NCBI RefSeq assembly: GCF_046105845.1
Contig: NZ_CP151004.1
Reading direction: 5' to 3' (one strand)
DNA from: Escherichia coli
GTDB taxonomy: Bacteria; Pseudomonadota; Gammaproteobacteria; Enterobacterales; Enterobacteriaceae
Length of the DNA stretch: 64,000 bases
Part shown: positions 1-64,000 of the stretch, one piece after another
How positions within the stretch are numbered: position 1 is the stretch's first letter
How the letters are laid out: each line of letters begins with the position of its first letter
Notes under the pieces: generated by a model
What the model saw: the letters and a program-made list of their open reading frames with translations, nothing else
Told to the model about the DNA's origin: nothing
Database searches by the model: none
Made by a program: the position numbers and the translations under genes

Positions 1-2270
1 AGTTAAAACAAAGTGCACTTGATTTCCATGAATTTCCAGTTCCAGGGAAAATCCAGGTTTCTCCAACCAAGCCTCTGGCAACGCAGCGCGATCTGGCGCT
101 GGCCTACTCACCAGGCGTTGCCGCACCTTGTCTTGAAATCGAAAAAGACCCGTTAAAAGCCTACAAATATACCGCGCGCGGTAACCTGGTGGCGGTGATC
201 TCTAACGGTACGGCTGTGCTGGGGTTAGGCAACATTGGCGCACTGGCAGGCAAACCGGTGATGGAAGGCAAGGGCGTTCTGTTTAAGAAATTCGCCGGGA
301 TTGATGTATTTGACATTGAAGTTGATGAACTCGACCCGGACAAATTTATTGAAGTCGTCGCCGCGCTCGAACCAACCTTCGGCGGCATCAACCTCGAAGA
401 CATTAAAGCGCCAGAATGTTTCTATATTGAACAGAAACTGCGCGAGCGGATGAATATTCCGGTATTCCACGACGATCAGCACGGCACGGCAATTATCAGC
501 ACTGCCGCCATCCTCAACGGCTTGCGCGTGGTGGAGAAAAACATCTCTGACGTGCGTATGGTGGTTTCCGGCGCGGGTGCTGCAGCAATCGCCTGTATGA
601 ACCTGCTGGTCGCGCTGGGTCTGCAAAAACATAACATCGTGGTTTGCGACTCAAAAGGCGTTATCTATCAGGGCCGTGAGCCAAACATGGCGGAAACCAA
701 AGCCGCATATGCGGTGGTGGATGACGGCAAACGTACCCTCGATGATGTGATTGAAGGCGCGGATATTTTCCTGGGATGTTCCGGCCCGAAAGTGCTGACC
801 CAGGAAATGGTGAAGAAAATGGCCCGTGCGCCAATGATCCTGGCGCTGGCGAACCCGGAACCGGAAATTCTGCCGCCGCTGGCGAAAGAAGTGCGTCCGG
901 ATGCCATCATCTGTACCGGCCGTTCCGACTACCCGAACCAGGTGAACAACGTTCTTTGCTTCCCGTTCATCTTCCGTGGCGCGCTGGACGTTGGCGCAAC
1001 CGCCATCAACGAAGAGATGAAACTGGCGGCGGTACGCGCGATTGCAGAACTGGCCCATGCGGAACAGAGTGAAGTGGTGGCTTCAGCTTATGGCGATCAG
1101 GATCTGAGCTTTGGTCCGGAATACATCATTCCAAAACCATTTGATCCGCGCTTGATCGTTAAGATCGCTCCTGCGGTCGCTAAAGCCGCGATGGAGTCGG
1201 GTGTGGCGACGCGTCCGATTGCTGATTTCGACGTCTACATCGACAAGCTGACGGAGTTCGTTTACAAAACCAACCTGTTTATGAAGCCGATTTTCTCCCA
1301 GGCTCGCAAAGCGCCGAAGCGCGTCGTTCTGCCGGAAGGGGAAGAGGCGCGCGTTCTGCATGCCACTCAGGAACTGGTAACGCTGGGGCTGGCGAAACCG
1401 ATCCTTATCGGTCGTCCGAACGTGATCGAAATGCGCATTCAGAAACTGGGCTTGCAGATCAAAGCGGGTGTTGATTTTGAGATCGTCAATAACGAATCCG
1501 ATCCGCGCTTTAAAGAGTACTGGACTGAATACTTCCAGATCATGAAGCGTCGCGGTGTCACTCAGGAACAGGCGCAGCGTGCATTGATCAGTAACCCGAC
1601 AGTGATCGGCGCGATCATGGTTCAGCGTGGCGAAGCCGATGCAATGATCTGCGGTACGGTGGGCGATTATCATGAACATTTTAGCGTGGTGAAAAATGTC
1701 TTTGGTTATCGCGATGGCGTTCACACCGCAGGTGCCATGAACGCGCTGCTGCTGCCGAGTGGTAACACCTTTATTGCCGATACATACGTCAATGACGAAC
1801 CAGACGCAGAAGAGCTTGCGGAGATCACCTTGATGGCGGCAGAAACTGTTCGTCGTTTTGGTATTGAGCCGCGCGTGGCTCTGTTGTCGCACTCCAACTT
1901 TGGTTCTTCTGACTGCCCGTCGTCGAGCAAAATGCGTCAGGCGCTGGAACTGGTCAGGGAACGTGCACCAGAACTGATGATTGATGGTGAAATGCACGGC
2001 GATGCAGCGCTGGTGGAAGCGATTCGCAGCGACCGTATGCCGGACAGCCCTTTGAAAGGTTCCGCCAATATTCTGGTGATGCCGAACATGGAAGCTGCCC
2101 GCATTAGTTACAACTTATTGCGCGTTTCCAGCTCGGAAGGTGTGACTGTCGGCCCGGTGCTGATGGGCGTGGCGAAACCGGTTCACGTGTTAACGCCGAT
2201 CGCATCGGTACGTCGTATCGTCAACATGGTGGCGCTAGCCGTGGTTGAAGCACAAACCCAACCGCTGTAA
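1..2270 (+). CDS. maeB: NADP-dependent malic enzyme MaeB (malic enzyme domain plus phosphotransacetylase-like C-terminal domain); 5' end lies upstream of window
   Basis: Open frame from window edge to TAA 2268-2270; translation (..[27 protein letters not shown].. to ..VVEAQTQPL) recognised as MaeB; ORF-track entry 189..2270 is only the first internal Met. Confidence 0.95.
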
Positions 2271-2289
2271 TTCATTCTTAACTCTCACG

Positions 2290-2320
2290 CTTACCCTGAA
2301 TATTCAGGGTAAGCGGTTTT
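2290..2320 (+). terminator. Rho-independent terminator after maeB
   Basis: Inverted repeat cttaccctg..cagggtaag followed by cggtttt, 20 nt after maeB stop. Confidence 0.75.
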
Positions 2321-2562
2321 CCTGAAATATATTAGCAAAGTTTATTACTGAGTTTGCGAATAATAAAAAAAGCAGTATATAAATTATCTCGATATTATTT
2401 TATTTATATTCATGCCTCGCATATGAAAGTTTATTCATAACAGTAAATATCTCTCCATTCTTAGTGATCTACCTCACCTTTTAAACGCGCTTGCCGAATT
2501 TTGTTATTTACTCTGACGAAAAATTGTCACGATACACGAAAGTTTTTCACAGGCGGCGACTC
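2321..2562 (+). promoter_or_regulatory. AT-rich upstream region of the eut operon (expected main eut promoter / EutR-responsive region)
   Basis: About 240 bp of strongly AT-rich non-coding sequence directly upstream of eutS; exact -35/-10 and EutR site not resolved by eye. Confidence 0.4.
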
Positions 2563-2898
2563 ATGGATAAAGAACGCATCATTCAGGAATTTGTGCCCGG
2601 TAAACAGGTCACACTGGCGCATCTCATCGCGCATCCCGGCGAGGAACTGGCGAAGAAAATCGGCGTTCCTGATGCGGGCGCAATCGGCATTATGACGCTA
2701 ACTCCCGGCGAAACGGCGATGATCGCCGGTGATTTAGCACTAAAAGCCGCCGATGTGCATATCGGTTTTCTCGACCGTTTTAGCGGCGCGTTGGTGATTT
2801 ATGGCTCGGTGGGTGCAGTAGAAGAAGCGTTATCACAAACCGTCAGCGGTTTAGGGCGTTTATTAAATTATACGCTTTGTGAAATGACCAAAAGTTAA
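2563..2898 (+). CDS. eutS: Ethanolamine-utilisation microcompartment shell protein EutS (BMC domain)
   Basis: 111-aa translation [29 protein letters not shown]..; first gene of eut cluster; upstream in-frame Met of ORF track (2491) rejected. Confidence 0.92.
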
Positions 2899-2910
2899 TA
2901 CGAGGCATTC

Positions 2911-3390
2911 ATGAAACGAATTGCGTTTGTGGGTACCGTCGGGGCAGGAAAAACAACGTTATTTAATGCGTTGCAGGGAGATTATACCCTCGCCAGAAAA
3001 ACGCAGGCCGTAGAATTTAATGATAAGGGCGATATTGATACGCCGGGTGAATATTTTAGCCATCCCCGCTGGTATCACGCCTTAATTACCACGCTACAGG
3101 ATGTGGACATGCTGATCTATGTCCATGGCGCAAATGACCCGGAAAGCCGATTGCCTGCCGGGTTGCTGGATATTGGCGTCAGCAAACGGCAAATCGCCAT
3201 CATCAGTAAAACGGACATGCCGGATGCTGACGTCGCCGCAACGCGAAAGTTATTGCTTGAGACGGGCTTCGAGGAGCCGATTTTCGAGCTAAACAGCCAC
3301 GACCCGCAAAGCGTGCAGCAACTGGTGGATTATCTGGCATCTCTCACCAAACAGGAGGAAGCAGGTGAAAAAACTCATCACAGCGAATGA
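2911..3390 (+). CDS. eutP: Ethanolamine utilisation protein EutP (P-loop NTPase)
   Basis: 159 aa, Walker A motif GTVGAGKTT near N-terminus; position between eutS and eutQ. Confidence 0.92.
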   Translation: MKRIAFVGTVGAGKTTLFNALQGDYTLARKTQAVEFNDKGDIDTPGEYFSHPRWYHALITTLQDVDMLIYVHGANDPESRLPAGLLDIGVSKRQIAIISKTDMPDADVAATRKLLLETGFEEPIFELNSHDPQSVQQLVDYLASLTKQEEAGEKTHHSE

Positions 3391-4066
3391 TATTCGTGAA
3401 GCACACGCGCGCGGCGAACAGGCAATGTCCGTGGTTCTGCGCGCCAGCATTATTACCCCGGAAGCCCGTGAAGTGGCAGATCTACTGGGTTTTACCATCA
3501 CTGAATGTGATGAATCGACCCCGGTAACGGCGTCCGTTCCCGCCAGCGTGCCAGCCGATAAAACCGAAAGCCAGCGCATCCGCGAAACCATCATCGCCCA
3601 GCTACCGGAAGGCCAGTTTACCGAAAGCCTGGTCGCGCAGCTGATGGAAAAAGTGATGAAGGAAAAACTGTCGCTGGAGCAGGGTGCAATGCAGCCGAGT
3701 TTCAAATCGGTGACCGGCAAAGGCGGCATCAAAGTTATTGATGGCAGCAGCGTCAAGTTTGGTCGTTTCGACGGCGCACAGCCACACTGCGTCGGATTAA
3801 CGGATCTGGTCACCGGAGACGACGGCAGCAGCATGGCCGCTGGTTTTATGCAGTGGGAGAACGCCTTCTTCCCGTGGACCCTGAACTATGACGAAATCGA
3901 CATGGTACTGGAAGGGGAACTGCACGTTCGCCACGAAGGCGAAACCATGATCGCCAAAGCAGGCGACGTGATGTTTATCCCGAAAGGCTCCAGCATCGAA
4001 TTTGGTACGACATCCAGCGTGAAATTCCTGTATGTCGCCTGGCCGGCTAACTGGCAATCCCTATGA
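3365..4066 (+). CDS. eutQ: Ethanolamine utilisation protein EutQ (cupin-fold)
   Basis: 233 aa; GTG start at 3365 preceded by aggaggaa SD; overlaps eutP 3' end; translation MKKLITANDIREAHARGEQ.. Confidence 0.9.
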   Translation: MKKLITANDIREAHARGEQAMSVVLRASIITPEAREVADLLGFTITECDESTPVTASVPASVPADKTESQRIRETIIAQLPEGQFTESLVAQLMEKVMKEKLSLEQGAMQPSFKSVTGKGGIKVIDGSSVKFGRFDGAQPHCVGLTDLVTGDDGSSMAAGFMQWENAFFPWTLNYDEIDMVLEGELHVRHEGETMIAKAGDVMFIPKGSSIEFGTTSSVKFLYVAWPANWQSL

Positions 4067-4866
4067 AAGATTTCATCACCGAAGCATGGCTAAGAGCGAA
4101 CCATACGCTCAGCGAAGGCGCAGAGATCCATCTCCCTGCGGACAGTCGCCTGACGCCCTCTGCCCGGGAGTTGCTGGAAAGCCGCCATCTGCGCATCAAG
4201 TTTATTGACGAGCAGGGCCGCCTGTTTGTTGACGATGAACAGCAGCAGCCGCAGCCCGTTCATGGGCTGACCAGTAGCGATGAACATCCGCAGGCGTGCT
4301 GCGAACTGTGCCGCCAGCCGGTGGCGAAAAAGCCGGATACGCTGACTCACCTGTCGGCGGAAAAAATGGTTGCCAAAAGCGATCCGCGTCTGGGTTTTCG
4401 TGCGGTTCTCGACAGCACCATTGCGCTGGCAGTGTGGCTGCAAATTGAACTGGCGGAACCGTGGCAGCCGTGGCTGGCGGATATCCGTTCGCGTCTTGGC
4501 AACATTATGCGTGCCGATGCGCTGGGGGAACCGCTGGGCGATCAAGCGATTGTCGGGCTTTCTGACGAAGATCTGCACCGGCTTTCTCATCAGCCGTTGC
4601 GTTATCTTGGTCACGATCATCTGGTGCCGGAAGCCAGCCACGGGCGCGATGCGGCGTTGCTGAATCTGCTACGCACCAAAGTGCGGGAAACCGAAACCGT
4701 AGCGGCGCAGGTGTTTATCACCCGCAGCTTTGAAGTATTACGCCCGGACATCTTGCAGGCGCTGAACCGCCTTTCCAGCACGGTCTACGTGATGATGATC
4801 CTGAGCGTAACGAAGCAGCCGCTAACGGTGAAGCAGATCCAACAACGACTGGGGGAAACGCAATGA
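4063..4866 (+). CDS. eutT: EutT corrinoid adenosyltransferase
   Basis: 267 aa; ATGA start/stop overlap with eutQ; position in eut operon. Confidence 0.9.
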
Positions 4867-5879
4867 TTATTGAACGTTGTCGTGAACTGGCGTTGCGAGC
4901 GCCCGCCACAGTGGTTTTTCCGGATGCGTTAGATCAACGTGTGCTGAAAGCTGCGCAATATTTACATCAACAAGGTCTGGCAACGCCCATTCTGGTCGCC
5001 AATCCGTTTGAACTTCGTCAGTTTGCGCTCAGTCACGGCGTGGCGATGGACGGGCTACAGGTGATAGATCCACATGGCAACCTCGCAATGCGGGAAGAAT
5101 TTGCCCATCGCTGGCTGGCCCGCGCGGGCGAAAAAACGCCGCCGGATGCGCTGGAAAAACTCACCGAACCGCTTATGTTCGCCGCAGCAATGGTCAGCGC
5201 CGGTAAAGCGGATGTCTGTATCGCGGGCAACCTCTCTTCCACGGCGAATGTGCTGCGTGCCGGATTACGCATTATCGGCTTGCAGCCAGGCTGTAAAACG
5301 CTCTCCTCCATTTTCCTGATGCTGCCACAGTACAGTGGCCCCGCATTGGGCTTTGCCGATTGCAGCGTGGTGCCACAGCCGACGGCGGCGCAGTTGGCGG
5401 ATATCGCGCTTGCCAGCGCCGAAACCTGGCGCGCCATCACCGGAGAAGAGCCGCGCGTGGCGATGTTGTCGTTTTCCAGTAACGGCAGCGCCCGTCACCC
5501 CTGCGTTGCCAATGTCCAGCAGGCGACAGAAATCGTCCGTGAGCGCGCGCCGCAGTTGGTAGTCGATGGCGAGTTGCAGTTTGACGCCGCCTTCGTGCCG
5601 GAAGTGGCGGCGCAAAAAGCGCCTGCCAGCCCGCTACAAGGCAAGGCCAATGTGATGGTTTTTCCGTCGCTGGAAGCCGGAAATATTGGCTACAAAATCG
5701 CACAACGACTCGGCGGATATCGTGCCGTCGGGCCATTGATACAAGGACTTGCCGCGCCGATGCACGATCTCTCTCGTGGTTGTAGCGTGCAGGAAATTAT
5801 CGAGCTGGCGCTGGTGGCAGCTGTGCCGCGTCAGACAGAAGTAAACCGTGAAAGCAGTTTACAAACACTGGTTGAATGA
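4863..5879 (+). CDS. eutD: EutD phosphotransacetylase (Pta family)
   Basis: 338 aa Pta-like translation; ATGA overlap with eutT. Confidence 0.92.
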
Positions 5880-5917
5880 ACGGTCCCGTTCTGGACCCTG
5901 ATAAAGAGGAAAGCACA

Positions 5918-6211
5918 ATGGAAGCATTAGGAATGATCGAAACCCGGGGCCTGGTTGCACTGATTGAGGCTTCTGACGCGATGGTTAAAGCTGCGCGCGT
6001 CAAGCTGGTTGGTGTTAAGCAGATTGGCGGCGGCCTGTGTACTGCCATGGTTCGTGGTGATGTTGCAGCCTGTAAAGCCGCGACCGACGCAGGTGCTGCA
6101 GCGGCACAGCGTATCGGCGAGCTGGTATCTGTACACGTTATCCCGCGTCCGCACGGCGACCTGGAAGAAGTCTTCCCGATCGGCCTGAAAGGCGATAGCA
6201 GCAACCTGTAA
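5918..6211 (+). CDS. eutM: EutM major microcompartment shell protein (BMC-H)
   Basis: 97 aa [28 protein letters not shown]..; SD aaagagga 8 nt upstream; ORF-track N-terminal extension (5876) rejected. Confidence 0.93.
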
Positions 6212-6317
6212 TCACCCTGTGTGACGTCGATTCGGGCGTCACGCTCTCTCCTTTTTCAGTTTACCTTCCGCGGAGGGTAGGGGGAGCTTTTACCTGAAAT
6301 ACGCCACGGAGGCGGGT

Positions 6318-6605
6318 ATGAAACTGGCAGTCGTCACTGGACAAATTGTTTGTACCGTACGCCATCACGGACTGGCGCATGACAAATTGCTGATGGTGGA
6401 AATGATTGATCCACAAGGTAATCCTGACGGGCAATGTGCCGTCGCCATCGACAATATTGGCGCGGGAACCGGGGAGTGGGTGTTGCTGGTGAGTGGCAGT
6501 TCTGCCCGCCAGGCGCATAAAAGCGAAACGTCACCGGTCGATCTGTGCGTGATTGGCATCGTCGATGAGGTGGTGTCTGGCGGTCAGGTAATTTTCCACA
6601 AATAA
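6318..6605 (+). CDS. eutN: EutN microcompartment vertex protein (BMC-P)
   Basis: 95 aa MKLAVVTGQIVCTVRHHGL..; follows eutM. Confidence 0.92.
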   Translation: MKLAVVTGQIVCTVRHHGLAHDKLLMVEMIDPQGNPDGQCAVAIDNIGAGTGEWVLLVSGSSARQAHKSETSPVDLCVIGIVDEVVSGGQVIFHK

Positions 6606-6616
6606 GGCAGAACATC

Positions 6617-8020
6617 ATGAATCAACAGGATATTGAACAGGTGGTGAAAGCGGTACTGCTGAAAATGCAAAGCAGTGACACGCCGCCCGCCGCCGTTCAT
6701 GAGATAGGCGTTTTCGCGTCCCTGGATGACGCCGTTGCGGCAGCCAAAATTGCCCAGCAAGGGTTAAAGAGCGTGGCAATGCGCCAGTTAGCCATTGCTG
6801 CCATTCGTGAAGCAGGCGAAAAACACGCCAGAGATTTAGCGGAACTTGCCGTCAGTGAAACCGGCATGGGCCGCATCGAAGATAAATTTGCCAAAAACGT
6901 CGCTCAGGCGCGCGGCACACCGGGCGTTGAGTGCCTCTCTCCGCAGGTGCTGACTGGCGACAACGGCCTGACTTTAATTGAAAACGCGCCCTGGGGCGTG
7001 GTGGCTTCGGTGACGCCTTCCACTAACCCGGCGGCAACCGTCATTAATAACGCCATCAGCCTGATTGCCGCGGGCAACAGCGTCATTTTTGCCCCGCATC
7101 CGGCGGCGAAAAAAGTCTCCCAGCGGGCGATCACGCTGCTCAACCAGGCGATTGTTGCCGCAGGCGGGCCGGAAAACTTACTGGTTACTGTGGCCAATCC
7201 GGATATCGAAACCGCGCAACGTTTGTTCAAGTTCCCGGGTATCGGCCTGCTGGTGGTGACCGGCGGCGAAGCGGTAGTGGAAGCGGCGCGTAAACACACC
7301 AATAAACGTCTGATTGCCGCAGGTGCTGGCAACCCGCCGGTAGTGGTGGATGAAACCGCTGACCTCGCCCGTGCAGCTCAGTCCATCGTCAAAGGCGCGT
7401 CTTTCGATAACAACATCATTTGTGCCGACGAAAAGGTACTGATTGTTGTGGATAGCGTAGCCGATGAACTGATGCGTCTGATGGAAGGCCAGCACGCGGT
7501 GAAACTGACCGCAGAGCAGGCGCAGCAGCTACAACCGGTGTTGCTGAAAAATATCGACGAGCGCGGAAAAGGCACCGTCAGCCGTGACTGGGTTGGTCGT
7601 GATGCGGCGAAAATCGCGGCGGCAATCGGCCTTACAGTTCCGGAACAAACGCGACTGCTGTTTGTAGAAACCACCGCAGAACATCCGTTTGCCGTGACCG
7701 AACTGATGATGCCGGTGCTGCCCGTCGTGCGCGTCGCCAACGTGGCGGATGCCATTGCGCTGGCGGTGAAACTGGAAGGCGGTTGCCACCACACGGCGGC
7801 AATGCACTCGCGCAATATCGAGAACATGAACCAGATGGCGAATGCCATTGATACCAGCATTTTCGTTAAGAACGGACCGTGCATTGCCGGGCTGGGGCTG
7901 GGCGGGGAAGGCTGGACCACCATGACCATCACCACGCCAACCGGTGAAGGGGTAACCAGCGCGCGTACGTTTGTCCGTCTGCGTCGCTGTGTATTAGTCG
8001 ATGCGTTTCGCATTGTTTAA
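6617..8020 (+). CDS. eutE: EutE CoA-acylating acetaldehyde dehydrogenase
   Basis: 467 aa aldehyde-dehydrogenase-like translation with N-terminal BMC-targeting-like helix; operon position. Confidence 0.92.
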   Translation: MNQQDIEQVVKAVLLKMQSSDTPPAAVHEIGVFASLDDAVAAAKIAQQGLKSVAMRQLAIAAIREAGEKHARDLAELAVSETGMGRIEDKFAKNVAQARGTPGVECLSPQVLTGDNGLTLIENAPWGVVASVTPSTNPAATVINNAISLIAAGNSVIFAPHPAAKKVSQRAITLLNQAIVAAGGPENLLVTVANPDIETAQRLFKFPGIGLLVVTGGEAVVEAARKHTNKRLIAAGAGNPPVVVDETADLARAAQSIVKGASFDNNIICADEKVLIVVDSVADELMRLMEGQHAVKLTAEQAQQLQPVLLKNIDERGKGTVSRDWVGRDAAKIAAAIGLTVPEQTRLLFVETTAEHPFAVTELMMPVLPVVRVANVADAIALAVKLEGGCHHTAAMHSRNIENMNQMANAIDTSIFVKNGPCIAGLGLGGEGWTTMTITTPTGEGVTSARTFVRLRRCVLVDAFRIV

Positions 8021-8030
8021 GGAGTAACCG

Positions 8031-8867
8031 ATGGCGCACGACGAACAATGGCTCACCCCACGTCTGCACATAGCGGCAACGCTGTGTAACCAGACGCCTG
8101 CCGCGACGGAATCTCCGCTGTGGCTGGGGGTGGATTTGGGCACCTGCGATGTGGTGTCGATGGTTGTTGACCGCGACGGTCAGCCGGTGGCGGTATGCCT
8201 CGACTGGGCTGATGTGGTCCGCGACGGCATCGTCTGGGATTTCTTCGGTGCGGTCACCATTGTTCGTCGCCATCTCGACACCCTCGAGCAGCAATTCGGT
8301 CGCCGTTTTAGCCATGCGGCGACCTCTTTTCCTCCAGGTACGGACCCGCGTATTTCCATCAACGTGCTGGAGTCTGCCGGGCTGGAAGTGAGCCATGTGC
8401 TGGATGAGCCAACCGCAGTCGCGGATCTGCTGCAACTGGACAACGCCGGTGTAGTGGATATCGGCGGTGGCACTACCGGCATTGCCATCGTGAAAAAGGG
8501 CAAGGTGACGTACTCGGCAGATGAAGCCACCGGCGGACATCACATCTCTCTGACTCTCGCCGGAAATCGTCGTATTTCGCTGGAAGAGGCAGAGCAGTAC
8601 AAGCGCGGTCACGGTGAAGAGATTTGGCCCGCGGTGAAACCGGTGTACGAAAAAATGGCGGACATTGTTGCCCGGCATATTGAAGGGCAGGGCATTACTG
8701 ATTTATGGCTGGCGGGCGGCTCCTGTATGCAACCGGGCGTGGCGGAACTGTTTTGCAAACAATTCCCGGCGTTACAGGTGCATCTACCGCAGCACAGTTT
8801 GTTTATGACCCCGCTGGCGATCGCCAGTAGCGGGCGAGAGAAAGCGGAGGGGATCTATGCAAAATGA
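8031..8867 (+). CDS. eutJ: EutJ Hsp70/actin-fold chaperone-like protein
   Basis: 278 aa; motifs DLGTCDV, VDIGGGTTGIA typical of actin/Hsp70 ATPase fold. Confidence 0.9.
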   Translation: MAHDEQWLTPRLHIAATLCNQTPAATESPLWLGVDLGTCDVVSMVVDRDGQPVAVCLDWADVVRDGIVWDFFGAVTIVRRHLDTLEQQFGRRFSHAATSFPPGTDPRISINVLESAGLEVSHVLDEPTAVADLLQLDNAGVVDIGGGTTGIAIVKKGKVTYSADEATGGHHISLTLAGNRRISLEEAEQYKRGHGEEIWPAVKPVYEKMADIVARHIEGQGITDLWLAGGSCMQPGVAELFCKQFPALQVHLPQHSLFMTPLAIASSGREKAEGIYAK

Positions 8868-10044
8868 ATTGCAGACCGCGCTCTTTCAGGCGTTCGATAC
8901 CCTGAATCTGCAACGGGTAAAAACATTTAGCGTTCCACCGGTGACGCTTTGCGGTCCGGGCGCGATGAGCAGTTGCGGGCAGCAAGCGCAAACGCGTGGG
9001 CTGAAACATCTGTTCGTGATGGCAGACAGCTTTTTGCATCAGGCGGGGATGACCGCCGGGCTGACGCGTAGCCTGGCCGTTAAAGGTATCGCCATGACGC
9101 TCTGGCCATGTCTGGTGGGCGAACCGTGCATCACCGACGTGTGTGCAGCCGTGGCGCAGTTGCGTGAATCGGGTTGCGATGGGGTGATCGCGTTTGGTGG
9201 TGGCTCGGTGCTGGATGCGGCAAAAGCCGTGGCGTTGCTGGTGACGAATCCCGATAGCACGCTGGCAGAAATGTCAGAAACCAGCATTCTGCAACCGCGC
9301 CTGCCGTTGATTGCCATTCCAACGACCGCCGGAACCGGCTCTGAAACCACCAACGTAACGGTGATTATCGACGCTGTGAGCGGGCGCAAGCAGGTGTTAG
9401 CCCACGCCTCGCTGATGCCGGATGTGGCGATTCTCGACGCTGCGCTGACCGAAGGCGTGCCGTCGCATGTCACGGCGATGACTGGCATTGATGCGTTAAC
9501 CCATGCTATTGAAGCGTACAGCGCGCTGAACGCGACACCGTTTACCGACAGCCTGGCGATTGGCGCAATCGCGATGATTGGTAAATCACTGCCGAAAGCG
9601 GTGGGCTACGGTCATGACCTTGCCGCGCGCGAGAGCATGTTGCTGGCTTCATGCATGGCGGGAATGGCGTTTTCCAGTGCGGGGCTTGGGTTATGCCACG
9701 CGATGGCGCATCAGCCGGGGGCGGCGCTGCATATTCCGCACGGTCTGGCGAACGCCATGTTGCTGCCAACGGTGATGGAATTTAACCGGATGGTTTGTCG
9801 TGAACGCTTTAGTCAGATTGGTCGGGCGCTGCGAACTAAAAAATCCGACGATCGTGACGCTATTAACGCGGTAAGTGAGCTGATTGCGGAAGTCGGGATT
9901 GGTAAACGACTGGGCGATATTGGTGCGACATCTGCGCATTACGGCGCATGGGCGCAGGCCGCGCTGGAAGATATTTGTCTGCGCAGCAACCCGCGTACCG
10001 CCAGCCTGGAGCAGATTATTGGTCTGTATGCTGCGGCGCAATAA
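8857..10044 (+). CDS. eutG: EutG iron-containing alcohol dehydrogenase
   Basis: 395 aa Fe-ADH-like translation; overlaps eutJ 3' end by 11 nt. Confidence 0.92.
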   Translation: MQNELQTALFQAFDTLNLQRVKTFSVPPVTLCGPGAMSSCGQQAQTRGLKHLFVMADSFLHQAGMTAGLTRSLAVKGIAMTLWPCLVGEPCITDVCAAVAQLRESGCDGVIAFGGGSVLDAAKAVALLVTNPDSTLAEMSETSILQPRLPLIAIPTTAGTGSETTNVTVIIDAVSGRKQVLAHASLMPDVAILDAALTEGVPSHVTAMTGIDALTHAIEAYSALNATPFTDSLAIGAIAMIGKSLPKAVGYGHDLAARESMLLASCMAGMAFSSAGLGLCHAMAHQPGAALHIPHGLANAMLLPTVMEFNRMVCRERFSQIGRALRTKKSDDRDAINAVSELIAEVGIGKRLGDIGATSAHYGAWAQAALEDICLRSNPRTASLEQIIGLYAAAQ

Positions 10045-10057
10045 AAGTGTACGGACA

Positions 10058-10160
10058 GTCCCCTCGCCCCTTTGGGGAGAGGGTTAGGGTGAGGGGAACA
10101 GAGTCGCGCCGGTGCAAACAATTACCCTCACCCCGGCCCCTCGGCTTCCAGAGTGAGGGA
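10058..10160. repeat. GC-rich palindromic intergenic repeat cluster (REP/BIME-like) between eutG and eutH
   Basis: cccctcgcccctttggggagagggttagggtgagggg ... ccctcaccccggcccctcgg; imperfect inverted repeats flanking a short spacer. Confidence 0.6.
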
Positions 10161-10213
10161 AAAACCCACTTTCAGCATTGGCAATAAATAACAACTAACA
10201 GGGAGTAAAGGTG

Positions 10214-11440
10214 ATGGGAATTAACGAAATCATCATGTACATCATGATGTTCTTTATGCTGATAGCTGCCGTAGACAGGATCCTGTCGCAGTTCGGTGGT
10301 TCTGCTCGTTTCCTCGGTAAGTTCGGTAAAAGTATCGAAGGATCAGGCGGGCAGTTTGAAGAAGGCTTTATGGCAATGGGCGCTCTGGGCCTGGCGATGG
10401 TCGGTATGACCGCGCTGGCACCGGTACTGGCTCACGTACTCGGGCCGGTAATTATCCCGGTTTACGAAATGCTCGGTGCAAACCCGTCAATGTTCGCCGG
10501 AACACTGCTGGCGTGCGATATGGGCGGGTTCTTCCTCGCCAAAGAGCTGGCGGGCGGCGACGTAGCAGCGTGGCTATACTCTGGGTTAATTCTCGGGTCG
10601 ATGATGGGGCCAACGATTGTGTTTTCCATTCCGGTGGCGCTCGGCATTATCGAACCTTCTGACCGTCGTTATCTGGCGCTCGGCGTGCTGGCGGGCATTG
10701 TGACCATTCCGATTGGCTGTATTGCTGGTGGTCTGGTTGCTATGTACTCCGGTGTGCAGATCAACGGTCAGCCGGTGGAATTCACCTTTGCGCTGATCCT
10801 GATGAACATGATCCCGGTACTTATCGTTGCGGTGCTGGTGGCGCTGGGGCTGAAATTCATCCCGGAAAAAATGATCAACGGCTTCCAGATCTTCGCCAAA
10901 TTCCTCGTTGCATTGATCACCCTCGGTCTTGCTGCCGCGGTAGTGAAATTCCTCCTTGGCTGGGAACTGATCCCCGGTCTGGATCCTATCTTTATGGCCC
11001 CTGGCGATAAACCCGGTGAAGTGATGCGCGCCATTGAAGTTATCGGTTCTATCTCCTGCGTTCTGTTAGGGGCGTACCCGATGGTACTGCTGCTGACTCG
11101 CTGGTTTGAAAAACCGCTGATGAGCGTCGGTAAAGTGCTGAATATGAACAACATCGCGGCAGCTGGCATGGTGGCAACGCTTGCCAACAATATCCCGATG
11201 TTCGGCATGATGAAGCAGATGGATACCCGCGGCAAAGTGATCAACTGTGCCTTCGCCGTTTCCGCTGCTTTCGCCCTGGGTGACCACTTAGGCTTCGCCG
11301 CTGCCAACATGAACGCCATGATTTTCCCGATGATTGTCGGCAAGTTGATCGGCGGCGTAACGGCGATTGGCGTGGCGATGATGCTGGTGCCAAAAGAAGA
11401 CGCGACCGCGGCCAAAACCGAAGTGGAGGCACAATCGTGA
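10214..11440 (+). CDS. eutH: EutH ethanolamine permease
   Basis: 408 aa polytopic membrane protein MGINEIIMYIMMFFMLIAAVD..; ATG at 10214 with ggag SD chosen over GTG at 10211. Confidence 0.9.
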   Translation: MGINEIIMYIMMFFMLIAAVDRILSQFGGSARFLGKFGKSIEGSGGQFEEGFMAMGALGLAMVGMTALAPVLAHVLGPVIIPVYEMLGANPSMFAGTLLACDMGGFFLAKELAGGDVAAWLYSGLILGSMMGPTIVFSIPVALGIIEPSDRRYLALGVLAGIVTIPIGCIAGGLVAMYSGVQINGQPVEFTFALILMNMIPVLIVAVLVALGLKFIPEKMINGFQIFAKFLVALITLGLAAAVVKFLLGWELIPGLDPIFMAPGDKPGEVMRAIEVIGSISCVLLGAYPMVLLLTRWFEKPLMSVGKVLNMNNIAAAGMVATLANNIPMFGMMKQMDTRGKVINCAFAVSAAFALGDHLGFAAANMNAMIFPMIVGKLIGGVTAIGVAMMLVPKEDATAAKTEVEAQS

Positions 11441-12840
11441 ACACTCGCCAGCTACTGAGCGTCGGTATCGATATCGGCACCACCACCACCCAGGTGATCT
11501 TCTCCCACCTGGAGCTGGTTAACCGTGCGGCGGTGTCGCAGGTGCCGCGCTACGAATTCATCAAACGCGAAATTAGCTGGCAAAGCCCGGTGTTCTTTAC
11601 CCCTGTCGATAAACAGGGTGGTTTAAAAGAAGCGGAACTGAAATCGCTGATTTTAGAGCAATATCAGGCTGCGGGCATTGCGCCGGAAAGCGTTGATTCT
11701 GGTGCCATCATCATCACCGGTGAAAGCGCGAAAACCCGCAACGCTCGCCCGGCGGTGATGACGCTCTCCCAGTCGCTGGGCGATTTTGTCGTCGCCAGCG
11801 CCGGGCCGCATCTCGAATCCGTGATCGCCGGTCACGGTGCCGGGGCGCAAACCCTTTCTGAACAACGGCTGTGTCGGGTCCTGAATATCGATATCGGCGG
11901 TGGCACCGCGAACTACGCCCTGTTCGATGCCGGAAAAATCAGCGGCACCGCCTGCCTCAACGTCGGCGGTCGCCTGCTGGAAACCGACAGCCAGGGGCGC
12001 GTGGTTTACGCTCATAAACCGGGGCAGATGATTGTGGATGAGTGCTTCGGTGCAGGCACTGACGCCCGTTCGCTGACCGGCGCGCAGCTGGTGCAGGTTA
12101 CCCGGCGGATGGCAGAACTGATTGTCGAAGTGATTGACGGAACGCTCTCGCCGCTCGCGCAGGCATTGATGCAAACCGGTTTGTTGCCCGCAGGTGTTAC
12201 GCCCGAAATCATTACGCTTTCTGGCGGCGTGGGCGAATGTTATCGCCACCAGCCCGCCGACCCGTTCTGTTTTGCCGATATCGGCCCGCTGCTGGCAACG
12301 GCGCTGCATGACCATCCGAGCCTGCGTGAGATGAACGTGCAGTTTCCGGCGCAAACCGTACGCGCCACGGTGATTGGCGCGGGTGCACATACCCTTTCGC
12401 TCTCTGGCAGCACAATCTGGCTGGAGGGCGTACAACTGCCGCTGCGCAATTTGCCGGTGGCGATCCCGATTGATGAAACGGATCTGGTGAGTGCCTGGCA
12501 ACAAGCGCTAATTCAACTGGATCTTTGCCCCAAAACTGACGCGTACGTGCTGGCGCTTCCCGCCTCGCTGCCTGTGCGTTACGCCGCGGTACTGACGGTC
12601 ATCAACGCGCTGGTCGATTTCGTCGCGCGTTTTCCGAATCCGCATCCCCTGCTGGTGGTGGCCGGGCAGGACTTTGGTAAAGCTCTGGGCATGTTGTTGC
12701 GCCCACAGCTACAACAACTCCCGTTGGCAGTCATTGACGAAGTGATTGTCCGCGCGGGGGACTATATCGACATTGGTACGCCTCTTTTTGGCCGATCGGT
12801 TGTGCCGGTGACGGTGAAATCACTCGCATTTCCTTCCTGA
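11437..12840 (+). CDS. eutA: EutA ethanolamine ammonia-lyase reactivase
   Basis: 467 aa; GTG start overlapping eutH stop; translation ..NTRQLLSVGIDIGTTTTQVIFS.. Confidence 0.9.
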   Translation: MNTRQLLSVGIDIGTTTTQVIFSHLELVNRAAVSQVPRYEFIKREISWQSPVFFTPVDKQGGLKEAELKSLILEQYQAAGIAPESVDSGAIIITGESAKTRNARPAVMTLSQSLGDFVVASAGPHLESVIAGHGAGAQTLSEQRLCRVLNIDIGGGTANYALFDAGKISGTACLNVGGRLLETDSQGRVVYAHKPGQMIVDECFGAGTDARSLTGAQLVQVTRRMAELIVEVIDGTLSPLAQALMQTGLLPAGVTPEIITLSGGVGECYRHQPADPFCFADIGPLLATALHDHPSLREMNVQFPAQTVRATVIGAGAHTLSLSGSTIWLEGVQLPLRNLPVAIPIDETDLVSAWQQALIQLDLCPKTDAYVLALPASLPVRYAAVLTVINALVDFVARFPNPHPLLVVAGQDFGKALGMLLRPQLQQLPLAVIDEVIVRAGDYIDIGTPLFGRSVVPVTVKSLAFPS

Positions 12841-12851
12841 GGGAACGACTT

Positions 12852-14213
12852 ATGAAACTAAAGACCACATTGTTCGGCAATGTATATCAGTTTAAGGATG
12901 TAAAAGAGGTGCTGGCTAAAGCCAACGAACTGCGTTCGGGGGATGTGCTGGCAGGCGTTGCAGCGGCAAGTTCACAGGAGCGCGTGGCGGCAAAGCAGGT
13001 GTTGTCGGAAATGACCGTAGCGGACATCCGCAATAATCCGGTGATTGCCTATGAAGATGACTGCGTGACGCGGCTGATTCAGGACGATGTTAACGAAACG
13101 GCCTACAACCAGATTAAAAACTGGAGCATCAGCGAACTGCGTGAGTATGTGCTAAGCGATGAAACCAGCGTGGACGACATTGCCTTTACCCGCAAAGGGC
13201 TGACCTCGGAAGTGGTCGCGGCGGTAGCGAAGATTTGCTCCAACGCGGACCTGATCTACGGCGCGAAGAAAATGCCGGTGATCAAAAAGGCCAATACCAC
13301 CATCGGTATTCCGGGCACCTTCAGCGCCCGCTTGCAGCCAAACGACACCCGTGACGACGTGCAAAGTATCGCCGCGCAAATCTACGAAGGGCTTTCCTTC
13401 GGGGTGGGCGATGCGGTGATCGGCGTTAACCCGGTGACTGACGACGTGGAAAACTTAAGCCGCGTGTTGGACACCATTTACGGCGTGATCGACAAATTCA
13501 ACATCCCAACTCAGGGCTGCGTGCTGGCGCACGTCACCACCCAGATTGAAGCGATCCGTCGTGGCGCACCAGGCGGGCTGATTTTCCAGAGTATCTGCGG
13601 CAGCGAAAAAGGGCTGAAAGAATTTGGCGTGGAGCTGGCGATGCTCGACGAAGCGCGCGCAGTGGGCGCAGAGTTCAATCGTATCGCCGGGGAAAACTGC
13701 CTCTACTTCGAAACCGGACAAGGTTCGGCGCTGTCTGCTGGCGCTAACTTCGGCGCAGACCAGGTGACGATGGAAGCGCGTAACTACGGGCTGGCGCGTC
13801 ATTACGATCCGTTTATCGTCAACACCGTGGTCGGCTTTATTGGGCCGGAGTATCTCTACAACGACCGCCAGATTATCCGTGCGGGCTTAGAAGATCACTT
13901 TATGGGTAAGCTGAGCGGCATCTCTATGGGCTGTGACTGCTGCTACACCAACCACGCTGACGCTGACCAGAACCTCAACGAAAACCTCATGATCCTGCTC
14001 GCCACCGCAGGCTGCAACTACATCATGGGGATGCCGCTGGGCGATGACATCATGCTCAACTATCAGACCACCGCATTCCACGACACTGCCACTGTGCGTC
14101 AGTTACTCAACCTGCGCCCGTCACCGGAGTTTGAACGCTGGCTGGAAAGCATGGGCATTATGGCAAACGGTCGCCTGACCAAACGGGCGGGCGATCCGTC
14201 ACTGTTCTTCTGA
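12852..14213 (+). CDS. eutB: Ethanolamine ammonia-lyase large subunit EutB
   Basis: 453 aa; begins 11 nt after eutA stop; recognised EutB translation. Confidence 0.95.
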   Translation: MKLKTTLFGNVYQFKDVKEVLAKANELRSGDVLAGVAAASSQERVAAKQVLSEMTVADIRNNPVIAYEDDCVTRLIQDDVNETAYNQIKNWSISELREYVLSDETSVDDIAFTRKGLTSEVVAAVAKICSNADLIYGAKKMPVIKKANTTIGIPGTFSARLQPNDTRDDVQSIAAQIYEGLSFGVGDAVIGVNPVTDDVENLSRVLDTIYGVIDKFNIPTQGCVLAHVTTQIEAIRRGAPGGLIFQSICGSEKGLKEFGVELAMLDEARAVGAEFNRIAGENCLYFETGQGSALSAGANFGADQVTMEARNYGLARHYDPFIVNTVVGFIGPEYLYNDRQIIRAGLEDHFMGKLSGISMGCDCCYTNHADADQNLNENLMILLATAGCNYIMGMPLGDDIMLNYQTTAFHDTATVRQLLNLRPSPEFERWLESMGIMANGRLTKRAGDPSLFF

Positions 14214-14233
14214 TGACGCGGAGATAACACATC

Positions 14234-15118
14234 ATGGATCAAAAACAGATTGAAGAAATTGTACGCAGCGTGATGGCGTCAATGGGACAAGCGGCCCCCG
14301 CGCCGTCAGAAGCAAAGTGCGCCACCACCTGTGCGGCACCGGTGACCTCGGAAAGCTGCGCGCTGGACTTAGGCTCTGCGGAAGCAAAAGCGTGGATTGG
14401 CGTTGAAAACCCGCATCGCGCAGACGTATTAACAGAACTGCGTCGCAGCACCGTGGCCCGCGTTTGTACCGGTCGTGCCGGTCCGCGTCCGCGTACCCAG
14501 GCGTTGCTGCGTTTCCTGGCCGATCACTCTCGTTCGAAAGATACCGTACTGAAAGAAGTGCCGGAAGAGTGGGTGAAAGCGCAGGGCTTGCTGGAAGTCC
14601 GCTCTGAAATTAGCGACAAAAATCTCTACCTGACTCGTCCGGATATGGGCCGCCGCCTGTGTGCAGAAGCTGTTGAAGCCCTGAAAGCACAGTGTGTTGC
14701 TAATCCGGACGTGCAGGTCGTTATTTCTGATGGCCTGTCAACTGATGCGATCACCGTGAACTACGAAGAGATCCTGCCACCGCTGATGGCGGGCCTGAAA
14801 CAGGCCGGGCTGAAAGTCGGTACGCCATTCTTTGTTCGTTATGGTCGCGTGAAGATTGAAGATCAGATCGGTGAGATCCTCGGCGCGAAAGTGGTGATCC
14901 TGCTGGTGGGGGAACGCCCGGGATTAGGGCAGTCAGAAAGTCTCTCCTGCTACGCCGTTTACTCGCCGCGTATGGCAACCACCGTTGAAGCCGATCGCAC
15001 CTGTATCTCTAACATTCACCAGGGCGGCACGCCGCCGGTTGAAGCCGCAGCCGTCATTGTGGATTTGGCGAAACGTATGCTGGAGCAGAAAGCATCCGGC
15101 ATCAACATGACCCGATAA
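14234..15118 (+). CDS. eutC: Ethanolamine ammonia-lyase small subunit EutC
   Basis: 294 aa; follows eutB. Confidence 0.93.
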
Positions 15119-15127
15119 GGAGGCATC

Positions 15128-15787
15128 ATGCCAGCTTTAGATTTGATTCGACCGTCGGTAACCGCCATGCGGGTGATTGCCTCCGTTAACGCCGAATTTG
15201 CGCGTGAACTGAAATTGCCGCCGCATATTCGTAGCCTTGGGCTGATTTCTGCCGACTCCGATGACGTAACCTACATTGCGGCTGACGAAGCGACCAAGCA
15301 GGCGATGGTCGAAGTGGTGTATGGCCGCTCGCTGTATGCGGGAGCTGCACACGGACCGTCACCGACTGCCGGTGAAGTGCTGATTATGCTCGGTGGGCCA
15401 AACCCGGCGGAAGTGCGTGCTGGTCTGGATGCGATGGTTGCGCATATTGAAAATGGCGCGGCTTTCCAGTGGGCTAATGATGCGCAAGATACGGCATTCC
15501 TGGCACATGTAGTTTCGCGTACCGGTTCTTATCTCTCATCAACCGCCGGGATCACGCTTGGCGATCCGATGGCGTATCTGGTGGCACCGCCGCTGGAAGC
15601 GACCTACGGCATTGATGCAGCCCTGAAATCTGCCGACGTACAGCTGGTGACCTATGTCCCGCCGCCGTCTGAAACCAACTACTCGGCAGCATTTTTAACC
15701 GGTAGCCAGGCCGCGTGTAAAGCAGCCTGTAACGCCTTTACCGATGCAGTGCTGGAAATCGCGCGTAATCCAATCCAGCGTGCGTAA
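15128..15787 (+). CDS. eutL: EutL microcompartment shell protein (tandem BMC domain)
   Basis: 219 aa; follows eutC. Confidence 0.92.
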
Positions 15788-15799
15788 CGGAGGTTGCCG

Positions 15800-16300
15800 A
15801 TGATCAATGCACTGGGATTGCTGGAAGTGGACGGCATGGTCGCCGCGATAGATGCAGCTGATGCCATGCTCAAAGCAGCTAACGTTCGTCTGCTCAGTCA
15901 CGAAGTGCTTGACCCTGGTCGCCTAACGCTGGTGGTGGAAGGCGATCTGGCGGCGTGTCGTGCGGCGCTGGACGCAGGTTGTGCTGCCGCGATGCGTACC
16001 GGGCGTGTCATCAGCCGTAAGGAGATCGGTCGGCCAGACGATGACACCCAGTGGCTGGTTACTGGCTTTAACCGCCAGCCGAAGCAACCCGTAAAGGAAC
16101 CCGACGCGCCAGTTATCGTCGCGGAATCTGCTGACGAGTTGTTGGCGCTGTTAACATCAGTACGTCAGGGAATGACGGCAGGAGAAGTGGCAGCCCACTT
16201 TGGCTGGCCGCTCGAAAAAGCCAGAAATGCGCTCGAACAGCTCTTTTCTGCCGGGACGTTACGTAAACGCAGTAGTCGTTATCGTCTCAAGCCCCATTAA
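15800..16300 (+). CDS. eutK: EutK microcompartment shell protein (BMC domain with C-terminal basic extension)
   Basis: 166 aa MINALGLLEVDGMVAAIDAADAMLKAANV..; ATG at 15800 with acggagg SD chosen over upstream TTG. Confidence 0.9.
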   Translation: MINALGLLEVDGMVAAIDAADAMLKAANVRLLSHEVLDPGRLTLVVEGDLAACRAALDAGCAAAMRTGRVISRKEIGRPDDDTQWLVTGFNRQPKQPVKEPDAPVIVAESADELLALLTSVRQGMTAGEVAAHFGWPLEKARNALEQLFSAGTLRKRSSRYRLKPH

Positions 16301-16345
16301 CCTGTCGGAGGTGCCGGGTGTCCTACAACACCCGGCATTAACATC

Positions 16346-17398
16346 ATGAAAAAGACCCGTACAGCCAATTTGCACCATCTTTATCATGAACCCTTACCCG
16401 AAAACCTGAAGCTCACGCCGAAGGTCGAAGTGGATAATGTTCATCAACGACAGACAACGGATGTCTATGAACATGCTTTGACGATTACCGCCTGGCAGCA
16501 GATTTACGATCAGCTGCATCCGGGCAAGTTTCATGGTGAATTTACGGAAATTCTACTCGATGATATTCAGGTTTTTCGTGAATACACCGGTCTGGCGCTG
16601 CGTCAGTCGTGCCTGGTCTGGCCGAACTCGTTCTGGTTTGGCATTCCGGCGACGCGCGGTGAGCAGGGATTTATCGGTTCGCAATGTTTGGGAAGCGCAG
16701 AAATTGCGACGCGCCCTGGCGGCACCGAGTTTGAATTAAGTACGCCGGACGATTACACGATCCTGGGCGTAGTGCTTTCTGAAGATGTCATCACCCGTCA
16801 GGCTAACTTTTTGCATAATCCGGATCGGGTATTACATATGCTGCGTAGCCAGTCGGCGCTGGAAGTGAAAGAACAGCATAAAGCCGCGCTGTGGGGCTTT
16901 GTCCAACAGGCGCTGGCGACATTTTGCGAGAACCCGGAAAATCTTCATCAGCCTGCTGTGCGTAAAGTGCTGGGGGATAATTTGCTAATGGCGATGGGGG
17001 CGATGCTGGAAGAAGCGCAGCCAATGGTGACGGCGGAAAGCATCAGTCATCAGAGTTACCGTAGATTACTTTCCCGCGCCCGTGAATATGTGCTGGAAAA
17101 TATGTCTGAGCCGGTGACGGTGCTGGACTTGTGTAATCAACTGCATGTCAGCCGCCGCACGCTACAAAACGCGTTTCACGCTATTTTAGGCATTGGCCCA
17201 AATGCGTGGCTGAAACGCATTCGCCTGAACGCCGTACGCCGCGAACTGATAAGCCCTTGGTCGCAAAGCACAACGGTAAAAGACGCAGCCATGCAGTGGG
17301 GATTCTGGCATCTGGGGCAATTCGCCACGGATTATCAGCAACTGTTTGCCGAGAAGCCGTCACTGACGCTGCATCAGCGGATGCGGGAATGGGGGTGA
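16346..17398 (+). CDS. eutR: EutR AraC-family transcriptional activator of the eut operon
   Basis: 350 aa with C-terminal AraC-type HTH; last gene of eut cluster. Confidence 0.92.
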
Positions 17399-17403
17399 GG
17401 GAG

Positions 17404-18306
<903 letters not shown>

Positions 18307-19176
18307 TTACCGCTTTCTCGAGTGTGCTTTCTGGTTGTCAAACCAGTGAAAATAACTGATCACGCCTTCGGCAATCGCTGTGGCGATTTTCTGGCGAAAT
18401 GCCGCCGTGCCTAACAGCCGCTCTTCTTCCGGATTGGTGATAAACGAGGTTTCCACCAGCACCGAAGGAACCGACGGCGATTTCAACACCACAAACGCGG
18501 CTTGTTCGGTGTTGCGGCTGTGCAGTTTATGCACCGGCTTAATCTTTTTCAGAATATGCGAGCCAAGCGTCAGGCTGTTTTTAATAGTATCGGTTTGCAC
18601 CAGATCAAACAGCACTTGCTGCAATAGGTGATCCTTGTCAGTCGCCTTTTTACCAGCAACTTCATCGGCGCGGTTTTCGCGTTCAGACAGGTATTTCGCC
18701 ATTGCGCTACTTGCACCGCGGTTAGAGAGGGCAAATACCGAAGCACCGGCAGCTTTCGGGTTGGTAAAGCCGTCGGCATGAATTGACATAAACAGATCTG
18801 CGCCATGTTTATGGGCGATTTCAACGCGATCGTAAAGTGGGATAAACGTATCGCCAGAACGCGTTAAACGCGCATCAATGCCATGATTACGCAAAATGGA
18901 ACGGACGTTTTTAGCAATCGCCAGCACCACATGTTTTTCTTTCGAACCGTTGCGTCCGATCGCTCCGGTATCAATCCCTCCGTGGCCTGGATCGAGAACA
19001 ACGACACGTTTGCCGCCAGATTTTTTTGCTTTCGGCTTGCTGTGTCCGTTGCTGGTTTTTAAAGGTTCTTCTTTGGCGATGGCTTGCGACATTCCTGACA
19101 ACGTCAGCGCTGCAAGTCCTGCTTTCAGCACCTGGCGGCGCGAAGTGAGTGTTTTTAGTGGTTTAAAAGTGCTCAT
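18307..19176 (-). CDS. amiA: N-acetylmuramoyl-L-alanine amidase AmiA (Tat-exported)
   Basis: 289 aa; N-terminal twin-arginine signal TSRRQVLKAGLAALTLSG; directly upstream of hemF. Confidence 0.94.
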   Translation of the reverse strand: MSTFKPLKTLTSRRQVLKAGLAALTLSGMSQAIAKEEPLKTSNGHSKPKAKKSGGKRVVVLDPGHGGIDTGAIGRNGSKEKHVVLAIAKNVRSILRNHGIDARLTRSGDTFIPLYDRVEIAHKHGADLFMSIHADGFTNPKAAGASVFALSNRGASSAMAKYLSERENRADEVAGKKATDKDHLLQQVLFDLVQTDTIKNSLTLGSHILKKIKPVHKLHSRNTEQAAFVVLKSPSVPSVLVETSFITNPEEERLLGTAAFRQKIATAIAEGVISYFHWFDNQKAHSRKR

Positions 19177-19389
19177 ACGGCCTGAGTTGTAATAATAAAG
19201 TTCCAGATGTTATATCGTATCGCGTAATCCGTTACGACCGTTTGCTGTTGAGAATTGTTTTACTTTTCATTTCAATAGTTGACAACTCCCCATTATGCCA
19301 CTTTTTCAACCGATTTTCGTCAGATATTGGCTAATTCGACCGTTCACGCCATAATCAGCCTTTTAACCCGCAAAAAGGTAACGAATACC

Positions 19390-19815
19390 ATGGAGATACG
19401 CGTATTTCGCCAGGAAGATTTCGAAGAGGTCATCACCCTTTGGGAGCGTTGCGACTTGCTGCGTCCGTGGAACGATCCGGAAATGGACATCGAGCGTAAG
19501 ATGAACCATGACGTCAGTTTGTTTCTGGTCGCTGAGGTAAACGGTGAAGTGGTCGGCACGGTGATGGGCGGTTATGACGGGCATCGCGGGTCTGCTTATT
19601 ATCTTGGCGTGCATCCAGAGTTTCGTGGGCGTGGGATTGCCAATGCGTTGCTTAATCGGTTGGAGAAAAAGCTGATTGCTCGCGGCTGCCCGAAAATTCA
19701 GATCAACGTGCCGGAAGATAACGACATGGTGCTCGGAATGTATGAACGCCTGGGATATGAACACGCCGACGTGCTGAGTTTGGGTAAGCGTTTGATTGAA
19801 GATGAAGAGTACTGA
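19390..19815 (+). CDS. ypeA: GNAT-family N-acetyltransferase YpeA
   Basis: 141 aa [24 protein letters not shown]..; ORF-track N-terminal extension (19279) rejected. Confidence 0.9.
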
Positions 19816-20251
19816 GTTTCATCCTGTCCATTATGATGCGCACGGTCGCCTGCGTTTACCCTTGCTCTTCTGGCTTGTGCTATTGCTTCAGGCGCGAACC
19901 TGGGTGCTGTTTGTCATTGCCGGTGCGTCGCGCGAGCAGGGTACTGCACTGCTAAATCTGTTTTATCCCGATCACGATAATTTCTGGCTGGGGTTGATTC
20001 CCGGCATTCCGGCGGTGCTGGCGTTTTTGCTGAGTGGTCGGCGGGCTTCATTTCCCCGTATCTGGCATGTGCTCTATTTTCTGTTGCTGTTGGCGCAAGT
20101 GGTTTTACTTTGCTGGCAACCGTGGCTGTGGCTGAACGGTGAATCCGTTAGCGGTATCGGTCTGTCGCTGGTAGTGGCGGATATTGTGGCGTTAATCTGG
20201 CTGCTGACCAATCGACGTTTACGCGCTTGTTTTAATGAAGAAAAAGAATAA
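19802..20251 (+). CDS. yfeZ: Inner-membrane protein YfeZ
   Basis: 149 aa hydrophobic protein [30 protein letters not shown]..; overlaps ypeA 3' end by 14 nt. Confidence 0.88.
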
Positions 20252-20311
20252 CGGCACTTTTTGGTGAATTTGCACTCCAAGCAACGTTATTGAATAACCA
20301 AAGGAAGTGAC

Positions 20312-20887
20312 ATGAAATCGCTGCGTTTAATGTTATGCGCTATGCCGCTGATGCTGACCGGCTGTTCCACGATGTCGTCAGTTAACTGGTCTGCCGCTAA
20401 CCCGTGGAACTGGTTTGGGTCGTCCACCAAAGTGAGCGAGCAGGGCGTTGGTGAATTAACGGCGTCCACACCACTGCAAGAACAACCCATTGCCGATGCG
20501 CTTGATGGCGATTATCGCCTGCGCAGCGGAATGAAAACCGCGAACGGCAACGTGGTGCGCTTTTTTGAAGTGATGAAAGGCGACAACGTGGCGATGGTGA
20601 TTAACGGCGATCAGGGTACGATCAGCCGCATTGATGTGCTGGATAGCGATATTCCTGCTGACACCGGTGTTAAAATCGGTACACCGTTTAGCGACCTTTA
20701 CAGCAAAGCATTTGGCAATTGCCAAAAAGCTGATGGTGATGATAATCGTGCCGTCGAATGTAAAGCCGAAGGCAGTCAACATATTAGCTACCAGTTCAGC
20801 GGGGAATGGAGTGGTCCTGAAGGGTTAATGCCTTCGGACGATACCCTGAAAAACTGGAAAGTCAGTAAAATTATCTGGCGGCGTTAA
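20312..20887 (+). CDS. yfeY: Lipoprotein YfeY
   Basis: 191 aa; signal peptide with lipobox LTGC; aaggaag SD. Confidence 0.9.
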   Translation: MKSLRLMLCAMPLMLTGCSTMSSVNWSAANPWNWFGSSTKVSEQGVGELTASTPLQEQPIADALDGDYRLRSGMKTANGNVVRFFEVMKGDNVAMVINGDQGTISRIDVLDSDIPADTGVKIGTPFSDLYSKAFGNCQKADGDDNRAVECKAEGSQHISYQFSGEWSGPEGLMPSDDTLKNWKVSKIIWRR

Positions 20888-20898
20888 TTTGCGTCTGA

Positions 20899-21882
<984 letters not shown>

Positions 21883-21906
21883 GCGTTTCTGATTCGATGA
21901 TGAAAG

Positions 21907-21938
21907 GCCAGCCAGTAACATTACTGACTGGCTTTTTT
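21907..21938. terminator. Bidirectional rho-independent terminator between yfeX (+) and yfeW (-)
   Basis: gccagccagtaa..ttactgactggc hairpin flanked by A-rich and tttttt runs. Confidence 0.75.
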
Positions 21939-21939
21939 A

Positions 21940-23241
21940 TTACTGCTTTAACGCCGCATACACCTGATCAACCACCCAACCATAAGTTGCAATCGGTAGC
22001 TGACCGCTTTCGAACATATTGGGATTTTTTTGTGGATCGGCAACTGGCGAATGTGGCTTGTTGCTTAACATCACAATCGCCATATGATTCACCGGATCGA
22101 TAACGGTCACCGTCCCGGTCCAGCCAGTGTGACCGTAGGTTTGCGGGCTTGCCAGCGTGCCAAACGTCGGTGTCATGGTGGCATTACCATTCACGCGCCA
22201 GCCGAGGCCAAAAGTGGCATCTTCCTTAGAGCTGGTGGTGAACATCTTCACCGTTTCTGCATTGAACAGCTGCACATCACCATAGCCACCGCCGTTCAGC
22301 ATCGTTTGCATTAACACCGCAATATCGCCGGTATTGGAAAACAAACCTGCGTGCCCGGAAACGCCGCCCATCGAATAAAAGGCTTTTTCATCGTGCACCT
22401 GACCCCAGAGAGTGGAGGTGCGGATATTCGGGAAATGGATCACGCCATCGCGGGTATTGCCGTTGAGTTCCGTGGCGGCAATTTGTTGCGGTTTAAAGCC
22501 TTTCAGTAGCGGATTAAACACCGTATGCGTCAGGCCGAGCGGGCGATAAATCGACTCTTCAACATAGCGGTCAAGTGGCTGACCGGTAACCGACTCGACG
22601 ATAAATCCAAGCAGCATATAATCGACATCGCTGTAGATATGCTTGCTGCCGGGCTGATACTCCAGCGGCGTGCGCTTGATCATCTCCAGCGTCTGGCCTT
22701 TATCCTGGGAATATAACGCGCCCGCGACCGCTTTATTCGGATATTGTGGGTCCGCCGGGAAACCGCCGCTGTGATGCAGCAGGTCAGAAATCCGCAGCGT
22801 GTTTTTGCCTTTGATGGTGTCATTTGGACTATCGGCAAATCCCGGAATATATTTCGCAATCCGATCGTCAGGATGCAGCTTGCCTTCGCTCATTAGCTTT
22901 TGCAGAGCAAAGTTAGTGGCGTACATCTTGGTATTGGAAGCCAGGTCATACAGCGTCCCGGTGGTGGCTTTGACAGGCTGTTCCATCAATACGCTGCCAT
23001 CGTACTTTTTCGCCGCTCCCCAGGCTTTGCGATACACAATCTGATTATCTTTTATAATCAGCAGGTTTACGCCGGGATAACCGGCGTCCACTTGCTGGCT
23101 AATCCAGCGATCCATCTGGTTAAGCCGTTCGACGTTGAACCCTGCTTTCTCTGGCGAACTTTCTGTCAGTACAGGGTATTTTGCGGCGCTGACGCTACAA
23201 CTAACAGCCAGCAGAGAAAGATAGAGCATTGTCCGTTTCAT
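21940..23241 (-). CDS. yfeW: Penicillin-binding protein 4B (beta-lactamase-fold DD-peptidase) YfeW
   Basis: 433 aa MKRTMLYLSLLAVSCSVSAA.. with signal peptide; ORF-track N-terminal extension rejected. Confidence 0.92.
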   Translation of the reverse strand: MKRTMLYLSLLAVSCSVSAAKYPVLTESSPEKAGFNVERLNQMDRWISQQVDAGYPGVNLLIIKDNQIVYRKAWGAAKKYDGSVLMEQPVKATTGTLYDLASNTKMYATNFALQKLMSEGKLHPDDRIAKYIPGFADSPNDTIKGKNTLRISDLLHHSGGFPADPQYPNKAVAGALYSQDKGQTLEMIKRTPLEYQPGSKHIYSDVDYMLLGFIVESVTGQPLDRYVEESIYRPLGLTHTVFNPLLKGFKPQQIAATELNGNTRDGVIHFPNIRTSTLWGQVHDEKAFYSMGGVSGHAGLFSNTGDIAVLMQTMLNGGGYGDVQLFNAETVKMFTTSSKEDATFGLGWRVNGNATMTPTFGTLASPQTYGHTGWTGTVTVIDPVNHMAIVMLSNKPHSPVADPQKNPNMFESGQLPIATYGWVVDQVYAALKQ

Positions 23242-23245
23242 GATA

Positions 23246-24670
<1,425 letters not shown>

Positions 24671-24673
24671 GGG

Positions 24674-25570
24674 TTATTCCTTGTCTAAAACCTGACGAAT
24701 AAAGCCGCCGTGTTGATCCAGGCGTTTTTTAGCTTCTGCGGCATCGAGATTTTTCAGCACCATCACAATGGCCGTTTTACAGTTGCGCTCGCAGGCAACC
24801 AATGCCGCTTCCGCTTGCTCTGCGCTACATCCGGTAGCGTTTTTGACGATATTGACCTGGCGCACATGCAGTTTTTCGTTGGTGGCGACCACATCGACCA
24901 TCAGGTTGCCGAACACTTTGCCGGATTTAATCATCAGCCCGGTGGAAAGCATATTGAGCACCAGTTTCTGCGCCGTGCCTGCTTTCATTCGCGAAGAACC
25001 GGTGACTACTTCGGCACCTACAATCGGTGTAATGGCAAACTCTGCGGTGGTTGAAACGGCGCTCCCCGGATTACAGGAAATTCCCACTGTGCGGCAGCCG
25101 AGCTGGCGCGCGTATTCCAGTCCGGCAATCACATACGGCGTACGACCGCTGGCGGCAATACCGACCACCACATCCTGCGCGGTTAAGCCGATATTTTTCA
25201 GATCATTAATACCACCTTCCCGGCTATCTTCCGCGCCTTCCACCGCGTGCTGAATGGCATATTCGCCGCCAGCAATCAAACCAACCACCAGACCCGGTTT
25301 CACGCCGTAGGTCGGCGGGCATTCGCTGGCATCCAGAATCCCCAGACGACCTGATGTTCCCGCACCGAGATAAATCAGACGCCCACCGCCGCTTACCTGG
25401 GCGTGGATAACATCGATCGCCGCGGCGATATCCGGCAGTACGCGCTCAACGGCAAGCGGCACGGTTTTATCTTCATCGTTGATAATCCGGCACATTTCCA
25501 GCGTCGATACGCGGTCAATTTCAGCCGAGGCGGCGTTCGAGCCTTCAGTAATCATCTTTTCAAGTTGCAT
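24674..25570 (-). CDS. murQ: N-acetylmuramic acid 6-phosphate etherase MurQ (SIS domain)
   Basis: 298 aa; murQ stop 3 nt upstream of murP start. Confidence 0.94.
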
Positions 25571-25733
25571 CGGTGGTGACCTTACTATTTACGATCAAAT
25601 AATTGCAGATGTATGGAATCATATATCCCGAATTGACAGACTTAAAGGAATCATTGAGTCTACACTCGCAGAGTGTGAAGAGCGTCATAAGAACTTAAGC
25701 GGAATTTTTGCTGCCAGCCCAGGAGAGTGGAAG
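25571..25733. promoter_or_regulatory. murQ-murR divergent promoter/operator region
   Basis: 163-bp AT-rich interval between divergently transcribed murQP and murR; by established biology carries MurR operators and a CRP site; individual sites not resolved. Confidence 0.4.
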
Positions 25734-26591
25734 ATGTTGTACCTGACGAAAATACGCAATGCGGAAAGTGAATTTACCGGGAACGAGCAAAAAATTGCTG
25801 ACTTTCTGCGGGCCAACGTGAGTGAGCTGAAATCTGTCTCTTCGCGCAAGATGGCGAAACAGCTCGGCATCAGTCAGTCGAGTATTGTGAAGTTTGCTCA
25901 GAAGCTCGGCGCTCAAGGATTTACTGAATTGCGTATGGCGTTAATTGGCGAATACAGTGCCAGCCGGGAGAAAACGAATGCCACGGCGCTGCACCTGCAC
26001 AGTTCGATTACCAGTGATGATTCGCTGGAAGTGATTGCCCGCAAACTGAATCGCGAAAAAGAGCTGGCGCTGGAGCAAACCTGCGCGTTGTTCGACTACG
26101 CGCGGCTGCAAAAAATCATTGAGGTCATCAGTAAAGCGCCATTTATCCAGATAACGGGCCTGGGCGGGTCGGCGTTGGTGGGGCGCGATCTTTCATTCAA
26201 ACTGATGAAAATTGGTTATCGTGTGGCCTGTGAAGCTGACACGCATGTACAAGCCACCGTTTCCCAGGCGCTAAAAAAAGGCGATGTACAAATCGCTATC
26301 TCTTACAGCGGCAGTAAAAAAGAGATTGTCTTGTGCGCCGAGGCAGCACGAAAGCAGGGGGCAACGGTGATTGCCATTACCTCGTTAACCGATTCCCCGC
26401 TGCGGCGGCTGGCGCATTACACCCTCGATACCGTTTCTGGCGAAACCGAATGGCGTAGCTCGTCGATGTCCACCCGCACGGCGCAAAATTCTGTTACCGA
26501 TTTACTGTTTGTTGGCCTTGTGCAACTCAATGATGTGGAGTCATTGAAAATGATTGAGCGCAGCAGTGAGCTAACACAACGCCTGAAATGA
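25734..26591 (+). CDS. murR: RpiR-family repressor MurR (HTH + SIS domain)
   Basis: 285 aa [14 protein letters not shown]..; ggagag SD; ORF-track start 25479 would overlap murQ and is rejected. Confidence 0.92.
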
Positions 26592-26719
26592 TGCATAAAG
26601 CAGCGACTGGATTGAGATTTTCCTGAATTAGTGAGCTGATCCGCAGCAATATTTTGTTTATCCTGTATTTTCAGAGGGAATGGAGTGTAACGCTCTGTAT
26701 TAACAAGGAGAGCATTAAA

Positions 26720-27511
26720 ATGGGTAAACTCACGGGCAAGACAGCACTGATTACGGGCGCATTGCAGGGAATTGGCGAAGGAATTGCCAGAACTTTTGCG
26801 CGTCATGGCGCAAACCTAATCTTGCTGGATATCTCCCCTGAGATCGAAAAGCTGGCGGACGAACTGTGTGGTCGTGGTCATCGCTGTACGGCGGTTGTCG
26901 CCGATGTGCGTGACCCGGCGTCGGTAGCCGCAGCTATCAAACGCGCGAAGGAAAAAGAAGGGCGCATTGATATCCTGGTGAATAACGCAGGCGTTTGTCG
27001 TCTGGGCAGTTTCCTCGATATGAGCGATGAAGATCGCGATTTCCATATTGATATCAATATTAAAGGTGTATGGAACGTCACGAAGGCGGTGCTGCCGGAG
27101 ATGATTGCCCGCAAAGATGGTCGCATTGTGATGATGTCTTCAGTCACTGGCGATATGGTGGCCGATCCGGGTGAAACGGCGTACGCTTTAACGAAAGCGG
27201 CGATTGTTGGCCTGACTAAATCGCTGGCGGTGGAGTACGCGCAGTCGGGGATTCGCGTTAACGCCATCTGCCCGGGATACGTCCGCACGCCAATGGCGGA
27301 AAGCATTGCCCGCCAGTCGAACCCGGAAGATCCAGAATCGGTGCTGACTGAAATGGCAAAAGCAATCCCGATGCGTCGCCTCGCCGATCCGCTGGAAGTC
27401 GGCGAACTGGCAGCCTTCCTCGCATCGGATGAATCAAGTTATTTAACCGGTACACAGAATGTGATTGATGGCGGCAGCACACTGCCGGAGACGGTTAGCG
27501 TCGGCATCTGA
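26720..27511 (+). CDS. ucpA: Short-chain dehydrogenase/reductase UcpA
   Basis: 263 aa with TGALQGIG Rossmann motif; aaggag SD. Confidence 0.92.
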   Translation: MGKLTGKTALITGALQGIGEGIARTFARHGANLILLDISPEIEKLADELCGRGHRCTAVVADVRDPASVAAAIKRAKEKEGRIDILVNNAGVCRLGSFLDMSDEDRDFHIDINIKGVWNVTKAVLPEMIARKDGRIVMMSSVTGDMVADPGETAYALTKAAIVGLTKSLAVEYAQSGIRVNAICPGYVRTPMAESIARQSNPEDPESVLTEMAKAIPMRRLADPLEVGELAAFLASDESSYLTGTQNVIDGGSTLPETVSVGI

Positions 27512-27523
27512 TTCACCTCTGTT

Positions 27524-27556
27524 TCCTCCCTGCATTTGTGGGGAGGATTTCGTCTT
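27524..27556 (+). terminator. Rho-independent terminator after ucpA
   Basis: tcctccc..gggagga hairpin followed by tttcgtctt. Confidence 0.7.
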
Positions 27557-27681
27557 GAACTAAGTTCTTATTCCCTTTTCAACTTCCAAATCACCAAACG
27601 GTATATAAAACCGTTACTCCTTTCACGTCCGTTATAAATATGATGGCTATTAGAAAGTCATTAAATTTATAAGGGTGCGCA

Positions 27682-28698
27682 ATGGCCGTTAACTTACTGA
27701 AAAAGAACTCACTCGCGCTGGTCGCTTCTCTGCTGCTGGCGGGCCATGTACAGGCAACGGAACTGCTGAACAGTTCTTATGACGTCTCTCGCGAGCTGTT
27801 TGCAGCCCTTAATCCGCCGTTTGAGCAACAATGGGCAAAAGATAACGGCGGCGACAAACTGACGATAAAACAATCTCATGCCGGGTCATCAAAACAGGCG
27901 CTGGCGATTTTGCAGGGCTTAAAAGCAGACGTTGTCACTTATAACCAGGTGACCGACGTACAAATCCTGCATGACAAAGGCAAGCTGATCCCGGCCGACT
28001 GGCAGTCGCGCCTGCCGAATAACAGCTCGCCGTTCTACTCCACCATGGGCTTCCTGGTGCGTAAGGGCAACCCGAAGAATATTCACGACTGGAACGACCT
28101 CGTGCGCTCCGACGTGAAGCTGATTTTCCCGAACCCGAAAACGTCGGGTAACGCACGTTATACCTATCTGGCGGCATGGGGTGCAGCGGATAAAGCTGAC
28201 GGTGGCGACAAAGCCAAAACCGAACAGTTTATGACCCAGTTCCTGAAAAACGTTGAAGTGTTCGATACCGGTGGCCGTGGCGCGACCACCACCTTTGCCG
28301 AGCGCGGGCTGGGCGATGTGCTGATTAGCTTCGAATCGGAAGTGAACAACATCCGCAAACAGTATGAAGCGCAGGGCTTTGAAGTGGTGATTCCGAAAAC
28401 CAATATTCTGGCGGAATTCCCGGTGGCGTGGGTCGATAAAAACGTGCAGGCCAACGGTACGGAAAAAGCAGCAAAAGCTTACCTGAACTGGCTCTACAGC
28501 CCGCAGGCGCAAACCATCATCACCGACTATTACTACCGCGTAAATAACCCGGAAGTCATGGACAAACTGAAAGACAAATTCCCGCAGACCGAACTGTTCC
28601 GCGTGGAAGACAAATTTGGCTCCTGGCCGGAAGTGATGAAAACCCACTTCACCAGCGGCGGCGAGTTAGACAAGCTGTTAGCGGCGGGGCGTAATTAA
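27682..28698 (+). CDS. cysP: Thiosulfate/sulfate-binding periplasmic protein CysP
   Basis: 338 aa with signal peptide; first gene of cysPUWAM. Confidence 0.94.
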
Positions 28699-29531
28699 TG
28701 TTTGCAGTTTCATCAAGACGCGTGCTGCCGGGCTTTACCTTAAGCCTCGGCACCAGTCTGCTGTTTGTGTGCCTGATTTTGCTGCTGCCGCTCTCCGCGC
28801 TGGTGATGCAGCTAGCTCAGATGAGCTGGGCGCAGTACTGGGAGGTGATCACCAACCCGCAGGTGGTCGCGGCCTACAAAGTGACGCTGCTGTCAGCGTT
28901 TGTGGCATCAATTTTTAACGGCGTTTTCGGTTTGCTGATGGCGTGGATCTTAACCCGCTATCGCTTTCCGGGCCGCACGCTGCTTGATGCGCTGATGGAT
29001 TTACCCTTTGCGCTGCCAACGGCAGTCGCCGGTTTGACGCTGGCCTCGCTCTTTTCCGTGAACGGTTTTTACGGTGAATGGCTGGCGAAGTTTGATATCA
29101 AAGTTACCTATACCTGGCTGGGGATTGCGGTGGCGATGGCTTTTACCAGTATTCCGTTTGTGGTGCGTACCGTGCAGCCGGTGCTGGAAGAGTTAGGCCC
29201 GGAATATGAAGAAGCGGCAGAAACGCTCGGCGCAACGCGCTGGCAGAGTTTCTGCAAAGTGGTGCTGCCGGAGCTTTCTCCGGCGCTGGTGGCGGGCGTG
29301 GCGCTGTCGTTTACCCGCAGCCTCGGTGAGTTTGGCGCGGTGATTTTTATCGCCGGAAACATCGCCTGGAAGACGGAAGTGACGTCGCTGATGATTTTTG
29401 TTCGCTTACAGGAGTTTGATTACCCGGCGGCGAGCGCGATTGCTTCGGTGATCCTCGCGGCATCCCTGCTGCTGCTGTTCTCAATTAACACTCTGCAAAG
29501 TCGCTTTGGTCGGCGTGTGGTAGGTCATTAA
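28698..29531 (+). CDS. cysU: Sulfate/thiosulfate ABC transporter permease CysU (CysT)
   Basis: 277 aa permease; TAATG stop/start overlap with cysP. Confidence 0.94.
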   Translation: MFAVSSRRVLPGFTLSLGTSLLFVCLILLLPLSALVMQLAQMSWAQYWEVITNPQVVAAYKVTLLSAFVASIFNGVFGLLMAWILTRYRFPGRTLLDALMDLPFALPTAVAGLTLASLFSVNGFYGEWLAKFDIKVTYTWLGIAVAMAFTSIPFVVRTVQPVLEELGPEYEEAAETLGATRWQSFCKVVLPELSPALVAGVALSFTRSLGEFGAVIFIAGNIAWKTEVTSLMIFVRLQEFDYPAASAIASVILAASLLLLFSINTLQSRFGRRVVGH

Positions 29532-30406
29532 TGGCGGAAGTGACACAGTTGAAGCGTTATGACGCGCGCCCGATTAACTGGGGCAAATGGTTTCTGATTG
29601 GCATCGGGATGCTGGTATCGGCGTTCATCCTGCTGGTGCCGATGATTTATATCTTCGTACAGGCATTCAGCAAAGGGCTGATGCCGGTTTTACAGAATCT
29701 GGCCGATCCGGACATGCTGCACGCCATTTGGCTGACGGTGATGATTGCGCTGATTGCCGTACCGGTGAACCTGGTGTTCGGCATTCTGCTGGCGTGGCTG
29801 GTGACGCGCTTTAACTTCCCCGGACGCCAGTTACTGCTGACGCTACTGGACATTCCGTTTGCCGTATCGCCGGTGGTTGCCGGTCTGGTGTATCTGCTGT
29901 TCTACGGCTCTAACGGCCCGCTCGGCGGCTGGCTGGATGAGCATAACCTGCAAATTATGTTCTCCTGGCCGGGAATGGTGCTGGTCACCATCTTTGTGAC
30001 ATGTCCGTTTGTGGTGCGCGAGCTGGTGCCGGTGATGTTAAGCCAGGGCAGCCAGGAAGACGAAGCGGCGATTTTGCTTGGCGCGTCCGGCTGGCAGATG
30101 TTCCGTCGCGTCACATTGCCGAATATTCGCTGGGCGCTGCTGTATGGCGTGGTGCTGACCAACGCCCGCGCGATTGGCGAGTTTGGCGCGGTATCGGTGG
30201 TTTCCGGCTCGATTCGCGGCGAAACACTTTCGCTGCCGTTACAGATTGAATTGCTGGAGCAGGACTACAACACCGTCGGCTCCTTTACCGCCGCCGCGTT
30301 GTTGACGCTGATGGCGATTATTACCCTGTTTTTAAAGAGTATGTTGCAGTGGCGCCTGGAGAATCAGGAAAAACGCGCGCAGCAGGAGGAACATCATGAG
30401 CATTGA
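29531..30406 (+). CDS. cysW: Sulfate/thiosulfate ABC transporter permease CysW
   Basis: 291 aa permease; start overlaps cysU stop. Confidence 0.94.
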
Positions 30407-31493
30407 GATTGCCAATATTAAGAAGTCTTTTGGTCGCACCCAGGTGCTGAATGATATCTCACTGGATATTCCCTCTGGTCAGATGGTCGCGCTGCTGGGG
30501 CCGTCCGGTTCCGGGAAAACCACGCTGCTGCGCATTATCGCCGGGCTGGAGCATCAAACCAGCGGGCATATTCGCTTCCACGGCACCGACGTCAGCCGCC
30601 TGCATGCGCGCGATCGTAAAGTCGGTTTCGTGTTTCAGCATTACGCGCTGTTCCGCCATATGACGGTGTTCGACAATATCGCTTTCGGCCTGACGGTGCT
30701 GCCGCGTCGCGAGCGCCCGAATGCCGCAGCCATCAAAGCGAAAGTGACAAAATTGCTGGAGATGGTGCAGCTTGCGCATCTGGCGGATCGTTATCCAGCA
30801 CAGCTTTCCGGCGGCCAGAAACAGCGTGTGGCACTGGCGCGCGCGCTGGCTGTAGAACCGCAAATTCTGCTGCTTGATGAACCGTTTGGCGCGCTGGATG
30901 CGCAGGTGCGTAAAGAGTTGCGTCGCTGGCTGCGTCAGTTACATGAAGAGCTGAAATTCACCAGCGTGTTTGTGACCCATGATCAGGAAGAAGCGACCGA
31001 AGTAGCCGATCGTGTAGTGGTGATGAGCCAGGGCAATATCGAGCAGGCTGATGCACCGGACCAGGTATGGCGCGAACCAGCGACCCGTTTTGTACTCGAA
31101 TTTATGGGCGAAGTGAACCGCCTGCAGGGAACCATTCGCGGCGGGCAGTTCCATGTTGGCGCACATCGCTGGCCGCTGGGCTATACACCTGCGTATCAGG
31201 GGCCGGTGGATCTCTTCCTTCGTCCGTGGGAAGTGGATATCAGCCGCCGTACCAGCCTCGATTCGCCGCTGCCGGTACAGGTACTGGAAGCCAGCCCGAA
31301 AGGCCACTACACCCAATTAGTCGTGCAGCCGCTGGGGTGGTACAACGAAGCGCTGACGGTCGTGATGCACGGCGACGACGCCCCGCAACGTGGCGAGCGT
31401 TTATTCGTTGGTCTGCAACATGCGCGGCTGTATAACGGCGACGAGCGTATTGAAACCCGCGATGAGGAACTTGCTCTCGCACAAAGCGCCTGA
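30396..31493 (+). CDS. cysA: Sulfate/thiosulfate ABC transporter ATP-binding protein CysA
   Basis: 365 aa; Walker [10 protein letters not shown] and ABC signature LSGGQKQR. Confidence 0.95.
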
Positions 31494-31514
31494 TAGGTTG
31501 AGTGAATGTTAAAC

Positions 31515-31546
31515 GCCCGGAGGCGCTTCCCGCGATCCGGGCTTTT
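31515..31546 (+). terminator. Terminator-like hairpin between cysA and cysM (possible partial terminator)
   Basis: gcccgga..tccgggc stem followed by ttttt. Confidence 0.5.
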
Positions 31547-31567
31547 TAATGGCAAGGTTTGTAATCT

Positions 31568-31603
31568 GTAGGCCTGATAAGACGCGCAAGCGTCGCATCA
31601 GGC
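31568..31603. repeat. REP (repetitive extragenic palindrome)
   Basis: gtaggcctgataagacgcgcaagcgtcgcatcaggc, classic E. coli REP-type palindrome. Confidence 0.85.
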
Positions 31604-31626
31604 AACACCACGTATGGACAGAGATC

Positions 31627-32538
31627 GTGAGTACATTAGAACAAACAATTGGCAATACGCCTCTGGTGAAGTTGCAGCGAATGGGGCCGAATAACGGCAG
31701 TGAAGTCTGGTTGAAACTGGAAGGCAATAACCCGGCAGGTTCGGTGAAAGATCGTGCGGCGCTTTCGATGATCGTCGAGGCGGAAAAGCGCGGGGAAATT
31801 AAACCGGGTGATGTCTTAATCGAAGCCACCAGTGGTAACACCGGCATTGCGCTGGCAATGATTGCCGCGCTTAAAGGCTATCGCATGAAATTGCTGATGC
31901 CCGACAACATGAGCCAGGAACGCCGTGCGGCGATGCGTGCTTATGGTGCGGAACTGATTCTTGTCACCAAAGAGCAGGGCATGGAAGGTGCGCGCGATCT
32001 GGCGCTGGAGATGGCCAATCGTGGTGAAGGAAAGCTGCTCGATCAGTTCAATAATCCTGATAATCCCTTCGCTCATTACACCACCACCGGGCCGGAAATC
32101 TGGCAGCAAACTGGCGGGCGCATTACCCATTTTGTCTCCAGCATGGGAACAACCGGCACTATCACCGGCGTTTCACGCTTTATGCGCGAACAATCCAAAC
32201 CGGTGACCATTGTTGGCCTGCAGCCGGAAGAGGGCAGTAGCATTCCCGGCATTCGCCGCTGGCCTGCGGAATATCTGCCGGGGATTTTCAACGCTTCGCT
32301 GGTGGATGAGGTGCTGGATATTCATCAGCGAGAAGCGGAAAACACCATGCGCGAACTGGCAGTGCGGGAAGGAATATTCTGTGGCGTCAGCTCCGGCGGC
32401 GCGGTTGCCGGAGCACTGCGCGTGGCAAAAGCTACCCCCGGCGCGGTGGTTGTGGCGATCATCTGCGATCGCGGCGATCGCTACCTTTCTACCGGGGTGT
32501 TTGGGGAAGAGCATTTTAGTCAGGGGGCGGGGATTTAA
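31627..32538 (+). CDS. cysM: Cysteine synthase B (O-acetylserine sulfhydrylase B) CysM
   Basis: 303 aa (V)STLEQTIGNTPLVKLQRMG..; GTG start; ORF-track start 31549 lies in REP and is rejected. Confidence 0.93.
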   Translation: MSTLEQTIGNTPLVKLQRMGPNNGSEVWLKLEGNNPAGSVKDRAALSMIVEAEKRGEIKPGDVLIEATSGNTGIALAMIAALKGYRMKLLMPDNMSQERRAAMRAYGAELILVTKEQGMEGARDLALEMANRGEGKLLDQFNNPDNPFAHYTTTGPEIWQQTGGRITHFVSSMGTTGTITGVSRFMREQSKPVTIVGLQPEEGSSIPGIRRWPAEYLPGIFNASLVDEVLDIHQREAENTMRELAVREGIFCGVSSGGAVAGALRVAKATPGAVVVAIICDRGDRYLSTGVFGEEHFSQGAGI

Positions 32539-32540
32539 GA

Positions 32541-32933
<393 letters not shown>

Positions 32934-32934
32934 G

Positions 32935-33000
<66 letters not shown>

Positions 33001-33013
33001 GAGAAAAAATTAA

Positions 33014-33865
33014 ATGAGTAGTTTGTTGTTGTTTAACGATAAGAGCAGGGCATTGCAGGCGGATATCGTCGCCGTGCAGTCGCAGGTAGTGTACGGCAGC
33101 GTAGGCAACAGCATTGCCGTGCCTGCTATCAAACAGAACGGCCTGAATGTCTTTGCCGTGCCGACGGTATTGCTGAGCAATACACCGCATTATGACACTT
33201 TCTACGGTGGTGCGATTCCGGACGAATGGTTTAGCGGCTATTTGCGTGCGCTTCAGGAGCGTGATGCGTTGCGCCAACTTCGTGCTGTAACCACGGGCTA
33301 TATGGGAACGGCATCGCAAATCAAAATCCTTGCCGAGTGGCTGACTGCGCTACGCAAAGACCATCCTGACCTATTGATCATGGTCGATCCGGTGATTGGC
33401 GATATTGATAGCGGAATTTATGTCAAACCTGACCTTCCCGAGGCGTATCGACAATATTTACTGCCGCTGGCGCAGGGAATTACCCCCAATATTTTTGAGC
33501 TGGAAATCCTGACCGGTAAAAATTGCCGCGATCTCGACAGTGCCATTGCTGCCGCAAAAAGTCTGCTTTCAGACACATTAAAATGGGTGGTGATTACCAG
33601 CGCCTCCGGTAATGAAGAAAATCAGGAGATGCAGGTGGTGGTGGTCAGTGCCGACAGCGTGAATGTCATTTCCCATTCACGGGTTAAAACTGACCTGAAA
33701 GGGACTGGCGACCTGTTTTGTGCTCAGCTTATCAGTGGCTTGTTGAAAGGTAAGGAATTAACTGACGCGGTACATAGCGCGGGATTACGTGTGCTGGAGG
33801 TGATGCGCTATACCCAGCAGCATGGTAGCGATGAATTGATTTTGCCGCCGCTGGCGGAAGCATAA
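33014..33865 (+). CDS. pdxK: Pyridoxal/pyridoxine/pyridoxamine kinase PdxK
   Basis: 283 aa [32 protein letters not shown].. Confidence 0.94.
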
Positions 33866-33892
33866 AAAATGGCGCCGATGGGCGCCATTTTT
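33864..33892. terminator. Bidirectional rho-independent terminator between pdxK (+) and crr (-)
   Basis: aaaaaa-atggcgcc-gatg-ggcgccat-ttttt; perfect 8-bp stem with A and T tracts on either side. Confidence 0.85.
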
Positions 33893-33906
33893 CACTGCGG
33901 CAAGAA

Positions 33907-34416
33907 TTACTTCTTGATGCGGATAACCGGGGTTTCACCCACGGTTACGCTACCGGACAGTTTGATCAGTTCTTTGATTTCGTCCATGTTGGAGATAACA
34001 ACCGGAGTCAGGGTAGACTTGGCTTTCTCTTCCAGCAGCGGCAGATCAAATTCAATGACAGTATCGCCAACTTTCACGCGCTGACCTTCTTCAGCAATAC
34101 GCTTGAAGCCTTCGCCTTTCAGTTCAACGGTGTCGATACCGAAGTGGACGAACAGTTCAACGCCGCTATCAGATTCGATAGAGAACGCGTGGTTAGTTTC
34201 AAAGATTTTACCAATGGTGCCGTCTACAGGCGCGACCATTTTGTTTCCAGTTGGTTTGATAGCAATGCCATCACCAACGATTTTTTCCGCAAAAACGACA
34301 TCCGGCACGTCTTCGATATTGACGATCTCGCCAGAGAGCGGAGCAATGATCTCAATAGTTCCGGTATCCTTCTTGTCGTCGGAAACCAGAGATTTCAGTT
34401 TATCGAACAAACCCAT
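33907..34416 (-). CDS. crr: PTS glucose-specific EIIA component (EIIA-Glc)
   Basis: 169 aa [37 protein letters not shown].. Confidence 0.97.
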
Positions 34417-34456
34417 GATCTTCTCCTAAGCAGTAAATTGGGCCGCATCTCGTGGA

Positions 34457-36184
34457 TTAGCAGATTGTTTTTTCTTCAATGAACTTGTTAACCAGCGTCA
34501 TTAACTCGTCCGTTGTCGGTTGAGCAAGAGCCTGCTCTGCTAACACCTTCGCATCTTCGAAGTTCGTGTTACGGATAATCTTCTTAATGCGCGGGATAGA
34601 AATGGCGCTCATAGAGAATTCGTCCAGACCCATCCCCAGCAACAGAAGTGTAGCACGTTCATCGCCAGCAAGCTCACCACACATGCCAGTCCATTTGCCT
34701 TCAGCATGAGAAGCATCAATAACTTGCTTGATCAAGTTCAGCACGGACGGTGACATTGGCTGGTAAAGGTGTGAAATCATATCATTACCACGGTCAACTG
34801 CCAGAGTGTACTGCGTTAAATCATTGGTGCCGATACTAAAGAAATCAACTTCTTTGGCTAAATGACGTGCAATTGTTGCGGCAGCCGGTGTTTCCACCAT
34901 TACGCCGATTTCAATTGACTCGTCAAACGCTTTACCTTCGTCGCGCAGTTCCTGTTTGTAGATTTCGATCTCTTTGCGCAGTGCACGTACTTCTTCAACA
35001 GAGATGATCATCGGGAACATAATGCGCAATTTACCGAAAGCCGAGGCACGCAGGATAGCGCGGAGCTGATCGCGCAGGATCTCTTTACGATCCATCGCGA
35101 TACGGATAGCGCGCCAGCCGAGGAACGGGTTCTCTTCTTTCGGGAAGTTCATGTATGGCAGCTCTTTGTCGCCGCCGATGTCCATGGTACGAACGATAAC
35201 CGCCTGCGAGCCACACGCTTCAGCCACTGCTTTGTAAGCAGCAAACTGTTCTTCTTCAGTGGGCAGCGCGTCGCGGTCCATGAACAGGAACTCAGTACGA
35301 TACAGACCAACGCCTTCAGCGCCGTTACGCTCTGCACCTTCAACGTCACGAACCGTACCAATGTTAGCGCACACTTCTACCTGGTGACCGTCCAGCGTAA
35401 TAGCTGGCAGATCTTTCAGTTTAGCAAGCTCTGCTTTTTCAGAAGCCACTTGCTCCTGAACAGCGCGCATTTTATCAATAACTTCGTTGGTTGGATTGAC
35501 GTAAACCTGATTATTTACGGCATCCAGAATCAGATAGTCGTCATTTTTCACCTGAGAGGTGACGCTACCGGTACCCACGATAGCAGGCAGTTCCAGAGAA
35601 CGCGCCATGATAGAGGTGTGGGAAGTACGGCCACCCGCGTCGGTGATGAAACCCAGCACCTTCTTCAGGTTCAGCTGTGCGGTTTCGGACGGCGTCAGGT
35701 CAGCGGCAACCAGAATGACTTCATCCTGAATGGCGCTCAGGTCGATAATCTTCAGGCCCAGGATGTTGCGCAGCAGGCGCTTACCGATATCACGTACGTC
35801 AGCCGCACGTTCTTTCAGGTATTCATCATCCAGCTCTTCCAGGGCAGAAGCCTGACCTTCGATAACTTCATGAGCAGCTGCGTCAGCTGTCATGTGCTTA
35901 TCTTTAATCAGGGCTATGATTTCCTGCTCCAGCTCCTCATCTTCGAGCAGCATAATATGCCCTTCAAAGATGGCTTCTTTTTCTTCACCGAACGTTTCAC
36001 CAGCTTTCGTTTTGATCGTTTCCAGCTGGGCTGATGCCTTGGCACGACCGCTCAGAAAACGTTCAACTTCCTGATCAACCTGGTCGGCAGAAATTTTTTT
36101 CCGGTCAATGACAATTTCGTCTTCTTTCAGAAGCAGAGCTTTACCGAAAGCGATACCCGGGGATGCTAAAATGCCTGAAATCAT
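34457..36184 (-). CDS. ptsI: PTS Enzyme I (phosphoenolpyruvate-protein phosphotransferase)
   Basis: 575 aa [30 protein letters not shown].. Confidence 0.97.
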
Positions 36185-36228
36185 AACCCTACCTTACTTG
36201 TGACTGATTTTTAAAAGAACCCGGGAAA

Positions 36229-36486
36229 TTACTCGAGTTCCGCCATCAGTTTAACCAGATGTTCAACCGCTTTCTGCTCGTCTTCGCCTTCTGCGGAGAT
36301 AGTCACAACGGTACCTTGAGTCAGGCCCAGAGTCTGCAGTTTAAACAGGCTTTTCGCGCTGGCGCTTTTGCCGTTGGAAGTCACAGTAATTTCAGAAGTG
36401 AAGCCCTTAGCTTCTTTTACAAACTGGGCAGCAGGGCGGGTGTGCAGACCGTTCGGAGCGGTAATGGTAACTTCTTGCTGGAACAT
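36229..36486 (-). CDS. ptsH: PTS phosphocarrier protein HPr
   Basis: 85 aa [29 protein letters not shown].. Confidence 0.97.
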
Positions 36487-36818
36487 TGTATTTCCCCAAC
36501 TTATAGGTTTAGTGTTGTGGAACTAAAGTCTAGCCTGGCGGTTCGACTTTAGCCTGTATTGTTAGCGCCAGTTTTTAACAGACGCGATGCACGAAGAGCG
36601 CAATACAGTCCATTGCTGGCGGGTGTTGACCGCTGACGTTTCGTACGTCATTAAACATTATGCCGCTAAAGGAAGAATTGAACCAAATCATAAAATCGAT
36701 TCAGCTTTGGCTTTTCCTGTAACGATTAATTTCGCGCATCAAAATAATTAGTCTGGTTAAATACCAGTTCCGACAGGCTGAATCAATGCCAGGAGGGGCG
36801 AAAGTTTGAAGCAGGCCA
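36487..36818 (-). promoter_or_regulatory. ptsHI-crr upstream regulatory region (multiple promoters expected)
   Basis: About 330-bp non-coding interval upstream of ptsH; by established biology carries ptsH promoters with CRP and Mlc control; individual sites not resolved. Confidence 0.4.
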
Positions 36819-36847
36819 CAAAAAAGCACCTGAAAAGGTGCTTTTTT
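36819..36847 (-). terminator. Rho-independent terminator after cysK (symmetrical A/T flanks)
   Basis: aaaaaa-agcacc-tgaaaa-ggtgct-ttttt, 20 nt downstream of cysK stop. Confidence 0.8.
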
Positions 36848-36869
36848 ACGCATTTTTAACAAGCTGGCA

Positions 36870-37841
36870 TTACTGTTGCAATTCTTTCTCAGTGAAGAGA
36901 TCGGCAAACAATGCGGTGCTTAAATAACGCTCACCCGATGACGGTAGAATAACCACAATATTCTTGTTGGTAAAGCTTTCATCTTCTTGTAGTTTCAACG
37001 CCGCAGCAACAGCTGCTCCAGAAGAGATACCTGCAAGAATACCTTCTTCTTCCATCAGACGACGCGCGGTAGAAATGGCTTCTTCATTGGTGATGCCAAT
37101 GACTTTATCGACCAGCTTGAGATCGAGGTTCGCCGGGATAAAACCAGCGCCAATACCCTGAATTTTATGCGGGCCAGGTTTAATCTCTTCACCTGCCAGC
37201 GCCTGGGCGATAACTGGAGAATCGGTTGGCTCAACGGCGACAGAGATAAGATCGGTCTTGCCTTTGGTGCCTTTAATGTAGCGGCTGACGCCGGTCAGCG
37301 TACCGCCAGTCCCAACGCCAGCAATAAATACATCAACCTGACCGTCGGTATCTTCCCAGATCTCCGGACCGGTGGTTTTTTCGTGAATTTCAGGGTTTGC
37401 CGGATTGCTGAATTGTTGCAGCAGCAGGTATTTCTCTGGATTGCTGGCGACAATTTCTTCTGCTTTTTGGATTGCGCCTTTCATGCCTTTAGCACCTTCG
37501 GTCAGCACCAGGTTTGCACCTAACGCTTTCAGCAGCTTGCGGCGTTCAATACTCATGGTTTCTGGCATGGTCAGGGTGAGTTTGTAACCGCGAGCGGCAG
37601 CGACATAGGCCAGTGCAATCCCGGTATTACCGCTGGTCGGTTCAACCAGTTCAACGCCTGGTTTCAGCACGCCGCGCTTTTCGGCATCCCAAATCATGTT
37701 GGCACCGATACGGCACTTAACGCTGAAGCTGGGGTTACGAGATTCCACCTTCGCCAGAATGCGTCCGTTACCGATGCGATTCAGGCGAACCAGCGGCGTG
37801 TGACCGATAGTCAGCGAGTTATCTTCAAAAATCTTACTCAT
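36870..37841 (-). CDS. cysK: Cysteine synthase A (O-acetylserine sulfhydrylase A) CysK
   Basis: 323 aa [44 protein letters not shown].. Confidence 0.97.
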
Positions 37842-38025
37842 GGCCTGTCCTTAACTGTATGAAATTGGGATACAACAGGTAGCATACCCGCTCAGAGAAT
37901 ATGCGGAAGTAAGGATTTAGCATATCTATATGCAGAAGGGAAATAATGACATGCAAGATGGAATAAGGGGCGGCATAAGCCACCCCTGTTTCACACAAGC
38001 GGTTTACAAAATAACCGGTAGATTG

Positions 38026-38787
38026 TTACCGCCACATCGCGTGTTTATCGCGATAGCAATCGACCCACATCGCCGTCGCACCACAAACGGCAACGGGCAT
38101 GATGAACAGATTAAGCAGAGGGATCATCGTAAACAGGCTGGTTAAAGCACCAAACTGCATATTGGTGATTTTGCGTGTGCGCAGGGCGGTGCGCATCTCT
38201 TTAAACGGCACTTTGTGGTTATCGAAGGGGTAATCGCAATACTGGATGGCTAACATCCAGGCGCTAAACAGGAACCACAGTACCGGCGCGACGGTTTGCC
38301 CAATACCAGGGATGAAGTAAAGAATTAGCAATACAATTGCGCGCGGCAGATACCAGGCAAATTTTTGCCATTCGCGTTTCATGATTCGCGGCACATCTTT
38401 CATGATACCGAAAATCCCGGTATCTGGCGGTGTAGCGCCAGTCAATCGTGCTTCCAGTTGTTCAGCCAATAAACCATTGAACGGAGCGGCAATCCAGTTA
38501 GCAATCGTTGAGAAGAAATAGCCAAACACTAACAGCACAGAGATGACAGCCAGAGGCCACAACAGATAGCTCAGCCATTGTAACCAGTCCGGAACATAAC
38601 TCATGAGAGTCGGGATCCAGACATCGAGTTGCGTAAAGAGCCACCAGAATGCGCCCCCCATCAACAAAATATTGACCAGCAGCGGTAAAATAACGAAACG
38701 CCGAATCCCAGGTTGCGAGACGAGCTTCCAGCCTTGCGCAAAATAGTAAAAACCGCTGCGTGGGGCAGATGTGAATGATGAAACCAT
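38026..38787 (-). CDS. cysZ: Sulfate transporter CysZ
   Basis: 253 aa polytopic membrane protein [31 protein letters not shown].. Confidence 0.94.
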
Positions 38788-39016
38788 AATCAGGATGAGC
38801 TCCTTTTGACCAATCCCAGGAAAATTCTGCGTATTTTACCGGGTAATTGCGCAATGGACAGTTAGGATATGTTCGAAAAAACAGCAAAAAGCACGATTTC
38901 ATCTATCTTTGTGCTGTGAAAGTTAATAGTGCACTTGCACTTGAGGTAATCGGCAAATACTCTTAGTGAGTAAATGTTTGCCGTGGTGGCAAGGTGTTAG
39001 AACAACAGAGAATATA

Positions 39017-40015
39017 ATGATGCAGGATTTGCGTCTGATATTAATCATTGTTGGCGCGATCGCCATAATCGCTTTACTGGTACATGGTTTCTGGACCAGC
39101 CGTAAAGAACGATCTTCTATGTTCCGCGATCGGCCATTAAAACGAATGAAGTCAAAACGTGACGACGATTCTTATGACGAGGATGTCGAAGATGATGAGG
39201 GCGTTGGTGAGGTTCGTGTTCACCGCGTGAATCATGCCCCGGCTAACGCCCAGGAGCATGAGGCTGCTCGTCCGTCGCCGCAACACCAGTACCAACCGCC
39301 TTATGCGTCTGCGCAGCCGCGTCAACCGGTCCAGCAGCCGCCTGAAGCGCAAGTACCGCCGCAACATGCTCCGCGTCCAGCGCAGCCGGTGCAGCAACCC
39401 GTGCAGCAGCCTGCCTATCAGCCGCAGCCTGAACAGCCGTTGCAGCAGCCAGTTTCGCCACAGGTCGCATCAGCGCCACAGCCAGTGCATTCAGCACCGC
39501 AACCGGCACAACAGGCTTTCCAGCCTGCAGAGCCTGTAGCGGCACCACAGCCTGAGCCTGTAGCGGAACCGGCTCCAGTTATGGATAAACCGAAGCGCAA
39601 AGAAGCGGTGATTATCATGAACGTCGCGGCGCATCACGGTAGCGAGCTAAACGGTGAACTGCTTCTTAACAGCATTCAACAAGCGGGCTTCATTTTTGGC
39701 GATATGAATATTTACCATCGTCATCTTAGCCCGGATGGCAGCGGCCCGGCGTTATTCAGCCTGGCGAATATGGTGAAACCGGGAACCTTTGATCCTGAAA
39801 TGAAGGATTTCACTACTCCGGGTGTCACTATCTTTATGCAGGTACCGTCTTACGGTGACGAGCTGCAGAACTTCAAGCTGATGCTGCAATCTGCGCAGCA
39901 TATTGCCGATGAAGTGGGCGGTGTCGTGCTTGACGATCAGCGCCGTATGATGACTCCGCAGAAATTGCGCGAGTACCAGGACATCATCCGCGAAGTCAAA
40001 GACGCCAACGCCTGA
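39017..40015 (+). CDS. zipA: Cell division protein ZipA
   Basis: 332 aa [25 protein letters not shown].. with N-terminal TM anchor, P/Q-rich linker, C-terminal FtsZ-binding domain; ORF-track extension (38966) rejected. Confidence 0.93.
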
Positions 40016-40044
40016 TACACTTAAGGCAAATTAACTCCTCTTCG

Positions 40045-40068
40045 AACCCCCGCTTGTCGGGGGTTTTT
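40045..40068 (+). terminator. Rho-independent terminator after zipA
   Basis: cccccg-cttgt-cggggg hairpin followed by ttttt. Confidence 0.8.
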
Positions 40069-40076
40069 AGCATTGA

Positions 40077-42101
<2,025 letters not shown>

Positions 42102-42102
42102 G

Positions 42103-42321
42103 ATGGAAAAAGAGCAGCTGATTGAAATAGCCAATACGATAATGCCGTTTGGCAAATACAAAGGGCGTCGCTTAATCGACCTGCCGGAGGAGTATCTTCT
42201 GTGGTTTGCCCGCAAAGATGAGTTCCCGGCAGGGAAGCTCGGTGAGCTAATGCAAATCACGCTGCTGATTAAAACTGAGGGGCTGACGCAACTGGTCCAG
42301 CCCCTGAAGCGTCCTCTTTAA
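42103..42321 (+). CDS. ypeB: Small protein YpeB (DUF3820)
   Basis: 72 aa MEKEQLIEIANTIMPFGKYKGRRLIDLPEEYLLWF..; starts 1 nt after ligA stop. Confidence 0.85.
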   Translation: MEKEQLIEIANTIMPFGKYKGRRLIDLPEEYLLWFARKDEFPAGKLGELMQITLLIKTEGLTQLVQPLKRPL

Positions 42322-43316
42322 GCTTTATTGGCGCGGCTTTCCTGCTGCGCCTGTAACTGTTCGGTCTGGTGTTTGTATCGACGCGCCAGCACCGCACAGA
42401 CCATCAATTGGATCTGATGGAAAATCATCAGAGGCAGCACCATCATACCGATCACCGATGTGGGGAAAAGAATGTTTGCCATCGGGATGCCATTTGCCAG
42501 ACTCTTTTTCGAACCACAAAAGACGATAGTAATTTCATCTGCCTTATTGAAGCCCAGTCGGCGTGCCATAAAGACGTTAACTACAATCACGATAGCCAGA
42601 AGAACGCAGCTGACCACCACGATAAACAGCAATGATCCCCAGCCAACTTTATGCCAGATACCATTAACAACGGCTTCGCTGAACGCTGTATAAACCACCA
42701 ATAGAATGGACGTCTGGTCAGTTTTCGCAATCCATTTTTTATTGCGCGACACCCAGTCACCAATCCACGGCCGGGAAAGATGCCCCAACACAAACGGCAG
42801 CAGCAGTTGCAGCATAATTTTACCGACCTGCTCAAGGCTGCCCCCTGCACCGTGAACATTCATCACCAGACCAACCAGCAATGGTGAAAGGAAAATCCCC
42901 AGCAGGCTGGATGCTGACGCAGAACAAACCGCCGCCGCGACGTTACCGCCCGCCATTGACGTGAAGGCGATTGCAGACTGCACGGTAGCGGGGAGAATGC
43001 ACAAGTAGAGAAAACCGGAGTAGAGCATCGGGTCGACATTTACCGGTTTCCACCAGGCAAACAGCACGCCCAGAATCGGAAACAGCACGAAGGTGCTGCA
43101 CATTACCCACAAATGCAGTCGCCAGTGCCCACCGCCAGCAATAATCGCCTCACGCGACAACTTCGCGCCGTGCATAAAAAACAGCAGGGCAATCGCTGCG
43201 GTGGTCAGATTTTCAAAGAAGGGGACGAAATCGCCTCTGGCCGGAAAGAAAGAGGCCAGCAACACCACCGTGATCAGGGTTAAGGTGAAAGGATCGAGGA
43301 TACGAAAAAGTTTCAT
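42318..43316 (-). CDS. yfeH: Putative bile-acid/Na+ symporter family membrane transporter YfeH
   Basis: 332 aa polytopic membrane protein; stop codon overlaps ypeB stop in antiparallel. Confidence 0.88.
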   Translation of the reverse strand: MKLFRILDPFTLTLITVVLLASFFPARGDFVPFFENLTTAAIALLFFMHGAKLSREAIIAGGGHWRLHLWVMCSTFVLFPILGVLFAWWKPVNVDPMLYSGFLYLCILPATVQSAIAFTSMAGGNVAAAVCSASASSLLGIFLSPLLVGLVMNVHGAGGSLEQVGKIMLQLLLPFVLGHLSRPWIGDWVSRNKKWIAKTDQTSILLVVYTAFSEAVVNGIWHKVGWGSLLFIVVVSCVLLAIVIVVNVFMARRLGFNKADEITIVFCGSKKSLANGIPMANILFPTSVIGMMVLPLMIFHQIQLMVCAVLARRYKHQTEQLQAQQESRANKA

Positions 43317-43405
43317 AAAGACTCCAGATGATCGATGGTTCTATTGTGCTTCTTCCAGTTTGAGAAATAAAATTGATTTATTGCATCCATTCATGAAGAA
43401 AACAG

Positions 43406-44332
43406 ATGAATTATTCTTTAAAACAATTAAAGGTTTTCGTCACAGTAGCGCAGGAGAAAAGTTTTAGTCGTGCAGGAGAGCGTATCGGCCTGAGCCAGTC
43501 GGCAGTGAGTCACAGTGTGAAGGAGCTGGAAAATCATACTGGTGTTCGCCTGCTGGACAGAACCACGCGTGAAGTGGTGCTTACAGATGCAGGGCAGCAG
43601 TTGGCTTTGCGTCTTGAGCGACTGCTGGATGAACTTAACAGCACGTTGCGCGATACCGGGCGTATGGGGCAACAACTGAGCGGAAAAGTTCGGGTCGCTG
43701 CCAGCCAGACCATTTCCGCGCATCTTATTCCGCAATGCATTGCTGAAAGCCATCGCCGCTATCCAGATATTCAGTTTGTCCTGCACGATCGTCCGCAGCA
43801 GTGGGTGATGGAAAGTATTCGCCAGGGAGATGTCGATTTTGGCATCGTCATCGATCCAGGCCCAGTGAGCGATCTGCAATGTGAAGCGATTCTTTCCGAG
43901 CCTTTCTTCTTGCTTTGCCATCGCGATAGCGCTTTGGCCGAGGAAGATTATGTACCCTGGCAGGCATTACAGGGAGCGAAATTGGTGTTGCAGGATTACG
44001 CGTCAGGCAGCCGACCGCTGATTGACGCAGCTCTGGCGCGCAACGGTATTCAGGCGAATATTGTGCAGGAGATTGGTCATCCGGCGACGCTGTTCCCGAT
44101 GGTAGCCGCAGGCATCGGCATCAGTATTCTTCCCGCACTGGCGCTACCATTGCCTGAAGGTAGCCCACTGGTGATAAAGCGCATTACACCGGTGGTAGAA
44201 CGCCAGTTGATGCTGGTGCGCAGGAAGAACCGTTCACTTTCCACCGCCGCACAAGCGTTATGGGACGTGGTACGAGACCAGGGCCATGCGCTAATGGCTG
44301 GGCGGGAAGGGGATCCGTTGTATCAGATATAG
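43406..44332 (+). CDS. yfeR: LysR-type transcriptional regulator YfeR
   Basis: 308 aa [42 protein letters not shown].. (N-terminal HTH); divergent from yfeH. Confidence 0.92.
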
Positions 44333-44664
44333 ATATCGATCTGAGTCGTTTTTTCAACAGGATTTGGAAGGGATGCATTCAGAGACAAACGCTGCTCTTT
44401 CTCCTGCGCTTTTTCTGCCTGCTGTCTTTGCAACTGCGCCAGTTGTGTTTCCAGTAGGGTGATTTGCTGCTGAATCAATTCGGCCTGTTTTTGCTTGTCT
44501 TCAGCACTGCCGCTAGTGTCTGCAATCTCTTTAATTTGTTGAGTGAGTTTGATGATTTGCTGACTTATCCGCGCAATTTGTGAAGCAACATCGCTACCTT
44601 CTGATGCCCTGTTACTACTCTGTGTTTGTATGGAAGGAATTGAAGTTGGAGAGATAGTGGCCAT
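44323..44664 (-). CDS. Hypothetical coiled-coil protein, FlxA-like (flagellar-regulon-type protein of unknown function)
   Basis: 113-aa ORF with GAGG SD 8 nt upstream of ATG; S/T-rich N-terminus then Q/L/K/E-rich predicted coiled coil ([57 protein letters not shown]), C-terminus ..QIDIYI; own sigma-28-like promoter; family assignment from memory, not searched. Confidence 0.6.
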
Positions 44665-44692
44665 TGTTCAGTCCTCGTCACTGTACGAGGTA

Positions 44693-44719
44693 ATATCGGC
44701 AGAAGAACAAGGAACTTGA
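44693..44719 (-). promoter_or_regulatory. Putative sigma-28 (FliA)-dependent promoter of the FlxA-like ORF
   Basis: Minus-strand read TCAAGTTC-N11-GCCGATAT vs FliA consensus TAAAGTTT-N11-GCCGATAA; 28 nt upstream of the ORF start. Confidence 0.5.
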
Positions 44720-44752
44720 GAAGAAAAATCAATCTTACAAACCGCATATAGC

Positions 44753-44779
44753 AAAAAAGCGCCTTTAGGGCGCCTTTTT
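44753..44779 (-). terminator. Rho-independent terminator of the valU-valX-valY-lysV tRNA operon
   Basis: A-tract, gcgcc..ggcgc hairpin, T-tract immediately 3' of lysV. Confidence 0.75.
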
Positions 44780-44783
44780 ACAT

Positions 44784-44859
44784 TGGTGGGTCGTGCAGGA
44801 TTCGAACCTGCGACCAATTGATTAAAAGTCAACTGCTCTACCAACTGAGCTAACGACCC
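44784..44859 (-). tRNA. lysV: tRNA-Lys (anticodon UUU)
   Basis: Reverse complement reads GGGTCGTTAGCTCAGTTGGTAGAGCAGTTGACTTTTAATCAATTGGTCGCAGGTTCGAATCCTGCACGACCCACCA; 76 nt with encoded CCA. Confidence 0.97.
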
Positions 44860-44863
44860 GAAG

Positions 44864-44939
44864 TGGTGGGTGATGACGGGATCGAACCGCCGACCCCCTC
44901 CTTGTAAGGGAGGTGCTCTCCCAGCTGAGCTAATCACCC
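44864..44939 (-). tRNA. valY: tRNA-Val (anticodon UAC)
   Basis: Reverse complement reads GGGTGATTAGCTCAGCTGGGAGAGCACCTCCCTTACAAGGAGGGGGTCGGCGGTTCGATCCCGTCATCACCCACCA; 4-nt spacer to lysV. Confidence 0.97.
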
Positions 44940-44985
44940 ACTTCGGTACTTCACATTTTTACAAGAAATTTAGCTGGTGAGAAAG

Positions 44986-45061
44986 TGGTGGGTGATGACG
45001 GGATCGAACCGCCGACCCCCTCCTTGTAAGGGAGGTGCTCTCCCAGCTGAGCTAATCACCC
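44986..45061 (-). tRNA. valX: tRNA-Val (anticodon UAC)
   Basis: Identical 76-nt tRNA-Val copy. Confidence 0.97.
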
Positions 45062-45105
45062 ACTTCTCAATTTCTTGCTACACGGCGGAGACTACATAAA
45101 GTAGT

Positions 45106-45181
45106 TGGTGGGTGATGACGGGATCGAACCGCCGACCCCCTCCTTGTAAGGGAGGTGCTCTCCCAGCTGAGCTAATCACCC
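45106..45181 (-). tRNA. valU: tRNA-Val (anticodon UAC)
   Basis: Identical 76-nt tRNA-Val copy; first gene of the tRNA operon. Confidence 0.97.
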
Positions 45182-45198
45182 CCGCTGTGTGGAGTCGC

Positions 45199-45226
45199 AT
45201 TATAGGGAGAGTTCAAAATGAGTCAA
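45199..45226 (-). promoter_or_regulatory. Sigma-70 promoter of the valU tRNA operon (stringent-type)
   Basis: Minus-strand read TTGACT-N16-TATAAT followed by GC-rich discriminator gcgactcc, about 18 nt upstream of valU. Confidence 0.7.
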
Positions 45227-45439
45227 CGCATTTTCTAAAGAAATTGTTCGTTCGTCGTAAATTTAAGCAAGATGATCGCAAAACAGACCGTGTTGCGCAA
45301 TTTGTCAACGAAAACAATAATGCGTAAGGTTGCAACCCGAACTACATTGAGGAATCAGGCGGGAGTGATAGAATATCGCCCACTCAATTTTTCCAGGATT
45401 TGCCGGTTGTCGGCATCTTTCTAAACGTAAGGCCATTTC

Positions 45440-46855
45440 ATGAAAATCAAAACTCGCTTCGCGCCAAGCCCAACAGGCTATCTGCACGTTGGCGGCGCGC
45501 GTACTGCTCTTTACTCCTGGCTTTTTGCACGTAACCACGGCGGTGAGTTCGTGCTGCGTATTGAAGACACCGATCTTGAGCGTTCCACGCCGGAAGCTAT
45601 CGAAGCCATTATGGATGGCATGAACTGGCTGAGCCTGGAGTGGGATGAAGGTCCGTACTACCAGACCAAACGTTTTGATCGCTACAACGCGGTGATCGAT
45701 CAGATGCTGGAAGAGGGCACAGCTTATAAATGCTATTGCTCTAAAGAGCGCCTGGAAGCGCTGCGCGAAGAGCAAATGGCGAAAGGTGAGAAACCGCGTT
45801 ATGACGGTCGCTGCCGCCACAGCCATGAGCATCATGCTGATGATGAACCGTGCGTTGTACGTTTTGCTAACCCGCAGGAAGGTTCTGTTGTTTTTGACGA
45901 TCAGATCCGTGGTCCGATCGAATTCAGCAACCAGGAGCTGGATGATCTGATTATCCGTCGTACCGATGGTTCTCCAACCTATAACTTCTGTGTGGTGGTT
46001 GACGACTGGGATATGGAAATCACCCACGTTATCCGTGGCGAAGACCATATCAACAACACGCCACGCCAGATCAACATTCTTAAAGCACTGAAAGCGCCGG
46101 TACCGGTTTACGCGCACGTTTCTATGATCAACGGCGATGACGGCAAAAAACTGTCCAAACGTCACGGGGCGGTCAGCGTAATGCAGTATCGTGATGACGG
46201 TTATCTGCCAGAAGCACTGCTGAACTATCTGGTGCGTCTGGGCTGGTCCCACGGCGATCAGGAAATCTTCACTCGTGAAGAGATGATCAAATACTTCACC
46301 CTGAATGCCGTCAGCAAATCTGCCAGTGCGTTCAACACCGACAAGCTGCTGTGGCTGAACCATCACTACATTAACGCGCTACCGCCGGAGTATGTTGCTA
46401 CTCACTTACAGTGGCACATTGAGCAGGAAAATATCGATACCCGTAACGGCCCGCAGCTGGCTGATCTGGTGAAACTGCTGGGCGAACGCTGCAAGACGCT
46501 GAAAGAGATGGCACAGAGCTGCCGTTATTTCTACGAAGATTTTGCTGAGTTCGATGCCGACGCCGCGAAAAAACATCTGCGTCCGGTAGCGCGTCAGCCG
46601 CTGGAAGTGGTTCGTGACAAACTGGCCGCGATTACTGACTGGACCGCTGAAAACGTTCATCACGCTATTCAGGCGACGGCGGATGAGCTGGAAGTGGGTA
46701 TGGGTAAAGTTGGTATGCCGCTGCGTGTCGCCGTAACTGGTGCGGGGCAGTCTCCGGCGCTGGATGTTACCGTTCACGCAATCGGTAAGACCCGCAGTAT
46801 CGAGCGTATCAACAAAGCGCTGGCTTTTATTGCTGAACGCGAAAATCAGCAGTAA
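45440..46855 (+). CDS. gltX: Glutamate--tRNA ligase GltX
   Basis: 471 aa [30 protein letters not shown].. with class I HVGG and KLSKR motifs. Confidence 0.97.
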
Positions 46856-46872
46856 TTAGCGCATAAAAGATA

Positions 46873-46904
46873 AACGGCAGGAGAGATACCCCTGCCGTTT
46901 TTTA
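46873..46904. terminator. Bidirectional rho-independent terminator between gltX (+) and yfeD (-)
   Basis: 9-bp stem aacggcagg/cctgccgtt followed by tttttt; A-rich on the 5' side. Confidence 0.8.
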
Positions 46905-46905
46905 T

Positions 46906-47298
46906 TTATTCTGATTCATCTATGTCGAGACGAGCAAGGAAATTACGAATTCCTTCGCGTGACAAAAATTGCGCAACTTTTTCCTGCTCACTGTGAGTCA
47001 TGTTGTCTATTGCGCTGATGATTTGCCGATAAGCAGGAGTGCGAATCCCCGGTGCGTATTCGGCAAGGGGTTCTTCGGCTTCCAGAAGCATCGGCGTGTT
47101 ATGGAAGGCTGGCGTGTTCTGAATAAACTCGCAAACTTGCGTATCGACCAGAATAAGTCTGGCACGACCGCCTTTCACGCCAGGAAACTTTTCCGTTTTC
47201 CAGCCTTTTTCTCTGATCCAACGGTTAACAGTTTGTTTAGCCACACCGAGGCATTCAGCCAGTTCTTCGGTGGTCATTTTATTGCGTAATCTTTTCAT
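46906..47298 (-). CDS. yfeD: Small putative DNA-binding protein YfeD (HTH)
   Basis: 130 aa MKRLRNKMTTEELAECLGVAKQTVNRWIREKGW..; paralogous to adjacent yfeC. Confidence 0.88.
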   Translation of the reverse strand: MKRLRNKMTTEELAECLGVAKQTVNRWIREKGWKTEKFPGVKGGRARLILVDTQVCEFIQNTPAFHNTPMLLEAEEPLAEYAPGIRTPAYRQIISAIDNMTHSEQEKVAQFLSREGIRNFLARLDIDESE

Positions 47299-47299
47299 A

Positions 47300-47644
47300 T
47301 TATTTGCTATCGCGAATCCCTAAGCGTTGTAATAATCCGATAATCCCTTCCCGCAGAAGCAAGGATGTAAACTGTTTTTGTTCAACTGGCGTCATCTCTT
47401 TCGCCAGTGTCACCAGCAACACTTCAAGCGGCGCATCACCAGACAGGGCAGGCGCTTCTCCCTGACCTTCTGGACGTTCAGCATTGCGAATATATTCACG
47501 AACCTGTTCATTGACGTGAACCAGTCGGGCTTTGCCACCCTGGACGCCAGGTTTTGGTGACGTTGTCCAGCCTTCCTTGCGTACCCATTTATTAATGGTC
47601 TGGCGGCTATAGCCGGTCAGTCTGGCAAGTTCATCTGGCGTCAT
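47300..47644 (-). CDS. yfeC: Small putative DNA-binding protein YfeC (HTH)
   Basis: 114 aa MTPDELARLTGYSRQTINKWVRKEGW..; strong SD aaggagagg before this ATG; alternative upstream start at 47659 would add 5 aa. Confidence 0.85.
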   Translation of the reverse strand: MTPDELARLTGYSRQTINKWVRKEGWTTSPKPGVQGGKARLVHVNEQVREYIRNAERPEGQGEAPALSGDAPLEVLLVTLAKEMTPVEQKQFTSLLLREGIIGLLQRLGIRDSK

Positions 47645-47818
47645 CCTCTCCTTGAACATAACAATTCCCTGAATGTATGTGGGTCTATTAGTCGTTCATT
47701 TTATAACACCACTTTACAGGAAACCGTGACATGAATAACTACTGAATGCGAGCGGTTTTCCAAAATTGTTCATTTGCCTGATTTTTCAGCGATTGAAACT
47801 ACACGTTGCAATTTGCCG

Positions 47819-47847
47819 TTGACACATTCGGGCGGAATTCATATGAT
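47819..47847 (+). promoter_or_regulatory. Sigma-70 promoter of the alaX-alaW tRNA operon (stringent-type)
   Basis: TTGACA-N17-TATGAT followed by GC-rich discriminator gccgcccg, about 30 nt upstream of alaX. Confidence 0.7.
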
Positions 47848-47879
47848 GCCGCCCGTCAACTCGACAAGCTTTACGTGAC

Positions 47880-47955
<76 letters not shown>

Positions 47956-47994
47956 AATTTTGCACCCAGCAAATTTGGTACGTAAACGCATCGT

Positions 47995-48070
<76 letters not shown>

Positions 48071-48079
48071 AATTTCCAA

Positions 48080-48105
48080 CCCTCGCTGCAAAGCGGGGGT
48101 TTTTT
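48080..48105 (+). terminator. Rho-independent terminator after alaW
   Basis: ccctcgct-gcaa-agcggggg hairpin followed by tttttt. Confidence 0.8.
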
Positions 48106-48277
48106 GTCTCTGCTTTTTGCCGCTTTTGTAATACAGTCTACGTCCGGGTTAGCGCCGCCTGGTGAAAGCATCATTGGATGAAAAATCGGCAACAGGCTGG
48201 CCCCTGTTTGCTTCGCGATGCGAATAAACTTATTATTTGTGTGCCTGAAAACCCCGATCAGTGAGAGTAGTGTACTC

Positions 48278-50467
48278 ATGTTTGTGGAGCATAACCTGAT
48301 AAAAAATATCAAGATATTCACACTAGCGTTTACGCTCACCGTGGTACTTATTCAGCTATCCCGTTTTATTTCGCCACTTGCCATTATCCATTCCAGTTAT
48401 ATCTTTCTGGCGTGGATGCCACTGTGCGTAATGCTGTCAATCTTGTTTATCTTTGGCTGGCGCGGTGTCGTTCCCGTTTTATGCGGGATGTTTTGCACCA
48501 ATCTGTGGAACTTTCATCTCTCTTTTTTACAGACCGCGGTCATGCTCGGCAGCCAGACGTTTGTGGTGTTGTGTGCCTGCGCAATATTACGCTGGCAGCT
48601 GGGGACGCGTTGGCGTTATGGATTGACCAGCCGATATGTCTGGCAACGTCTTTTCTGGCTTGGTTTGGTGACGCCGATCGGCATCAAATGCAGCATGTAT
48701 CTTGTGGGGAGCTTTTTTGATTTCCCGCTAAAGATATCCACCTTTTTCGGCGATGCGGATGCCATTTTCACAGTCGTTGATTTACTAAGCCTTTTCACCG
48801 CTGTGCTGATTTACAACATGCTTTTCTACTATCTCACTCGCATGATTGTAAGTCCCCACTTTGCGCAGATATTGTGGTGCAGGGATATCGCTCCGTCGTT
48901 GGGCAAAGAGAAACGCGCATTTACCTTAAGCTGGCTGGCAGCGTTAAGCGTGCTGCTACTTCTGCTGTGCACACCGTATGAAAATGACTTTATTGCCGGT
49001 TACCTGGTGCCCGTTTTCTTCATTATCTTTACCCTCGGGGTCGGTAAGCTCCGCTATCCGTTTTTAAATCTCACCTGGGCTGTTTCAACGCTTTGCCTTC
49101 TGAATTACAACCAGAACTTTTTGCAAGGGGTGGAAACCGAATATTCGCTGGCATTTATTCTCGCGGTGCTGATTTCCTTTAGCGTTTGCCTGCTCTATAT
49201 GGTGCGCATTTATCATCGCAGTGAATGGCTTAATCGCCGCTGGCATTTGCAGGCGCTGACCGATCCGTTAACGCTCCTACCCAACTTTCGTGCGTTAGAA
49301 CAAGCGCCGGAGCAAGAGGCGGGCAAGAGTTTTTGCTGCCTGCGCATTGATAATCTTGAGTTTATGAGTCGTCATTACGGCTTAATGATGCGCGTTCACT
49401 GTATCCGATCAATTTACCGTACGCTGCTGCCGTTGATGCAGGAAAACGAAAAGTTGTATCAATTGCCGGGTAGTGAACTGCTGTTAGTGCTGAGCGGGCC
49501 GGAAACGGAAGGGCGACTCCAGCATATGGTTAACATCCTGAATAGTCGGCAAATTCACTGGAACAATACCGGGCTGGATATGGGCTATGGTGCTGCCTGG
49601 GGGCGTTTTGATGGAAATCAGGAAACCCTGCAACCCTTGTTGGGGCAGTTAAGCTGGCTGGCGGAGCAATCCTGCGCACATCATCATGTGCTGGCGCTGG
49701 ATAGCAGAGAGGAGATGGTTTCCGGGCAGACCACTAAACAGGTGCTATTGCTGAATACCATTCGTACGGCGTTAGATCAGGGTGATTTGCTGCTCTACGC
49801 CCAGCCAATTCGCAACAAAGAGGGTGAAGGTTATGATGAGATCCTCGCGCGACTGAAATATGACGGCGGCATTATGACCCCGGATAAGTTTCTGCCCCTT
49901 ATTGCTCAGTTTAACCTTAGCGCGCGTTTTGATTTGCAAGTGCTGGAATCCTTGTTGAAGTGGCTGGCAACACACCCTTGCGACAAAAAAGGTCCGCGCT
50001 TTTCAGTCAATTTAATGCCGCTCACGCTGCTGCAAAAGAATATTGCCGGGCGGATTATTCGTCTGTTTAAGCGTTATCACATCTCCCCGCAGGCGGTCAT
50101 TCTTGAGATCACCGAGGAGCAGGCGTTTTCTAACGCAGAAAGCAGCATGTACAACATCGAGCAACTGCATAAGTTTGGCTTCCGGATTGCGATTGATGAC
50201 TTTGGCACCGGCTATGCCAACTACGAACGGTTAAAGCGTTTGCAGGCTGATATCATCAAAATTGATGGTGTCTTTGTGAAAGATATCGTCACGAATACGC
50301 TGGATGCGATGATTGTGAGATCAATTACCGATCTGGCGAAAGCGAAGTCATTGAGTGTGGTCGCGGAGTTTGTCGAGACGCAACAGCAGCAGGCGCTATT
50401 GCATAAGCTCGGGGTGCAATATCTGCAAGGGTATTTGATTGGTCGCCCGCAGCCATTAGCTGATTAA
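48278..50467 (+). CDS. pdeA: Cyclic-di-GMP phosphodiesterase PdeA (YfeA): N-terminal membrane sensor domain, degenerate GGDEF, EAL domain
   Basis: 729 aa MFVEHNLIKNIKIFTLAFTL..; C-terminal EAL signatures (..IAIDDFGTGYANYERL..); ORF-track extension (48218) rejected. Confidence 0.92.
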   Translation: MFVEHNLIKNIKIFTLAFTLTVVLIQLSRFISPLAIIHSSYIFLAWMPLCVMLSILFIFGWRGVVPVLCGMFCTNLWNFHLSFLQTAVMLGSQTFVVLCACAILRWQLGTRWRYGLTSRYVWQRLFWLGLVTPIGIKCSMYLVGSFFDFPLKISTFFGDADAIFTVVDLLSLFTAVLIYNMLFYYLTRMIVSPHFAQILWCRDIAPSLGKEKRAFTLSWLAALSVLLLLLCTPYENDFIAGYLVPVFFIIFTLGVGKLRYPFLNLTWAVSTLCLLNYNQNFLQGVETEYSLAFILAVLISFSVCLLYMVRIYHRSEWLNRRWHLQALTDPLTLLPNFRALEQAPEQEAGKSFCCLRIDNLEFMSRHYGLMMRVHCIRSIYRTLLPLMQENEKLYQLPGSELLLVLSGPETEGRLQHMVNILNSRQIHWNNTGLDMGYGAAWGRFDGNQETLQPLLGQLSWLAEQSCAHHHVLALDSREEMVSGQTTKQVLLLNTIRTALDQGDLLLYAQPIRNKEGEGYDEILARLKYDGGIMTPDKFLPLIAQFNLSARFDLQVLESLLKWLATHPCDKKGPRFSVNLMPLTLLQKNIAGRIIRLFKRYHISPQAVILEITEEQAFSNAESSMYNIEQLHKFGFRIAIDDFGTGYANYERLKRLQADIIKIDGVFVKDIVTNTLDAMIVRSITDLAKAKSLSVVAEFVETQQQQALLHKLGVQYLQGYLIGRPQPLAD

Positions 50468-50474
50468 CAGGCGT

Positions 50475-50506
50475 AAAAAAGCCGGGGAATGATCCCCGGC
50501 TTTTTT
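50475..50506. terminator. Bidirectional rho-independent terminator between pdeA (+) and nupC (-)
   Basis: aaaaaa-gccgggga-atga-tccccggc-tttttt; perfect 8-bp GC stem. Confidence 0.85.
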
Positions 50507-50516
50507 ATGTATGGTT

Positions 50517-51719
50517 TTACAGCACCAGTGCTGCGATTGACGCAGACAGCACACTCACCAGGGTAGAGCCGTAAACCAGTTTCAGACCGAAGCGAGAAAC
50601 CACGTTACCTTGCTCTTCATTCAGGCCTTTAACCGCACCAGCGATAATCCCGATAGAAGAGAAGTTAGCGAAGGAAACCAGGAACACAGAGATGATGCCT
50701 TCAGCACGCGGAGAGAGCGTGGAAGCAATTTTCTGCAGATCCATCATCGCAACGAACTCGTTGGAAACCAGTTTGGTCGCCATGATACTGCCCACTTGCA
50801 GTGCTTCACTGGAAGGAACACCCATCACCCATGCAATCGGATAGAAGATGTAGCCCAGGATGCCCTGGAAGGAGATGCTGTAGCCAAACCAGCCAGTCAC
50901 GGTGGCAAACAGTGCGTTCAGCGCGGCGATCAGGGCGATAAAGCCGATCAGCATCGCGGCAACGATAATGGCAACTTTGAAACCTGCCAGAATGTATTCA
51001 CCCAGCATTTCGAAGAAGCTCTGACCTTCGTGCAGGTTGGACATCTGGATGTTTTCTTCACTGGCATCAACACGGTAAGGGTTGATCAGCGACAGCACGA
51101 TAAAGGTGCTGAACATGTTCAGTACCAGCGCCGCAACGACGTATTTCGGTTCCAGCATGGTCATGTATGCACCAACGATGGACATCGACACGGTGGACAT
51201 CGCCGTGGCAGCCATGGTGTACATGCGATTGCGGGAGATTTTGCCGAGGATATCTTTATAGGCAATAAAGTTTTCAGACTGACCCAGAATCAGGGAGCTG
51301 ACGGCGTTAAAGGATTCCAGTTTGCCCATACCGTTGACTTTGGAGAGCAGGAAACCAATTGCGCGGATAATTACCGGCAACACGCGAATGTGCTGGAGAA
51401 TACCGATCAGTGCAGAGATAAAGACGATTGGGCACAGCACTTTCAGGAAGAAGAATGCCAGGCCTTGATCATTCATGCTACCAAAGACGAAGTTAGTCCC
51501 TTCGTTGGCAAATCCGAGCAGTTTTTCGAACATTTCGGAGAAGCCTTTCACGAAGCCTAAACCAACGTCGGAGTTCAGGAAGAACCACGCCAGTAACACT
51601 TCGATAACAAGCAGTTGAATAACATAACGGATACGAATTTTTTTGCGGTCGCTGCTTACCAGCAGTGCGAGAATCGCAACAACGGCAAGTGCCAGTACAA
51701 AATGAAGGACGCGGTCCAT
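50517..51719 (-). CDS. nupC: Nucleoside:H+ symporter NupC
   Basis: 400 aa [53 protein letters not shown]..; ORF-track extension rejected. Confidence 0.95.
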
Positions 51720-51984
51720 ATTTGCTCCAAATATGAGGCAGGTTAAATTTCCGTGCACATTCTATGTAACATGGTTAAGGAAAACGAGATCTGACACACA
51801 CTATAATGACGTCCTGTGACCAGCTTCAAAAATAGTGAGCTGTCATACATTTCTGCTATGTTGTGTATGGAAGCTGAAAGTTATGTAAATGTGCTAACAT
51901 TAAACATAACCATAACATTCAAGTCATCAATCTTTTCGTAGTCATAATCCTGGTCTATCAGAGAAATCACCACAACCCATTTAA

Positions 51985-52005
51985 ATGAATTTGATAATCA
52001 TTCTC
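51985..52005 (+). promoter_or_regulatory. Putative Fur box in mntH promoter
   Basis: tgaatttgataatcattctcg resembles Fur consensus GATAATGATAATCATTATC; about 50 nt upstream of mntH. Confidence 0.55.
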
Positions 52006-52020
52006 GTTTGGCATAGCATG

Positions 52021-52042
52021 AAACATAGCAAAGGCTATGTTT
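52021..52042 (+). promoter_or_regulatory. Putative MntR operator in mntH promoter
   Basis: Perfect inverted repeat aaacatagc-aaag-gctatgttt, 13 nt upstream of mntH start. Confidence 0.6.
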
Positions 52043-52045
52043 TAG

Positions 52046-53293
<1,248 letters not shown>

Positions 53294-53321
53294 TTCAACT
53301 GGCGTCGTACCAGGCATCACT

Positions 53322-53410
53322 GGCGGATGCGGCGTAAAACGCCTTATCCGCCCTATGCGTTAAAGAGACGGTTTGTAGGTCTGATAAGACGCGCTAGCGT
53401 CGCATCAGGC
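53322..53410. repeat. BIME: two REP palindromes between mntH and ypeC
   Basis: ggcggatgcggcgtaaaacgccttatccgcc and gtaggtctgataagacgcgctagcgtcgcatcaggc. Confidence 0.85.
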
Positions 53411-53434
53411 ATTGTGCTCCATTGGCGAATGTGT

Positions 53435-53761
53435 TTAATGGCGGTGTCCATGTCCGCGGCCTTTTCCACGATGATCGTCACGATCGCGCCAGCCTTCACG
53501 ATAGCCACGCTCATACGCTTTACGCTTATCCCAGCCACGATGGTAGCCATTATCATGACGCCACCAGCGGTTCTTACGCCATTCATAATTGCGATGCCAG
53601 TAGTCACGGTCGCGCCAGTGACCACCGTCCCAGTAATTACCGTAATGATCGCGATCGCCAATTTGTAATTTGATTGATGGCAGTAGGGTGATTTCACCTG
53701 CGTTTGCCGCAAGCGGGGTAAATGCCATCAGGGCGGCCGCCAGAAACAGTGACCTGAACAT
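53435..53761 (-). CDS. ypeC: Secreted basic repeat protein YpeC (DUF2502)
   Basis: 108 aa [21 protein letters not shown].. signal peptide then periodic H/R/D/W-rich repeats ([29 protein letters not shown]..). Confidence 0.88.
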
Positions 53762-53875
53762 TGTTATTCTCCTTCACGATCGAAGCCGTCAGCGGCCTGT
53801 TAACGCAATATTACGGGGAGGTAAAGCCCCGTATCATCGCCATAACTCTTAAATCATAAAGGAGAGCATTTTTTG

Positions 53876-55132
53876 CTAAACGTTATCGTGGGGGGGCTGT
53901 TGCTTCGGACGATTGACCATCATCATCGGCTTACCTGCTAATAACAGCCATGCCGGAAGCATGACGATACAGAGCAGCGGTAGCAATGTGGTATTGGGTA
54001 CAACGACTGCCGCCATAAAAAGACTTAACCAGCCATCGCGTGTTACCACCAGCACGATGCCGAGAATAGCGCAGGAAACGGTTATTGCCGCTGGAACGGC
54101 GGGAACGTGCTCATGCAGCATCAACCCTAATGCCACCCCGACAAACACTGCCGGGAAGATTCGCCCACCGCGAAAGCCACTGGCGGCAGCAACGACCAGG
54201 GCGGCAAGTTTAATTACCGCCAGCAAAAAGTAATCGCTGGTGCTGAAAGCCTGATTTGCCACCATCTGCTGCATCTCATCCAGCCCTTTAAACAGCGAAA
54301 CTGGTCCACCCATAACCCCCAGAATACCGAGAATAAATCCGCCAATACCCAGCACGAGCACCGGATTTTTCATTTGATGCATCATCGCGTGCAACCGTGG
54401 TAAGCACCATACGGCGACCATCCCTGCTGCGATGGCAATCGCCGCGACAATTGCACCGCTGAGAATATCGGTCATTTCCATTTTTCCGTAATGCGCAATG
54501 GGCAGTGAAAAATGGGGATGGAAAAATAATCCGGTAGTAAGTGCACCAGCTGCTGCCGCCATTAACGGCGCAAAAAGACGATCCCATAGCGGAACTTCAC
54601 TACTACCATTTAAGGTTTGCGAAAATATCAACGCCGCCGCAACAGGTGTGCCAAACAGTGCGCCGATGGTGCCGGCAGAGGCTAAAATAGTCCACTCCAT
54701 TCGGTTGACGCGCGGTAACAGACGAGCGCCAATGGCAACCGCAAGGGCGATATTGACGGTCATGATCGGATGTTCCGGCCCCAGGCTGACGCCGCCAGCA
54801 AGACCGAGAATTAATGCTACGATAAGTCCAGGTAGCGCAGAGGGCGGAACCGGTGCGCCGATCAGCGGTTCACAGGCGGGGTCTGGTCCAGCATGCCCCT
54901 GGCTGAAACGGATAACCAACCCCACCGCAATACCTGTTAGCGTTAATATGGCGATGATCCAGAAAGGTGAATCCTGAGCTATCCCCAGAGTTCCCGGCAG
55001 TCGTTGCCAGAGCAAATTCTGTAATACCGAGGCGATTTTCATCACCACAATCAGAATAAGACTGGACGCAATCCCAATTGCCACGGCGGGGAGCGATAAT
55101 AACAACATGGTTCTGGCTCGCGGATGGAGCAT
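53876..55132 (-). CDS. yfeO: Putative ion-transport membrane protein YfeO (ClC channel-like)
   Basis: 418 aa polytopic membrane protein [32 protein letters not shown].. Confidence 0.9.
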
Positions 55133-55335
55133 GTTCTATTCCTTATGCGGGGTCAGATACTTAGTTTGCCCAGCTTGCAAAAAGGCATCGCTGCAATTGG
55201 TGCTGAAACGATAAAGTAATTGTGTGACCCAGATCGATATTTACAGGGAGCCTGCCTTTCCGGCGTTGTTGTTATGCCCCCAGGTATTTACAGTGTGAGA
55301 AAGAATTATTTTGACTTTAGCGGAGCAGTTGAAGA

Positions 55336-56301
55336 ATGACAAAGTATGCATTAGTCGGTGATGTGGGCGGCACCAACGCACGTCTTGCTCTGTGTGATAT
55401 TGCCAGTGGTGAAATCTCGCAGGCTAAGACCTATTCAGGGCTTGATTACCCCAGCCTCGAAGCGGTCATTCGCGTTTATCTTGAAGAACATAAGGTCGAG
55501 GTGAAAGACGGCTGTATTGCCATCGCTTGCCCAATTACCGGTGACTGGGTGGCAATGACCAACCATACCTGGGCGTTCTCAATTGCCGAAATGAAAAAGA
55601 ATCTCGGTTTTAGCCATCTGGAAATTATTAACGATTTTACCGCTGTATCGATGGCGATCCCGATGCTGAAAAAAGAGCATCTGATTCAGTTTGGTGGCGC
55701 AGAACCGGTCGAAGGTAAGCCTATTGCGGTTTACGGTGCCGGAACGGGGCTTGGGGTTGCGCATCTGGTCCATGTCGATAAGCGTTGGGTAAGCTTGCCA
55801 GGCGAAGGCGGTCACGTTGATTTTGCGCCGAATAGTGAAGAAGAGGCCATTATCCTCGAAATACTGCGTGCAGAAATTGGTCATGTTTCGGCGGAACGCG
55901 TGCTTTCTGGCCCAGGACTGGTGAATTTGTATCGCGCAATTGTTAAAGCCGACAACCGCCTGCCAGAAAATCTCAAGCCAAAAGATATTACCGAACGCGC
56001 GCTGGCTGACAGCTGCACCGATTGCCGCCGTGCGTTGTCGCTGTTTTGCGTCATTATGGGCCGTTTTGGCGGCAATCTGGCGCTCAATCTCGGGACATTT
56101 GGCGGCGTGTTTATTGCGGGTGGTATCGTGCCGCGCTTCCTTGAGTTCTTCAAAGCCTCTGGTTTCCGTGCCGCATTTGAAGATAAAGGGCGCTTTAAAG
56201 AATATGTCCATGATATTCCGGTGTATCTCATCGTCCATGACAATCCGGGTCTTCTCGGTTCCGGTGCACATTTACGCCAGACCTTAGGCCACATTCTGTA
56301 A
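55336..56301 (+). CDS. glk: Glucokinase Glk
   Basis: 321 aa [35 protein letters not shown].. Confidence 0.97.
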
Positions 56302-56314
56302 CTCCTTCCTGTTA

Positions 56315-56345
56315 TATCGGGAGGTAACTCTCCCGATAATCTTTT
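56315..56345 (+). terminator. Rho-independent terminator after glk
   Basis: tatcgggag-gtaact-ctcccgata hairpin followed by atctttt. Confidence 0.75.
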
Positions 56346-56519
56346 AAATCATACAGTTAATTCAATTTTCCTTTGTGTCCCCTCACAAGGCCGACCTGCG
56401 TCACACTTCCGTACAGCGGGATTAATTCTCCAGTAAATGCATTATTTGTCTGGTAACGGCGATTTGTTTTGCACGTTCATAATTTCACTCGTCAACTATC
56501 ACTGAACGAGGAATTAACG

Positions 56520-56846
56520 ATGAGTAAGAAACTGATTGCCTTATGTGCCTGCCCGATGGGCCTGGCTCACACCTTTATGGCCGCTCAGGCGCTGGAAGAA
56601 GCGGCGGTAGAAGCCGGTTATGAAGTGAAAATTGAAACCCAGGGTGCGGACGGCATCCAGAACCGCCTGACGGCGCAGGATATCGCCGAAGCGACCATCA
56701 TCATCCACTCCGTGGCGGTTACCCCGGAAGATAACGAACGTTTCGAATCACGCGACGTTTATGAAATCACTTTGCAGGACGCAATTAAAAATGCTGCGGG
56801 CATCATCAAAGAAATCGAAGAGATGATTGCCTCTGAACAACAGTAA
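56520..56846 (+). CDS. fryB: PTS fructose-like EIIB component FryB
   Basis: 108 aa MSKKLIALCACPMGLAHTFMAAQALEEAA.. (EIIB-Fru-type CxxC phosphorylation site); ORF-track extension rejected. Confidence 0.92.
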   Translation: MSKKLIALCACPMGLAHTFMAAQALEEAAVEAGYEVKIETQGADGIQNRLTAQDIAEATIIIHSVAVTPEDNERFESRDVYEITLQDAIKNAAGIIKEIEEMIASEQQ

Positions 56847-56867
56847 TATTCGACAGGGATAATTGTT

Positions 56868-58115
56868 ATGGCCATTAAAAAACGCAGTGCAACCGTTGTG
56901 CCTGGCGCATCCGGTGCGGCAGCGGCAGTTAAGAATCCGCAGGCCTCTAAAACCAGCTTCTGGGGTGAACTCCCGCAGCATGTGATGTCAGGGATTTCAC
57001 GCATGGTGCCGACCTTAATTATGGGCGGTGTGATCCTCGCTTTCAGCCAGCTGATTGCTTATAGCTGGCTTAAAATTCCTGCTGAGATCGGCATCATGGA
57101 TGCTCTTAATAGCGGGAAATTCTCCGGTTTCGACCTCTCCTTACTTAAATTTGCCTGGCTGTCGCAGTCCTTCGGCGGCGTGTTGTTTGGTTTCGCCATT
57201 CCGATGTTTGCTGCATTTGTGGCGAACTCTATAGGTGGCAAACTGGCGTTTCCGGCTGGTTTTATCGGCGGCTTGATGTCTACCCAGCCGACGCAACTGC
57301 TGAACTTCGATCCCAGCACTATGCAATGGGCGACCTCTTCGCCGGTGCCGTCCACCTTCATTGGTGCGCTGATTATTTCTATCGTTGCCGGTTACCTTGT
57401 GAAATGGATGAACCAGAAAATCCAGTTACCGGATTTCCTGTTAGCGTTCAAAACCACATTTTTGCTACCGATTCTTTCCGCCATTTTTGTCATGCTGGCG
57501 ATGTACTACGTCATCACCCCCTTTGGCGGCTGGATCAACGGCGGTATTCGTACCGTGCTGACTGCCGCAGGTGAGAAGGGCGCGCTGATGTACGCGATGG
57601 GGATCGCCGCGGCGACAGCAATCGACCTTGGTGGCCCGATCAACAAAGCCGCAGGTTTCGTTGCCTTCAGCTTTACCACGGACCACGTATTACCGGTCAC
57701 CGCACGTTCTATCGCTATCGTTATTCCGCCGATTGGTCTGGGTCTGGCGACCATTATTGACCGTCGTTTAACCGGCAAACGCCTGTTCAGTGCTCAGCTT
57801 TATCCGCAGGGTAAAACCGCCATGTTCCTGGCCTTTATGGGGATCAGTGAAGGTGCGATTCCGTTTGCACTGGAAAGCCCCATCACCGCCATTCCGTCGT
57901 ATATGGTCGGCGCGATTGTCGGCTCAACCGCCGCTGTCTGGCTGGGCGCAGTGCAATGGTTCCCGGAATCCGCTATCTGGGCATGGCCACTGGTCACTAA
58001 CCTCGGCGTCTACATGGCGGGGATCGCGCTGGGGGCAGTCATAACTGCGCTGATGGTGGTGTTCCTGCGTCTGATGATGTTCCACAAAGGTAAATTGTTA
58101 ATCGATAGCCTGTAA
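56868..58115 (+). CDS. fryC: PTS fructose-like EIIC component FryC
   Basis: 415 aa polytopic membrane protein. Confidence 0.93.
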
Positions 58116-58129
58116 GAAGGACAATCCTG

Positions 58130-59215
58130 ATGACATTACTCGCTTCGCTGCGCGACTGGCTTAAGGAGCAACAACTGGATGCGGTGCTTCTCTCCTCACG
58201 GCAGAACAAACAGCCGCATCTGGGGATCTCCACCGGATCAGGCTATGTGGTGATTAGCCGTGTAAGTGCGCACATTCTGGTGGATTCGCGCTACTACGCG
58301 GATGTCGAAGCCCGCACGCAAGGCTACCAGCTGCATTTGCTTGACGCGACGAACACGCTTACCACTATCGTCAATCAAATCATTGCCGATGAGCAGTTGC
58401 AAGCGCTCGGTTTTGAAGGCCAGCAGGTATGTTGGGAAACCGCGCACCGCTGGCAGTCTGAACTCAATGCGAAACTGGTTAGCGCCACGCCGGATGTGCT
58501 GCGGCAAATCAAAACGCCAGAGGAGGTGGAGAAAATCCGCCTCGCCTGTGGGATTGCCGATCGCGGTGCTGAGCATATTCGCCGCTTTATTCAGGCGGGG
58601 ATGAGCGAGCGCGAGATAGCCGCTGAACTGGAGTGGTTTATGCGCCAGCAGGGCGCAGAAAAAGCCTCTTTCGATACCATTGTCGCCAGCGGCTGGCGTG
58701 GGGCGCTGCCGCACGGCAAAGCCAGCGACAAGATTGTTACAGCGGGCGAGTTTGTCACTCTCGATTTCGGTGCGCTGTATCAGGGCTACTGCTCTGATAT
58801 GACGCGCACCTTGCTGGTGAATGGCGAAGGGGTGAGCGCCGAATCTCACCCGCTGTTTAACGTCTATCAAATTGTCCTGCAGGCACAGCTCGCAGCAATC
58901 TCCGCGATTCGCCCCGGCGTGCGCTGCCAGCAGGTTGACGACGCCGCGCGCCGGGTCATTACAGAAGCAGGTTATGGCGACTATTTCGGTCATAACACCG
59001 GTCATGCTATCGGCATTGAAGTCCATGAAGAGCCGCGTTTTTCACCGCGGGATACCACGACGCTACAGCCAGGCATGTTACTGACCGTGGAGCCGGGGAT
59101 TTATTTGCCAGGGCAAGGGGGCGTGCGCATCGAAGATGTTGTGCTGGTCACCCCGCAAGGCGCAGAAGTGCTCTACGCCATGCCGAAAACAGTGTTGCTC
59201 ACGGGAGAGGCATAA
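58130..59215 (+). CDS. ypdF: Xaa-Pro aminopeptidase-family metallopeptidase YpdF (M24)
   Basis: 361 aa with pita-bread fold motifs (..[13 protein letters not shown]..). Confidence 0.92.
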
Positions 59216-60252
59216 TGGATTTATCGTTATTAAAAGCGTTGAGCGAGGCAGATGCGATAGCCTCCTCGGAACAGGAAGTACGGCAGATCCTGCTGGAAGA
59301 AGCGGATCGCCTGCAAAAAGAAGTGCGATTTGATGGGCTGGGATCGGTGCTGATCCGCCTCAATGAATCGACAGGTCCGAAGGTGATGATCTGTGCGCAT
59401 ATGGACGAAGTGGGATTTATGGTGCGCAGCATCTCCCGCGAAGGGGCGATCGATGTGTTGCCGGTTGGCAATGTACGCATGGCTGCCCGCCAGCTTCAGT
59501 CGGTGCGTATCACTACCCGTGAAGAGTGCAAAATTCCAGGCCTACTTGACGGCGACCGGCAGGGGAATGATGTCAGCGCCATGCGCGTGGACATTGGTGC
59601 GCGCTCGTATGACGAAGTGATGCAGGCGGGAATTCGTCCAGGCGATCGCGTCACCTTTGATACAACTTTTCAGGTTCTCCCTCACCAGCGGGTGATGGGG
59701 AAAGCCTTTGATGATCGCCTCGGTTGCTATCTGCTGGTGACGTTACTACGTGAGCTGCACGACGCCGAACTGCCTGCGGAGGTGTGGCTGGTGGCAAGTT
59801 CCAGCGAAGAGGTGGGATTACGCGGCGGGCAAACTGCCACCCGCGCGGTGTCGCCGGACGTCGCCATTGTGCTTGATACCGCCTGCTGGGCGAAAAACTT
59901 TGATTATGGCGCGGCTAACCATCGTCAGATTGGTAACGGGCCGATGCTGGTGTTAAGCGATAAATCGCTGATTGCGCCGCCAAAACTTACCGCGTGGATT
60001 GAAACCGTGGCGGCAGAAATTGGCGTGCCGTTGCAGGCGGATATGTTCAGCAACGGTGGCACGGACGGTGGGGCGGTGCACTTAACCGGCACTGGCGTAC
60101 CCACAGTGGTGATGGGGCCTGCCACCCGCCACGGACATTGCGCGGCATCGATTGCCGATTGTCGCGACATTTTGCAGATGCAGCAACTTTTATCTGCCCT
60201 TATTCAACGTCTTACGCGTGAGACGGTTGTTCAACTGACGGATTTCAGATGA
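59215..60252 (+). CDS. ypdE: M42-family aminopeptidase YpdE
   Basis: 345 aa; start overlaps ypdF stop. Confidence 0.92.
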
Positions 60253-60276
60253 TCTCCTGATTAACCCGGAGCGGTT

Positions 60277-62772
60277 ATGCTAACGATTCAATTTCTCTGT
60301 CCTTTGCCTAACGGTCTGCATGCTCGTCCGGCGTGGGAACTTAAAGAACAGTGCAGCCAGTGGCAAAGCGAAATCACCTTCATCAACCATCGCCAGAACG
60401 CAAAGGCAGATGCCAAAAGCTCGCTGGCGCTGATTGGCACTGGCACTTTATTTAATGACAGTTGCAGCCTGAACATTAGCGGCAGCGATGAAGAGCAGGC
60501 GCGGCGCGTGCTGGAAGAGTACATCCAGGTGCGCTTTATCGACAGCGACAGCATTCAGCCGACGCAGGCAGAACTGACGGCGCATCCGCTGCCGCGTTCA
60601 TTAAGCCGTCTGAATCCTGATTTACTGTACGGCAATGTGCTGGCAAGCGGCGTCGGCGTGGGTACGCTGACCCTGTTACAGAGCGACAGCCTCGACAGTT
60701 ATCGGGCCATCCCGGCCAGTGCGCAAGACTCCACCCGGCTGGAGCACAGCCTGGCAACGCTTGCCGAGCAACTGAACCAGCAGCTGCGTGAGCGTGACGG
60801 CGAAAGCAAAACTATCCTCAGCGCCCATTTGTCGCTGATTCAGGATGATGAATTTGCAGGCAATATCCGTCGCCTTATGGCAGAACAGCATCAGGGGCTG
60901 GGGGCGGCGATCATCAGCAATATGGAGCAGGTTTGCGCCAAACTATCTGCTTCTGCCAGCGATTATCTGCGCGAGCGGGTCAGCGACATTCGCGATATCA
61001 GCGAACAGTTGCTGCATATCACCTGGCCGGAACTGAAGCCGCGCAACAATCTGGTGCTGGAAAAACCGACTATTCTGGTGGCCGAGGATTTAACCCCAAG
61101 CCAGTTTTTGAGCCTCGATTTAAAAAATCTTGCGGGCATGATTCTGGAGAAAACCGGGCGCACCTCGCATACCCTGATTCTGGCCCGTGCCTCGGCGATC
61201 CCGGTACTGAGTGGCTTGCCGCTGGATGCGATCGCGCGCTATGCCGGGCAACCGGCAGTGCTTGACGCCCAGTGCGGCGTGCTGGCGATTAACCCTGATG
61301 ACGCGGTGAGCGGTTATTATCAGGTCGCGCAGACGCTGGCGGATAAACGCCAAAAACAACAGGCGCAGGCCGCCGCGCAGCTGGCCTATTCCCGTGATAA
61401 CAAGCGTATTGATATTGCGGCGAATATCGGCACCGCTCTGGAAGCGCCAGGCGCGTTTGCCAACGGCGCGGAAGGTGTTGGGCTGTTCCGTACTGAAATG
61501 CTCTATATGGATCGCGACAGCGCGCCGGACGAGCAGGAGCAATTTGAAGCCTACCAGCAGGTGCTACTGGCGGCGGGCGACAAGCCGATTATCTTCCGCA
61601 CGATGGACATCGGCGGCGATAAAAGCATTCCTTATCTGAATATTCCCCAGGAAGAGAACCCGTTCCTCGGCTATCGCGCGGTACGTATTTACCCGGAATT
61701 TGCGGGCCTGTTCCGCACTCAACTGCGGGCCATTTTGCGCGCCGCCAGTTTCGGCAACGCCCAGTTGATGATCCCAATGGTTCACAGCCTCGATCAGATC
61801 TTATGGGTGAAGGGCGAGATCCAAAAAGCGATCGTTGAGCTTAAGCGCGATGGCCTGCGTCATGCAGAGACGATTACGCTGGGTATCATGGTGGAAGTGC
61901 CGTCGGTGTGCTACATCATCGATCACTTCTGCGATGAGGTAGATTTCTTCAGTATCGGCTCCAACGATATGACCCAGTATCTGTATGCGGTCGATCGTAA
62001 TAACCCGCGCGTATCGCCGCTGTATAACCCGATTACGCCATCGTTCCTGCGCATGTTGCAGCAGATTATTACCACTGCGCATCAGCGGGGTAAATGGGTA
62101 GGCATTTGCGGTGAACTGGGCGGTGAAAGCCGTTATCTGCCGCTACTGCTTGGGCTGGGCCTGGACGAGTTAAGTATGAGTAGCCCGCGCATTCCGGCGG
62201 TGAAAAGCCAGCTTCGTCAACTGGATAGCGAGGCGTGTCGGGAACTGGCGCGTCAGGCATGTGAATGCCGCAGCGCGCAGGAAATTGAAGCGTTACTCAC
62301 CGCCTTTACGCCGGAAGAAGACGTTCGCCCACTGCTGGCGCTGGAGAATATCTTTGTTGATCAGTCCTTTAGCAATAAAGAGCAGGCGATCCAGTTCCTG
62401 TGCGGTAACCTCGGCGTTAACGGGCGCACTGAACATCCGTTCGAGCTGGAAGAGGATGTCTGGCAGCGGGAAGAGATTGTTACCACCGGCGTTGGTTTTG
62501 GCGTAGCGATCCCGCACACCAAATCTCAGTGGATCCGTCATTCCAGTATCAGCATTGCCCGGCTGGTGAAACCGGTTGACTGGCAGTCAGAAATGGGCGA
62601 AGTCGAACTGGTGATCATGCTGACACTGGGCGCTAACGAAGGGATGAATCATGTGAAAGTCTTCTCGCAGCTGGCGCGTAAACTGGTGAATAAAAACTTC
62701 CGCCAGTCGCTGTTCGCCGCGCAAGATGCGCAAAGCATCCTGACGCTGCTGGAAACGGAATTAACCTTCTGA
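60277..62772 (+). CDS. fryA: PTS multiphosphoryl transfer protein FryA (fused HPr-like, Enzyme I-like and EIIA-like domains)
   Basis: 831 aa; N-terminal HPr-like domain (..LHARPA..), central EI-like PEP-utilising domain (..GGRTSHT.., ..SIGSNDMTQY..), C-terminal EIIA-like domain. Confidence 0.93.
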   Translation: MLTIQFLCPLPNGLHARPAWELKEQCSQWQSEITFINHRQNAKADAKSSLALIGTGTLFNDSCSLNISGSDEEQARRVLEEYIQVRFIDSDSIQPTQAELTAHPLPRSLSRLNPDLLYGNVLASGVGVGTLTLLQSDSLDSYRAIPASAQDSTRLEHSLATLAEQLNQQLRERDGESKTILSAHLSLIQDDEFAGNIRRLMAEQHQGLGAAIISNMEQVCAKLSASASDYLRERVSDIRDISEQLLHITWPELKPRNNLVLEKPTILVAEDLTPSQFLSLDLKNLAGMILEKTGRTSHTLILARASAIPVLSGLPLDAIARYAGQPAVLDAQCGVLAINPDDAVSGYYQVAQTLADKRQKQQAQAAAQLAYSRDNKRIDIAANIGTALEAPGAFANGAEGVGLFRTEMLYMDRDSAPDEQEQFEAYQQVLLAAGDKPIIFRTMDIGGDKSIPYLNIPQEENPFLGYRAVRIYPEFAGLFRTQLRAILRAASFGNAQLMIPMVHSLDQILWVKGEIQKAIVELKRDGLRHAETITLGIMVEVPSVCYIIDHFCDEVDFFSIGSNDMTQYLYAVDRNNPRVSPLYNPITPSFLRMLQQIITTAHQRGKWVGICGELGGESRYLPLLLGLGLDELSMSSPRIPAVKSQLRQLDSEACRELARQACECRSAQEIEALLTAFTPEEDVRPLLALENIFVDQSFSNKEQAIQFLCGNLGVNGRTEHPFELEEDVWQREEIVTTGVGFGVAIPHTKSQWIRHSSISIARLVKPVDWQSEMGEVELVIMLTLGANEGMNHVKVFSQLARKLVNKNFRQSLFAAQDAQSILTLLETELTF

Positions 62773-62774
62773 CG

Positions 62775-63632
62775 TTAGCCCTGAAAACGGGCGCTGTACT
62801 CTCCCGGCGTCAGGCCAAACTGACGCCGGAAAACGCGACAAAAATAGTCGCTGTCCGGAAAACCGCAACGCTGTGCCACTTCATGAATCGACAGATGATA
62901 TTTCTGCAAAATCATCCTCGCCTTCGCCATTCGCACCCAACGCACATATTCGATAAAACGCATTGTTCCATGCTGCGCAAACAGTTTTGACAGATGATTG
63001 GGCGTGATATTAAAAAACTGCGCCACGCTCTCACGGGTGAGCGGCTGGGCATAATTATCCTGAACCCAGTTACAAATGCTGTGATAGAGAAAATCGCCGC
63101 GCGGCTGCGAATTGCCCGGCGGCATATTCACCACGTTACGGCAAAGATGCAGCAAACTTAACACCAGCGGCTGAATGATATTCTGCTCCAGCGGCGAACG
63201 GCTAAGATGGGTGAGGGCAGTAAGCATTGCTTCACCTTCGCCGCGTTGCAGGCTGGGAAGTTGGATCTGGCGAGCAGGATGTAACAACGACGTGGTGCGG
63301 CTATCGTAAAATGATAAGCCAAGCCAGGTCGGTGCGAACACCAGGCTTAACAGCATCACCGGTTTGTTGTTGACCGGTAAATTAGCCGCGCGTGCCGGAA
63401 TAAACAGCATTTCTCCTTCCACCATACGTTGCTGCTTTGCTTCCAGCAGATTGCCGTATTCGCCGCGTAGCACGATATCCAGACGGGGAAAATCAATACA
63501 TAAACTGCCCACTGGCAATGAGGCAGGCTGGCTGGCAAACCAGACGCGCCCCAGTAGTTGCGGGTTAAGCACCAGGCCGCTGAACAGATCGGCGAAAAAT
63601 TGTTGATCGGCGGGCAAGCCTGGTGCTTTCAT
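62775..63632 (-). CDS. ypdC: AraC-family transcriptional regulator YpdC
   Basis: 285 aa with C-terminal AraC-type HTH; stop 2 nt from fryA stop (convergent). Confidence 0.9.
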   Translation of the reverse strand: MKAPGLPADQQFFADLFSGLVLNPQLLGRVWFASQPASLPVGSLCIDFPRLDIVLRGEYGNLLEAKQQRMVEGEMLFIPARAANLPVNNKPVMLLSLVFAPTWLGLSFYDSRTTSLLHPARQIQLPSLQRGEGEAMLTALTHLSRSPLEQNIIQPLVLSLLHLCRNVVNMPPGNSQPRGDFLYHSICNWVQDNYAQPLTRESVAQFFNITPNHLSKLFAQHGTMRFIEYVRWVRMAKARMILQKYHLSIHEVAQRCGFPDSDYFCRVFRRQFGLTPGEYSARFQG

Positions 63633-63644
63633 GAAAGTTCCCGA

Positions 63645-64000
63645 TTAAAGATGCATTAACTGGCGGAATTCTTTAACTTTGCTGCGGCTGACCGGCACTT
63701 CAAAATCCAGATCTTTCAGCCGCAGAATATAGGTGTTATTAAACCACGGTTCGATCTCGCGGATTTTGTTCAGATTGACACAAAATGAGCGATGGCAGCG
63801 GAAAAAATGCGACGGCGGCAGCTTGCTGCAAAACTCGGTAATGTTCATCGGCATTACGTAGGATTCACGCCGCGTATAGACAAAGGTCATTTTCTCGTGC
63901 GCTTCGGCGTAATAGATATCGTTAATTGGCGTGACAATGATTCGCTCATCTTTCACCAGATTAATGGTGTCATTCTCACGCGTTACCGTCGCGGCAGGCG
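63645..64000 (-). CDS. ypdB: LytTR-family response regulator YpdB, C-terminal part only (gene continues beyond window end)
   Basis: Open frame from window edge to stop at 63645; translation ends ..SRSKVKEFRQLMHL, a LytTR DNA-binding domain; N-terminal receiver domain outside window. Confidence 0.85.
   Translation of the reverse strand, partial: PAATVTRENDTINLVKDERIIVTPINDIYYAEAHEKMTFVYTRRESYVMPMNITEFCSKLPPSHFFRCHRSFCVNLNKIREIEPWFNNTYILRLKDLDFEVPVSRSKVKEFRQLMHL

Follow-up and report, generated by a model that had tools for sequence, protein, structure and literature searches.

Gene content and layout of the eut locus

The window, a 64,000-nucleotide stretch of Escherichia coli DNA (GCF_046105845.1, NZ_CP151004.1), holds at positions 2563-17398 of the plus strand 17 same-strand open reading frames without internal stops, in the order eutS-P-Q-T-D-M-N-E-J-G-H-A-B-C-L-K-R; this is exactly the span over which a sequence-only reading had described a complete, uninterrupted 17-gene ethanolamine-utilisation locus. 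That description holds, as all 17 products match NCBIfam Eut models end to end and far above the curated cut-offs:

2563-2898, plus strand: eutS, minor shell protein with a BMC domain, 111 aa (NF012012 1-111/111, 247 bits)
2911-3390, plus strand: eutP, acetate kinase of the EutP/PduV family, 159 aa (NF012011 1-159/159; 96.9% amino-acid identity to K-12)
3365-4066, plus strand: eutQ, cupin-type acetate kinase, 233 aa, GTG start (NF012001 1-233/233; PF06249)
4063-4866, plus strand: eutT, ATP:corrinoid adenosyltransferase, 267 aa (NF011595 1-267/267; PF01923)
4863-5879, plus strand: eutD, phosphotransacetylase, 338 aa (NF007233 and TIGR00651 above cut-off)
5918-6211, plus strand: eutM, major hexameric shell protein, 97 aa (NF012018)
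6318-6605, plus strand: eutN, pentameric vertex protein, 95 aa (NF011992 1-95/95; PF03319)
6617-8020, plus strand: eutE, CoA-acylating acetaldehyde dehydrogenase, 467 aa (NF011927, 735 bits)
8031-8867, plus strand: eutJ, putative chaperone of DnaK/actin fold, 278 aa (NF011660, 399 bits)
8857-10044, plus strand: eutG, iron-dependent alcohol dehydrogenase, 395 aa (NF011998 1-395/395, 884 bits)
10214-11440, plus strand: eutH, ethanolamine permease, 408 aa (NF011665; PF04346)
11437-12840, plus strand: eutA, ethanolamine ammonia-lyase reactivating factor, 467 aa, GTG start (NF007991 1-467/467, 1067 bits)
12852-14213, plus strand: eutB, large subunit of the adenosylcobalamin-dependent ethanolamine ammonia-lyase, 453 aa (NF011649)
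14234-15118, plus strand: eutC, lyase small subunit, 294 aa (NF003971 above cut-off; PF05985)
15128-15787, plus strand: eutL, tandem-BMC pseudohexameric shell protein, 219 aa (NF011934 and TIGR04502 above cut-off)
15800-16300, plus strand: eutK, shell protein, 166 aa (NF012010 1-166/166)
16346-17398, plus strand: eutR, AraC-family activator and last gene of the operon, 350 aa (NF007522 1-350/350, 790 bits)

Coding density across the locus is 97.0%, and the intergenic distances from eutS to eutR are 12, -26, -4, -4, 38, 106, 11, 10, -11, 169, -4, 11, 20, 9, 12 and 45 nt. The 16 junctions comprise five overlaps (26 nt at eutP/Q, 11 nt at eutJ/G, and 4 nt at each of eutQ/T, eutT/D and eutH/A), seven gaps of at most 20 nt (9-20 nt) and four larger spacers, in agreement with the earlier picture of mostly overlapping or near-abutting genes, and such an arrangement would be expected of a translationally coupled operon. 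Where that picture specified ATGA- or TAATG-type junctions, eutQ/T and eutT/D are indeed ATGA, but eutH/A reads GTGA, because the eutA start codon is GTG. An ATGA overlap of eutD with eutM arises only with a long, 111-aa eutM frame, to residues 15-111 of which NF012018 (1-97/97) aligns; the curated start of the 97-aa EutM at 5918, the same as in the PGAP annotation of K-12, leaves a 38-nt gap after eutD. Downstream, the eutR stop lies 5 nt from that of the convergent hemF (17404-18306, minus strand).

Of the five proteins that had been called shell paralogues, the term fits EutS, EutM, EutL and EutK, all with the PF00936 BMC domain, but not EutN, which belongs instead to the unrelated PF03319 family with a different fold. 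EutL contains two PF00936 stretches, and EutK combines its BMC domain with a C-terminal helix-turn-helix domain (PF16365) that matches PDB 3i71. Solved E. coli structures are matched full length by EutS (PDB 3i96), EutM (3i6p/3mpw), EutN (2hd3/2z9h) and EutL (3gfh/3i82); EutS, EutM and EutN are 100% identical in amino-acid sequence to their K-12 counterparts.

The enzymatic complement proposed earlier (EutBC, EutA, EutT and the aldehyde dehydrogenase, alcohol dehydrogenase and phosphotransacetylase) is borne out by full-length model matches above cut-off. EutB aligns with the heavy chain of E. coli EAL (PDB 3abo) over 1-453/453 (1019 bits) and is 100% identical to K-12; EutE residues 1-467 align to NF011927 1-465/465 (98.3% amino-acid identity to K-12), NF011665 1-408/408 aligns to residues 2-409 of the eutH frame, and the K-12 annotation carries pta/eutD at the position of eutD. 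The translation of eutT places H67, C79, C80 and C83 in what we take to be the HX11CCX2C motif of EutT. Putative N-terminal encapsulation peptides of the cargo enzymes were examined by sequence: the EutE N-terminus MNQQDIEQVVKAVLLKMQ is present, and EutC keeps its N-terminal peptide (19 letters). Residues 1-31 of EutC are those of K-12, from which the protein differs only in lacking Asn32, a linker residue. In W3110, an EutC(1-20)-GFP fusion forms puncta (PMC11334477).

Conservation of the operon and the empty prophage site

At the nucleotide level the locus shares 96.6-98.7% identity with annotated eut operons of E. coli, and its genes run collinear with those that RefSeq annotates in K-12 and in strain WP4-S18-ESBL-07. 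It diverges from K-12 by about 3.4% in nucleotide sequence, and amino-acid identity to the K-12 proteins is 97.9-100%, with EutP at 96.9%; the substitutions include EutT D160C and EutA C364D besides the loss of N32 in EutC. With dN/dS relative to K-12 at 0.044 overall and at most 0.15 in any single gene, the operon is under purifying selection. K-12 W3110 and most natural E. coli (EUT1) have the same 17 genes, order, overlaps and spacers, but differ from the present locus in the eutG-eutH repeat allele and in retaining Asn32 of EutC; the flanks, maeB upstream and hemF-amiA downstream, are shared with K-12.

Beyond E. coli, the order SPQTDMNEJGHABCLKR recurs in all full-length loci recovered from other Enterobacterales except one from Yokenella (L023), the genera compared being Escherichia, Citrobacter, Klebsiella, Pseudocitrobacter, Buttiauxella, Morganella and Pluralibacter. 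The same 17-gene order is found in Salmonella enterica LT2, whose operon was reportedly described by Kofoid et al. in 1999 and by Roof and Roth in 1992. As the suggested comparison with Salmonella would have it, two partial Salmonella loci (L044 and L047) are collinear with ours, at about 83-84% nucleotide identity. The locus had rightly been called a known system; an intact eut operon is already known and ordinary.

The locus had been set apart from K-12 by its intactness; the site at which MG1655 is interrupted lies between eutA and eutB and is empty here:

12833..12840, plus strand: CTTCCTGA at the stop codon of eutA, the point of attachment of prophage CPZ-55 in K-12, empty here

MG1655 and BW25113 have all 17 genes in nearly identical form, but both carry CPZ-55, which is absent here; in MG1655 this prophage, of about 6.8 kb from intZ to yffS, interrupts the operon exactly at the stop codon of eutA, between eutA and eutB. 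With CPZ-55 in place, BW25113 neither induces eutB nor forms compartments nor grows on ethanolamine (PMC7617246, PMC11334477); in K-12, use of ethanolamine as nitrogen source needs the uninterrupted operon, and removal of the prophage restores growth (PMC11334477). Among 5426 complete E. coli genomes, however, 4964 have this junction uninterrupted, such that intactness is the rule in about nine-tenths of sequenced strains and no distinction; the literature counts eut in the core genome of E. coli (PMC6652756). Nor is 'K-12' uniformly interrupted: W3110 is eut+, and integrative work on the Eut microcompartment has already been done in it (PMC11334477), and the DH1 and XL10-Gold records too show uninterrupted loci or junctions. 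The suggestion that this strain is a better model than K-12 is therefore weak.

The upstream region and predicted regulation

Four features precede eutS:

2288..2315, plus strand: maeB intrinsic terminator, a 12-bp stem followed by GTTTT (terminator scan)
2461..2482, plus strand: CRP-like site TTAGTGATCTACCTCACCTTTT, with core GTGA-N6-TCAC at 2464-2477
2491..2507, plus strand: invariant 17-mer TTGCCGAATTTTGTTAT, directly upstream of a weak -35 position
2525..2533, plus strand: candidate extended -10 of the main promoter P1, TG-T-CACGAT

The terminator, which is kept in K-12 and in the best match, separates maeB from the eut promoter region, and the last ~100 nt before eutS are identical to K-12. 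The motifs upstream of eutS are conserved across several genera. In the CRP-like site, GTGATC and TCA do not vary among the regions upstream of eutS in 42 loci that span many genera; its likeness to the consensus TGTGA-N6-TCACA points to CRP as the probable ligand and suggests co-activation by cAMP-CRP. A phylogenetic footprint over the 42 loci shows the TTGCCGA and TTTGTTAT parts of the 17-mer to be at least 95% conserved, and EutR, the AraC-type activator, is a candidate to bind it as an operator; for EHEC, EutR is reported to bind the P1 region in EMSA (review PMC5821096). In the same footprint the A and the final AT of the -10 hexamer are invariant, and we infer TG-T-CACGAT to be the extended -10 of P1; a strict sigma-70 consensus scan yielded no promoter at this position, as expected of an activator-dependent promoter.

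By analogy with work on Salmonella and E. coli, from which this scheme is drawn, EutR would turn on P1 when both ethanolamine and adenosylcobalamin are present, and, because eutR is the last gene, induction would feed back on itself. In Salmonella, P1 is activated by EutR with ethanolamine and AdoCbl, and a weak P2 precedes eutR (PMC5821096). The EUT2 systems of Firmicutes (Enterococcus, Listeria) share enzymes and shell proteins with the present locus; they lack EutR and are controlled by EutVW, a two-component/ANTAR system, together with an AdoCbl riboswitch that is part of the EutX sRNA (PMC5821096), features that the present locus does not have.

Predicted pathway and functional state

The encoded shell would be built from EutM as major hexamer, EutL trimers, EutS and EutK as minor components, and EutN pentamers at the vertices. 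Within it, the EutBC lyase would split ethanolamine into acetaldehyde and ammonia, EutE would convert the aldehyde to acetyl-CoA, and EutD would form acetyl-phosphate and recycle CoA, with EutG recycling NAD+ and EutP and EutQ acting as acetate kinases. The EutA reactivase, EutT adenosyltransferase, EutH permease and EutJ would support these steps. For E. coli, B12 or cobinamide must come from outside.

Gene content, order, intactness and near-identity to experimentally characterised E. coli proteins together identify the locus as a complete, canonical, uninterrupted eut microcompartment operon of the enterobacterial EUT1 type, and we consider it very probably functional; nothing in its sequence speaks against eut function. 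This strain would accordingly be predicted to express the operon, assemble compartments and grow on ethanolamine, as strains with intact loci do form microcompartments (PMC7617246; PMC6652756); the dN/dS of 0.044 and the conserved promoter motifs lend this prediction indirect support. A phenotype is not legible in DNA, and a locus intact in sequence might still be silent, through a hidden regulatory or missense defect or through B12 uptake or adenosylation missing elsewhere in the genome. The operon has 61.5 non-synonymous differences from K-12, and use of ethanolamine as a carbon source varies between the strains studied, W3110 failing to grow on it as sole carbon and nitrogen source (PMC11334477) and Nissle 1917 using it as sole carbon source (PMC7617246). 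We regard such silence as very improbable, given the continuing purifying selection, the identity of EutB, EutM, EutN and EutS and of the promoter-proximal region to K-12, and an EutR that does not differ from that of the best-matching strain and is 99.1% identical to the K-12 protein. That the locus merely resembles eut and is of pdu, grm or Firmicutes EUT2 type can be dismissed with near certainty, for although shell proteins and aldehyde/alcohol dehydrogenases are common to microcompartment types and EutM also scores on carboxysome and Pdu models, EutBC, EutA, EutH and EutR match specific equivalog models full length, the DNA is nearly identical to annotated E. coli eut operons, and neither EutV/EutW (profile models) nor an AdoCbl riboswitch (Rfam) was found in the locus.

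The eutG-eutH and eutM-eutN spacers

The two longest spacers of the operon contain the following elements:

6219..6244, plus strand: hairpin 1 of the eutM-eutN spacer, GTGTGACGTCG-ATTCGG-GCGTCACGC, followed by a T-rich run
6246..6286, plus strand: hairpin 2 of the same spacer, outer stem CTCTCC/GGGGGAG, inner stem ACCTTC/GGAGGGT
6288..6300, plus strand: conserved motif TTTTACCTGAAAT, directly 3' of hairpin 2
10060..10159, plus strand: dispersed G-rich palindromic repeat pair in the 169-nt eutG-eutH spacer

The eutG-eutH spacer is variable, its length ranging from 27 to 578 nt across genera, and in K-12 the position is taken by two REP pairs (216 nt). The repeat allele found here is a minority one: 370 of 5426 genomes have it at a coverage of at least 80%, while portions of it are dispersed, with a median of six places per genome.

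In the eutM-eutN spacer, hairpin 1 shows covariation across 20 distinct spacers from eight genera, and 5405 of 5426 E. coli genomes have it as a single copy; the inner stem of hairpin 2 has compensatory changes in four of its six pairs, and TTTTACCTGAAAT is nearly invariant in the spacer alignment. An Rfam search with the two hairpins returned no matching family. A simple intrinsic-terminator scan picks up hairpin 1; the U tracts in E. coli are short and interrupted (UCUCUCCUUUUU; CUUUUAC), and in Morganella hairpin 2 is followed by U7. The same spacer in other genera holds REP-like palindromes, as in the Salmonella locus L047, which has these and no double hairpin.

We tentatively propose, as a possibility somewhat short of even, that positions 6219-6300, with two hairpins kept by compensatory changes in at least eight enterobacterial genera and the near-invariant TTTTACCTGAA, constitute an undescribed intra-operon RNA device, which may act as a leaky terminator, as a 3'-end stabiliser of the eutS-to-eutM transcript or as a throttle on eutN translation. 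In W3110 proteomics, EutM exceeds EutN about 100-fold and the downstream EutE, EutB, EutC and EutL about 2.5- to 4-fold. Internal terminators and REP elements set protein ratios in ABC-transporter operons and other systems (PMC9045158), with which the eut operon would, by analogy, share a stable stem-loop directly after the gene of the excess product, here eutM. If the proposal is true, the eutM-eutN RNA device would help set shell-protein ratios.

Gene content and architecture of the eut operon

Examination of the ethanolamine-utilization (eut) microcompartment locus bore out the sequence-only reading of a complete 17-gene set on one strand: we recovered 17 consecutive plus-strand ORFs at 2563-17398 with no internal stop codons and, using curated start sites, a coding density of 97.0% across the locus. 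The intergenic distances from eutS through eutR are 12, -26, -4, -4, 38, 106, 11, 10, -11, 169, -4, 11, 20, 9, 12 and 45 nt. Of the start/stop junctions previously described as ATGA or TAATG in type, eutQ/eutT and eutT/eutD are both ATGA, but the eutH/eutA overlap is GTGA, because the start codon of eutA is GTG. eutD and the ORF that follows it overlap by ATGA only in a 111-aa reading of eutM; the EutM NCBIfam model covers residues 15-111 of that ORF, and the RefSeq start, at window position 5918, yields the 97-aa form. Gene coordinates are collinear with the RefSeq annotations of K-12 MG1655 and of WP4-S18-ESBL-07, the best match to the eut region, and the flanks are the same as in K-12, with maeB upstream and hemF-amiA downstream. 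An apparent truncation of maeB (ORF start at 189) was rejected, as its reading frame stays open over 3-2270; the listed start is an artifact of the window beginning 10 nt inside the gene. A terminator scan detected one strong signal downstream of maeB, which by this prediction insulates the eut operon:

2288-2315, strong maeB terminator

At the distal end, eutR meets the convergent hemF, the two stop codons being 5 nt apart (17398-17404) as in K-12, so that a terminator could not fit between these transcription units.

All 17 products matched curated Eut family models along their whole length, with scores far exceeding the curated cut-offs: EutS, P, Q, T, M, N, J, G, H, A, L, K and R matched Eut-specific models, EutB and EutC the lyase subunit models, EutD the phosphotransacetylase, and EutE the PRK15398 aldehyde dehydrogenase subfamily. 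Pfam recognized the BMC domain in EutS, EutM, EutK (which also has an EutK_C domain) and EutL (in two stretches), and the separate EutN_CcmL domain in EutN; hence the five shell paralogs originally counted reduce to four BMC paralogs (EutS, M, L and K) and one unrelated vertex protein. Full-length matches to solved E. coli structures were obtained for the shell proteins and for EutB (3i96, 3i6p/3mpw, 2hd3, 3gfh/3i82 and 3abo), with 3i71 covering the C-terminal domain of EutK. Amino acid identity of the Eut proteins to their K-12 counterparts is 97.9-100%, with EutS, M, N and B identical. EutC (14234-15118) has 294 residues versus 295 in K-12: Asn32, in the Thr/Cys-rich linker that joins the N-terminal targeting peptide to the catalytic domain, is missing and the remainder is identical. 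Nei-Gojobori comparison with K-12 returned 418.5 synonymous and 61.5 non-synonymous differences; the resulting dN/dS is 0.044 for the operon as a whole and does not exceed 0.15 in any gene, indicating purifying selection on all 17.

Conservation across E. coli and related genera

The eut region (15.2 kb) was matched in 5425 of the 5426 complete E. coli genomes compared. Insertions of 5-7 kb suggested by three E. coli matches were rejected as eut variants: the extra span lies upstream, at maeB and tkt, and is most likely a dispersed-repeat piece joined on by the search tool. Scanning species-representative genomes with EutH retrieved 50 loci, whose gene order we determined by tblastn with the 17 window proteins. 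The order SPQTDMNEJGHABCLKR was recovered in every sufficiently long locus (from Escherichia, Citrobacter, Klebsiella, Pseudocitrobacter, Buttiauxella, Morganella, Pluralibacter, Entomohabitans and Intestinirhabdus), the sole deviation being that of Yokenella regensburgei, in which tblastn did not detect eutT or eutJ and which is otherwise collinear.

Over the first 20 kb of the window, nucleotide identity is 98.6% to WP4-S18-ESBL-07, 96.6% to K-12, 92.6-94.4% to the representatives of other Escherichia species and about 83-84% to other genera. The source is E. coli in the broad sense. The closest complete RefSeq E. coli genome is at most 98.7% identical in the eut region and at most 98.3% in the next 24.6 kb, and typical E. 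coli strains are about 96.6-97% identical over 1-42000; the strain apparently comes from an E. coli lineage that has been under-sampled. Records of ST2747, which we take to be 'cryptic clade I', are among the best flank matches. At 44334-44742 the yfeN-xapA-xapB-xapR block (~4.6 kb in GMF054 and K-12) is absent and replaced by about 410 nt coding on the minus strand for a FlxA-like family protein; this xap-less arrangement is common to 1306/5426 E. coli genomes, O157:H7 included. One scanned locus, from a metagenome-assembled 'Citrobacter sp.' (DXKH01000140.1), shares 97.3% identity with the window in its eut segment and encodes an identical EutH (100%). As true Citrobacter eut loci are about 83% identical to the window, this suggests a mislabeled or chimeric bin.

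The intact locus as the normal state

In K-12 MG1655 the ~6.8-kb prophage CPZ-55 (intZ to yffS) is inserted directly after the eutA stop codon, whereas the window reads through the same point as an uninterrupted CTTCCTGAGGGAACGACTT-ATG. A 150-nt probe spanning this eutA-eutB junction was matched at 80% coverage or more in 4964/5426 genomes, and an intact eut locus is therefore the normal state. Consistent with this, published work describes eut as a 17-gene core-genome operon retained in 47/47 UPEC isolates (PMC6652756). The prophage-bearing BW25113 shows no eutB induction, no compartments and no growth on ethanolamine (PMC7617246; PMC11334477), growth being regained upon scarless removal of the prophage (PMC11334477). 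K-12 W3110 is naturally eut+, and its Eut compartment has already been studied by microscopy, proteomics and flux analysis (PMC11334477). The eut locus or its eutA-eutB junction also looks uninterrupted in records of the K-12-derived DH1 (DH1Ec104) and XL10-Gold; together with W3110, these indicate that CPZ-55 is not universal within K-12 derivatives. Accordingly, the view of the present strain as a better model than K-12 holds against the MG1655/BW25113 lineage only and confers no special value on it, given that W3110 is naturally eut+. The characterization of the locus as a known system stands: it is a canonical eut operon, intact as is the norm. One more intact copy adds nothing new, since the operon is intact in over 90% of complete E. 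coli genomes and model strains with an intact copy already exist (W3110, Nissle 1917, UPEC U1 and EHEC).

The mechanism of the operon is likewise established work (summarized in PMC5821096 and PMC11334477). By analogy, P1, the main promoter upstream of eutS, would be activated by EutR together with ethanolamine and adenosylcobalamin, and a weak constitutive P2 would lie ahead of eutR; as eutR is the last gene, induction would be autocatalytic. Within a shell of EutM, L, S, K and N, EutBC would convert ethanolamine to acetaldehyde and ammonia, with EutE, EutD and EutG predicted to metabolize the aldehyde and regenerate CoA and NAD+, EutP and EutQ to act as acetate kinases, EutA and EutT to maintain the cofactor, and EutH to import the substrate.

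A conserved promoter footprint upstream of eutS

A scan for the sigma-70 consensus found no promoter upstream of eutS, its sole match falling inside eutN. Such a scan is uninformative for an activator-dependent promoter like that of eutS, and we therefore used phylogenetic footprinting instead. Alignment of 42 eutS-upstream regions revealed three conserved blocks (2461-2533) in otherwise divergent surrounding DNA:

2461-2482, CRP-like block GTGATC-N5-TCA within TTAGTGATCTACCTCACCTTTT, recognized by its likeness to the CRP consensus
2491-2507, invariant 17-mer TTGCCGAATTTTGTTAT (TTGCCGA-N2-TTTGTTAT), adjoining a poor -35
2525-2533, TG-N-CACGAT element, with the A and final AT of the hexamer invariant

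The 17-mer is a plausible candidate operator for the AraC-type regulator EutR, and TG-N-CACGAT plausibly a candidate extended -10. By its sequence, the first block is a candidate CRP site; cAMP-CRP dependence was reportedly described by Roof and Roth (1992). The other papers searched yielded no mention of CRP control or of EutR site mapping.

A covarying double hairpin between eutM and eutN

The 106-nt eutM-eutN spacer is predicted to fold into two stem-loops, followed by a near-invariant element and then the eutN ribosome-binding site:

6212-6317, eutM-eutN spacer
6219-6244, first stem-loop
6246-6286, second stem-loop
6288-6300, near-invariant TTTTACCTGAAAT

The same double-hairpin layout, conserved in eight or more enterobacterial genera, is seen in 34/46 spacers of other loci, the remaining 12 having REP-like palindromes (Klebsiella, Salmonella, Pseudocitrobacter and some Citrobacter). 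A stem-loop no more than about 10 nt from the stop codon of eutM is predicted in every one of the 46. The Yokenella spacer, of 52 nt, has hairpin 1 alone. The fold energy is only modestly unusual (z = -1.98), and the case for a structure accordingly comes from covariation. We aligned 20 distinct spacer sequences from eight genera: pairing within the two core helices holds in 98.4% of cells, versus 22-59% with the partners slid; 6/13 pairs display compensatory changes, versus 0-2 with the partners slid, and none of 500 shuffles reached the covariation score. In E. coli the element is present as a single copy, with conservation of 95% or more in 5405/5426 genomes.

We rejected a dispersed-repeat origin for hairpin 1, which occurs at one place per genome and has a single match in the window. 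ANTAR-type dual hairpins were also rejected, the loops being 5-27 nt without the A/G hexaloop signature and the locus having no ANTAR regulator. Rfam returned no match in the eut region at the gathering threshold and none at E ≤10 in 5900-6650, and the literature search found no paper linking eutM and eutN with a hairpin or terminator. Possible roles of the element are an intra-operon terminator, an mRNA stabilizer or a throttle on eutN. Relative abundances in W3110 proteomics are 96 for EutM, 1 for EutN, 27 for EutE, 37 for EutB, 24 for EutC and 39 for EutL (PMC11334477). That EutE, B, C and L are 2.5- to 4-fold less abundant than EutM could reflect a leaky terminator, or a stabilizer of the upstream mRNA, located after eutM; neither is enough by itself to account for the 100-fold drop to EutN.

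Extragenic repeats between eutG and eutH

The eutG-eutH spacer (10045-10213) is 169 nt in the window and varies from 27 to 578 nt across genera. The 169-nt version contains a G-rich palindromic repeat pair, possibly akin to the "Box C" class:

10060-10096 and 10125-10159, G-rich palindromic repeats

The K-12 spacer, in contrast, has two REP pairs (216 nt). Parts of the 169-nt allele are dispersed, with a median of six sites per genome; the full allele is present in only 370/5426 genomes. The spacer is an extragenic-repeat hot spot. Its fold stability in the window is not unusual (z = -0.81).

Implications

Possibly new here are only the eutM-eutN RNA structure and the promoter footprint, as leads rather than findings. 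Along with the eutG-eutH repeats, the promoter motifs and double hairpin are candidate regulatory elements that could contribute to the very unequal amounts of shell and enzyme proteins made from one transcript. The practical outputs are a verified map of the genes in which the start codons have been corrected and the exact empty CPZ-55 site, for an operon that bears on the competitiveness of E. coli in the gut and urinary tract and serves as a chassis for engineered microcompartments.

Follow-up and report, generated by a model that had tools for sequence, protein, structure and literature searches.

A conserved two-hairpin RNA structure between eutM and eutN of Escherichia coli as a possible leaky attenuator and 3'-end stabiliser

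Leaky terminators or attenuators follow major-subunit genes such as papA, other fimbrial genes and gvpA. The papBA genes have been cited as one such case (PMC5927463). Selective RNA processing and stabilisation (SRPS), or differential operon decay, involves protective 3' stem-loops inside operons and adjusts the subunit ratios of complexes; examples are found in the malE-malF, pufBALMX and cip-cel (cellulosome) operons (PMC4423207, PMC5927463). According to the malEFG model, REP elements lying between tandem genes stabilise the upstream message (PMC5927463), and REPs have been described as dual elements that are both partial terminators and stabilisers of the upstream mRNA (bioRxiv 10.64898/2026.03.23.713779). 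Within ethanolamine utilisation (eut) loci, internal terminators controlled by EutV/ANTAR occur in Firmicutes, where the ANTAR substrate consists of two hairpins with hexanucleotide loops, the second of which overlaps the terminator (PMC5821096).

We examined a structured intercistronic RNA in the eut operon of E. coli, within a 64-kb stretch of DNA that we refer to as the window. The open reading frames and the RefSeq annotation of the matching K-12 record place the end of maeB at position 2270, followed by eutS (2564-2898), eutP (2911-3390), eutQ (ending at 4066), eutT (4063-4866), eutD (4863-5879) and eutM, which encodes the major hexameric shell protein (5918-6211, + strand, with the stop codon TAA at 6209-6211). 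A spacer of 106 nt (6212-6317, + strand) separates eutM from eutN (6318-6605, + strand), which encodes the pentameric vertex protein. Further downstream are eutE (6617-8020), eutJ, eutG (ending at 10044), eutH (from about 10211), then eutA, eutB, eutC, eutL and eutK in this order, and eutR (16346-17398). A stretch of 745 bases across eutM-eutN has a match in 5408 of 5426 complete E. coli genomes, at 95–99.7% identity. The initial annotation counted the spacer among the few long gaps in the operon, and this is correct: only the eutG-eutH gap is longer (166 nt here, 216 nt in the K-12 record), and the remaining eut junctions either overlap or are at most 45 nt. The eutM-eutN spacer is found at one place per genome in 5407 of the 5426 E. 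coli genomes, which rules out a dispersed repeat or mobile element. The element in the eutG-eutH gap, unlike this spacer, is not single-copy.

The closest known systems appear, by analogy, to be the protective stem-loops of SRPS and equally the dual terminator-stabiliser REPs. The spacer resembles the former in having a stable stem-loop directly 3' of the gene for the most abundant assembly subunit, inside a long operon. The structure is conserved in relatives, and the RNA of the upstream cistron is higher in at least one data set. Each of the two E. coli hairpins has a folding energy of -16 to -19 kcal/mol, within the reported range of -6.6 to -31.8. However, the protective structures described for E. 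coli by Dar and Sorek are mostly inside the downstream coding sequence, whereas here there is a dedicated spacer with two tandem hairpins followed by a short U-tract, and the case is known from sequence and RNA levels. In common with the leaky terminators, the module has a hairpin and a U-tract after the gene whose product is most needed, with read-through to minor subunits. It differs in its short U-tract of 4 nt and its bulged stem; termination is only proposed, and the downstream eut genes include abundant enzymes, so that strong polarity would be harmful. The two-hairpin appearance and the presence of hairpin-containing gaps inside a eut locus also recall the EutV/ANTAR systems. An ANTAR substrate could nevertheless be ruled out, as the loop of hairpin 2 is 4 nt and that of hairpin 1 varies from 4 to 27 nt; in addition, the locus is of the EutR-regulated type, with eutR as its last gene and neither eutVW nor any gene for an ANTAR protein, and no alternative antiterminator fold is evident.

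Hairpin 1 (6219-6244, + strand) begins 7 nt past the eutM stop codon and consists of a 10-bp stem, including two G.U pairs, closed by the loop GAUUCG (6229-6234). The core stem pairs 6221-6228 (GUGACGUC) with 6235-6242 (GGCGUCAC), and in Escherichia it is lengthened by G6219-C6244 and U6220.G6243. The hairpin has a predicted energy of -17.4 kcal/mol (z -4.28), none of 200 shuffled sequences folds as well, and by stability it ranks within the top 14 of the 30-nt hairpins on the + strand of the window. With six G-C pairs in the 10-bp stem, it has the G+C-rich stem-loop of an intrinsic terminator.

The initial annotation had described this region as a hairpin with a downstream T-run, and sequence inspection and a repeat finder confirm both: GTGACG (6221-6226) and CGTCAC (6237-6242) are separated by ten nucleotides, and TTTTT (6252-6256) starts after a further nine (6243-6251). 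As first described, however, the repeat exceeds chance only weakly. A perfect 6-bp inverted repeat with a loop of 3–12 nt occurs in 22% of 106-nt windows here, and a repeat of this kind with TTTTT within 12 nt is found at about ten + strand loci in 64 kb, although the eutM-eutN locus is the sole match inside the eut operon. A generic terminator scan of the window returned 28 sites compared with 23.8 expected, no excess over shuffled sequence. It is because of the comparative evidence described below that hairpin 1 can be considered more than a chance repeat.

Hairpin 2 (6243-6287, + strand) was obtained both in minimum free energy folds and in an independent RNAalifold consensus. It is composed of an outer stem pairing 6243-6250 (GCUCUCUC) with 6280-6287 (GGGGGAGC), an 11-nt bulge (6251-6261) that holds the T-run 6252-6256, an inner stem pairing 6262-6268 with 6273-6279, and a CGCG tetraloop (6269-6272). 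The stem abuts a U-tract, the geometry of an intrinsic terminator, with the closing pair 6243-6287 being followed directly by UUUUACCU. This tract, UUUU at 6288-6291, adjoins the hairpin and forms the start of a single-stranded linker, UUUUACCUGAAAU (6288-6300, + strand). The tail following hairpin 2 has five U in eight nucleotides, with four consecutive U, and a tail score (nT) of 3.2. The linker leads to the eutN translation initiation region (6302-6320, + strand), in which the ribosome-binding site GGAGG lies at 6308-6312 and the start codon ATG at 6318-6320.

We consider the linker and its UUUU a candidate site of 3'-end formation, with the end arising from weak intrinsic termination or from a cut made by RNase E. 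Any termination at hairpin 2 should be weak, given the four consecutive U and the bulged stem. RNase E prefers single-stranded A/U-rich sequence beside a structure, and the invariant linker fits this preference as a candidate site. We set aside the d'Aubenton-Carafa d-score, which is uncalibrated with modern energy parameters and was also negative for the maeB terminator hairpin.

The fold is specific to one strand. The sense strand of 6212-6300 folds with -33.9 kcal/mol (z -2.74) and the antisense strand of the same region with -19.1 kcal/mol (z +0.61), a difference that arises because conserved G.U pairs, several of them invariant, can pair on the sense strand only. The asymmetry favours a structure formed by the eut mRNA over a palindrome in the DNA, and an antisense-strand structure or terminator is ruled out by the antisense z-score.

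For comparison, a scan of one genome per species yielded 48 loci with EutN relatives, from which about 40 eutM-eutN spacers were collected. An alignment of 15 sequences from Escherichia, Citrobacter and Klebsiella spallanzanii has standard pairs in 92.6% of the pair cells, compared with 47–58% in controls in which the partners were slid by 1–3 columns. The inner stem of hairpin 2 shows compensatory changes from A-U to G-C and from C-G to U-A, and Escherichia has G-C as the closing pair 6243-6287, where seven of ten Citrobacter sequences have C-G. Invariant G.U pairs in hairpin 2 make it specific to the sense strand. The eight core pairs of hairpin 1 are paired in every one of 14 sequences from six genera (22–56% in slid controls); one of these pairs is found as C-G, U-A or U.G, and Yokenella has a double change from G-C to A-U. 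The loop of hairpin 1 ranges from 4 to 27 nt across genera and is 6 nt only in Escherichia.

Conservation of the spacer exceeds that of the flanking synonymous sites. Third-codon identity between E. coli and Citrobacter is 0.60–0.72 for eutM and eutN, whereas over the 3' half of the spacer, which runs from hairpin 2 to the start codon, Escherichia and Citrobacter share about 90% identity. The linker UUUUACCUGAAAU is invariant across the 15 Escherichia, Citrobacter and K. spallanzanii sequences, and the four Escherichia polymorphisms found either map to a loop or the bulge or reduce the length of a G-run. From these alignments, both hairpins are under purifying selection and conserved above synonymous sites. 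Two small open reading frames in the spacer (GTG at 6221, 19 codons; CTG at 6294, in frame with eutN) were rejected, as the frame is broken by variation in spacer length (105, 106, 110, 114, 120 and 121 nt, and a 1-nt linker deletion in two Citrobacter species).

The invariance of the hairpin 1 stem raises the question of whether it is a sequence-specific protein site, recognised in the RNA as a stem or in the DNA as a palindrome, instead of a generic barrier. Six of the eight core pairs (UGACG/CGUCA plus one C-G) are invariant across six genera whose identity to E. coli at third codon positions is as low as about 0.5, and hairpin 2 differs from hairpin 1 in that its inner stem covaries freely. 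Each arm of hairpin 1 contains the palindrome GACGTC, as identified by the repeat finder, and EutK has an unexplained nucleic-acid-binding-like domain (PMC5821096). However, the G.U pairs and the strand asymmetry point to RNA, and the 4–27 nt loop between the half-sites is incompatible with a fixed-spacing dimer on DNA; together, the loop variation and the G.U pairs rule out a fixed-spacing DNA operator. The GUGACG/CGUCAC motif occurs only once in the window. Furthermore, hairpin 1 has been lost in Salmonella and Klebsiella, which keep EutK, so that the hairpin and the protein do not co-occur. We therefore regard a protein site of this general kind as very improbable. Smaller still is the probability we assign to the more specific proposal that the GUGACG/CGUCAC stem, almost invariant from Escherichia to Buttiauxella whereas its loop varies freely, is the site of a microcompartment-associated or global RNA-binding protein, for which the EutK domain and CsrA, the latter through nearby GGA motifs, would be candidates. 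Were EutK or CsrA to bind here, there would be feedback on the fate of shell-protein mRNA, or the eutM message would be localised at nascent compartments.

The same position between eutM and eutN is occupied differently in other genera. Escherichia, the Citrobacter freundii group and K. spallanzanii carry both hairpins; Buttiauxella, Yokenella and Entomohabitans have kept hairpin 1, and their second hairpin is different or absent. A U-tract directly 3' of a hairpin is found in four of the six hairpin-bearing genera, following hairpin 2 in Escherichia, Citrobacter and K. spallanzanii and hairpin 1 in Buttiauxella, where CACC-UUUCUUUAA directly adjoins the stem (nT 3.6). Entomohabitans has a weak UGUU after its second hairpin (nT 0.2). 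Where the hairpins are absent, the spacer contains one to three palindromes of the REP/BIME type (GCCGGATAAG...CATCCGGC...GCCTAC). These are found in Salmonella enterica subspecies arizonae and diarizonae, in K. pneumoniae, K. oxytoca, K. michiganensis and K. grimontii, and in C. koseri, C. amalonaticus, C. sedlakii, Pseudocitrobacter and Pluralibacter. The U-tract is absent from Yokenella, whose spacer is trimmed to 52 nt, and from all REP-bearing spacers, and intrinsic termination is therefore not a function shared across the family. Every one of the roughly 40 spacers (52–211 nt) has a stable stem-loop starting about 4–12 nt past the eutM stop codon, and no short or overlapping eutM-eutN junction occurs among these lineages. 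By this comparison, the stem-loop after eutM is the family-wide feature and the U-tract a lineage-specific addition.

The REP/BIME elements, such as REP325 in yjdMN and the malE-malF REP, share with the E. coli module a position after the upstream stop codon and a presumed effect, and in Salmonella, Klebsiella and several Citrobacter they occupy exactly this eutM-eutN slot. The E. coli element differs in lacking the REP consensus, in being single-copy, and in having the U-tract that REPs lack. The spacer of E. coli is thus not itself a REP/BIME, since it has no REP words and is found at one place per genome. It is plausible that the hairpins private to E. coli and the REPs found in its relatives meet one need and could stand in for each other. 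However, REPs may be present in the slot simply because it is one of the few gaps that are tolerated.

The exchange of hairpins for REPs could also be taken to mean that the spacer is a harmless non-functional relic, for example the fossil terminator of an ancestral operon boundary or a decayed insertion. In whole lineages unrelated REP elements have taken the place of the hairpins, and the spacer of Yokenella is down to 52 nt. The spacer belongs to no Rfam family (no match at E<=10 in 5000-7500, and none at the gathering score in 1-20000), a search of the literature on terminators, Term-seq and mRNA stability found no paper that connects them with eutM or eutN, and the effects seen by RNA-seq are inconsistent between strains. 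Against a relic, the spacer is conserved well above synonymous sites, three of its helices show compensatory substitutions, it is near-universal in E. coli with hardly any variation among 5407 genomes, and every spacer examined has retained a stable stem-loop with no junction becoming short or overlapping. A relic therefore seems improbable.

Published expression data allow the output of the two genes to be compared. Proteomics of K-12 grown on ethanolamine and B12 gave relative values of 10 for EutD, 96 for EutM, 1 for EutN, 27 for EutE, 37 for EutB and 39 for EutL (PMC11334477). RNA-seq of strain LF82 gave RPKM values in minimal medium of 108 for eutD, 55 for eutM, 5 for eutN, 14 for eutE and 13 for eutJ, and in bile salts, which induce the operon, of 357, 177, 62, 149 and 147, respectively (PMC6379400). 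For strain EDL933, the mean normalised counts per nucleotide, with length normalisation done in the present analysis, are 0.99 for eutT, 1.17 for eutD, 3.71 for eutM, 2.58 for eutN, 0.65 for eutE, 0.41 for eutJ and 0.79 for eutB (PMC6199705 supplement). The eutM:eutN RNA ratio under induction is thus 2.9 in LF82 and 1.4 in EDL933, and it reaches 11 near background in LF82. The initial annotation had expected more eutM than eutN transcript; the induced difference is only 1.4- to 2.9-fold.

In EDL933 the RNA of the operon reaches its maximum at eutM, about 3-fold higher than at eutD upstream. Termination by itself is insufficient to account for such a rise over eutD, whereas a protected decay intermediate could produce one. 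A consensus scan found no promoter-like site on the + strand from eutD to eutN to which the eutM maximum might otherwise be ascribed, though this is weak evidence. As in SRPS, the stem-loops lie at the 3' boundary of eutM and are conserved, and eutM has the top read density in EDL933. The two strains disagree on eutN, which is high in EDL933 with the drop following it, and which lies below both neighbours in LF82, where induced eutE nearly equals eutM. An E. coli Term-seq data set (eLife 62438 supplement) lists an antisense end in eutM as its only entry here; the cells were uninduced, which accounts for the lack of sense-strand 3' ends in eut.

These data bear on the original proposal that hairpin 1 and the T-run 6252-6256 form a partial intrinsic terminator and that read-through sets the EutM:EutN stoichiometry. 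Hairpin 1 is real, stable and conserved and is listed as terminator-like by a consensus scan, the orthologous hairpin in Buttiauxella is followed directly by a U-rich tract, and eutM RNA exceeds eutN RNA in LF82. However, the T-run starts 7 nt past the extended stem, or 9 nt past the 6-bp core, and lies inside the bulge of hairpin 2; more broadly, the pyrimidine tract is base-paired or bulged within that conserved hairpin, and the T-run cannot be read as the tail of hairpin 1. The first eight nucleotides past the hairpin 1 stem are UCUCUCCU, no U-tract lies within 0–2 nt (the proximal tail is UCUCUCC), and the tail score is 2.0, or 0.7 when counted from the core stem; for Citrobacter the value behind hairpin 1 is 0.7.

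The stoichiometric part of the proposal is not borne out. The protein ratio EutM:EutN is about 100:1, compared with an induced RNA ratio of 1.4–2.9, and the downstream products EutE, EutB and EutL stand at 27–39 relative to 1 for EutN. As a terminator lowers every downstream gene equally, it cannot single out eutN. With induced RNA ratios of 1.4–2.9 and well expressed downstream genes, termination cannot set the stoichiometry, and the abundance of downstream enzymes rules out strong polarity. We consider a terminator of hairpin 1 and the T-run that sets the stoichiometry quite improbable. What remains of the partial terminator first proposed is a conserved sense-strand structure after eutM, for which a role as leaky terminator or stabiliser is the most plausible; the assignment of the T-run to hairpin 1 does not survive.

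Since attenuation of the transcript amounts to at most about 3-fold, most of the difference between EutM and EutN must arise at translation or later. The module might accordingly be mainly translational, uncoupling eutN initiation from ribosomes that terminate at eutM and keeping eutN initiation low. The protein M:N ratio of about 100 is far above the RNA ratio, so a translational component must exist, and both the linker and the ribosome-binding site are invariant. Several routes are possible: SD-like decoys (GGAGGGUAGGGGGAG) locked in hairpin 2, weak ACC...GGU and CGCC/GGCG pairing around the eutN SD, or CsrA binding at the ACGGA loop and the GGA of the hairpin 2 apex. A-N-GGA loop motifs of this type resemble CsrA sites. 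The consensus fold contains a weak small hairpin near the SD, in which CGCC (6302-6305) pairs with GGCG (6311-6314) around the loop ACGGA, and it also pairs 6291-6294 with 6315-6318, the two helices partly covering the SD and start codon.

However, the eutN SD is GGAGG with ideal spacing, region 6280-6340 has no more structure than shuffled sequences (z +1.15, that is, less), and the third helix shows no compensatory changes. In addition, REP-bearing species that have neither hairpin 2 nor the linker retain the same ribosome-binding site, and the low iBAQ value of EutN may partly reflect poor detection of a 95-amino-acid protein. A mainly translational module is unlikely, though it carries the most weight of the rival explanations, followed by the relic, the terminator formed by hairpin 1 and the T-run, and the protein site.

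The explanation we prefer, in which we have about even confidence, is that the spacer is a cis-acting two-hairpin RNA module that serves as a leaky attenuator and as a 3'-end stabiliser for mRNA ending after eutM. RNA polymerase would transcribe hairpin 1 (6219-6244) and then hairpin 2 (6243-6287), and a minority of polymerases would terminate at the UUUU (6288-6291) adjoining hairpin 2. Alternatively or additionally, RNase E would cut the single-stranded conserved linker. The two stable stem-loops would cap the resulting 3' end and block 3'-to-5' exonucleases, so that eutM-ending messages would accumulate relative to the remaining operon, while most polymerases would read through to eutN-eutR. 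We infer both the formation of 3' ends at this site and their protection.

At the RNA level the effect is small, about 1.4- to 3-fold under induction, and by itself it cannot yield the EutM:EutN protein ratio of roughly 100:1. Several observations argue against an attenuator-stabiliser. A U-tract of four U and an 11-nt bulge in hairpin 2 are both atypical of efficient intrinsic terminators, the RNA-seq data of LF82 and EDL933 disagree, and the stem sequence of hairpin 1 is more invariant than pairing alone demands.

The module is most likely a case of ordinary operon fine-tuning that explains a small part of the roughly 100:1 ratio of EutM to EutN. If eutM mRNA is truly raised, the spacer would be one cis-encoded dial of Eut shell-protein dosage, and stoichiometry governs shell shape and closure in Eut microcompartments. 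Were this so, anyone rebuilding the eutSMNLK shell or moving the operon into another host would have to retain the spacer or replace it by design. The family also provides a natural experiment in which a private two-hairpin element and REP/BIME elements occupy one operon junction, and this pattern suggests that bespoke hairpins can stand in functionally for REPs, and REPs for them, as attenuator-stabilisers. The finding opens no new kind of biology; its interest is in the exchange of hairpins for REPs and in the engineering of Eut shells.

The two long intergenic spacers of the eut operon differ in kind. The 166-nt gap between eutG and eutH (window 10045-10210) is filled by a G+C-rich dispersed repeat (cccctcgcccctttggggagagggttagggtgagggg...ccctcaccccggcccctcgg) that has a median of 17 matching places per E. 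coli genome among the 5426 genomes searched. At least 80% of the gap is covered by a match in only 303 of these genomes. The repeat has no match in Rfam and is similar to the E. coli repeats of the 'Box C' class. This second long spacer is thus filled by a repeat that varies between strains, unlike the eutM-eutN module, which is single-copy.

The shorter gap between eutK and eutR (45 nt) contains a strong symmetric hairpin, GGTGCCGGGTGTCCTACAACACCCGGCATT (16310-16339), directly ahead of the regulator gene eutR. The structure is predicted on both strands, with folding energies of -20.7 kcal/mol on the plus strand and -21.2 kcal/mol on the minus strand. It could act as an attenuator of read-through into eutR, or it could mark the P2 region.

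Within the eutM-eutN spacer, the tail of hairpin 2 (CTTTTACCTGAAAT) is closely similar to that of a 12-bp hairpin at 2288-2328, the presumed terminator of maeB, which lies downstream of maeB and upstream of the eut promoter and has the tail GTTTTCCTGAAAT. A search for the tail with two mismatches allowed returned three matches where 1.3 are expected, and the likeness may therefore be a coincidence. A repeat internal to the spacer bears on the origin of hairpin 2. The sequence UUUACCU occurs twice, with one copy in the 5' arm of hairpin 2 (6260-6266) and the other in the linker that follows the hairpin (6289-6295), and in the spacer of Buttiauxella sp. A111 CUUCUUUUACCUGA is found directly 3' of hairpin 1. 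Together, the repeat and the Buttiauxella arrangement suggest an origin of hairpin 2 in which a duplication or insertion separated an ancestral hairpin 1 from its U-rich tail.

An RNA 3' end on the strand opposite the 3' portion of eutM appears in a published Term-seq table for E. coli K-12, where its score is low, at 946 (eLife 62438 supplement). The end lies at K-12 coordinate 2572217 on the plus strand, corresponding to about 6141 on the minus strand of the window, just beyond an imperfect inverted repeat (6152-6187). Its position implies an antisense transcript that would cross the eutM-eutN spacer when the operon is off.

The genes eutA and eutB are contiguous in the window (11437-14213), separated by 11 nt with no prophage between them. 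The same is true of NZ_CP097882.1 (8956-11732 in locus L050), a RefSeq sequence labelled K-12 MG1655; the reference MG1655 carries the CPZ-55 prophage at this junction. Among the comparison loci, three contigs of 269-466 nt (L019, L033 and L044) carry a eutN of enterobacterial type that is 87-100% identical to EutN of E. coli. The assemblies to which these contigs belong are labelled Gemelliphila, Prolixibacteraceae and Caballeronia, and the contigs look like contamination in them.

The eutN Shine-Dalgarno sequence is itself contained in a small hairpin, CGCC-ACGGA-GGCG (6302-6314), with the loop A-N-GGA in the consensus fold. A second GGA is found at the apex of hairpin 2 (6270-6276), about 35 nt upstream. 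Two GGA motifs spaced in this way are similar to CsrA binding sites, and they might be linked to the very low level of EutN protein.

Follow-up and report, generated by a model that had tools for sequence, protein, structure and literature searches.

The eutA-eutB junction of an Escherichia coli eut operon is uninterrupted and carries an unoccupied IntZ-type attachment site

The gene order eutG-eutH-eutA-eutB-eutC is common to the 17-gene eut operon of Salmonella enterica (Kofoid et al. 1999, cited in PMC7617246) and to EUT1 loci of other Enterobacteriaceae. In E. coli K-12 MG1655, a "cryptic prophage CPZ-55" of 6,790 bp is annotated between eutA and eutB (NC_000913.3, positions 2558691-2565480), and the eutA/eutB site has been termed a prophage insertion hot spot (PMC6652756), with an 8-bp duplication, 5'-TCAGGAAG-3' on the other strand, reported just past the eutA stop codon (PMC6379469). 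In strain BW25113, ethanolamine induces eutS and eutR but not eutB, and microcompartments are absent (PMC7617246); scarless removal of the prophage restores growth of this strain on ethanolamine as nitrogen source (PMC11334477). CPZ-55 has been lost from the K-12 strains W3110 and EMG2 (PMC9997739) and, by precise excision, from ER2796 (PMC4444293), and its excision has been reported to occur at approximately 1e-7 to 1e-6 per cell (PMC4632033).

We analyzed this locus in a 64,000-nt stretch of an E. coli genome (contig NZ_CP151004.1), referred to here as the window, for which a preliminary description had proposed an ancestral eutA-eutB junction of 11 nt, free of the prophage carried by K-12. 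Our reading, to which we assign a probability of about 0.96, is that the window holds an ordinary uninterrupted enterobacterial eut operon in which eutA and eutB are adjacent and an IntZ-type attachment site is unoccupied. The positions of the relevant features are given in Table 1. Relative to the S. enterica operon and the EUT1 loci, the window shows ordinary sequence divergence only, with EutA proteins 77-98% identical. Both the uninterrupted junction and its contrast with MG1655 have been published previously.

Table 1. Features of the eut operon and the eutA-eutB junction in the window
Feature	Positions	Strand	Remarks
17-gene eut operon eutSPQTDMNEJGHABCLKR	2563..17398	+	complete, canonical order, one strand
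eutA, ethanolamine ammonia-lyase reactivating factor	11437..12840	+	467 aa; ORF list
Conserved block	12757..12951	+	last ~85 nt of eutA, spacer and first ~100 nt of eutB
eutA 3' end, imperfectly imitated by integrated elements at their eutB-proximal end	12818..12840	+	junction comparison
Unoccupied attB core CTTCCTGA	12833..12840	+	last 8 nt of eutA; duplicated at both CPZ-55 ends in MG1655
eutA-eutB spacer GGGAACGACTT	12841..12851	+	11 nt, read directly
eutB, ethanolamine ammonia-lyase large subunit	12852..14213	+	453 aa; ATG at 12852; ORF list

The 11-nt adjacency of eutA and eutB, with no mobile element between them, was confirmed in the window, and the boundaries of both genes proved exact by the sequence itself, the list of open reading frames and NCBIfam matches; the junction was judged on gene adjacency and homology, to which a chance test is not applicable. 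The eutA gene has a GTG start that overlaps the end of eutH and a TGA stop at 12838-12840, and the junction reads ...TTCCTTCCTGA GGGAACGACTT ATGAAACTA... or, over positions 12826-12863, ...GCATTTCCTTCCTGA GGGAACGACTT ATGAAACTAAAG... EutA matched the NCBIfam equivalog NF007991 with 1067 bits (cut-off 799) and EutB matched NF011649 with 665 bits (cut-off 554). Compared to the K-12 proteins, the EutA of the window is 97.9% identical in amino acids over its full length, with no internal stops, while EutB is 100% identical despite approximately 3% divergence of its DNA, which indicates strong purifying selection.

Comparison with the occupied locus of MG1655, where the eutA stop and the eutB ATG are 6,801 nt apart, identifies the point of insertion. 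The eutA-side junction in MG1655 reads ...CATTTCCTTCCTGA/ATGCGG... and the eutB-side junction ...CATCGATTCTTCCTGA/GGGAACGACTTATG, with the slash marking the boundary; the exact repeat at these junctions is the 8-mer CTTCCTGA, to the left of which the element mimics the 3' end of eutA imperfectly. In sites of the CPZ-55 type, the insert is thus flanked by a duplication of the core together with an imperfect 19- to 21-bp copy of the eutA 3' end; positions 12818-12840 read AATCACTCGCATTTCCTTCCTGA in the window, as compared to AATCATCGATTCTTCCTGA in the K-12 attR and TCACTCATCACTTCTTCCTGA in the attR of strain E1. When the bacterial halves of the MG1655 attL and attR are joined, they give exactly the sequence of the window, which is therefore a clean attB. 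The last 8 nt of eutA make up the crossover core of a chromosomal attachment site for IntZ-type tyrosine-recombinase elements, including CPZ-55 and other islands, and this site is empty here.

Searches of the whole window agreed with the preliminary description, which had seen no integrase, attachment-site repeat or phage gene at the junction. K-12 IntZ gave no tblastn match in the 64 kb (best E = 0.59), nor did the whole 6.8-kb CPZ-55 give a blastn match. The 8-mer CTTCCTGA has no flanking duplication, the copy at the end of eutA being the single one at the junction; elsewhere on the + strand it occurs only at 36067, 23 kb away, as chance predicts. No cargo genes, either yffL-yffS or those of other islands, are found in the 11 nt between eutA and eutB.

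With regard to K-12, the picture is less uniform than had been assumed. MG1655 and BW25113 have the same flanking genes as the window, but in MG1655 these are separated by the 6,790-bp element with intZ and yffL-yffS, transcribed against the eut genes, nothing of which is present in the window. Likewise, in the K-12 derivative ATCC 98082, eutA is split from eutB by yffS, yffR, yffQ, yffP, yffO, yffN, yffM, yffL and intZ, each of which runs in the opposite orientation to the eut genes. By contrast, W3110 (NC_007779.1) has an empty 11-nt junction that is identical to the window at 77 of 77 nt; the polymorphism is seen directly in the two extracted K-12 loci, with 11 nt at 14127-14137 in W3110 (L046) and the 6,790-bp CPZ-55 at 4692-11481 in MG1655 (L047). 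The statement that K-12 carries CPZ-55 between eutA and eutB therefore holds for MG1655, as its annotation documents, but not for K-12 as a whole. The preliminary description had regarded an identical 11-bp junction in K-12 as evidence against its proposal; W3110, one K-12 substrain, has just such a junction, yet this refutes nothing. W3110 also has the same eut gene order as the window, but it is a K-12 strain that, like ER2796 and EMG2, is considered to owe its empty site to the loss of CPZ-55 (PMC9997739 for W3110), whereas the window belongs to another lineage. Because CPZ-55 is polymorphic within K-12, K-12 is an unsafe single reference for the eutA-eutB locus.

Elements with an IntZ-type integrase are a minority feature of the species. 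Of 5,426 complete E. coli genomes, 407 (approximately 7.5%) carry an intZ homologue, a frequency close to the published prevalence of 8% of 638 strains (PMC6379469); 216 of these 407 genomes carry a gene at least 99% identical to that of K-12, with K-12 laboratory derivatives making up most of the matches sampled in this class, and 189 carry a gene with 80-90% DNA identity. IntZ itself shows the domains Arm-DNA-bind_3, Phage_int_M and Phage_integrase. Other islands at the eutA end, including those of strain E1 and of UPEC U71 (a "novel prophage", PMC6652756), also use the attB core CTTCCTGA, and their intZ allele is distinct from the K-12 gene. In E1 (NZ_CP195951.1), an island of approximately 10.7 kb (L002, 13405-24137) is inserted at the core CTTCCTGA and carries its own intZ, an AIPR-family (abortive-infection-like) protein, IS1 and hypothetical proteins, all of which are absent from the window. 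The eutA/eutB site looks like a hot spot for islands with variable cargo. Among 50,697 phage records, the closest relative of CPZ-55 by IntZ was only 43% identical (Erwinia phage phiEt88), and neither a source phage nor an attP for CPZ-55 was recovered from these records.

The distribution of the empty state supports the view, also taken in the preliminary description, that the uninterrupted eutA-eutB arrangement is the ancestral form. A megablast search with eutA plus eutB matched 5,423 of the 5,426 complete E. coli genomes, and in 4,964 of the 5,426 (91.5%) the two genes form one contiguous place, a count that joins matches within approximately 1.9 kb and that small insertions would therefore escape. 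For comparison beyond E. coli, we used 35 loci, one genome per species, found with a degenerate pattern for the EutB N-terminus and spanning Citrobacter, Klebsiella, Salmonella arizonae, Yokenella, Pluralibacter, Intestinirhabdus, Pseudocitrobacter and several Escherichia species; as the choice by a conserved EutB N-terminus biases this sample to close relatives, six further loci, picked through EutA at 77-90% identity and including Salmonella enterica, provide a partial correction. A EutA homologue lies directly upstream of eutB in all 35 species loci, and the 11-nt spacer was obtained by direct computation in 33 of them; the remaining two come from Citrobacter assemblies (L025 and L027) in which eutA is frameshifted, yet the 40 nt preceding the eutB ATG match the window in full. 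These 40 nt match the window in 34 of the 35 loci, the exception being E. whittamii, with one C-to-T change within the att core and an unchanged spacer. In all six EutA-selected loci, eutB likewise begins 11 nt past the eutA stop, so that all 41 loci sampled from other lineages of the Enterobacteriaceae have a spacer of 11 nt. The 35 species loci all share the spacer sequence of the window, and two of the six loci picked through EutA show a single mismatch to it. Together with the observation that the inserted state brings an integrase and flanking repeats and is found in a minority of E. coli, these sequence comparisons argue that the empty arrangement came first.

Two alternatives bear on how far this reading extends. 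If the operon were disrupted elsewhere in the window by an insertion, frameshift or deletion, "uninterrupted" would be misleading, and such damage does occur, as partial eutA matches in some E. coli genomes and the frameshifted eutA of the two Citrobacter assemblies illustrate. In the window, however, all 17 K-12 Eut proteins gave ordered, full-length tblastn matches (2563 to 17395) at 96.9-100% identity, none of the 17 open reading frames has an internal stop, a stop codon follows right after each aligned end, and eutG, eutH, eutA, eutB, eutC, eutL, eutK and eutR match NCBIfam equivalogs; the operon is colinear with that of K-12 save for the absence of CPZ-55 and a divergent eutG-eutH intergenic stretch (10045-10182), and the remaining indels in the alignment leave every eut gene undisturbed. 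We thus give disruption elsewhere practically no weight. The second alternative is that the site is secondarily empty, i.e., that an IntZ-type element was once present and was lost by precise, Int-mediated excision that restored attB. CPZ-55 is proficient in excision, as its losses during the laboratory history of K-12 (W3110 and EMG2), its precise loss from ER2796 and the excision rate cited above attest, and the W3110 junction is indistinguishable from that of the window; after precise excision, an empty site and a cured one look the same. The window has no excision scar, but none would be expected. Against this alternative stands the low frequency of intZ, with about half of its matches at the K-12 level of identity, which implies a low prior of past occupancy for any given lineage, and we consider secondary loss very unlikely. 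Accordingly, "ancestral" describes the arrangement and not necessarily the window lineage's own history.

Whichever route led to the empty site, the junction itself lies in an unusually invariant stretch of DNA, which raises the question of whether it is more than a point where two genes meet. In multi-species alignments covering more than 30 species of several genera, the block listed in Table 1 is by far the most conserved stretch of the approximately 7 kb from eutH to eutR, with column conservation of 0.97-1.00, as compared to approximately 0.85-0.93 in the flanks, and with scores of 0.98-1.00 in its 60-nt bins, as compared to 0.82-0.95 elsewhere. Its synonymous sites hardly change among Escherichia, Salmonella, Citrobacter, Klebsiella, Yokenella and relatives, and it exceeds every other junction between eut genes that was examined; its tightest part spans 12796-12874, and its longest invariant run covers 41 nt (12796-12836). 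The att core CTTCCTGA sits in the middle of the block. An antisense open reading frame of 49 aa with a TTG start (12731-12880) maps to the block, which offers no variation by which to judge coding. At the junction, a Shine-Dalgarno-like GAGGG (12839-12843), made up of the GA of the stop codon and the start of the spacer, lies upstream of the eutB ATG and overlaps the eutA stop. Pairing of the GAGGG side (12839-12845) with UUUCCUU in the terminal part of eutA (12829-12835) can give a weak hairpin; the whole 12815-12870 segment, folded in isolation, has -6.2 kcal/mol.

One explanation would place the junction inside a cis-acting element of approximately 130-190 nt under nucleotide-level selection, for example an mRNA element for eutB translation or processing, with integrases exploiting an invariant target. 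This is suggested by the rank of the block within eutH-eutR, by the scarcity of variable third codon positions in it (14 of 60 inside vs. 924 of 1103 outside; Fisher p = 4e-23), and by the position of eutB as an outlier among six eut gene starts, with 0-1 of 30 columns variable at -30..-1 as compared to 11-25 of 30 at the five others. Part of the sample was selected on EutB N-terminal amino acids, which weakens these comparisons, but the pattern holds in the six EutA-selected loci, where the junction bins show 0-2 differences per 30 nt vs. 6-12 in typical bins; the junction is again the least-diverged bin when loci are sampled without reference to the eutB start. On the other hand, only about -50..+30 of the block is retained in the most divergent loci, which is no more than a usual translation-initiation region would occupy, and the block is too invariant for covariation to be read. 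When 12500-13200 was searched against Rfam at E <= 10, the sole match was a meaningless snoRNA of 13.9 bits, and the whole window at gathering threshold gave six tRNAs only; folding of the block did not exceed that of shuffled sequences on either strand (z = 0.26 for + and -1.37 for -), and no sigma-70 promoter site was predicted in 12400-13300. Three further candidates were discarded: two weak terminator-like hairpins on the - strand in 12400-13300 are within chance expectation, manual inspection of 12770-12795 gave no fit to a sigma-54 GG-N10-GC motif, and a second EutR site was not supported, as the block and the eutS promoter region (2270-2562) have only one 8-mer in common, consistent with chance. 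In the literature collection searched, neither a promoter internal to the operon at eutB nor coupling of eutB translation to eutA was the subject of any paper. On balance, an extended element of this kind is possible but rather doubtful, and we regard the more specific proposal that eutB expression is controlled by an undescribed cis-acting RNA or DNA element at approximately 12757-12951, be it a coupling or processing element or the target of an sRNA or protein, as equally tentative. Our best guess, and the conservative reading, is that strong constraint on eutB translation initiation or coupling lies behind the block. If the cis-acting element were real, its invariance would account for the recruitment of the eutA end as an attachment site by IntZ-type islands, comparable to the use of tRNA genes by other integrases; the position of the core in the middle of an invariant stretch would fit the tendency of integrases in general to target conserved sequence.

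For the ordinary uninterrupted operon that we favor, several functional consequences may be proposed. As eutA and eutB are adjacent with a conserved 11-nt spacer, eutBCLKR could be co-transcribed with eutS-eutA from a promoter upstream of eutS. The weak hairpin would pair the GAGGG with the end of eutA and could thereby couple translation of eutB to termination of eutA; such coupling is a reasonable supposition. Published experiments in other strains suggest that an uninterrupted junction is needed for induction of eutB and for growth on ethanolamine, since in MG1655 and BW25113 the prophage abolishes both eutB induction and ethanolamine use. Judged by its genes, the eut operon of the window is structurally competent and, by analogy with these experiments, probably functional. 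For annotators, the eut operon of this strain can thus be recorded as structurally complete and probably functional, unlike that of MG1655 and BW25113, and MG1655 is the exception at the eutA-eutB locus rather than the rule.

The window differs from K-12 in a number of other places, with DNA identities of 96.2-98.2%. Within the operon, EutC (eutC, 14234-15118) has 294 aa as compared to 295 aa in K-12. Positions 44333-44743 hold 410 bp in place of approximately 4.6 kb in K-12 (yfeN, xapA, xapB, a DUF1427 gene, xapR and the rtT sRNA), and this stretch encodes a small glutamine-rich, coiled-coil-like open reading frame on the - strand at about 44340-44665; the absence of xapABR-yfeN was rejected as an unusual feature, as 3,103 of the 5,426 genomes match 38000-50000 of the window contiguously. 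Approximately 958 bp found in K-12 between yfeK and cysM and containing yfeS, which encodes a WGR-domain protein, are missing at 32543/32544, and the window also lacks, at 50485-50496, the IS4-like IS421 of approximately 1.3 kb that the K-12 derivative carries between nupC and pdeA. Smaller intergenic differences from K-12, possibly of the REP type, are located at 10045-10182 (eutG-eutH), 21905-21932 (yfeX-pbp4b) and 27555-27567 (ucpA-cysP). The lineage of the window is probably a divergent Escherichia that is poorly represented among complete genomes. Over eutAB and 38000-50000, the two regions compared, the closest complete RefSeq E. coli genomes reach approximately 98.8-98.9% identity, and the best matches include the soil/leaf-litter isolate VCSW7 and a night-heron isolate.

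Follow-up and report, generated by a model that had tools for sequence, protein, structure and literature searches.

Hairpins that stand between a Shine-Dalgarno (SD) sequence and its start codon have been described in phage T4, where genes 38 and 25 each carry one and where mutations that destabilise it lower initiation (PMC3014915; PMC7297116). In gene 38 the hairpin reduces the spacing between SD and AUG from 22 nt to 5 nt (PMC3014915; PMC7297116). In gene 25, whose site is intercistronic (gene 26-25), the reduction is from 27 nt to 11 nt, and close relatives keep the hairpin, whereas distant ones lack it and have an ordinary site instead (PMC3014915). On the E. coli chromosome, the ribosome-binding region of thrS is also interrupted by a stable hairpin that is tolerated by the 30S subunit (PMC7297116). 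In thrS, the SD lies at a normal distance from the start codon, and the hairpin, which is the operator for ThrRS, separates the SD from an upstream single-stranded enhancer. Very few split ribosome-binding sites have experimental support, and phages account for most of these.

The junction between eutK and eutR in the E. coli ethanolamine utilisation operon would be a chromosomal example. As in T4 gene 25, the site is intercistronic, and a hairpin (HP1) would bring the distance from SD to AUG from 34 nt to 8-10 nt; also as in gene 25, the hairpin is kept in close relatives and is absent in more distant ones, which have ordinary sites. The gene 25 case was proven by mutagenesis, reporter assays, and DMS probing, whereas that of eutR is one of comparative inference only. 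HP1 is also longer and more GC-rich than the gene 25 hairpin (10-12 bp, and 30 bp in one genus), and eutR differs in belonging to a chromosomal operon, in encoding a transcriptional activator, and in having a second helix predicted over its start codon. Gene 38 shares with eutR the order SD, hairpin, and AUG, but it has a shorter loop-out and a tighter effective spacing, it is a phage late gene, and no sequence relation exists between the two. In contrast to thrS, the eutR hairpin stands between SD and AUG, and it has no known ligand. The traits of a split site found at eutR are a distant strong SD, an intervening hairpin, no proximal SD, compensatory changes in the stem, and ordinary ribosome-binding sites in relatives without the hairpin.

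Two further classes of element resemble HP1. Like REP/BIME elements and other intercistronic stabiliser hairpins, it is palindromic, rich in GC, and extragenic, stands inside an operon, and lacks a U-tract, and its stem base GCCGG..CCGGC recalls the REP ends; unlike them, it has a fixed position relative to the SD and the ATG. With intrinsic terminators and attenuators, it shares a stable GC-rich hairpin in the transcript.

The eutK-eutR junction of E. coli

The window is the whole stretch of 64,000 nucleotides of E. coli DNA that was analysed, and all positions refer to it. Its + strand carries the distal end of the eut operon (eutB, eutC, eutL, eutK, and eutR), and after eutR come hemF and amiA, on the − strand. 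The features of the junction are the following.

15800..16300, + strand: eutK coding sequence, stop codon TAA at 16298-16300 (ORF list, RefSeq annotation of identical E. coli DNA, Pfam BMC and EutK_C domains on orthologues)
16301..16306, + strand: linker of 6 nt (CCTGTC), of constant length, from the eutK stop to the SD
16307..16311, + strand: distal SD GGAGG, 34 nt 5' of the ATG in linear sequence (invariant CGGAGG, anti-SD energy)
16312..16337, + strand: HP1, with 5' arm 16312-16321, loop 16322-16327, and 3' arm 16328-16337 (folding, covariation)
16338..16345, + strand: unpaired A/U-rich spacer TTAACATC from HP1 to the start codon, without SD-like motif
16344..16389, + strand: HP2, a predicted helix over the eutR start codon, with 5' arm 16344-16355 (TCATGA.AAAGA) and 3' arm 16378-16389 (TCTTT.TCATGA, eutR codons 11-15)
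16346..17398, + strand: eutR coding sequence, 350 aa, AraC-type activator, start codon ATG at 16346-16348 (ORF and RefSeq annotation)

The start of eutR is supported by its orthologues, all of which keep the N-terminus MKK...NLHHLYHE, and tblastn matches begin at residue 1. In E. coli there is no alternative upstream in-frame start for eutR, the eutK stop codon being in frame with no start codon in between. Of 5426 complete E. coli genomes, 5389 carried a single copy of the 51 bases around the hairpin, and in 5362 this copy was identical; in the most divergent E. coli copy, the changes were confined to the loop and to the linker between stop and SD. At the eutL-eutK junction (15785-15802) an identical GGAGG is present at ordinary spacing (TAA-c-GGAGG-ttgccg-ATG), and the bases 3' of it (TTGCCG) look like the start of the eutR hairpin arm (TGCCGG).

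A sequence-only reading of this DNA had drawn attention to a stable hairpin without a U-tract at 16313-16336 (gccgggtg-tcctacaa-cacccggc), with a perfect 8-bp stem beginning 12 nt after the eutK stop. We confirmed the sequence, the distance, and the perfect pairing, and no T-run was found 3' of the stem; the length given was too short, as T16312-A16337 and T16321-A16328 pair as well. HP1 is then made of 10 Watson-Crick pairs (16312-16321 with 16328-16337) and a 6-nt loop, and it could gain two G-U pairs (16310/16339 and 16311/16338). It folds with a predicted energy of -22.7 kcal/mol (z = -5.3), and none of 200 shuffles folded as well.

The window has 7 places with a perfect stem of at least 10 bp, where dinucleotide shuffles gave an expectation of 0.6, and perfect GC-rich 8-bp stems were just ~2-3-fold enriched. 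The remaining hairpins with perfect stems of at least 10 bp are centred near 2301, 33878, 36833, 46885, 50490, and 62816; those near 33878, 46885, and 50490 are followed by T-runs and resemble ordinary intrinsic terminators. The decisive evidence that HP1 is not a product of chance is the conservation of the structure across genera with compensatory changes, and HP1 is a genuine conserved RNA structure.

Several known identities were considered for HP1 and rejected. A pattern scan called neither an intrinsic terminator nor a promoter at this place, the 3' flank being ATTAACATC in E. coli and (T/A)TAAAAGATC in the other species. On the minus strand, the T-run would precede the stem rather than follow it, which argues against a terminator in that direction too. 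The suggestion of a partial attenuator, made in the sequence-only reading, is not supported: after all of more than 30 orthologous hairpins the U-run is absent, and an A-rich tract is found instead. A REP element was discarded on the basis of the copy number (median of one place per genome in the 5389 E. coli genomes) and of the alignment to the Y and Z REP consensus sequences, which was equal to that of shuffles in four of five species (E. coli, Salmonella, Citrobacter, Klebsiella). Canonical REP elements (GCCTGATGCGACGC...CTTATCAGGCCTAC) are present on the minus strand of the window at ~31568-31600 and ~53398, and they are unlike HP1. Among curated Rfam families, the best overlapping matches reached 15-16 bits (E ~7), far under the gathering threshold.

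HP1 is conserved as a structure

The comparison included 63 eutR loci from species-representative genomes, 12 retrieved via protein clusters, and one divergent E. coli locus. A hairpin is present at the same place in Escherichia, Salmonella, Citrobacter, the Klebsiella oxytoca group, a K. pneumoniae-like contig, Phytobacter, Pseudocitrobacter, a Pluralibacter MAG, Intestinirhabdus, strain ESL0689, and several metagenomic lineages. What is kept is the structure and not the sequence, as the upper stems and the loops differ between genera.

Indels shift the stems out of register in the raw MAFFT alignment, from which RNAalifold therefore derived a spurious GUCGG/CCGGC helix; this approach was replaced by covariance-model (CM) realignment and by an alignment-free analysis in which pairs were indexed outward and inward from the invariant CCGG...CCGG anchors. 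Among 25 distinct orthologues, 96.4% of the stem cells held canonical pairs, compared with 34-49% when the 3' partner was slid by 1-3 nt, and single stem positions carried up to four pair types (UA, CG, GU, AU). In the same set, G-U combinations were found in 30 stem cells and A-C combinations in 8; this excess of G-U over A-C assigns the structure to the sense (mRNA) strand. After CM realignment, the structure beat 500 of 500 shuffles and all the slid registers, despite a one-base register error left for Citrobacter. The CM search found one copy of HP1 per locus and none elsewhere in the window.

Variation is concentrated in the upper stem, and the five basal pairs GCCGG/CCGGC hardly vary; even these change by compensation, from C-G to U-A in Phytobacter and from G-C to A-U in one further locus (L076). 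The CGGAGG at the 5' base of the stem is invariant in 25 of 25 aligned junctions, with the loop and the upper stem saturated with change, and the further hairpin-bearing loci always have GGAGG, GGAGA, or GGAG. A double-stranded DNA operator was rejected on these data: the spacing between half-sites varies (16-19 nt, and ~66 nt in one case), the upper stem covaries, and G-U exceeds A-C.

A strong SD at a fixed distance from the hairpin

The GGAGG that abuts the 5' base of the stem and the lack of an SD near the ATG were both overlooked in the earlier reading. Across 30 distinct junctions from at least 8 genera, the gap between the eutK stop and the SD is 6 nt in all but one. In the same 30 junctions, the gap between SD and stem is 0-2 nt and the gap between stem and start codon is 8-11 nt, whatever the length of the hairpin. 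The hairpin itself spans 22-28 nt, with predicted energies of -15 to -24 kcal/mol, and 77 nt in one genus, Intestinirhabdus. Counted from the end of the GGAGG, the start codon of E. coli is 34 nt away; 29 junctions range from 34 to 38 nt, and the remaining one has 86 nt. Intestinirhabdus alba (locus L028, 2411-2500) can be regarded as a natural length variant: its 77-nt hairpin of ~30 pairs has the same stem base and a predicted energy of -48 to -50 kcal/mol, and the flanks, namely GGAGG and a spacer of 9 nt, are unchanged.

The strength of the SD was expressed as the energy of the duplex with the 3' end of the 16S rRNA (anti-SD). In hairpin-bearing junctions, the best site in the -20..-3 region had energies of -0.9 to -2.8 kcal/mol, with no SD-like motif between stem and ATG in any of them, and the distal site, at -32..-37, had energies of -9.5 to -10.8 kcal/mol (-6.6 in the single GGAGA junction, L067). 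In hairpin-less orthologues, the best site had energies of -5.4 to -12.6 kcal/mol and was placed 4-9 nt from the start, with no comparable distal site. This second group includes Buttiauxella, Hafnia, Morganella, Pluralibacter gergoviae, Dickeya, Pectobacterium, Brenneria, Lonsdalea, and Samsonia. In a Buttiauxella-like junction of this group (L070), the layout is stop, 6 nt, AAGGAG, 6 nt, and ATG; the E. coli junction thus resembles this layout after the insertion of ~28 nt between SD and ATG.

Lineages of transitional form, with EutR identities of 68-78%, were also found. In Yokenella the hairpin is degenerate (z = -0.4) and a new GGAGGGG stands beside the ATG, in L073 the distal SD is lost and a proximal GGTGGAG beside the ATG is gained, and in L069 both a proximal and a distal SD are present. 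The arrangement is rare: among the starts of all long ORFs in the 64-kb window, that of eutR alone joins a proximal site that is weak to a strong distal one with a hairpin in between. GGAGG has a frequency of 4.2e-4 per nt.

A second predicted helix over the start codon

In wider folding contexts, the eutR AUG is predicted to lie in HP2 (dG -9.7), with a probability of being unpaired of ~0 in most orthologues. Synonymous diversity over eutR codons 10-21 is 0.114, compared with a gene mean of 0.40, and it is the lowest of 339 windows of codons. In the K. pneumoniae-like lineage (L066) both arms of HP2 change together, in Entomohabitans (L068) an A-to-G change keeps the pair as U-G, and Buttiauxella has a different helix over its AUG; no true covariation was found for HP2 among the orthologues compared. 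We tentatively propose that HP2 sequesters the eutR start codon, and the predicted folding suggests that initiation at eutR may be deliberately weak and folding-dependent.

In short contexts, CUGUCGG (16302-16308) is predicted to pair with CCGUACAG (16357-16364, eutR codons 4-7), enclosing HP1 and the AUG. Outer helices around the SD and the spacer, as well as long-range pairings to eutK, were not retained as conserved elements, as they differ between species and lack covariation.

A proposed split ribosome-binding site for eutR

Our preferred reading, held at a little over even chances, is that eutR has a split (noncontiguous) ribosome-binding site, in which HP1 is the structured spacer. The hairpin varies in length and sequence while its distances to the SD and to the ATG are fixed, which points to translation initiation, rather than control at the RNA level, as its primary function. 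Coherently with the sequence-only reading, the hairpin probably sets the output of EutR relative to the upstream structural genes, and the comparative data identify it as a selected structure of the sense-strand RNA.

On this model, the only SD of the eut mRNA open to eutR would be the GGAGG at 16307-16311, which at 34 nt from the ATG would be too far in an extended molecule. The 26-nt hairpin directly 3' of it would fold stably and loop those bases out, so that the separation between SD and AUG would shrink to the end of the helix plus 8-10 unpaired A/U-rich bases, a workable spacing. The 30S subunit would anchor on the SD with the AUG placed in the P site, while the hairpin stays folded and protrudes. 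This subunit could be a fresh one or one released by termination at the eutK stop, which precedes the SD by 6 nt, and probably both routes would be served. The expected output would be a low, fold-dependent synthesis of EutR, because the spacing falls towards the upper limit of what is functional and a second, weak helix is predicted to hold the AUG; such an output would fit an autoregulatory activator. That ribosomes use the distal SD, and that the hairpin enhances initiation rather than being merely tolerated, is what we infer from the conservation pattern.

The gain of a proximal SD in lineages where the hairpin is degraded or the distal SD is lost fits the split-site model. In Salmonella, a translational fusion of eutR with its native region (-454 to +104) is expressed, and its expression is lowered by CsrA overproduction (PMC10433801). 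In the Salmonella sequence, the distal SD provides the only GGA, the core motif bound by CsrA, between -60 and +30.

Other observations go against this reading. The effective spacing of 8-11 nt plus the end of the helix exceeds the optimum. In about half of the species, the last two G of the SD are predicted to be able to form G-U pairs with the 3' flank, and in longer folding contexts the SD is often predicted to be paired with eutK sequence. With the AUG predicted to be sequestered in HP2, the main effect of the region could be repression. SD-less genes make up about a fifth or more of those of E. coli, and the absence of a proximal SD taken alone is therefore weak evidence. The near-invariance of the basal GCCGG/CCGGC is not required by a pure spacer role.

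A further point regards the constitutive promoter P2, which has been placed before eutR (PMC5821096): if its start fell 3' of 16311, the P2 transcripts would be without an SD. The supplements of the Cappable-seq and SMRT-Cappable-seq studies have no entry for transcription starts in the eutR region. A PWM scan for P2 returned weak candidates only, none of which is common to all species; most of them lie 5' of the SD and a few within the junction itself.

Alternative explanations

Among the alternatives, the one to which we give the most weight, though we hold it to be unlikely, is that HP1 acts, as suggested in the sequence-only reading, as an intercistronic element of mRNA stability or processing. 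RNase E would cut the A/U tract 3' of the stem and the hairpin would then block 3'-to-5' exonucleases, with the eutS-eutK mRNA outliving the eutR mRNA. Hairpins of this kind are known as stabilisers at other operon junctions (malE-malF REP, puf, pap), and HP1 is stable, conserved, and placed at the 3' end of the block of structural genes, with a single-stranded A/U-rich tract 3' of it in all species. Moreover, the eutR mRNA is very short-lived and is a substrate of RNase E (PMC8565329). This explanation leaves without a reason the invariant GGAGG at the stem base, the fixed distances of 0-2 nt to the SD and of 8-11 nt to the ATG, and the fact that orthologues acquire a proximal SD precisely where the hairpin or the distal SD has decayed; as a second function, a stability role is perhaps compatible with the split ribosome-binding site. 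Cleavage by RNase III, which needs about two helical turns (~20 bp), was rejected, as 29 of 30 junctions have stems of 8-12 pairs. No 3' end is listed at the junction in the supplement of Adams et al., a result that is uninformative as the eut operon is silent and prophage-disrupted in K-12; the same supplement (Adams et al. 2021) has an antisense entry inside eutR (MG1655 2554640, plus strand) and another in eutB at 2558053, apparently in a table related to bicyclomycin. Rather improbable is the opposite view of the SD, in which HP1 insulates: the hairpin would hold a strong SD off the eutR start, leaving a weak SD-less translation from the A-rich leader and, with the flanking pairings and HP2, a coupling to termination at eutK. 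In its favour, the predicted folds have the AUG paired in HP2 and, in long contexts, part of the SD paired too, the 5' strand of the predicted outer helix, CUGUCGG, could be reached by a ribosome terminating at the eutK stop, and a low level of synthesis is expected for a regulator. If the SD were unused, however, its perfect conservation amid saturated neighbours would have no explanation; the outer pairings differ between species without covariation, and, judging from the size of the footprint of a terminating ribosome, the hairpin starts past it, so that coupling would not open it.

The near-invariant GCCGG/CCGGC base could also mark a site on the RNA for a protein, the candidates being CsrA, through the adjacent GGA, and EutK, encoded directly upstream, through its nucleic-acid-binding C-terminal domain; to this reading we assign a low probability, slightly below that of insulation. 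The stem varies above five almost invariant basal pairs, CsrA overproduction lowers a Salmonella P2-eutR'-'lacZ fusion (PMC10433801), and EutK has a C-terminal helix-turn-helix domain without known ligand (PMC5821096). Every hairpin-bearing junction checked for domains follows a eutK with EutK_C, but EutK_C is also found upstream of hairpin-less junctions (L070 and the Buttiauxella loci), and the basal pairs do change by compensation (Phytobacter, L076). As regards CsrA, which usually uses two or more GGA motifs, typically in hairpin loops and with one overlapping the SD, there is a single GGA, located within the distal SD and not in a loop. A double-stranded DNA site is in turn disfavoured by the spacing between CCGG half-sites, which ranges from 16 to ~66 nt. 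A more elaborate form, to which we give very little credit, is that the two-hairpin leader (SD, HP1, and HP2) is a putative switch read by a protein, in which free (unassembled) EutK, a shell protein, would bind the junction of its own mRNA through its C-terminal domain and tune EutR. The MavR sRNA was rejected as a ligand of this region, as it binds the 3' part of the eutR coding sequence and not the eutK-eutR junction. The alternative that we judge least credible of all is that the GGAGG serves a tiny ORF of 7 codons, from GTG 16318 to TAA 16339-16341, the translation of which would melt the hairpin and be followed by reinitiation at the eutR ATG, 4 nt on. In E. coli, the GTG stands 6 nt after the GGAGG and the ORF stops 4 nt before the ATG, and gene callers take hairpin-internal starts whenever they are in frame (protein clusters P0001, P0013, and P0016). 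The start codon is nevertheless absent in 8 of 23 junctions examined, the 7-codon ORF is not conserved outside Escherichia, and elsewhere the ORFs have 1-6 codons, gaps to the SD of 5-34 nt, and variable frames and stop positions; the E. coli GTG is also buried in a helix of ~-20 kcal/mol. A conserved leader working by upstream-ORF reinitiation was thus rejected, as start, frame, and stop are not maintained across the 23 junctions.

A split ribosome-binding site would bear on gene annotation as well. In several lineages (P0001, P0013, and P0016; loci L066 and L075), the eutR called by gene finders is 6-9 codons longer and starts inside the hairpin, at a TTG, GTG, or ATG in the loop or in an arm, and these calls are apparently drawn by the distal SD. 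Judging from the N-terminal extension, P0001 (129 member sequences) seems to represent a variant of E. coli whose 3' arm has lost 1 nt, so that GTG 16318 is fused in frame with eutR.

Implications for the control of ethanolamine utilisation

If the split-site reading is true, the mis-starts assigned by gene callers to eutR in several lineages would be explained. The eutR leader would also be a clean system to study how the 30S subunit accommodates a hairpin between SD and AUG, as it offers natural covariation, a threefold length variant, and reversions to a proximal SD. If, instead, the leader were a switch read by EutK, it would link the supply of microcompartment shell to the induction of the operon.

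EutR is the master activator of ethanolamine utilisation, and it feeds into the control of virulence genes in EHEC and Salmonella. Its dosage is known to be critical, as EutR and the lyase compete for adenosylcobalamin and as EutR is part of a positive feedback loop. A split ribosome-binding site at the eutK-eutR junction would represent an unrecognised, structure-dependent control point for the dosage of EutR.

Follow-up and report, generated by a model that had tools for sequence, protein, structure and literature searches.

The MurNAc divergon murR/murQ-murP-yfeW of Escherichia coli and a possible amidase function of PBP4B

Escherichia coli K-12 has a MurNAc divergon, reportedly described by Dahl in 2004, by Jaeger in 2005 and by Jaeger and Mayer in 2008. 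As has been published, MurP takes up MurNAc and phosphorylates it, and the resulting MurNAc-6-P yields GlcNAc-6-P and D-lactate through the action of MurQ. The murQ operon comprises three genes (for MurQ, MurP and PBP4B), with promoters Pq and PR and one terminator, and faces murR (PMC5061867, Borisova et al. 2016, after Jaeger and Mayer 2008). MurR is the repressor of the operon and of murR itself, and is released by MurNAc-6-P (PMC9177960). CRP also controls the murQ operon, and MurR operators and CAP control are reported for the murQ–murR region (PMC9177960, PMC3141248). Deletion of murR raises the mRNAs of murQ, murP and pbp4B, as determined by qRT-PCR (PMC9177960, Zhang et al. 2022), and in an RNA-seq time course yfeW, murR, murP and murQ have a common expression pattern (PMC8813938).

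In Bacillus subtilis, the recycling operon is murQ-murR-murP-amiE-nagZ-namZ (Litzinger 2010; Borisova 2016; Mueller 2021). Its AmiE is a secreted exo-muramoyl-L-alanine amidase, the partner of NagZ and NamZ, and requires MurNAc at the non-reducing end, which is made by extracellular NagZ; hydrolysis of the MurNAc-L-Ala bond has been proven for Bacillus AmiE only (PMC8054146, PMC5061867). The murR regulon is listed as including AmiE, a PF00144 protein (PMC10653849). The E. coli protein PBP4B (YfeW) is listed as a DD-carboxypeptidase after Vega and Ayala 2006, from where penicillin binding and D-Ala-D-Ala cleavage are cited; no more than about 20–30 molecules are made per generation in rich medium, and a multi-mutant study found little or no share in pentapeptide trimming (PMC4916385). 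PBP4B is counted among the redundant E. coli DD-carboxypeptidases, although its contribution there is not measurable, and its role has been unclear for twenty years.

The locus, its transcription and its variation

The genes of this region of the 64-kb window (i.e., the whole stretch of E. coli DNA that was analysed) were called from the list of open reading frames, from an E. coli locus of 98.2% identity as annotated in RefSeq (L001) and from NCBIfam equivalog profiles (Table 1). By these three lines of evidence, all five genes named in the initial annotation (amiA, yfeW, murP, murQ and murR) are present and intact, at the positions given there, and MurQ, MurP, PBP4B and MurR (4/4) are full-length matches above the equivalog cut-offs. 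The order murQ-murP-yfeW on the minus strand, with murR divergent, is that of the RefSeq annotation, and the unit from murR to yfeW extends over 4.65 kb.

Table 1 Features between hemF and murR (positions in the window)
Feature	Position	Strand	Description and evidence
hemF	17404-18303	-	directly after amiA, 3-nt spacer
amiA	18307-19176	-	periplasmic N-acetylmuramoyl-L-alanine amidase; NCBIfam NF007652, 580 bits (cut-off 400)
ypeA	19390-19815	+	GNAT acetyltransferase; ORF, RefSeq annotation, profile match
yfeZ	19802-20251	+	DUF2919; ORF, RefSeq annotation, profile match
yfeY	20312-20887	+	RpoE-regulated lipoprotein; ORF, RefSeq annotation, profile match
yfeX	20983-21882	+	Dyp-type peroxidase; ORF, RefSeq annotation, profile match
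hairpin	21907..21932		11 bp, G+C-rich; between convergent yfeX and yfeW, 7 nt past the yfeW stop
pbp4b (yfeW)	21940-23241	-	433 aa; NCBIfam NF002968, 893 bits (cut-off 385)
murP/yfeW junction	23242..23245	-	TGA-tatc-ATG, 4 nt (sequence); equal gap annotated in L001
murP	23246-24670	-	MurNAc-specific PTS EIIBC permease; NCBIfam NF007152, 941 bits (cut-off 516)
murQ/murP junction	24671..24673	-	TAA-ccc-ATG, 3 nt (sequence)
murQ	24674-25570	-	MurNAc-6-phosphate etherase; NCBIfam TIGR00274, 512 bits (cut-off 302)
divergent control region murQ–murR	25571..25733		163 nt
promoter-like site TTCACA-18-AATGAT	25679..25650	-	promoter scan of murQ–murR intergenic region
CRP-consensus-like site TGTGA-N6-TCATA	25674-25689		murQ–murR intergenic region
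murR	25734-26591	+	RpiR-family repressor; NCBIfam NF012026, 639 bits (cut-off 408)

The single transcript proposed in the initial annotation for murQ, murP and yfeW is the operon already published, including its MurR/CRP-controlled promoter (operon, PMC5061867; regulation, PMC9177960). The locus is textbook-level knowledge, and the check that the initial annotation suggested is likewise in print. Support for the three-gene transcript consists of secondary citations and qRT-PCR, with which the sequence agrees: the common orientation and the 3- and 4-nt spacers are read from it directly. The Shine-Dalgarno sequence of murP (AAGGAA) sits within the final codons of murQ, and that upstream of the yfeW start codon is weak (GGA only). 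A promoter scan found no promoter-like site on the minus strand within murP or murQ, the sole such site of the unit being in the murQ–murR intergenic region. An independent promoter for yfeW, which the initial annotation had named as evidence against a shared transcript, was rejected, since the scan for it was empty and pbp4B mRNA is raised where murR is deleted.

The single strong hairpin after yfeW, between yfeX and yfeW (RNA fold -18.5 kcal/mol, z = -4.6), also agrees with the three-gene unit; it has a T6 run toward yfeX and a weaker CUUUC toward yfeW, is kept in the pbp4b-deletion alleles (alignment A1), and is likely a terminator for both directions. A scan of 17–28 kb of the window with Rfam found zero RNA families. 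At the other end of the operon, no inverted repeats were found in the murQ–murR intergenic region at seed 6, so that MurR operators could not be placed by symmetry. The octamer GGAATCAT has two copies in this region (at 25615 and 25647) and none elsewhere in the window, and these copies are the only candidate MurR half-sites.

The 8.3-kb stretch is matched in 5425 of 5426 complete E. coli genomes, and its genes are arranged as is usual for E. coli. The DNA of the locus is 96–98% identical to E. coli genomes (98.2% for the best complete RefSeq match, with none identical), and its murR is 90–95% identical to the murR of most strains. By base composition there is no signature of horizontal transfer, the G+C content (0.51–0.58) being like that of the flanks. 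One common deletion of 1.18 kb has removed pbp4b from 1272 of the 5426 genomes (23%), including Nissle 1917 and ST95; murR is absent from 1048, and most carriers of the pbp4b deletion also lack it. All but one of the 5426 retain murQP. Thus, as 1272 genomes lack pbp4b yet have murQP, pbp4b is not needed for MurNAc catabolism itself. The tight linkage of yfeW to the mur genes, which the initial annotation considered worth noting, is present here but is not obligatory.

PBP4B and its relatives

PBP4B is a PF00144 serine hydrolase (Pfam) and matches positions 1–432 of the 432 in the NF002968 profile. Its alignment with B. subtilis AmiE (P0093, for which the NCBI name is [quoted passage not shown]) has 55% identity and 75% positives over 402 aa, with 0 gaps and E = 1e-177. 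The NCBIfam equivalog model "PBP4B" (cut-off 385) in turn gives AmiE 770 bits, the next-best models, LipE and AmpH, giving about 60 bits. By sequence, PBP4B is a full-length orthologue of B. subtilis AmiE, which is by far its closest characterised relative. To proven DD-peptidases PBP4B is remote: the best such family, AmpH, gives 62 bits (cut-off 266), and the class C beta-lactamase model 41 bits. A search of PDB sequences found no close structure, the best being S. aureus Flp (4gdn; E = 7e-24, half the protein); a match to the S12 fold would be unable to tell an amidase from a DD-peptidase.

No member of the family departs from three motifs of PBP4B, S102-N-T-K105, Y203-S-D205 and H371-T-G373 (alignment A3). 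The class C PBP pattern is SxxK, (S/Y)xN and (K/H)(T/S)G; in the middle motif PBP4B has Asp in place of Asn. The N-terminus, MKRTMLYLSLLAVSCSVSAAK, is signal-like by inspection and falls outside the alignment with mature AmiE. Identity of the E. coli proteins to those of Bacillaceae is 57–61% for PBP4B, 50–53% for MurQ and 38–39% for MurP. There is a conflict of annotation, as one NCBI equivalog model gives the name "penicillin binding protein PBP4B" to a proven amidase and its relatives. The literature searched, which did not extend to the primary papers Jaeger and Mayer 2008, Dahl 2004 and Litzinger 2010, yielded no mention of the kinship of AmiE and PBP4B, nor a demonstration of amidase activity for E. 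coli PBP4B.

Among 13 full-length enterobacterial loci, 10 (from six genera) have murP immediately upstream of pbp4b, the other three (in Kluyvera, a Citrobacter species and Salmonella diarizonae; L011, L012 and L015) having it in other contexts. In B. subtilis contigs, the P0093 gene comes after murQ-murR and murP and is itself followed by nagZ-namZ, and in four Bacillaceae loci (L020, L024, L030, L031) the place of amiE is taken by homologues with 57–61% identity to PBP4B. More distant homologues adjoin murQ, murP, mupG or murR in Anaerococcus (L040) and Erysipelotrichaceae (L042), and namZ or nagZ in Brevibacillus (L056). Many Bacillaceae homologues (e.g., L016, L019, L021 and L022) have zero mur genes within 8 kb. 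The linkage of the PBP4B family to mur genes is thus not universal.

Possible function of PBP4B and alternative readings

The region holds the MurNAc divergon already described for E. coli, in which murR faces murQ-murP-pbp4b (yfeW), and amiA is a mere neighbour. PBP4B would probably supply the initial step of a "liberate, import, cleave" sequence. PBP4B would be exported to the periplasm and there would free MurNAc from MurNAc-peptides; the free MurNAc would be the substrate of MurP, which would import it for cleavage by MurQ. The close kinship of PBP4B with Bacillus AmiE, which removes peptides from MurNAc, would explain the place of yfeW in a MurNAc operon. The weak DD-carboxypeptidase activity and the penicillin binding reported for PBP4B may be incidental to its S12/PF00144 fold, and the E. 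coli operon would resemble a trimmed form of the Bacillota cluster murQ-murR-murP-(mupG)-amiE-nagZ-namZ. The NagZ of E. coli is cytoplasmic, and therefore periplasmic MurNAc-peptides would have to be exogenous. This counts against the proposal, as do the homologues that lie away from mur genes, the genomes that have lost pbp4b but retain murQP, the low number of PBP4B molecules and the current listing of PBP4B as a DD-carboxypeptidase.

A more far-reaching version of this proposal has about an even chance of being right. PBP4B would be misnamed, being a periplasmic exo-MurNAc-L-Ala amidase of the AmiE type, fed by muramyl peptides of other gut bacteria or by host lysozyme digestion. The operon would be a pared-down, probably horizontally exchanged Bacillota scavenging cluster (murQRP-amiE-nagZ-namZ). 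Lineages descended from a single ancient pbp4b deletion would use free MurNAc constitutively but would be unable to use MurNAc-peptides. The natural deletions of pbp4b and of murR supply ready test strains, among them Nissle 1917, E. coli B ATCC 11303 and one strain of ST95. Should PBP4B prove to be an amidase, E. coli would have one DD-carboxypeptidase fewer, and the MurNAc pathway would gain its missing periplasmic "substrate-liberating" step. The AmiE orthology offers a concrete hypothesis for the role of PBP4B.

That PBP4B is instead a genuine DD-carboxypeptidase, as annotated, co-expressed with murQP to trim pentapeptide stems during scavenging of cell-wall sugars, appears unlikely. Reviews place it in the class C PBPs acting as DD-CPases/DD-EPases, citing Vega and Ayala 2006 (PMC4916385); it retains SxxK and HTG, two motifs characteristic of serine enzymes that recognise penicillin, and there are weak matches to AmpH and class C beta-lactamase models. 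However, the match to AmpH is far below the 893 bits to PBP4B's own family, the characterised orthologue is an amidase, the middle motif, Y-S-D, departs from YxN/SxN, pentapeptide trimming by PBP4B is slight or nil, and no functional reason ties DD-carboxypeptidation to MurNAc uptake. The label "DD-peptidase" that the initial annotation gave to YfeW is therefore doubtful and probably wrong. It would be more surprising still if yfeW were an independently expressed passenger downstream of murP, functionally unrelated to MurNAc, a reading with hardly any probability left. It would suit the dispensability of pbp4b, its orphan copies in three enterobacterial loci and its weak Shine-Dalgarno sequence, but the gap to murP is 4 nt, a promoter-like site upstream on the minus strand was not found, and homologues lie repeatedly beside murQ, murP, mupG, nagZ and namZ, in differing gene orders, in bacteria of distant phyla. 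MurR-dependent expression of yfeW, already reported, largely refutes it.

The remaining alternative concerns amiA, which the initial annotation had grouped with the mur genes. Between amiA and yfeW are 2.76 kb holding ypeA, yfeZ, yfeY and yfeX, all unrelated and on the opposite strand. This interval is absent from the initial annotation. It is very improbable that the 8 kb form a functional "cell-wall turnover supercluster", with selection keeping amiA near murR/murQP-yfeW. AmiA likewise cleaves the MurNAc-L-Ala bond, and Escherichia species, Salmonella arizonae and two Citrobacter species all have the order hemF-amiA-ypeA-yfeZ-yfeY-yfeX-pbp4b-murP-murQ-murR; such synteny, however, is ordinary among close relatives, and where murP-pbp4b occurs in Pluralibacter (L010), Enterobacter (L013) and Lelliottia (L014), there are no homologues of AmiA, HemF or YfeX within 8 kb. 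An AmiA-type amidase is paired with a mur cluster in zero Bacillota loci, and, by a rough estimate, with some tens of the roughly 4300 genes of E. coli devoted to murein metabolism, the chance of finding one within five genes of the operon would be about 10%. Since four opposite-strand genes lie in between and amiA shares another transcription unit with hemF, the "cluster" consists of the mur unit plus a separate amiA-hemF pair. Membership of amiA in the divergon was rejected on these grounds and on the loss of adjacency in other enterobacterial genera: amiA is merely a neighbour of the operon, without a conserved link.

Comparison with known systems

The locus has the same genes as the E. coli K-12 divergon (murR b2427, murP b2429), in the same order and orientation, with the same junctions and the same flanks (yfeX and ucpA); structural differences are nil, although the alleles differ. 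AmpH and AmpC of E. coli (class C PBPs/S12) have PF00144, SxxK and H/K-T-G in common with PBP4B but are remote from it, its middle motif being YSD. The B. subtilis operon shares with the E. coli locus MurQ, MurP, a MurR-type regulator and a PF00144 enzyme encoded right after murP. Unlike it, the E. coli operon is without genes for secreted NagZ and NamZ; murR is divergent in E. coli, whereas in B. subtilis it is internal to the operon; and the setting of the enzyme would be the periplasm in E. coli, but is the Gram-positive wall for B. subtilis AmiE.

The murR / murQ-murP-yfeW unit

Three sources of annotation agree on the five genes amiA, yfeW, murP, murQ and murR that had initially been placed in 18307-26591: the ORF table, the RefSeq annotation of the best-matching E. 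coli locus, and the NCBIfam equivalog models, each of which is matched end to end by the encoded protein, far over its curated cut-off. The best identity to this region among 5426 complete RefSeq E. coli genomes is 98.2%, so the window would stem from a lineage missing from these assemblies or from a close relative such as Shigella. Read directly on the - strand, the murQ/murP junction (...GAA TAA ccc ATG...) is 3 nt and the murP/yfeW junction (...GAC TGA tatc ATG...) is 4 nt, which bears out the short spacers of the initial annotation. The mechanical yfeW ORF starts 87 nt further upstream, inside murP; since the alignment to the PBP4B family model begins at residue 1 as counted from the annotated start, the true spacer is that of 4 nt. 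The base composition of the region is unremarkable, and there are no Rfam families in it. The surrounding 8 kb is 96-98% identical, yet the murR of the window reaches only 90-95% identity to its counterpart in 2928 E. coli genomes, as if the locus had two old allele classes or a patch of recombination.

Features of the region (window coordinates; the five genes named singly are those of the three annotation sources)
Feature	Position	Strand	Remark
amiA	18307-19176	-	
ypeA, yfeZ, yfeY, yfeX	19390-21882	+	amiA-yfeW interval
IS200C insertions of strain WCHEC040047	equivalent to ~20900-20980, ~21885-21935		L002 3807-4976, 6198-6656
pbp4b/yfeW	21940-23241	-	
murP	23246-24670	-	
murQ	24674-25570	-	
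murR	25734-26591	+	
Whole unit	21907-26591		murR / murQ-murP-yfeW
GGAATCAT copies	25615-25622, 25647-25654		32 nt apart
Sigma-70-like site	25679..25650	-	TTCACA-18-AATGAT
CRP-like site	25674-25689		TGTGA-N6-TCATA
pbp4b deletion	roughly 21976-23157		L066 4092-4178, L067 3998-4084
Loss of murR and distal intergenic region	25661-26570		L066 6505-6785

The sole - strand sigma-70-like site of the unit and the CRP-like site are both found within the 163 nt that separate murQ from murR, and no - strand sigma-70-like site was found inside murQ or murP. The same intergenic region holds both of the copies of GGAATCAT that occur in the whole 64-kb window, a pair which is a candidate for the MurR operator half-sites. 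An 11-bp hairpin (-18.5 kcal/mol, z = -4.6), common to the convergent yfeX, follows 7 nt past the yfeW stop. Within the 3′ end of murQ there is a good Shine-Dalgarno sequence for murP (AAGGAA); that of yfeW is weak (GGA only), which fits the very low synthesis of PBP4B, 20-30 molecules per generation, reported in PMC4916385.

From the literature, MurP imports and phosphorylates MurNAc, MurQ yields GlcNAc-6-P and D-lactate, and MurNAc-6-P relieves repression by MurR. Control by CRP and MurR is cited in PMC3141248, and an operon scheme in Borisova et al. (PMC5061867), after Jaeger & Mayer 2008, draws the murQ operon with one promoter and one terminator. Deletion of murR raises the mRNAs of murQ, murP and pbp4B (Zhang et al., PMC9177960), and an RNA-seq time course has one pattern common to yfeW, murR, murP and murQ (PMC8813938). 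Thus, the expression check proposed with the initial annotation is already published, and yfeW follows the mur genes rather than a pattern of its own. The murQ-murP-yfeW operon and its regulation are almost certain, and this reading of the locus is already in the literature. The initial interpretation is thus supported in part: amiA is excluded from the unit, and the label "DD-peptidase" is probably wrong.

amiA as a neighbour

Between amiA and yfeW there are four unrelated genes on the opposite strand, and amiA is followed, after a 3-nt gap, by hemF. Among the loci of other species recovered with PBP4B, the hemF-to-murR neighbourhood is intact only in Escherichia, Salmonella arizonae and two Citrobacter species; at the murP-pbp4b loci of Pluralibacter, Enterobacter chuandaensis and Lelliottia, homologues of AmiA, HemF and YfeX are all missing within 8 kb. 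The proximity of amiA is ordinary synteny of close relatives. In E. coli strain WCHEC040047 (locus L002), three copies of IS200C flank yfeX, two before it and one in the yfeX-pbp4b gap, and the same split match is seen in several other top hits.

Loss of pbp4b and murR in E. coli

Among the 5426 complete genomes, murQ-murP is present in 5425, murR in 4378 (absent in 1048) and pbp4b in 4152. A contiguous deletion junction in 1272 of the 5426 matches the 1274 without pbp4b; one junction is common to them (sequence read in ATCC 11303 and FDAARGOS_144), and carriers include Nissle 1917, an ST95 strain and E. coli B ATCC 11303. What the deletion leaves of pbp4b is ~84 nt at its start and ~36 nt at its end; the terminator hairpin is retained and murQ-murP are intact. 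FDAARGOS_144 has also lost all of murR but its last ~25 nt, together with the distal half of the control region, where the CRP-like site is replaced; in strains of this kind, murQP should escape MurR repression.

As pbp4b is lost while murQP stays, yfeW is dispensable for MurNAc catabolism, which fits an accessory role in liberating substrate, but also no important role at all. Elsewhere, pbp4b appears truncated or frame-broken: the match that lies between murP and yfeX in E. albertii (L064) is limited to part of residues 1-228, and those in Leclercia adecarboxylata (L061) and a Citrobacter sp. (L032) split into two frames, which suggests repeated independent decay.

PBP4B and the amidase AmiE

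Apart from enterobacterial PBP4B, a database search with PBP4B returned hundreds of proteins from Bacillota that are 52-62% identical to it. Among these, a B. subtilis protein (P0093) is named by NCBI [quoted passage not shown] and is equated with AmiE; it is 55% identical and 75% similar to PBP4B over 402 residues with 0 gaps, and its gene lies in the order murQ (SIS), murR (HTH_6+SIS), murP (EIIB-EIIC), P0093, GH3 nagZ, namZ. AmiE is a PF00144 protein in the murR regulon (PMC10653849), a secreted exo-muramoyl-L-alanine amidase which, with NagZ and NamZ, frees MurNAc, GlcNAc and peptides (PMC8054146, PMC5061867). On NCBIfam NF002968 ("penicillin binding protein PBP4B"), AmiE scores 770 bits against a cut-off of 385, the next-best families reaching ~60 bits; E. 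coli PBP4B scores 893 bits on this, its own model, versus 62 bits on AmpH. S102xxK105, Y203-S-D205 and H371-T-G373 are invariant in an alignment of 13 sequences (39-81% identity). A PDB sequence search found no solved structure close to PBP4B. PBP4B is very likely the orthologue of AmiE and, judged by sequence, "DD-peptidase" is probably a misnomer. The annotation itself is in conflict: the NF002968 equivalog model takes in a proven amidase, so hundreds of Bacillota AmiE orthologues carry the name PBP4B.

Gene context was surveyed by tblastn of E. coli and Metabacillus proteins against 63 loci, with Pfam checks. With X as the PBP4B/AmiE homologue, the order is murQ-murR-murP-mupG-X-nagZ-namZ in four Bacillaceae (L020, L024, L030, L031), X-nagZ-namZ in L036 and L044, murR-X-mupG-murQ-murP in Anaerococcus (L040), murP-murQ-X-mupG-murR in an Erysipelotrichaceae locus (L042) and namZ-X-...-nagZ in Brevibacillus (L056). 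Constant partners in shifting order are the hallmark of a functional link. There are exceptions: a mur gene is absent within 8 kb of many Bacillaceae copies, and three enterobacterial ones of about 74% identity (Kluyvera, a Citrobacter species, S. diarizonae) are located elsewhere, one of them after efflux pump and O-methyltransferase genes. No murQ was detectable next to murP in L009, L010 (Pluralibacter) and L014 (Lelliottia).

Exported through its N-terminal signal-like sequence, PBP4B would rid periplasmic MurNAc-peptides of their peptide and so supply MurP with substrate. Cleavage of MurNAc-L-Ala by an S12 enzyme is chemically plausible because, by our reasoning, the acyl side of the amide to be cut is D-configured (D-lactyl), as it is in D-Ala-D-Ala. 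That amidase is the physiological activity in E. coli is somewhat better than an even chance. Where the substrate would come from is the chief weakness of this reading: E. coli is not known to have a periplasmic NagZ, so MurNAc-ended peptides would need to come from outside. Salmonella arizonae, Citrobacter, Enterobacter chuandaensis (L013) and Pluralibacter have a porin-like 361-aa gene and a DUF2057 gene between murR and murQ/murP (3949-5650 in L007, 4838-6550 in L010; also in L008), which hints at uptake of exogenous substrate across the outer membrane; the E. coli locus has neither gene. An amidase would also account for the weak penicillin binding and DD-carboxypeptidase side activity of PBP4B. 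The finding as first submitted is of low interest; the likeness of PBP4B to AmiE is a modest lead, open to direct test.

Follow-up and report, generated by a model that had tools for sequence, protein, structure and literature searches.

A yfeS-less cysM/yfeK junction in Escherichia coli: the empty and probably ancestral allele of a gene presence/absence polymorphism

In the 64-kb stretch of Escherichia coli DNA analysed here (the window), cysM and yfeK meet tail to tail with yfeS absent between them. This junction is an ordinary, already documented gene presence/absence polymorphism that is visible in public annotation. We hold it very probable that the allele in the window is the empty one, which is both ancestral and in the majority, that yfeS is acquired cassette cargo and not a lost core gene, and that transcripts from the two sides would terminate inside the opposite genes. 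Only two features are mildly new, namely the 8-bp repeat around a cross-genus cassette that lacks a recombinase, and the presence of unrelated cargo at this junction in several lineages. The finding carries little weight in itself and its lesson is mainly methodological.

The cysM and yfeK ends

The product of cysM matches RefSeq CysM over residues 1-303 at the identity given in Table 1, and cysA lies immediately upstream, which together identify the gene as CysM, the last gene of cysPUWAM. RefSeq annotation of homologous loci places the equivalent start at the GTG at 31627, and the reading frame closes with a TAA stop (32536-32538) after the C-terminus ...GEEHFSQGAGI. The 133-bp cysA-cysM spacer holds a hairpin with a TTTTT run behind it (CCCGGA...TCCGGGCTTTTT, about 31516-31548) and, further on, a palindrome of the REP type (GCCTGATAAGACGCGCAAGCGTCGCATCAGGC, about 31572-31603), and this content explains why a mechanical list of open reading frames extends cysM upstream, through the REP, to an ATG at 31549. 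On the opposite strand, the yfeK stop TAA is read as TTA on the plus strand (32541-32543). The yfeK product is 96% identical in amino acids to YfeK and belongs to the DUF5329 family, matching Pfam PF17263 with 108.4 bits against a cut-off of 27 (E=2.3e-31). Its start codon at 32907-32909 is GTG in the window (CAC on the plus strand) and ATG in the E. coli C-type locus.

The initial annotation had described the two stop codons as 2 bp apart, and the open reading frames bear this out, with GA alone at 32539-32540. The same spacing is found in the RefSeq annotation of E. coli AST215 and GMF054, and in Pseudocitrobacter faecalis. It had also placed a WGR-domain gene, yfeS, between yfeK and cysM in K-12 and reported this gene missing from the window, and on both points it was right. 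MG1655 has the order yfeK-yfeS-cysM (b2419, b2420 with the WGR domain, and b2421), so that cysM and yfeK are not directly adjacent in K-12. A tblastn search with YfeS found nothing resembling this protein, either at the junction or elsewhere in the 64-kb window, the best match having E=1.1.

The MG1655 locus shares with the window the order and orientation of cysPUWAM, yfeK, pdxK, crr and ptsI, as well as a sigma-E-type promoter motif upstream of yfeK. It differs in a 961-nt cassette at the junction, which brings yfeS, a spacer of 188 bp with REP sequences, and another tail for YfeK (124 aa in all), all absent from the window with its closely spaced stops. MG1655 YfeS is a PF05406/WGR protein encoded 188 bp from cysM, and YfeS of the K-12/C type matches the WGR family (PF05406) with E=2.6e-18.

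Table 1. Features around the cysM/yfeK junction of the window, with the state of the junction and its cargo in relatives; positions are those of the window or of the locus named
Feature	Source	Position	Strand	Basis or description
cysM (cysteine synthase B)	window	31627..32538	+	ORF; 99% amino-acid identity to RefSeq CysM
Spacer GA	window	32539..32540		2 nt between convergent stop codons
Empty insertion point GATTA	window	32539..32543		junction alignments with yfeS-carrying alleles
yfeK (DUF5329, 122 aa, tail ...DKTVPAQ-stop)	window	32541..32909	-	ORF; Pfam PF17263; GTG start
Palindromic stem-loop	window	32543..32576		arms ATTGCGCAGGC (32543-32553) and GTCTGCGCAAT (32566-32576), 12-nt loop
Putative sigma-E-type promoter motif	window	32943..32970	-	GAAACTT (32970-32964), 16 nt, TCAAA (32947-32943); motif match only
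Junction	second E. coli-cluster representative			stops 2 bp apart; yfeS absent
Junction	Pseudocitrobacter faecalis			stops 2 bp apart, one base different from window; yfeS absent
Junction	Enterobacteriaceae MAG UBA5654			stops 1 bp apart; yfeS absent
Junction	Escherichia sp. E1V33			cysM/yfeK ORFs overlap; yfeS absent
Junction	Citrobacter amalonaticus and a Superficieibacter			stops 31-32 bp apart; yfeS absent
Junction	Pseudocitrobacter MAG			junction filled; yfeS present, 124-aa YfeK tail
Cargo	E. albertii, locus L008	4331-6149		1.8 kb, 34.5% GC, two ORFs (280 aa; 175 aa, weakly matching DKNYY)
Cargo	C. sedlakii, locus L011	4364-8182		3.8 kb, two ORFs (about 630 aa; 610-650 aa), TPR repeats in one of them
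Cargo	Superficieibacter electus, locus L012	4376-4891		0.5 kb, 140-aa DUF4440/SnoaL-like protein

Distribution of the two alleles

A 101-bp probe across the window junction was searched against 5426 complete E. coli genomes. The contiguous cysM/yfeK junction is present in 4038 of them (74%), and the yfeS segment, at a coverage of at least 80%, in 1381, or about a quarter; the two classes jointly cover 5419 genomes. The minority, yfeS-carrying class includes the K-12, B and C strains, while the majority, empty class includes O157:H7, O145:H28, ECOR29, AST215, GMF054 and ST2747. Contiguous in so many genomes, the spacing in the window is a stable allele and no sequencing accident. A tight junction could in principle come from an error of assembly or sequencing, for instance the collapse of a region, an explanation to which we give next to no credence, as the same junction recurs in those 4038 complete genomes and in 54 independent metagenome contigs, and both the cysM and the yfeK reading frames are intact.

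To call yfeS "missing", as the initial annotation did, frames its absence as a loss, and the counts do not support this framing: the junction lacking yfeS is the majority state and is nearly identical in P. faecalis. K-12 is not a neutral reference here, because the K-12, B and C laboratory strains hold an accessory gene that is absent from three quarters of E. coli. A gene that is missing relative to K-12 need not, therefore, have been deleted.

To look beyond E. coli, a YfeK scan with one genome per species yielded 22 loci, onto which cysM, yfeS, yfeK, pdxK and crr were mapped (Table 1). The cassette sits exactly at the cysM/yfeK junction and is shared with at least one Pseudocitrobacter, and the junction appears to be a permissive site that takes unrelated cargo in other lineages. 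The presence/absence polymorphism of yfeS also exists within Pseudocitrobacter, where the MAG is filled (locus L006, 4376-5316) and P. faecalis is empty (locus L005), with the same GGATTAAT boundaries.

Structure and foreign character of the yfeS cassette

We aligned the window to NCTC10537, a genome that carries yfeS and has the same cassette as E. coli C. Homology continues past the cysM stop to ...TTTAAG(G)ATTA and restarts 974 bp on at TT(T/G)CGCAGGCAC, in the tail of yfeK. Across alleles the cassette measures 950-975 bp, and it comprises yfeS, a spacer with REP-type repeats and a hairpin, and three codons that replace the end of yfeK; YfeK has 124 aa and ends in ...PAKGN in filled alleles, and has 122 aa and ends in ...PAQ in the window. 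The filled alleles that we examined came from the Pseudocitrobacter MAG and from E. coli, the latter comprising the C type, the MG1655 type (961 nt from repeat to repeat) and a third allele, and every one of them has the 8-bp direct repeat GGATTAAT at both cassette ends. Counted by locus, the repeat was found at both ends, as sought for a target-site duplication, in four E. coli loci (three distinct alleles) and in one Pseudocitrobacter allele. The empty site has a single GATTA, which in filled alleles recurs at the two cassette ends as the repeat GGATTAAT.

The cassette stands out from its surroundings in composition, yfeS having 38.9% GC where cysM has 55.5% and the whole window 53%. Between E. 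coli and the Pseudocitrobacter MAG, yfeS is 95.4% identical in DNA, as against 89.4% for the flanking cysM and 85.8% for yfeK, and comparison of the whole cassette gives the same picture as yfeS alone; this cross-genus sharing rests on one Pseudocitrobacter MAG contig. On inspection, the cassette has no terminal inverted repeats, transposase or integrase, and yfeS is its only gene. It has no PADLOC match, and no Pfam match besides WGR. Taken together, the empty junctions of relatives, the low GC content, the cross-genus identity and the distant homologues given below indicate a horizontally moving accessory cassette that was placed in an older, empty junction.

More distant relatives of yfeS are known from other settings. 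Full-length YfeS homologues occur in Fusobacterium at ~40% identity, and an unannotated paralogue lies on the 50-kb E. coli plasmid NZ_CP098226.1 (3366-4067, hit H110; 70% amino-acid identity, 96% coverage). A phage vector for yfeS was considered and rejected, since phage records gave distant partial matches only, in Listeria phage fragments.

The REP-type repeats of the cassette spacer have a median of 12 matching places per E. coli genome. It has been considered whether the cassette may move between genera by an undescribed site-directed mechanism, for example REP sequences with a RAYT transposase, and not by homologous recombination of its flanks. The cysM/yfeK junction would then be a dedicated Enterobacteriaceae insertion site and the window an unoccupied target. 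We regard this proposal as quite doubtful.

Deletion and replacement as alternative histories

The initial annotation left open whether yfeS was lost by a precise deletion or was never acquired. The second possibility fits the data, while the first predicts an excision junction that was found in neither the E. coli genomes nor the metagenome contigs searched. A lineage-specific, precise deletion from a K-12-like order could have proceeded by recombination between the GGATTAAT repeats, as the 8-bp direct repeat around the cassette in all filled alleles could mediate excision. Such an event would leave TTTAAGGATTAATT(T/C)CCTT(T/C)CGCAGG, with a 124-aa YfeK ending in ...AKGN and a 3-bp gap between the stops. 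At the junction, deletion thus predicts TTTAAGGATTAATTTCCTTTCGCAGG and the ...AKGN tail, whereas the window shows TTTAAGATTATTGCGCAGG and a YfeK ending in ...PAQ. Among the 5426 E. coli genomes, no full-length match to the predicted junction exceeded 93% identity, and the best full-length matches to this probe were the ordinary empty allele, aligned with gaps. Metagenome contigs likewise gave no match to the predicted junction, while 54 contigs matched the positive control, the empty junction. Moreover, the window junction is the same as that of thousands of E. coli and is one base away from that of P. faecalis. The window junction was accordingly rejected as an excision scar of the K-12 arrangement, given that the predicted junction is absent from these genomes and contigs and the window tail differs, and we consider a precise deletion highly improbable.

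Replacement of alleles is another possibility. The lineage may once have had yfeS, its filled allele later being replaced homologously by an empty allele from another E. coli, in which case the absence of yfeS would be secondary in this lineage and the empty state would still be ancestral for the species. The region is indeed mosaic, and its divergence between E. coli strains is unusually high. The 3′ end of cysM and yfeK differ by 3-7% between strains, which indicates frequent recombination, and empty and filled alleles both circulate at appreciable frequency. Identity to MG1655 is 94-97% in the cys operon and 99-100% in the pts genes; given this mosaic structure, junction alleles have probably been exchanged by homologous recombination, and the history of the lineage cannot be read from the junction alone. 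Against a replacement, the nearest genomes over both 1.2 kb and 24 kb (AST215, GMF054 and ST2747) are all empty, and no flank specifically resembles a filled-allele haplotype, so there is no positive sign of such a history. A peak of divergence at the junction, the signature of an imported flank, was rejected because divergence from MG1655 is raised across the whole cys operon and is unpeaked. We consider a replacement unlikely, and favor the reading that the window retains the empty, ancestral allele.

Other cargo at the junction

The junction holds different cargo in three other species (Table 1). In E. albertii, C. sedlakii and S. electus, homology stops directly past the cysM stop and past YfeK ...DKT(V). 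A defence role for the cargo genes was rejected, as they have no PADLOC match. The simplest reason for the recurrence at this site may be that insertion between genes arranged tail to tail breaks no promoter.

At hot spots between core genes, E. coli genomes carry small islets of strain-specific genes. The cysM/yfeK junction is like these in being a fixed site between core genes that is mostly empty and that holds low-GC cargo varying by lineage. It differs in that no integrase, tRNA or IS accompanies the one or two cargo genes, and in that the 8-bp direct repeat of the yfeS cassette comes without terminal inverted repeats or a transposase.

Transcription and termination across the junction

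In K-12, yfeK and yfeS are reported to form one operon behind a sigma-E promoter (PMC2685091; PMC11502571). yfeK is listed among sigma-E promoters (PMC3326320), and the candidate motif upstream of yfeK in the window (Table 1) can be compared with the sigma-E -35 consensus, GGAACTT (PMC3326320; PMC11502571). In the empty allele, yfeK would be a single-gene unit behind this putative promoter, rather than part of a yfeK-yfeS unit. Most E. coli would thus have a single-gene yfeK, unlike the K-12 operon, and phenotypes of K-12 yfeS, such as the boric-acid sensitivity attributed to this gene (PMC11502571), would therefore not apply to most strains.

The initial annotation held that the junction leaves no room for a terminator. 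This is correct for the 2-bp spacer itself and does not extend to the sequence beyond it, where a stable stem-loop with an 11-bp stem begins 5 nt past the cysM stop and falls within the final 12 codons of yfeK. Folded as plus-strand RNA, the stem-loop has a predicted energy of -16.4 kcal/mol (z=-2.9, with 2 of 200 shuffles as good), and as minus-strand RNA it has -14.0 kcal/mol (z=-1.5). No U tract follows it on either strand (the tails are UAGCGCAUGU on the plus strand and AAUCUUAAAU on the minus strand), and a terminator scan found nothing, so a canonical intrinsic terminator at the junction was rejected. Rfam gave no known RNA family at the junction, its calls in the window being tRNAs only.

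The stem-loop is near-invariant across 57 empty-allele sequences, in a search whose pattern fixed most of the left arm. The variants are two singleton changes, each of which keeps a G-U pair in the plus-strand RNA, and with so little variation covariation was set aside as support for the structure. The arms are also partly forced by the coding sequence (IAQ...PAQ). The stem-loop is not conserved in UBA5654 or in Escherichia sp. E1V33. Filled alleles have an altered left arm, and no such stem-loop is predicted for L001, the filled allele that was folded.

The anatomy of the junction resembles that of overlapping bidirectional terminators. At convergent E. coli genes of this kind, a hairpin in the shared region pauses the polymerase, and head-on and trailing collisions bring about release (bioRxiv 10.1101/2022.10.23.513370). 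These terminators were described by Ju et al. (2019), as cited in that preprint, with ynaJ-uspE as an example. The cysM/yfeK junction likewise has a convergent pair, no canonical intrinsic terminator, and a palindrome in the region that both transcripts would cross. It differs in that the hairpin lies inside coding sequence, and the resemblance, a convergent pair with a hairpin in the shared region, is one of anatomy as read from sequence.

We infer that the cysPUWAM and yfeK transcripts would each end inside the opposite gene. Polymerase may first pause where the tail of yfeK forms the 11-bp palindromic hairpin, and could then be released by head-on collision, as at overlapping bidirectional terminators. 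Rho may act in addition on the untranslated read-through RNA, above all on the C-rich read-through from yfeK. The first 78 nt of the yfeK read-through RNA, which is antisense to cysM, have a C/G ratio of 1.9, a measure that is only heuristic for Rho, and 20 YC dimers; the cysM read-through RNA turns C-rich only about 200-300 nt downstream. The combination of hairpin, collision and Rho is predicted to be the most likely mechanism of termination, with Rho as a plausible back-up. Overlap of the two transcripts, which the initial annotation had expected, is thus likely and would be unremarkable.

Tightly spaced convergent ends also occur elsewhere in the window. eutR (plus strand, ending at 17398) and hemF (minus strand, ending at 17404) converge 5 bp apart, and ypeB (plus strand, ending at 42321) and yfeH (minus strand, ending at 42318) overlap by 4 bp (42318-42321). 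Of the roughly nine convergent CDS pairs annotated in this neighbourhood, three have such tight ends. Beside the other two, the cysM/yfeK spacing is ordinary in its local setting. Together, the empty and the filled allele offer a natural comparison for the study of convergent cysPUWAM/yfeK transcription, with a 2-bp spacer in one and a spacer of REP sequences and a hairpin in the other.

Other differences in the window

The best match to the window among the 5426 complete RefSeq E. coli genomes is 98.3% identical over 24 kb (20000-44000) and 98.7% identical over 1.2 kb at the junction. With best matches only this close, the lineage of the window (Escherichia/Shigella) appears sparsely represented in the collection.

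Close to the junction, the 3′ part of pdxK (33600-33799) is ~90% identical to MG1655 and to the nearest genome, GMF054, while neighbouring bins are 97.5-99.5% identical; this divergent 200-bp patch looks like a small recombination mosaic. Further along, between yfeR and the tRNA-Lys/Val cluster, a ~4.3 kb yfeN-xapA-xapB-xapR block present in K-12 and GMF054 is absent from the window (44323-44664 and 44787-45181). Rfam made no call for the RtT sRNA at the yfeR-tRNA position in the window, a position at which it is annotated in GMF054. The arrangement lacking yfeN-xapABR is found in about 1306 of the 5426 E. coli genomes, including strain 042, and in the window the site holds instead a 113-aa open reading frame that is annotated elsewhere as a FlxA-like protein.
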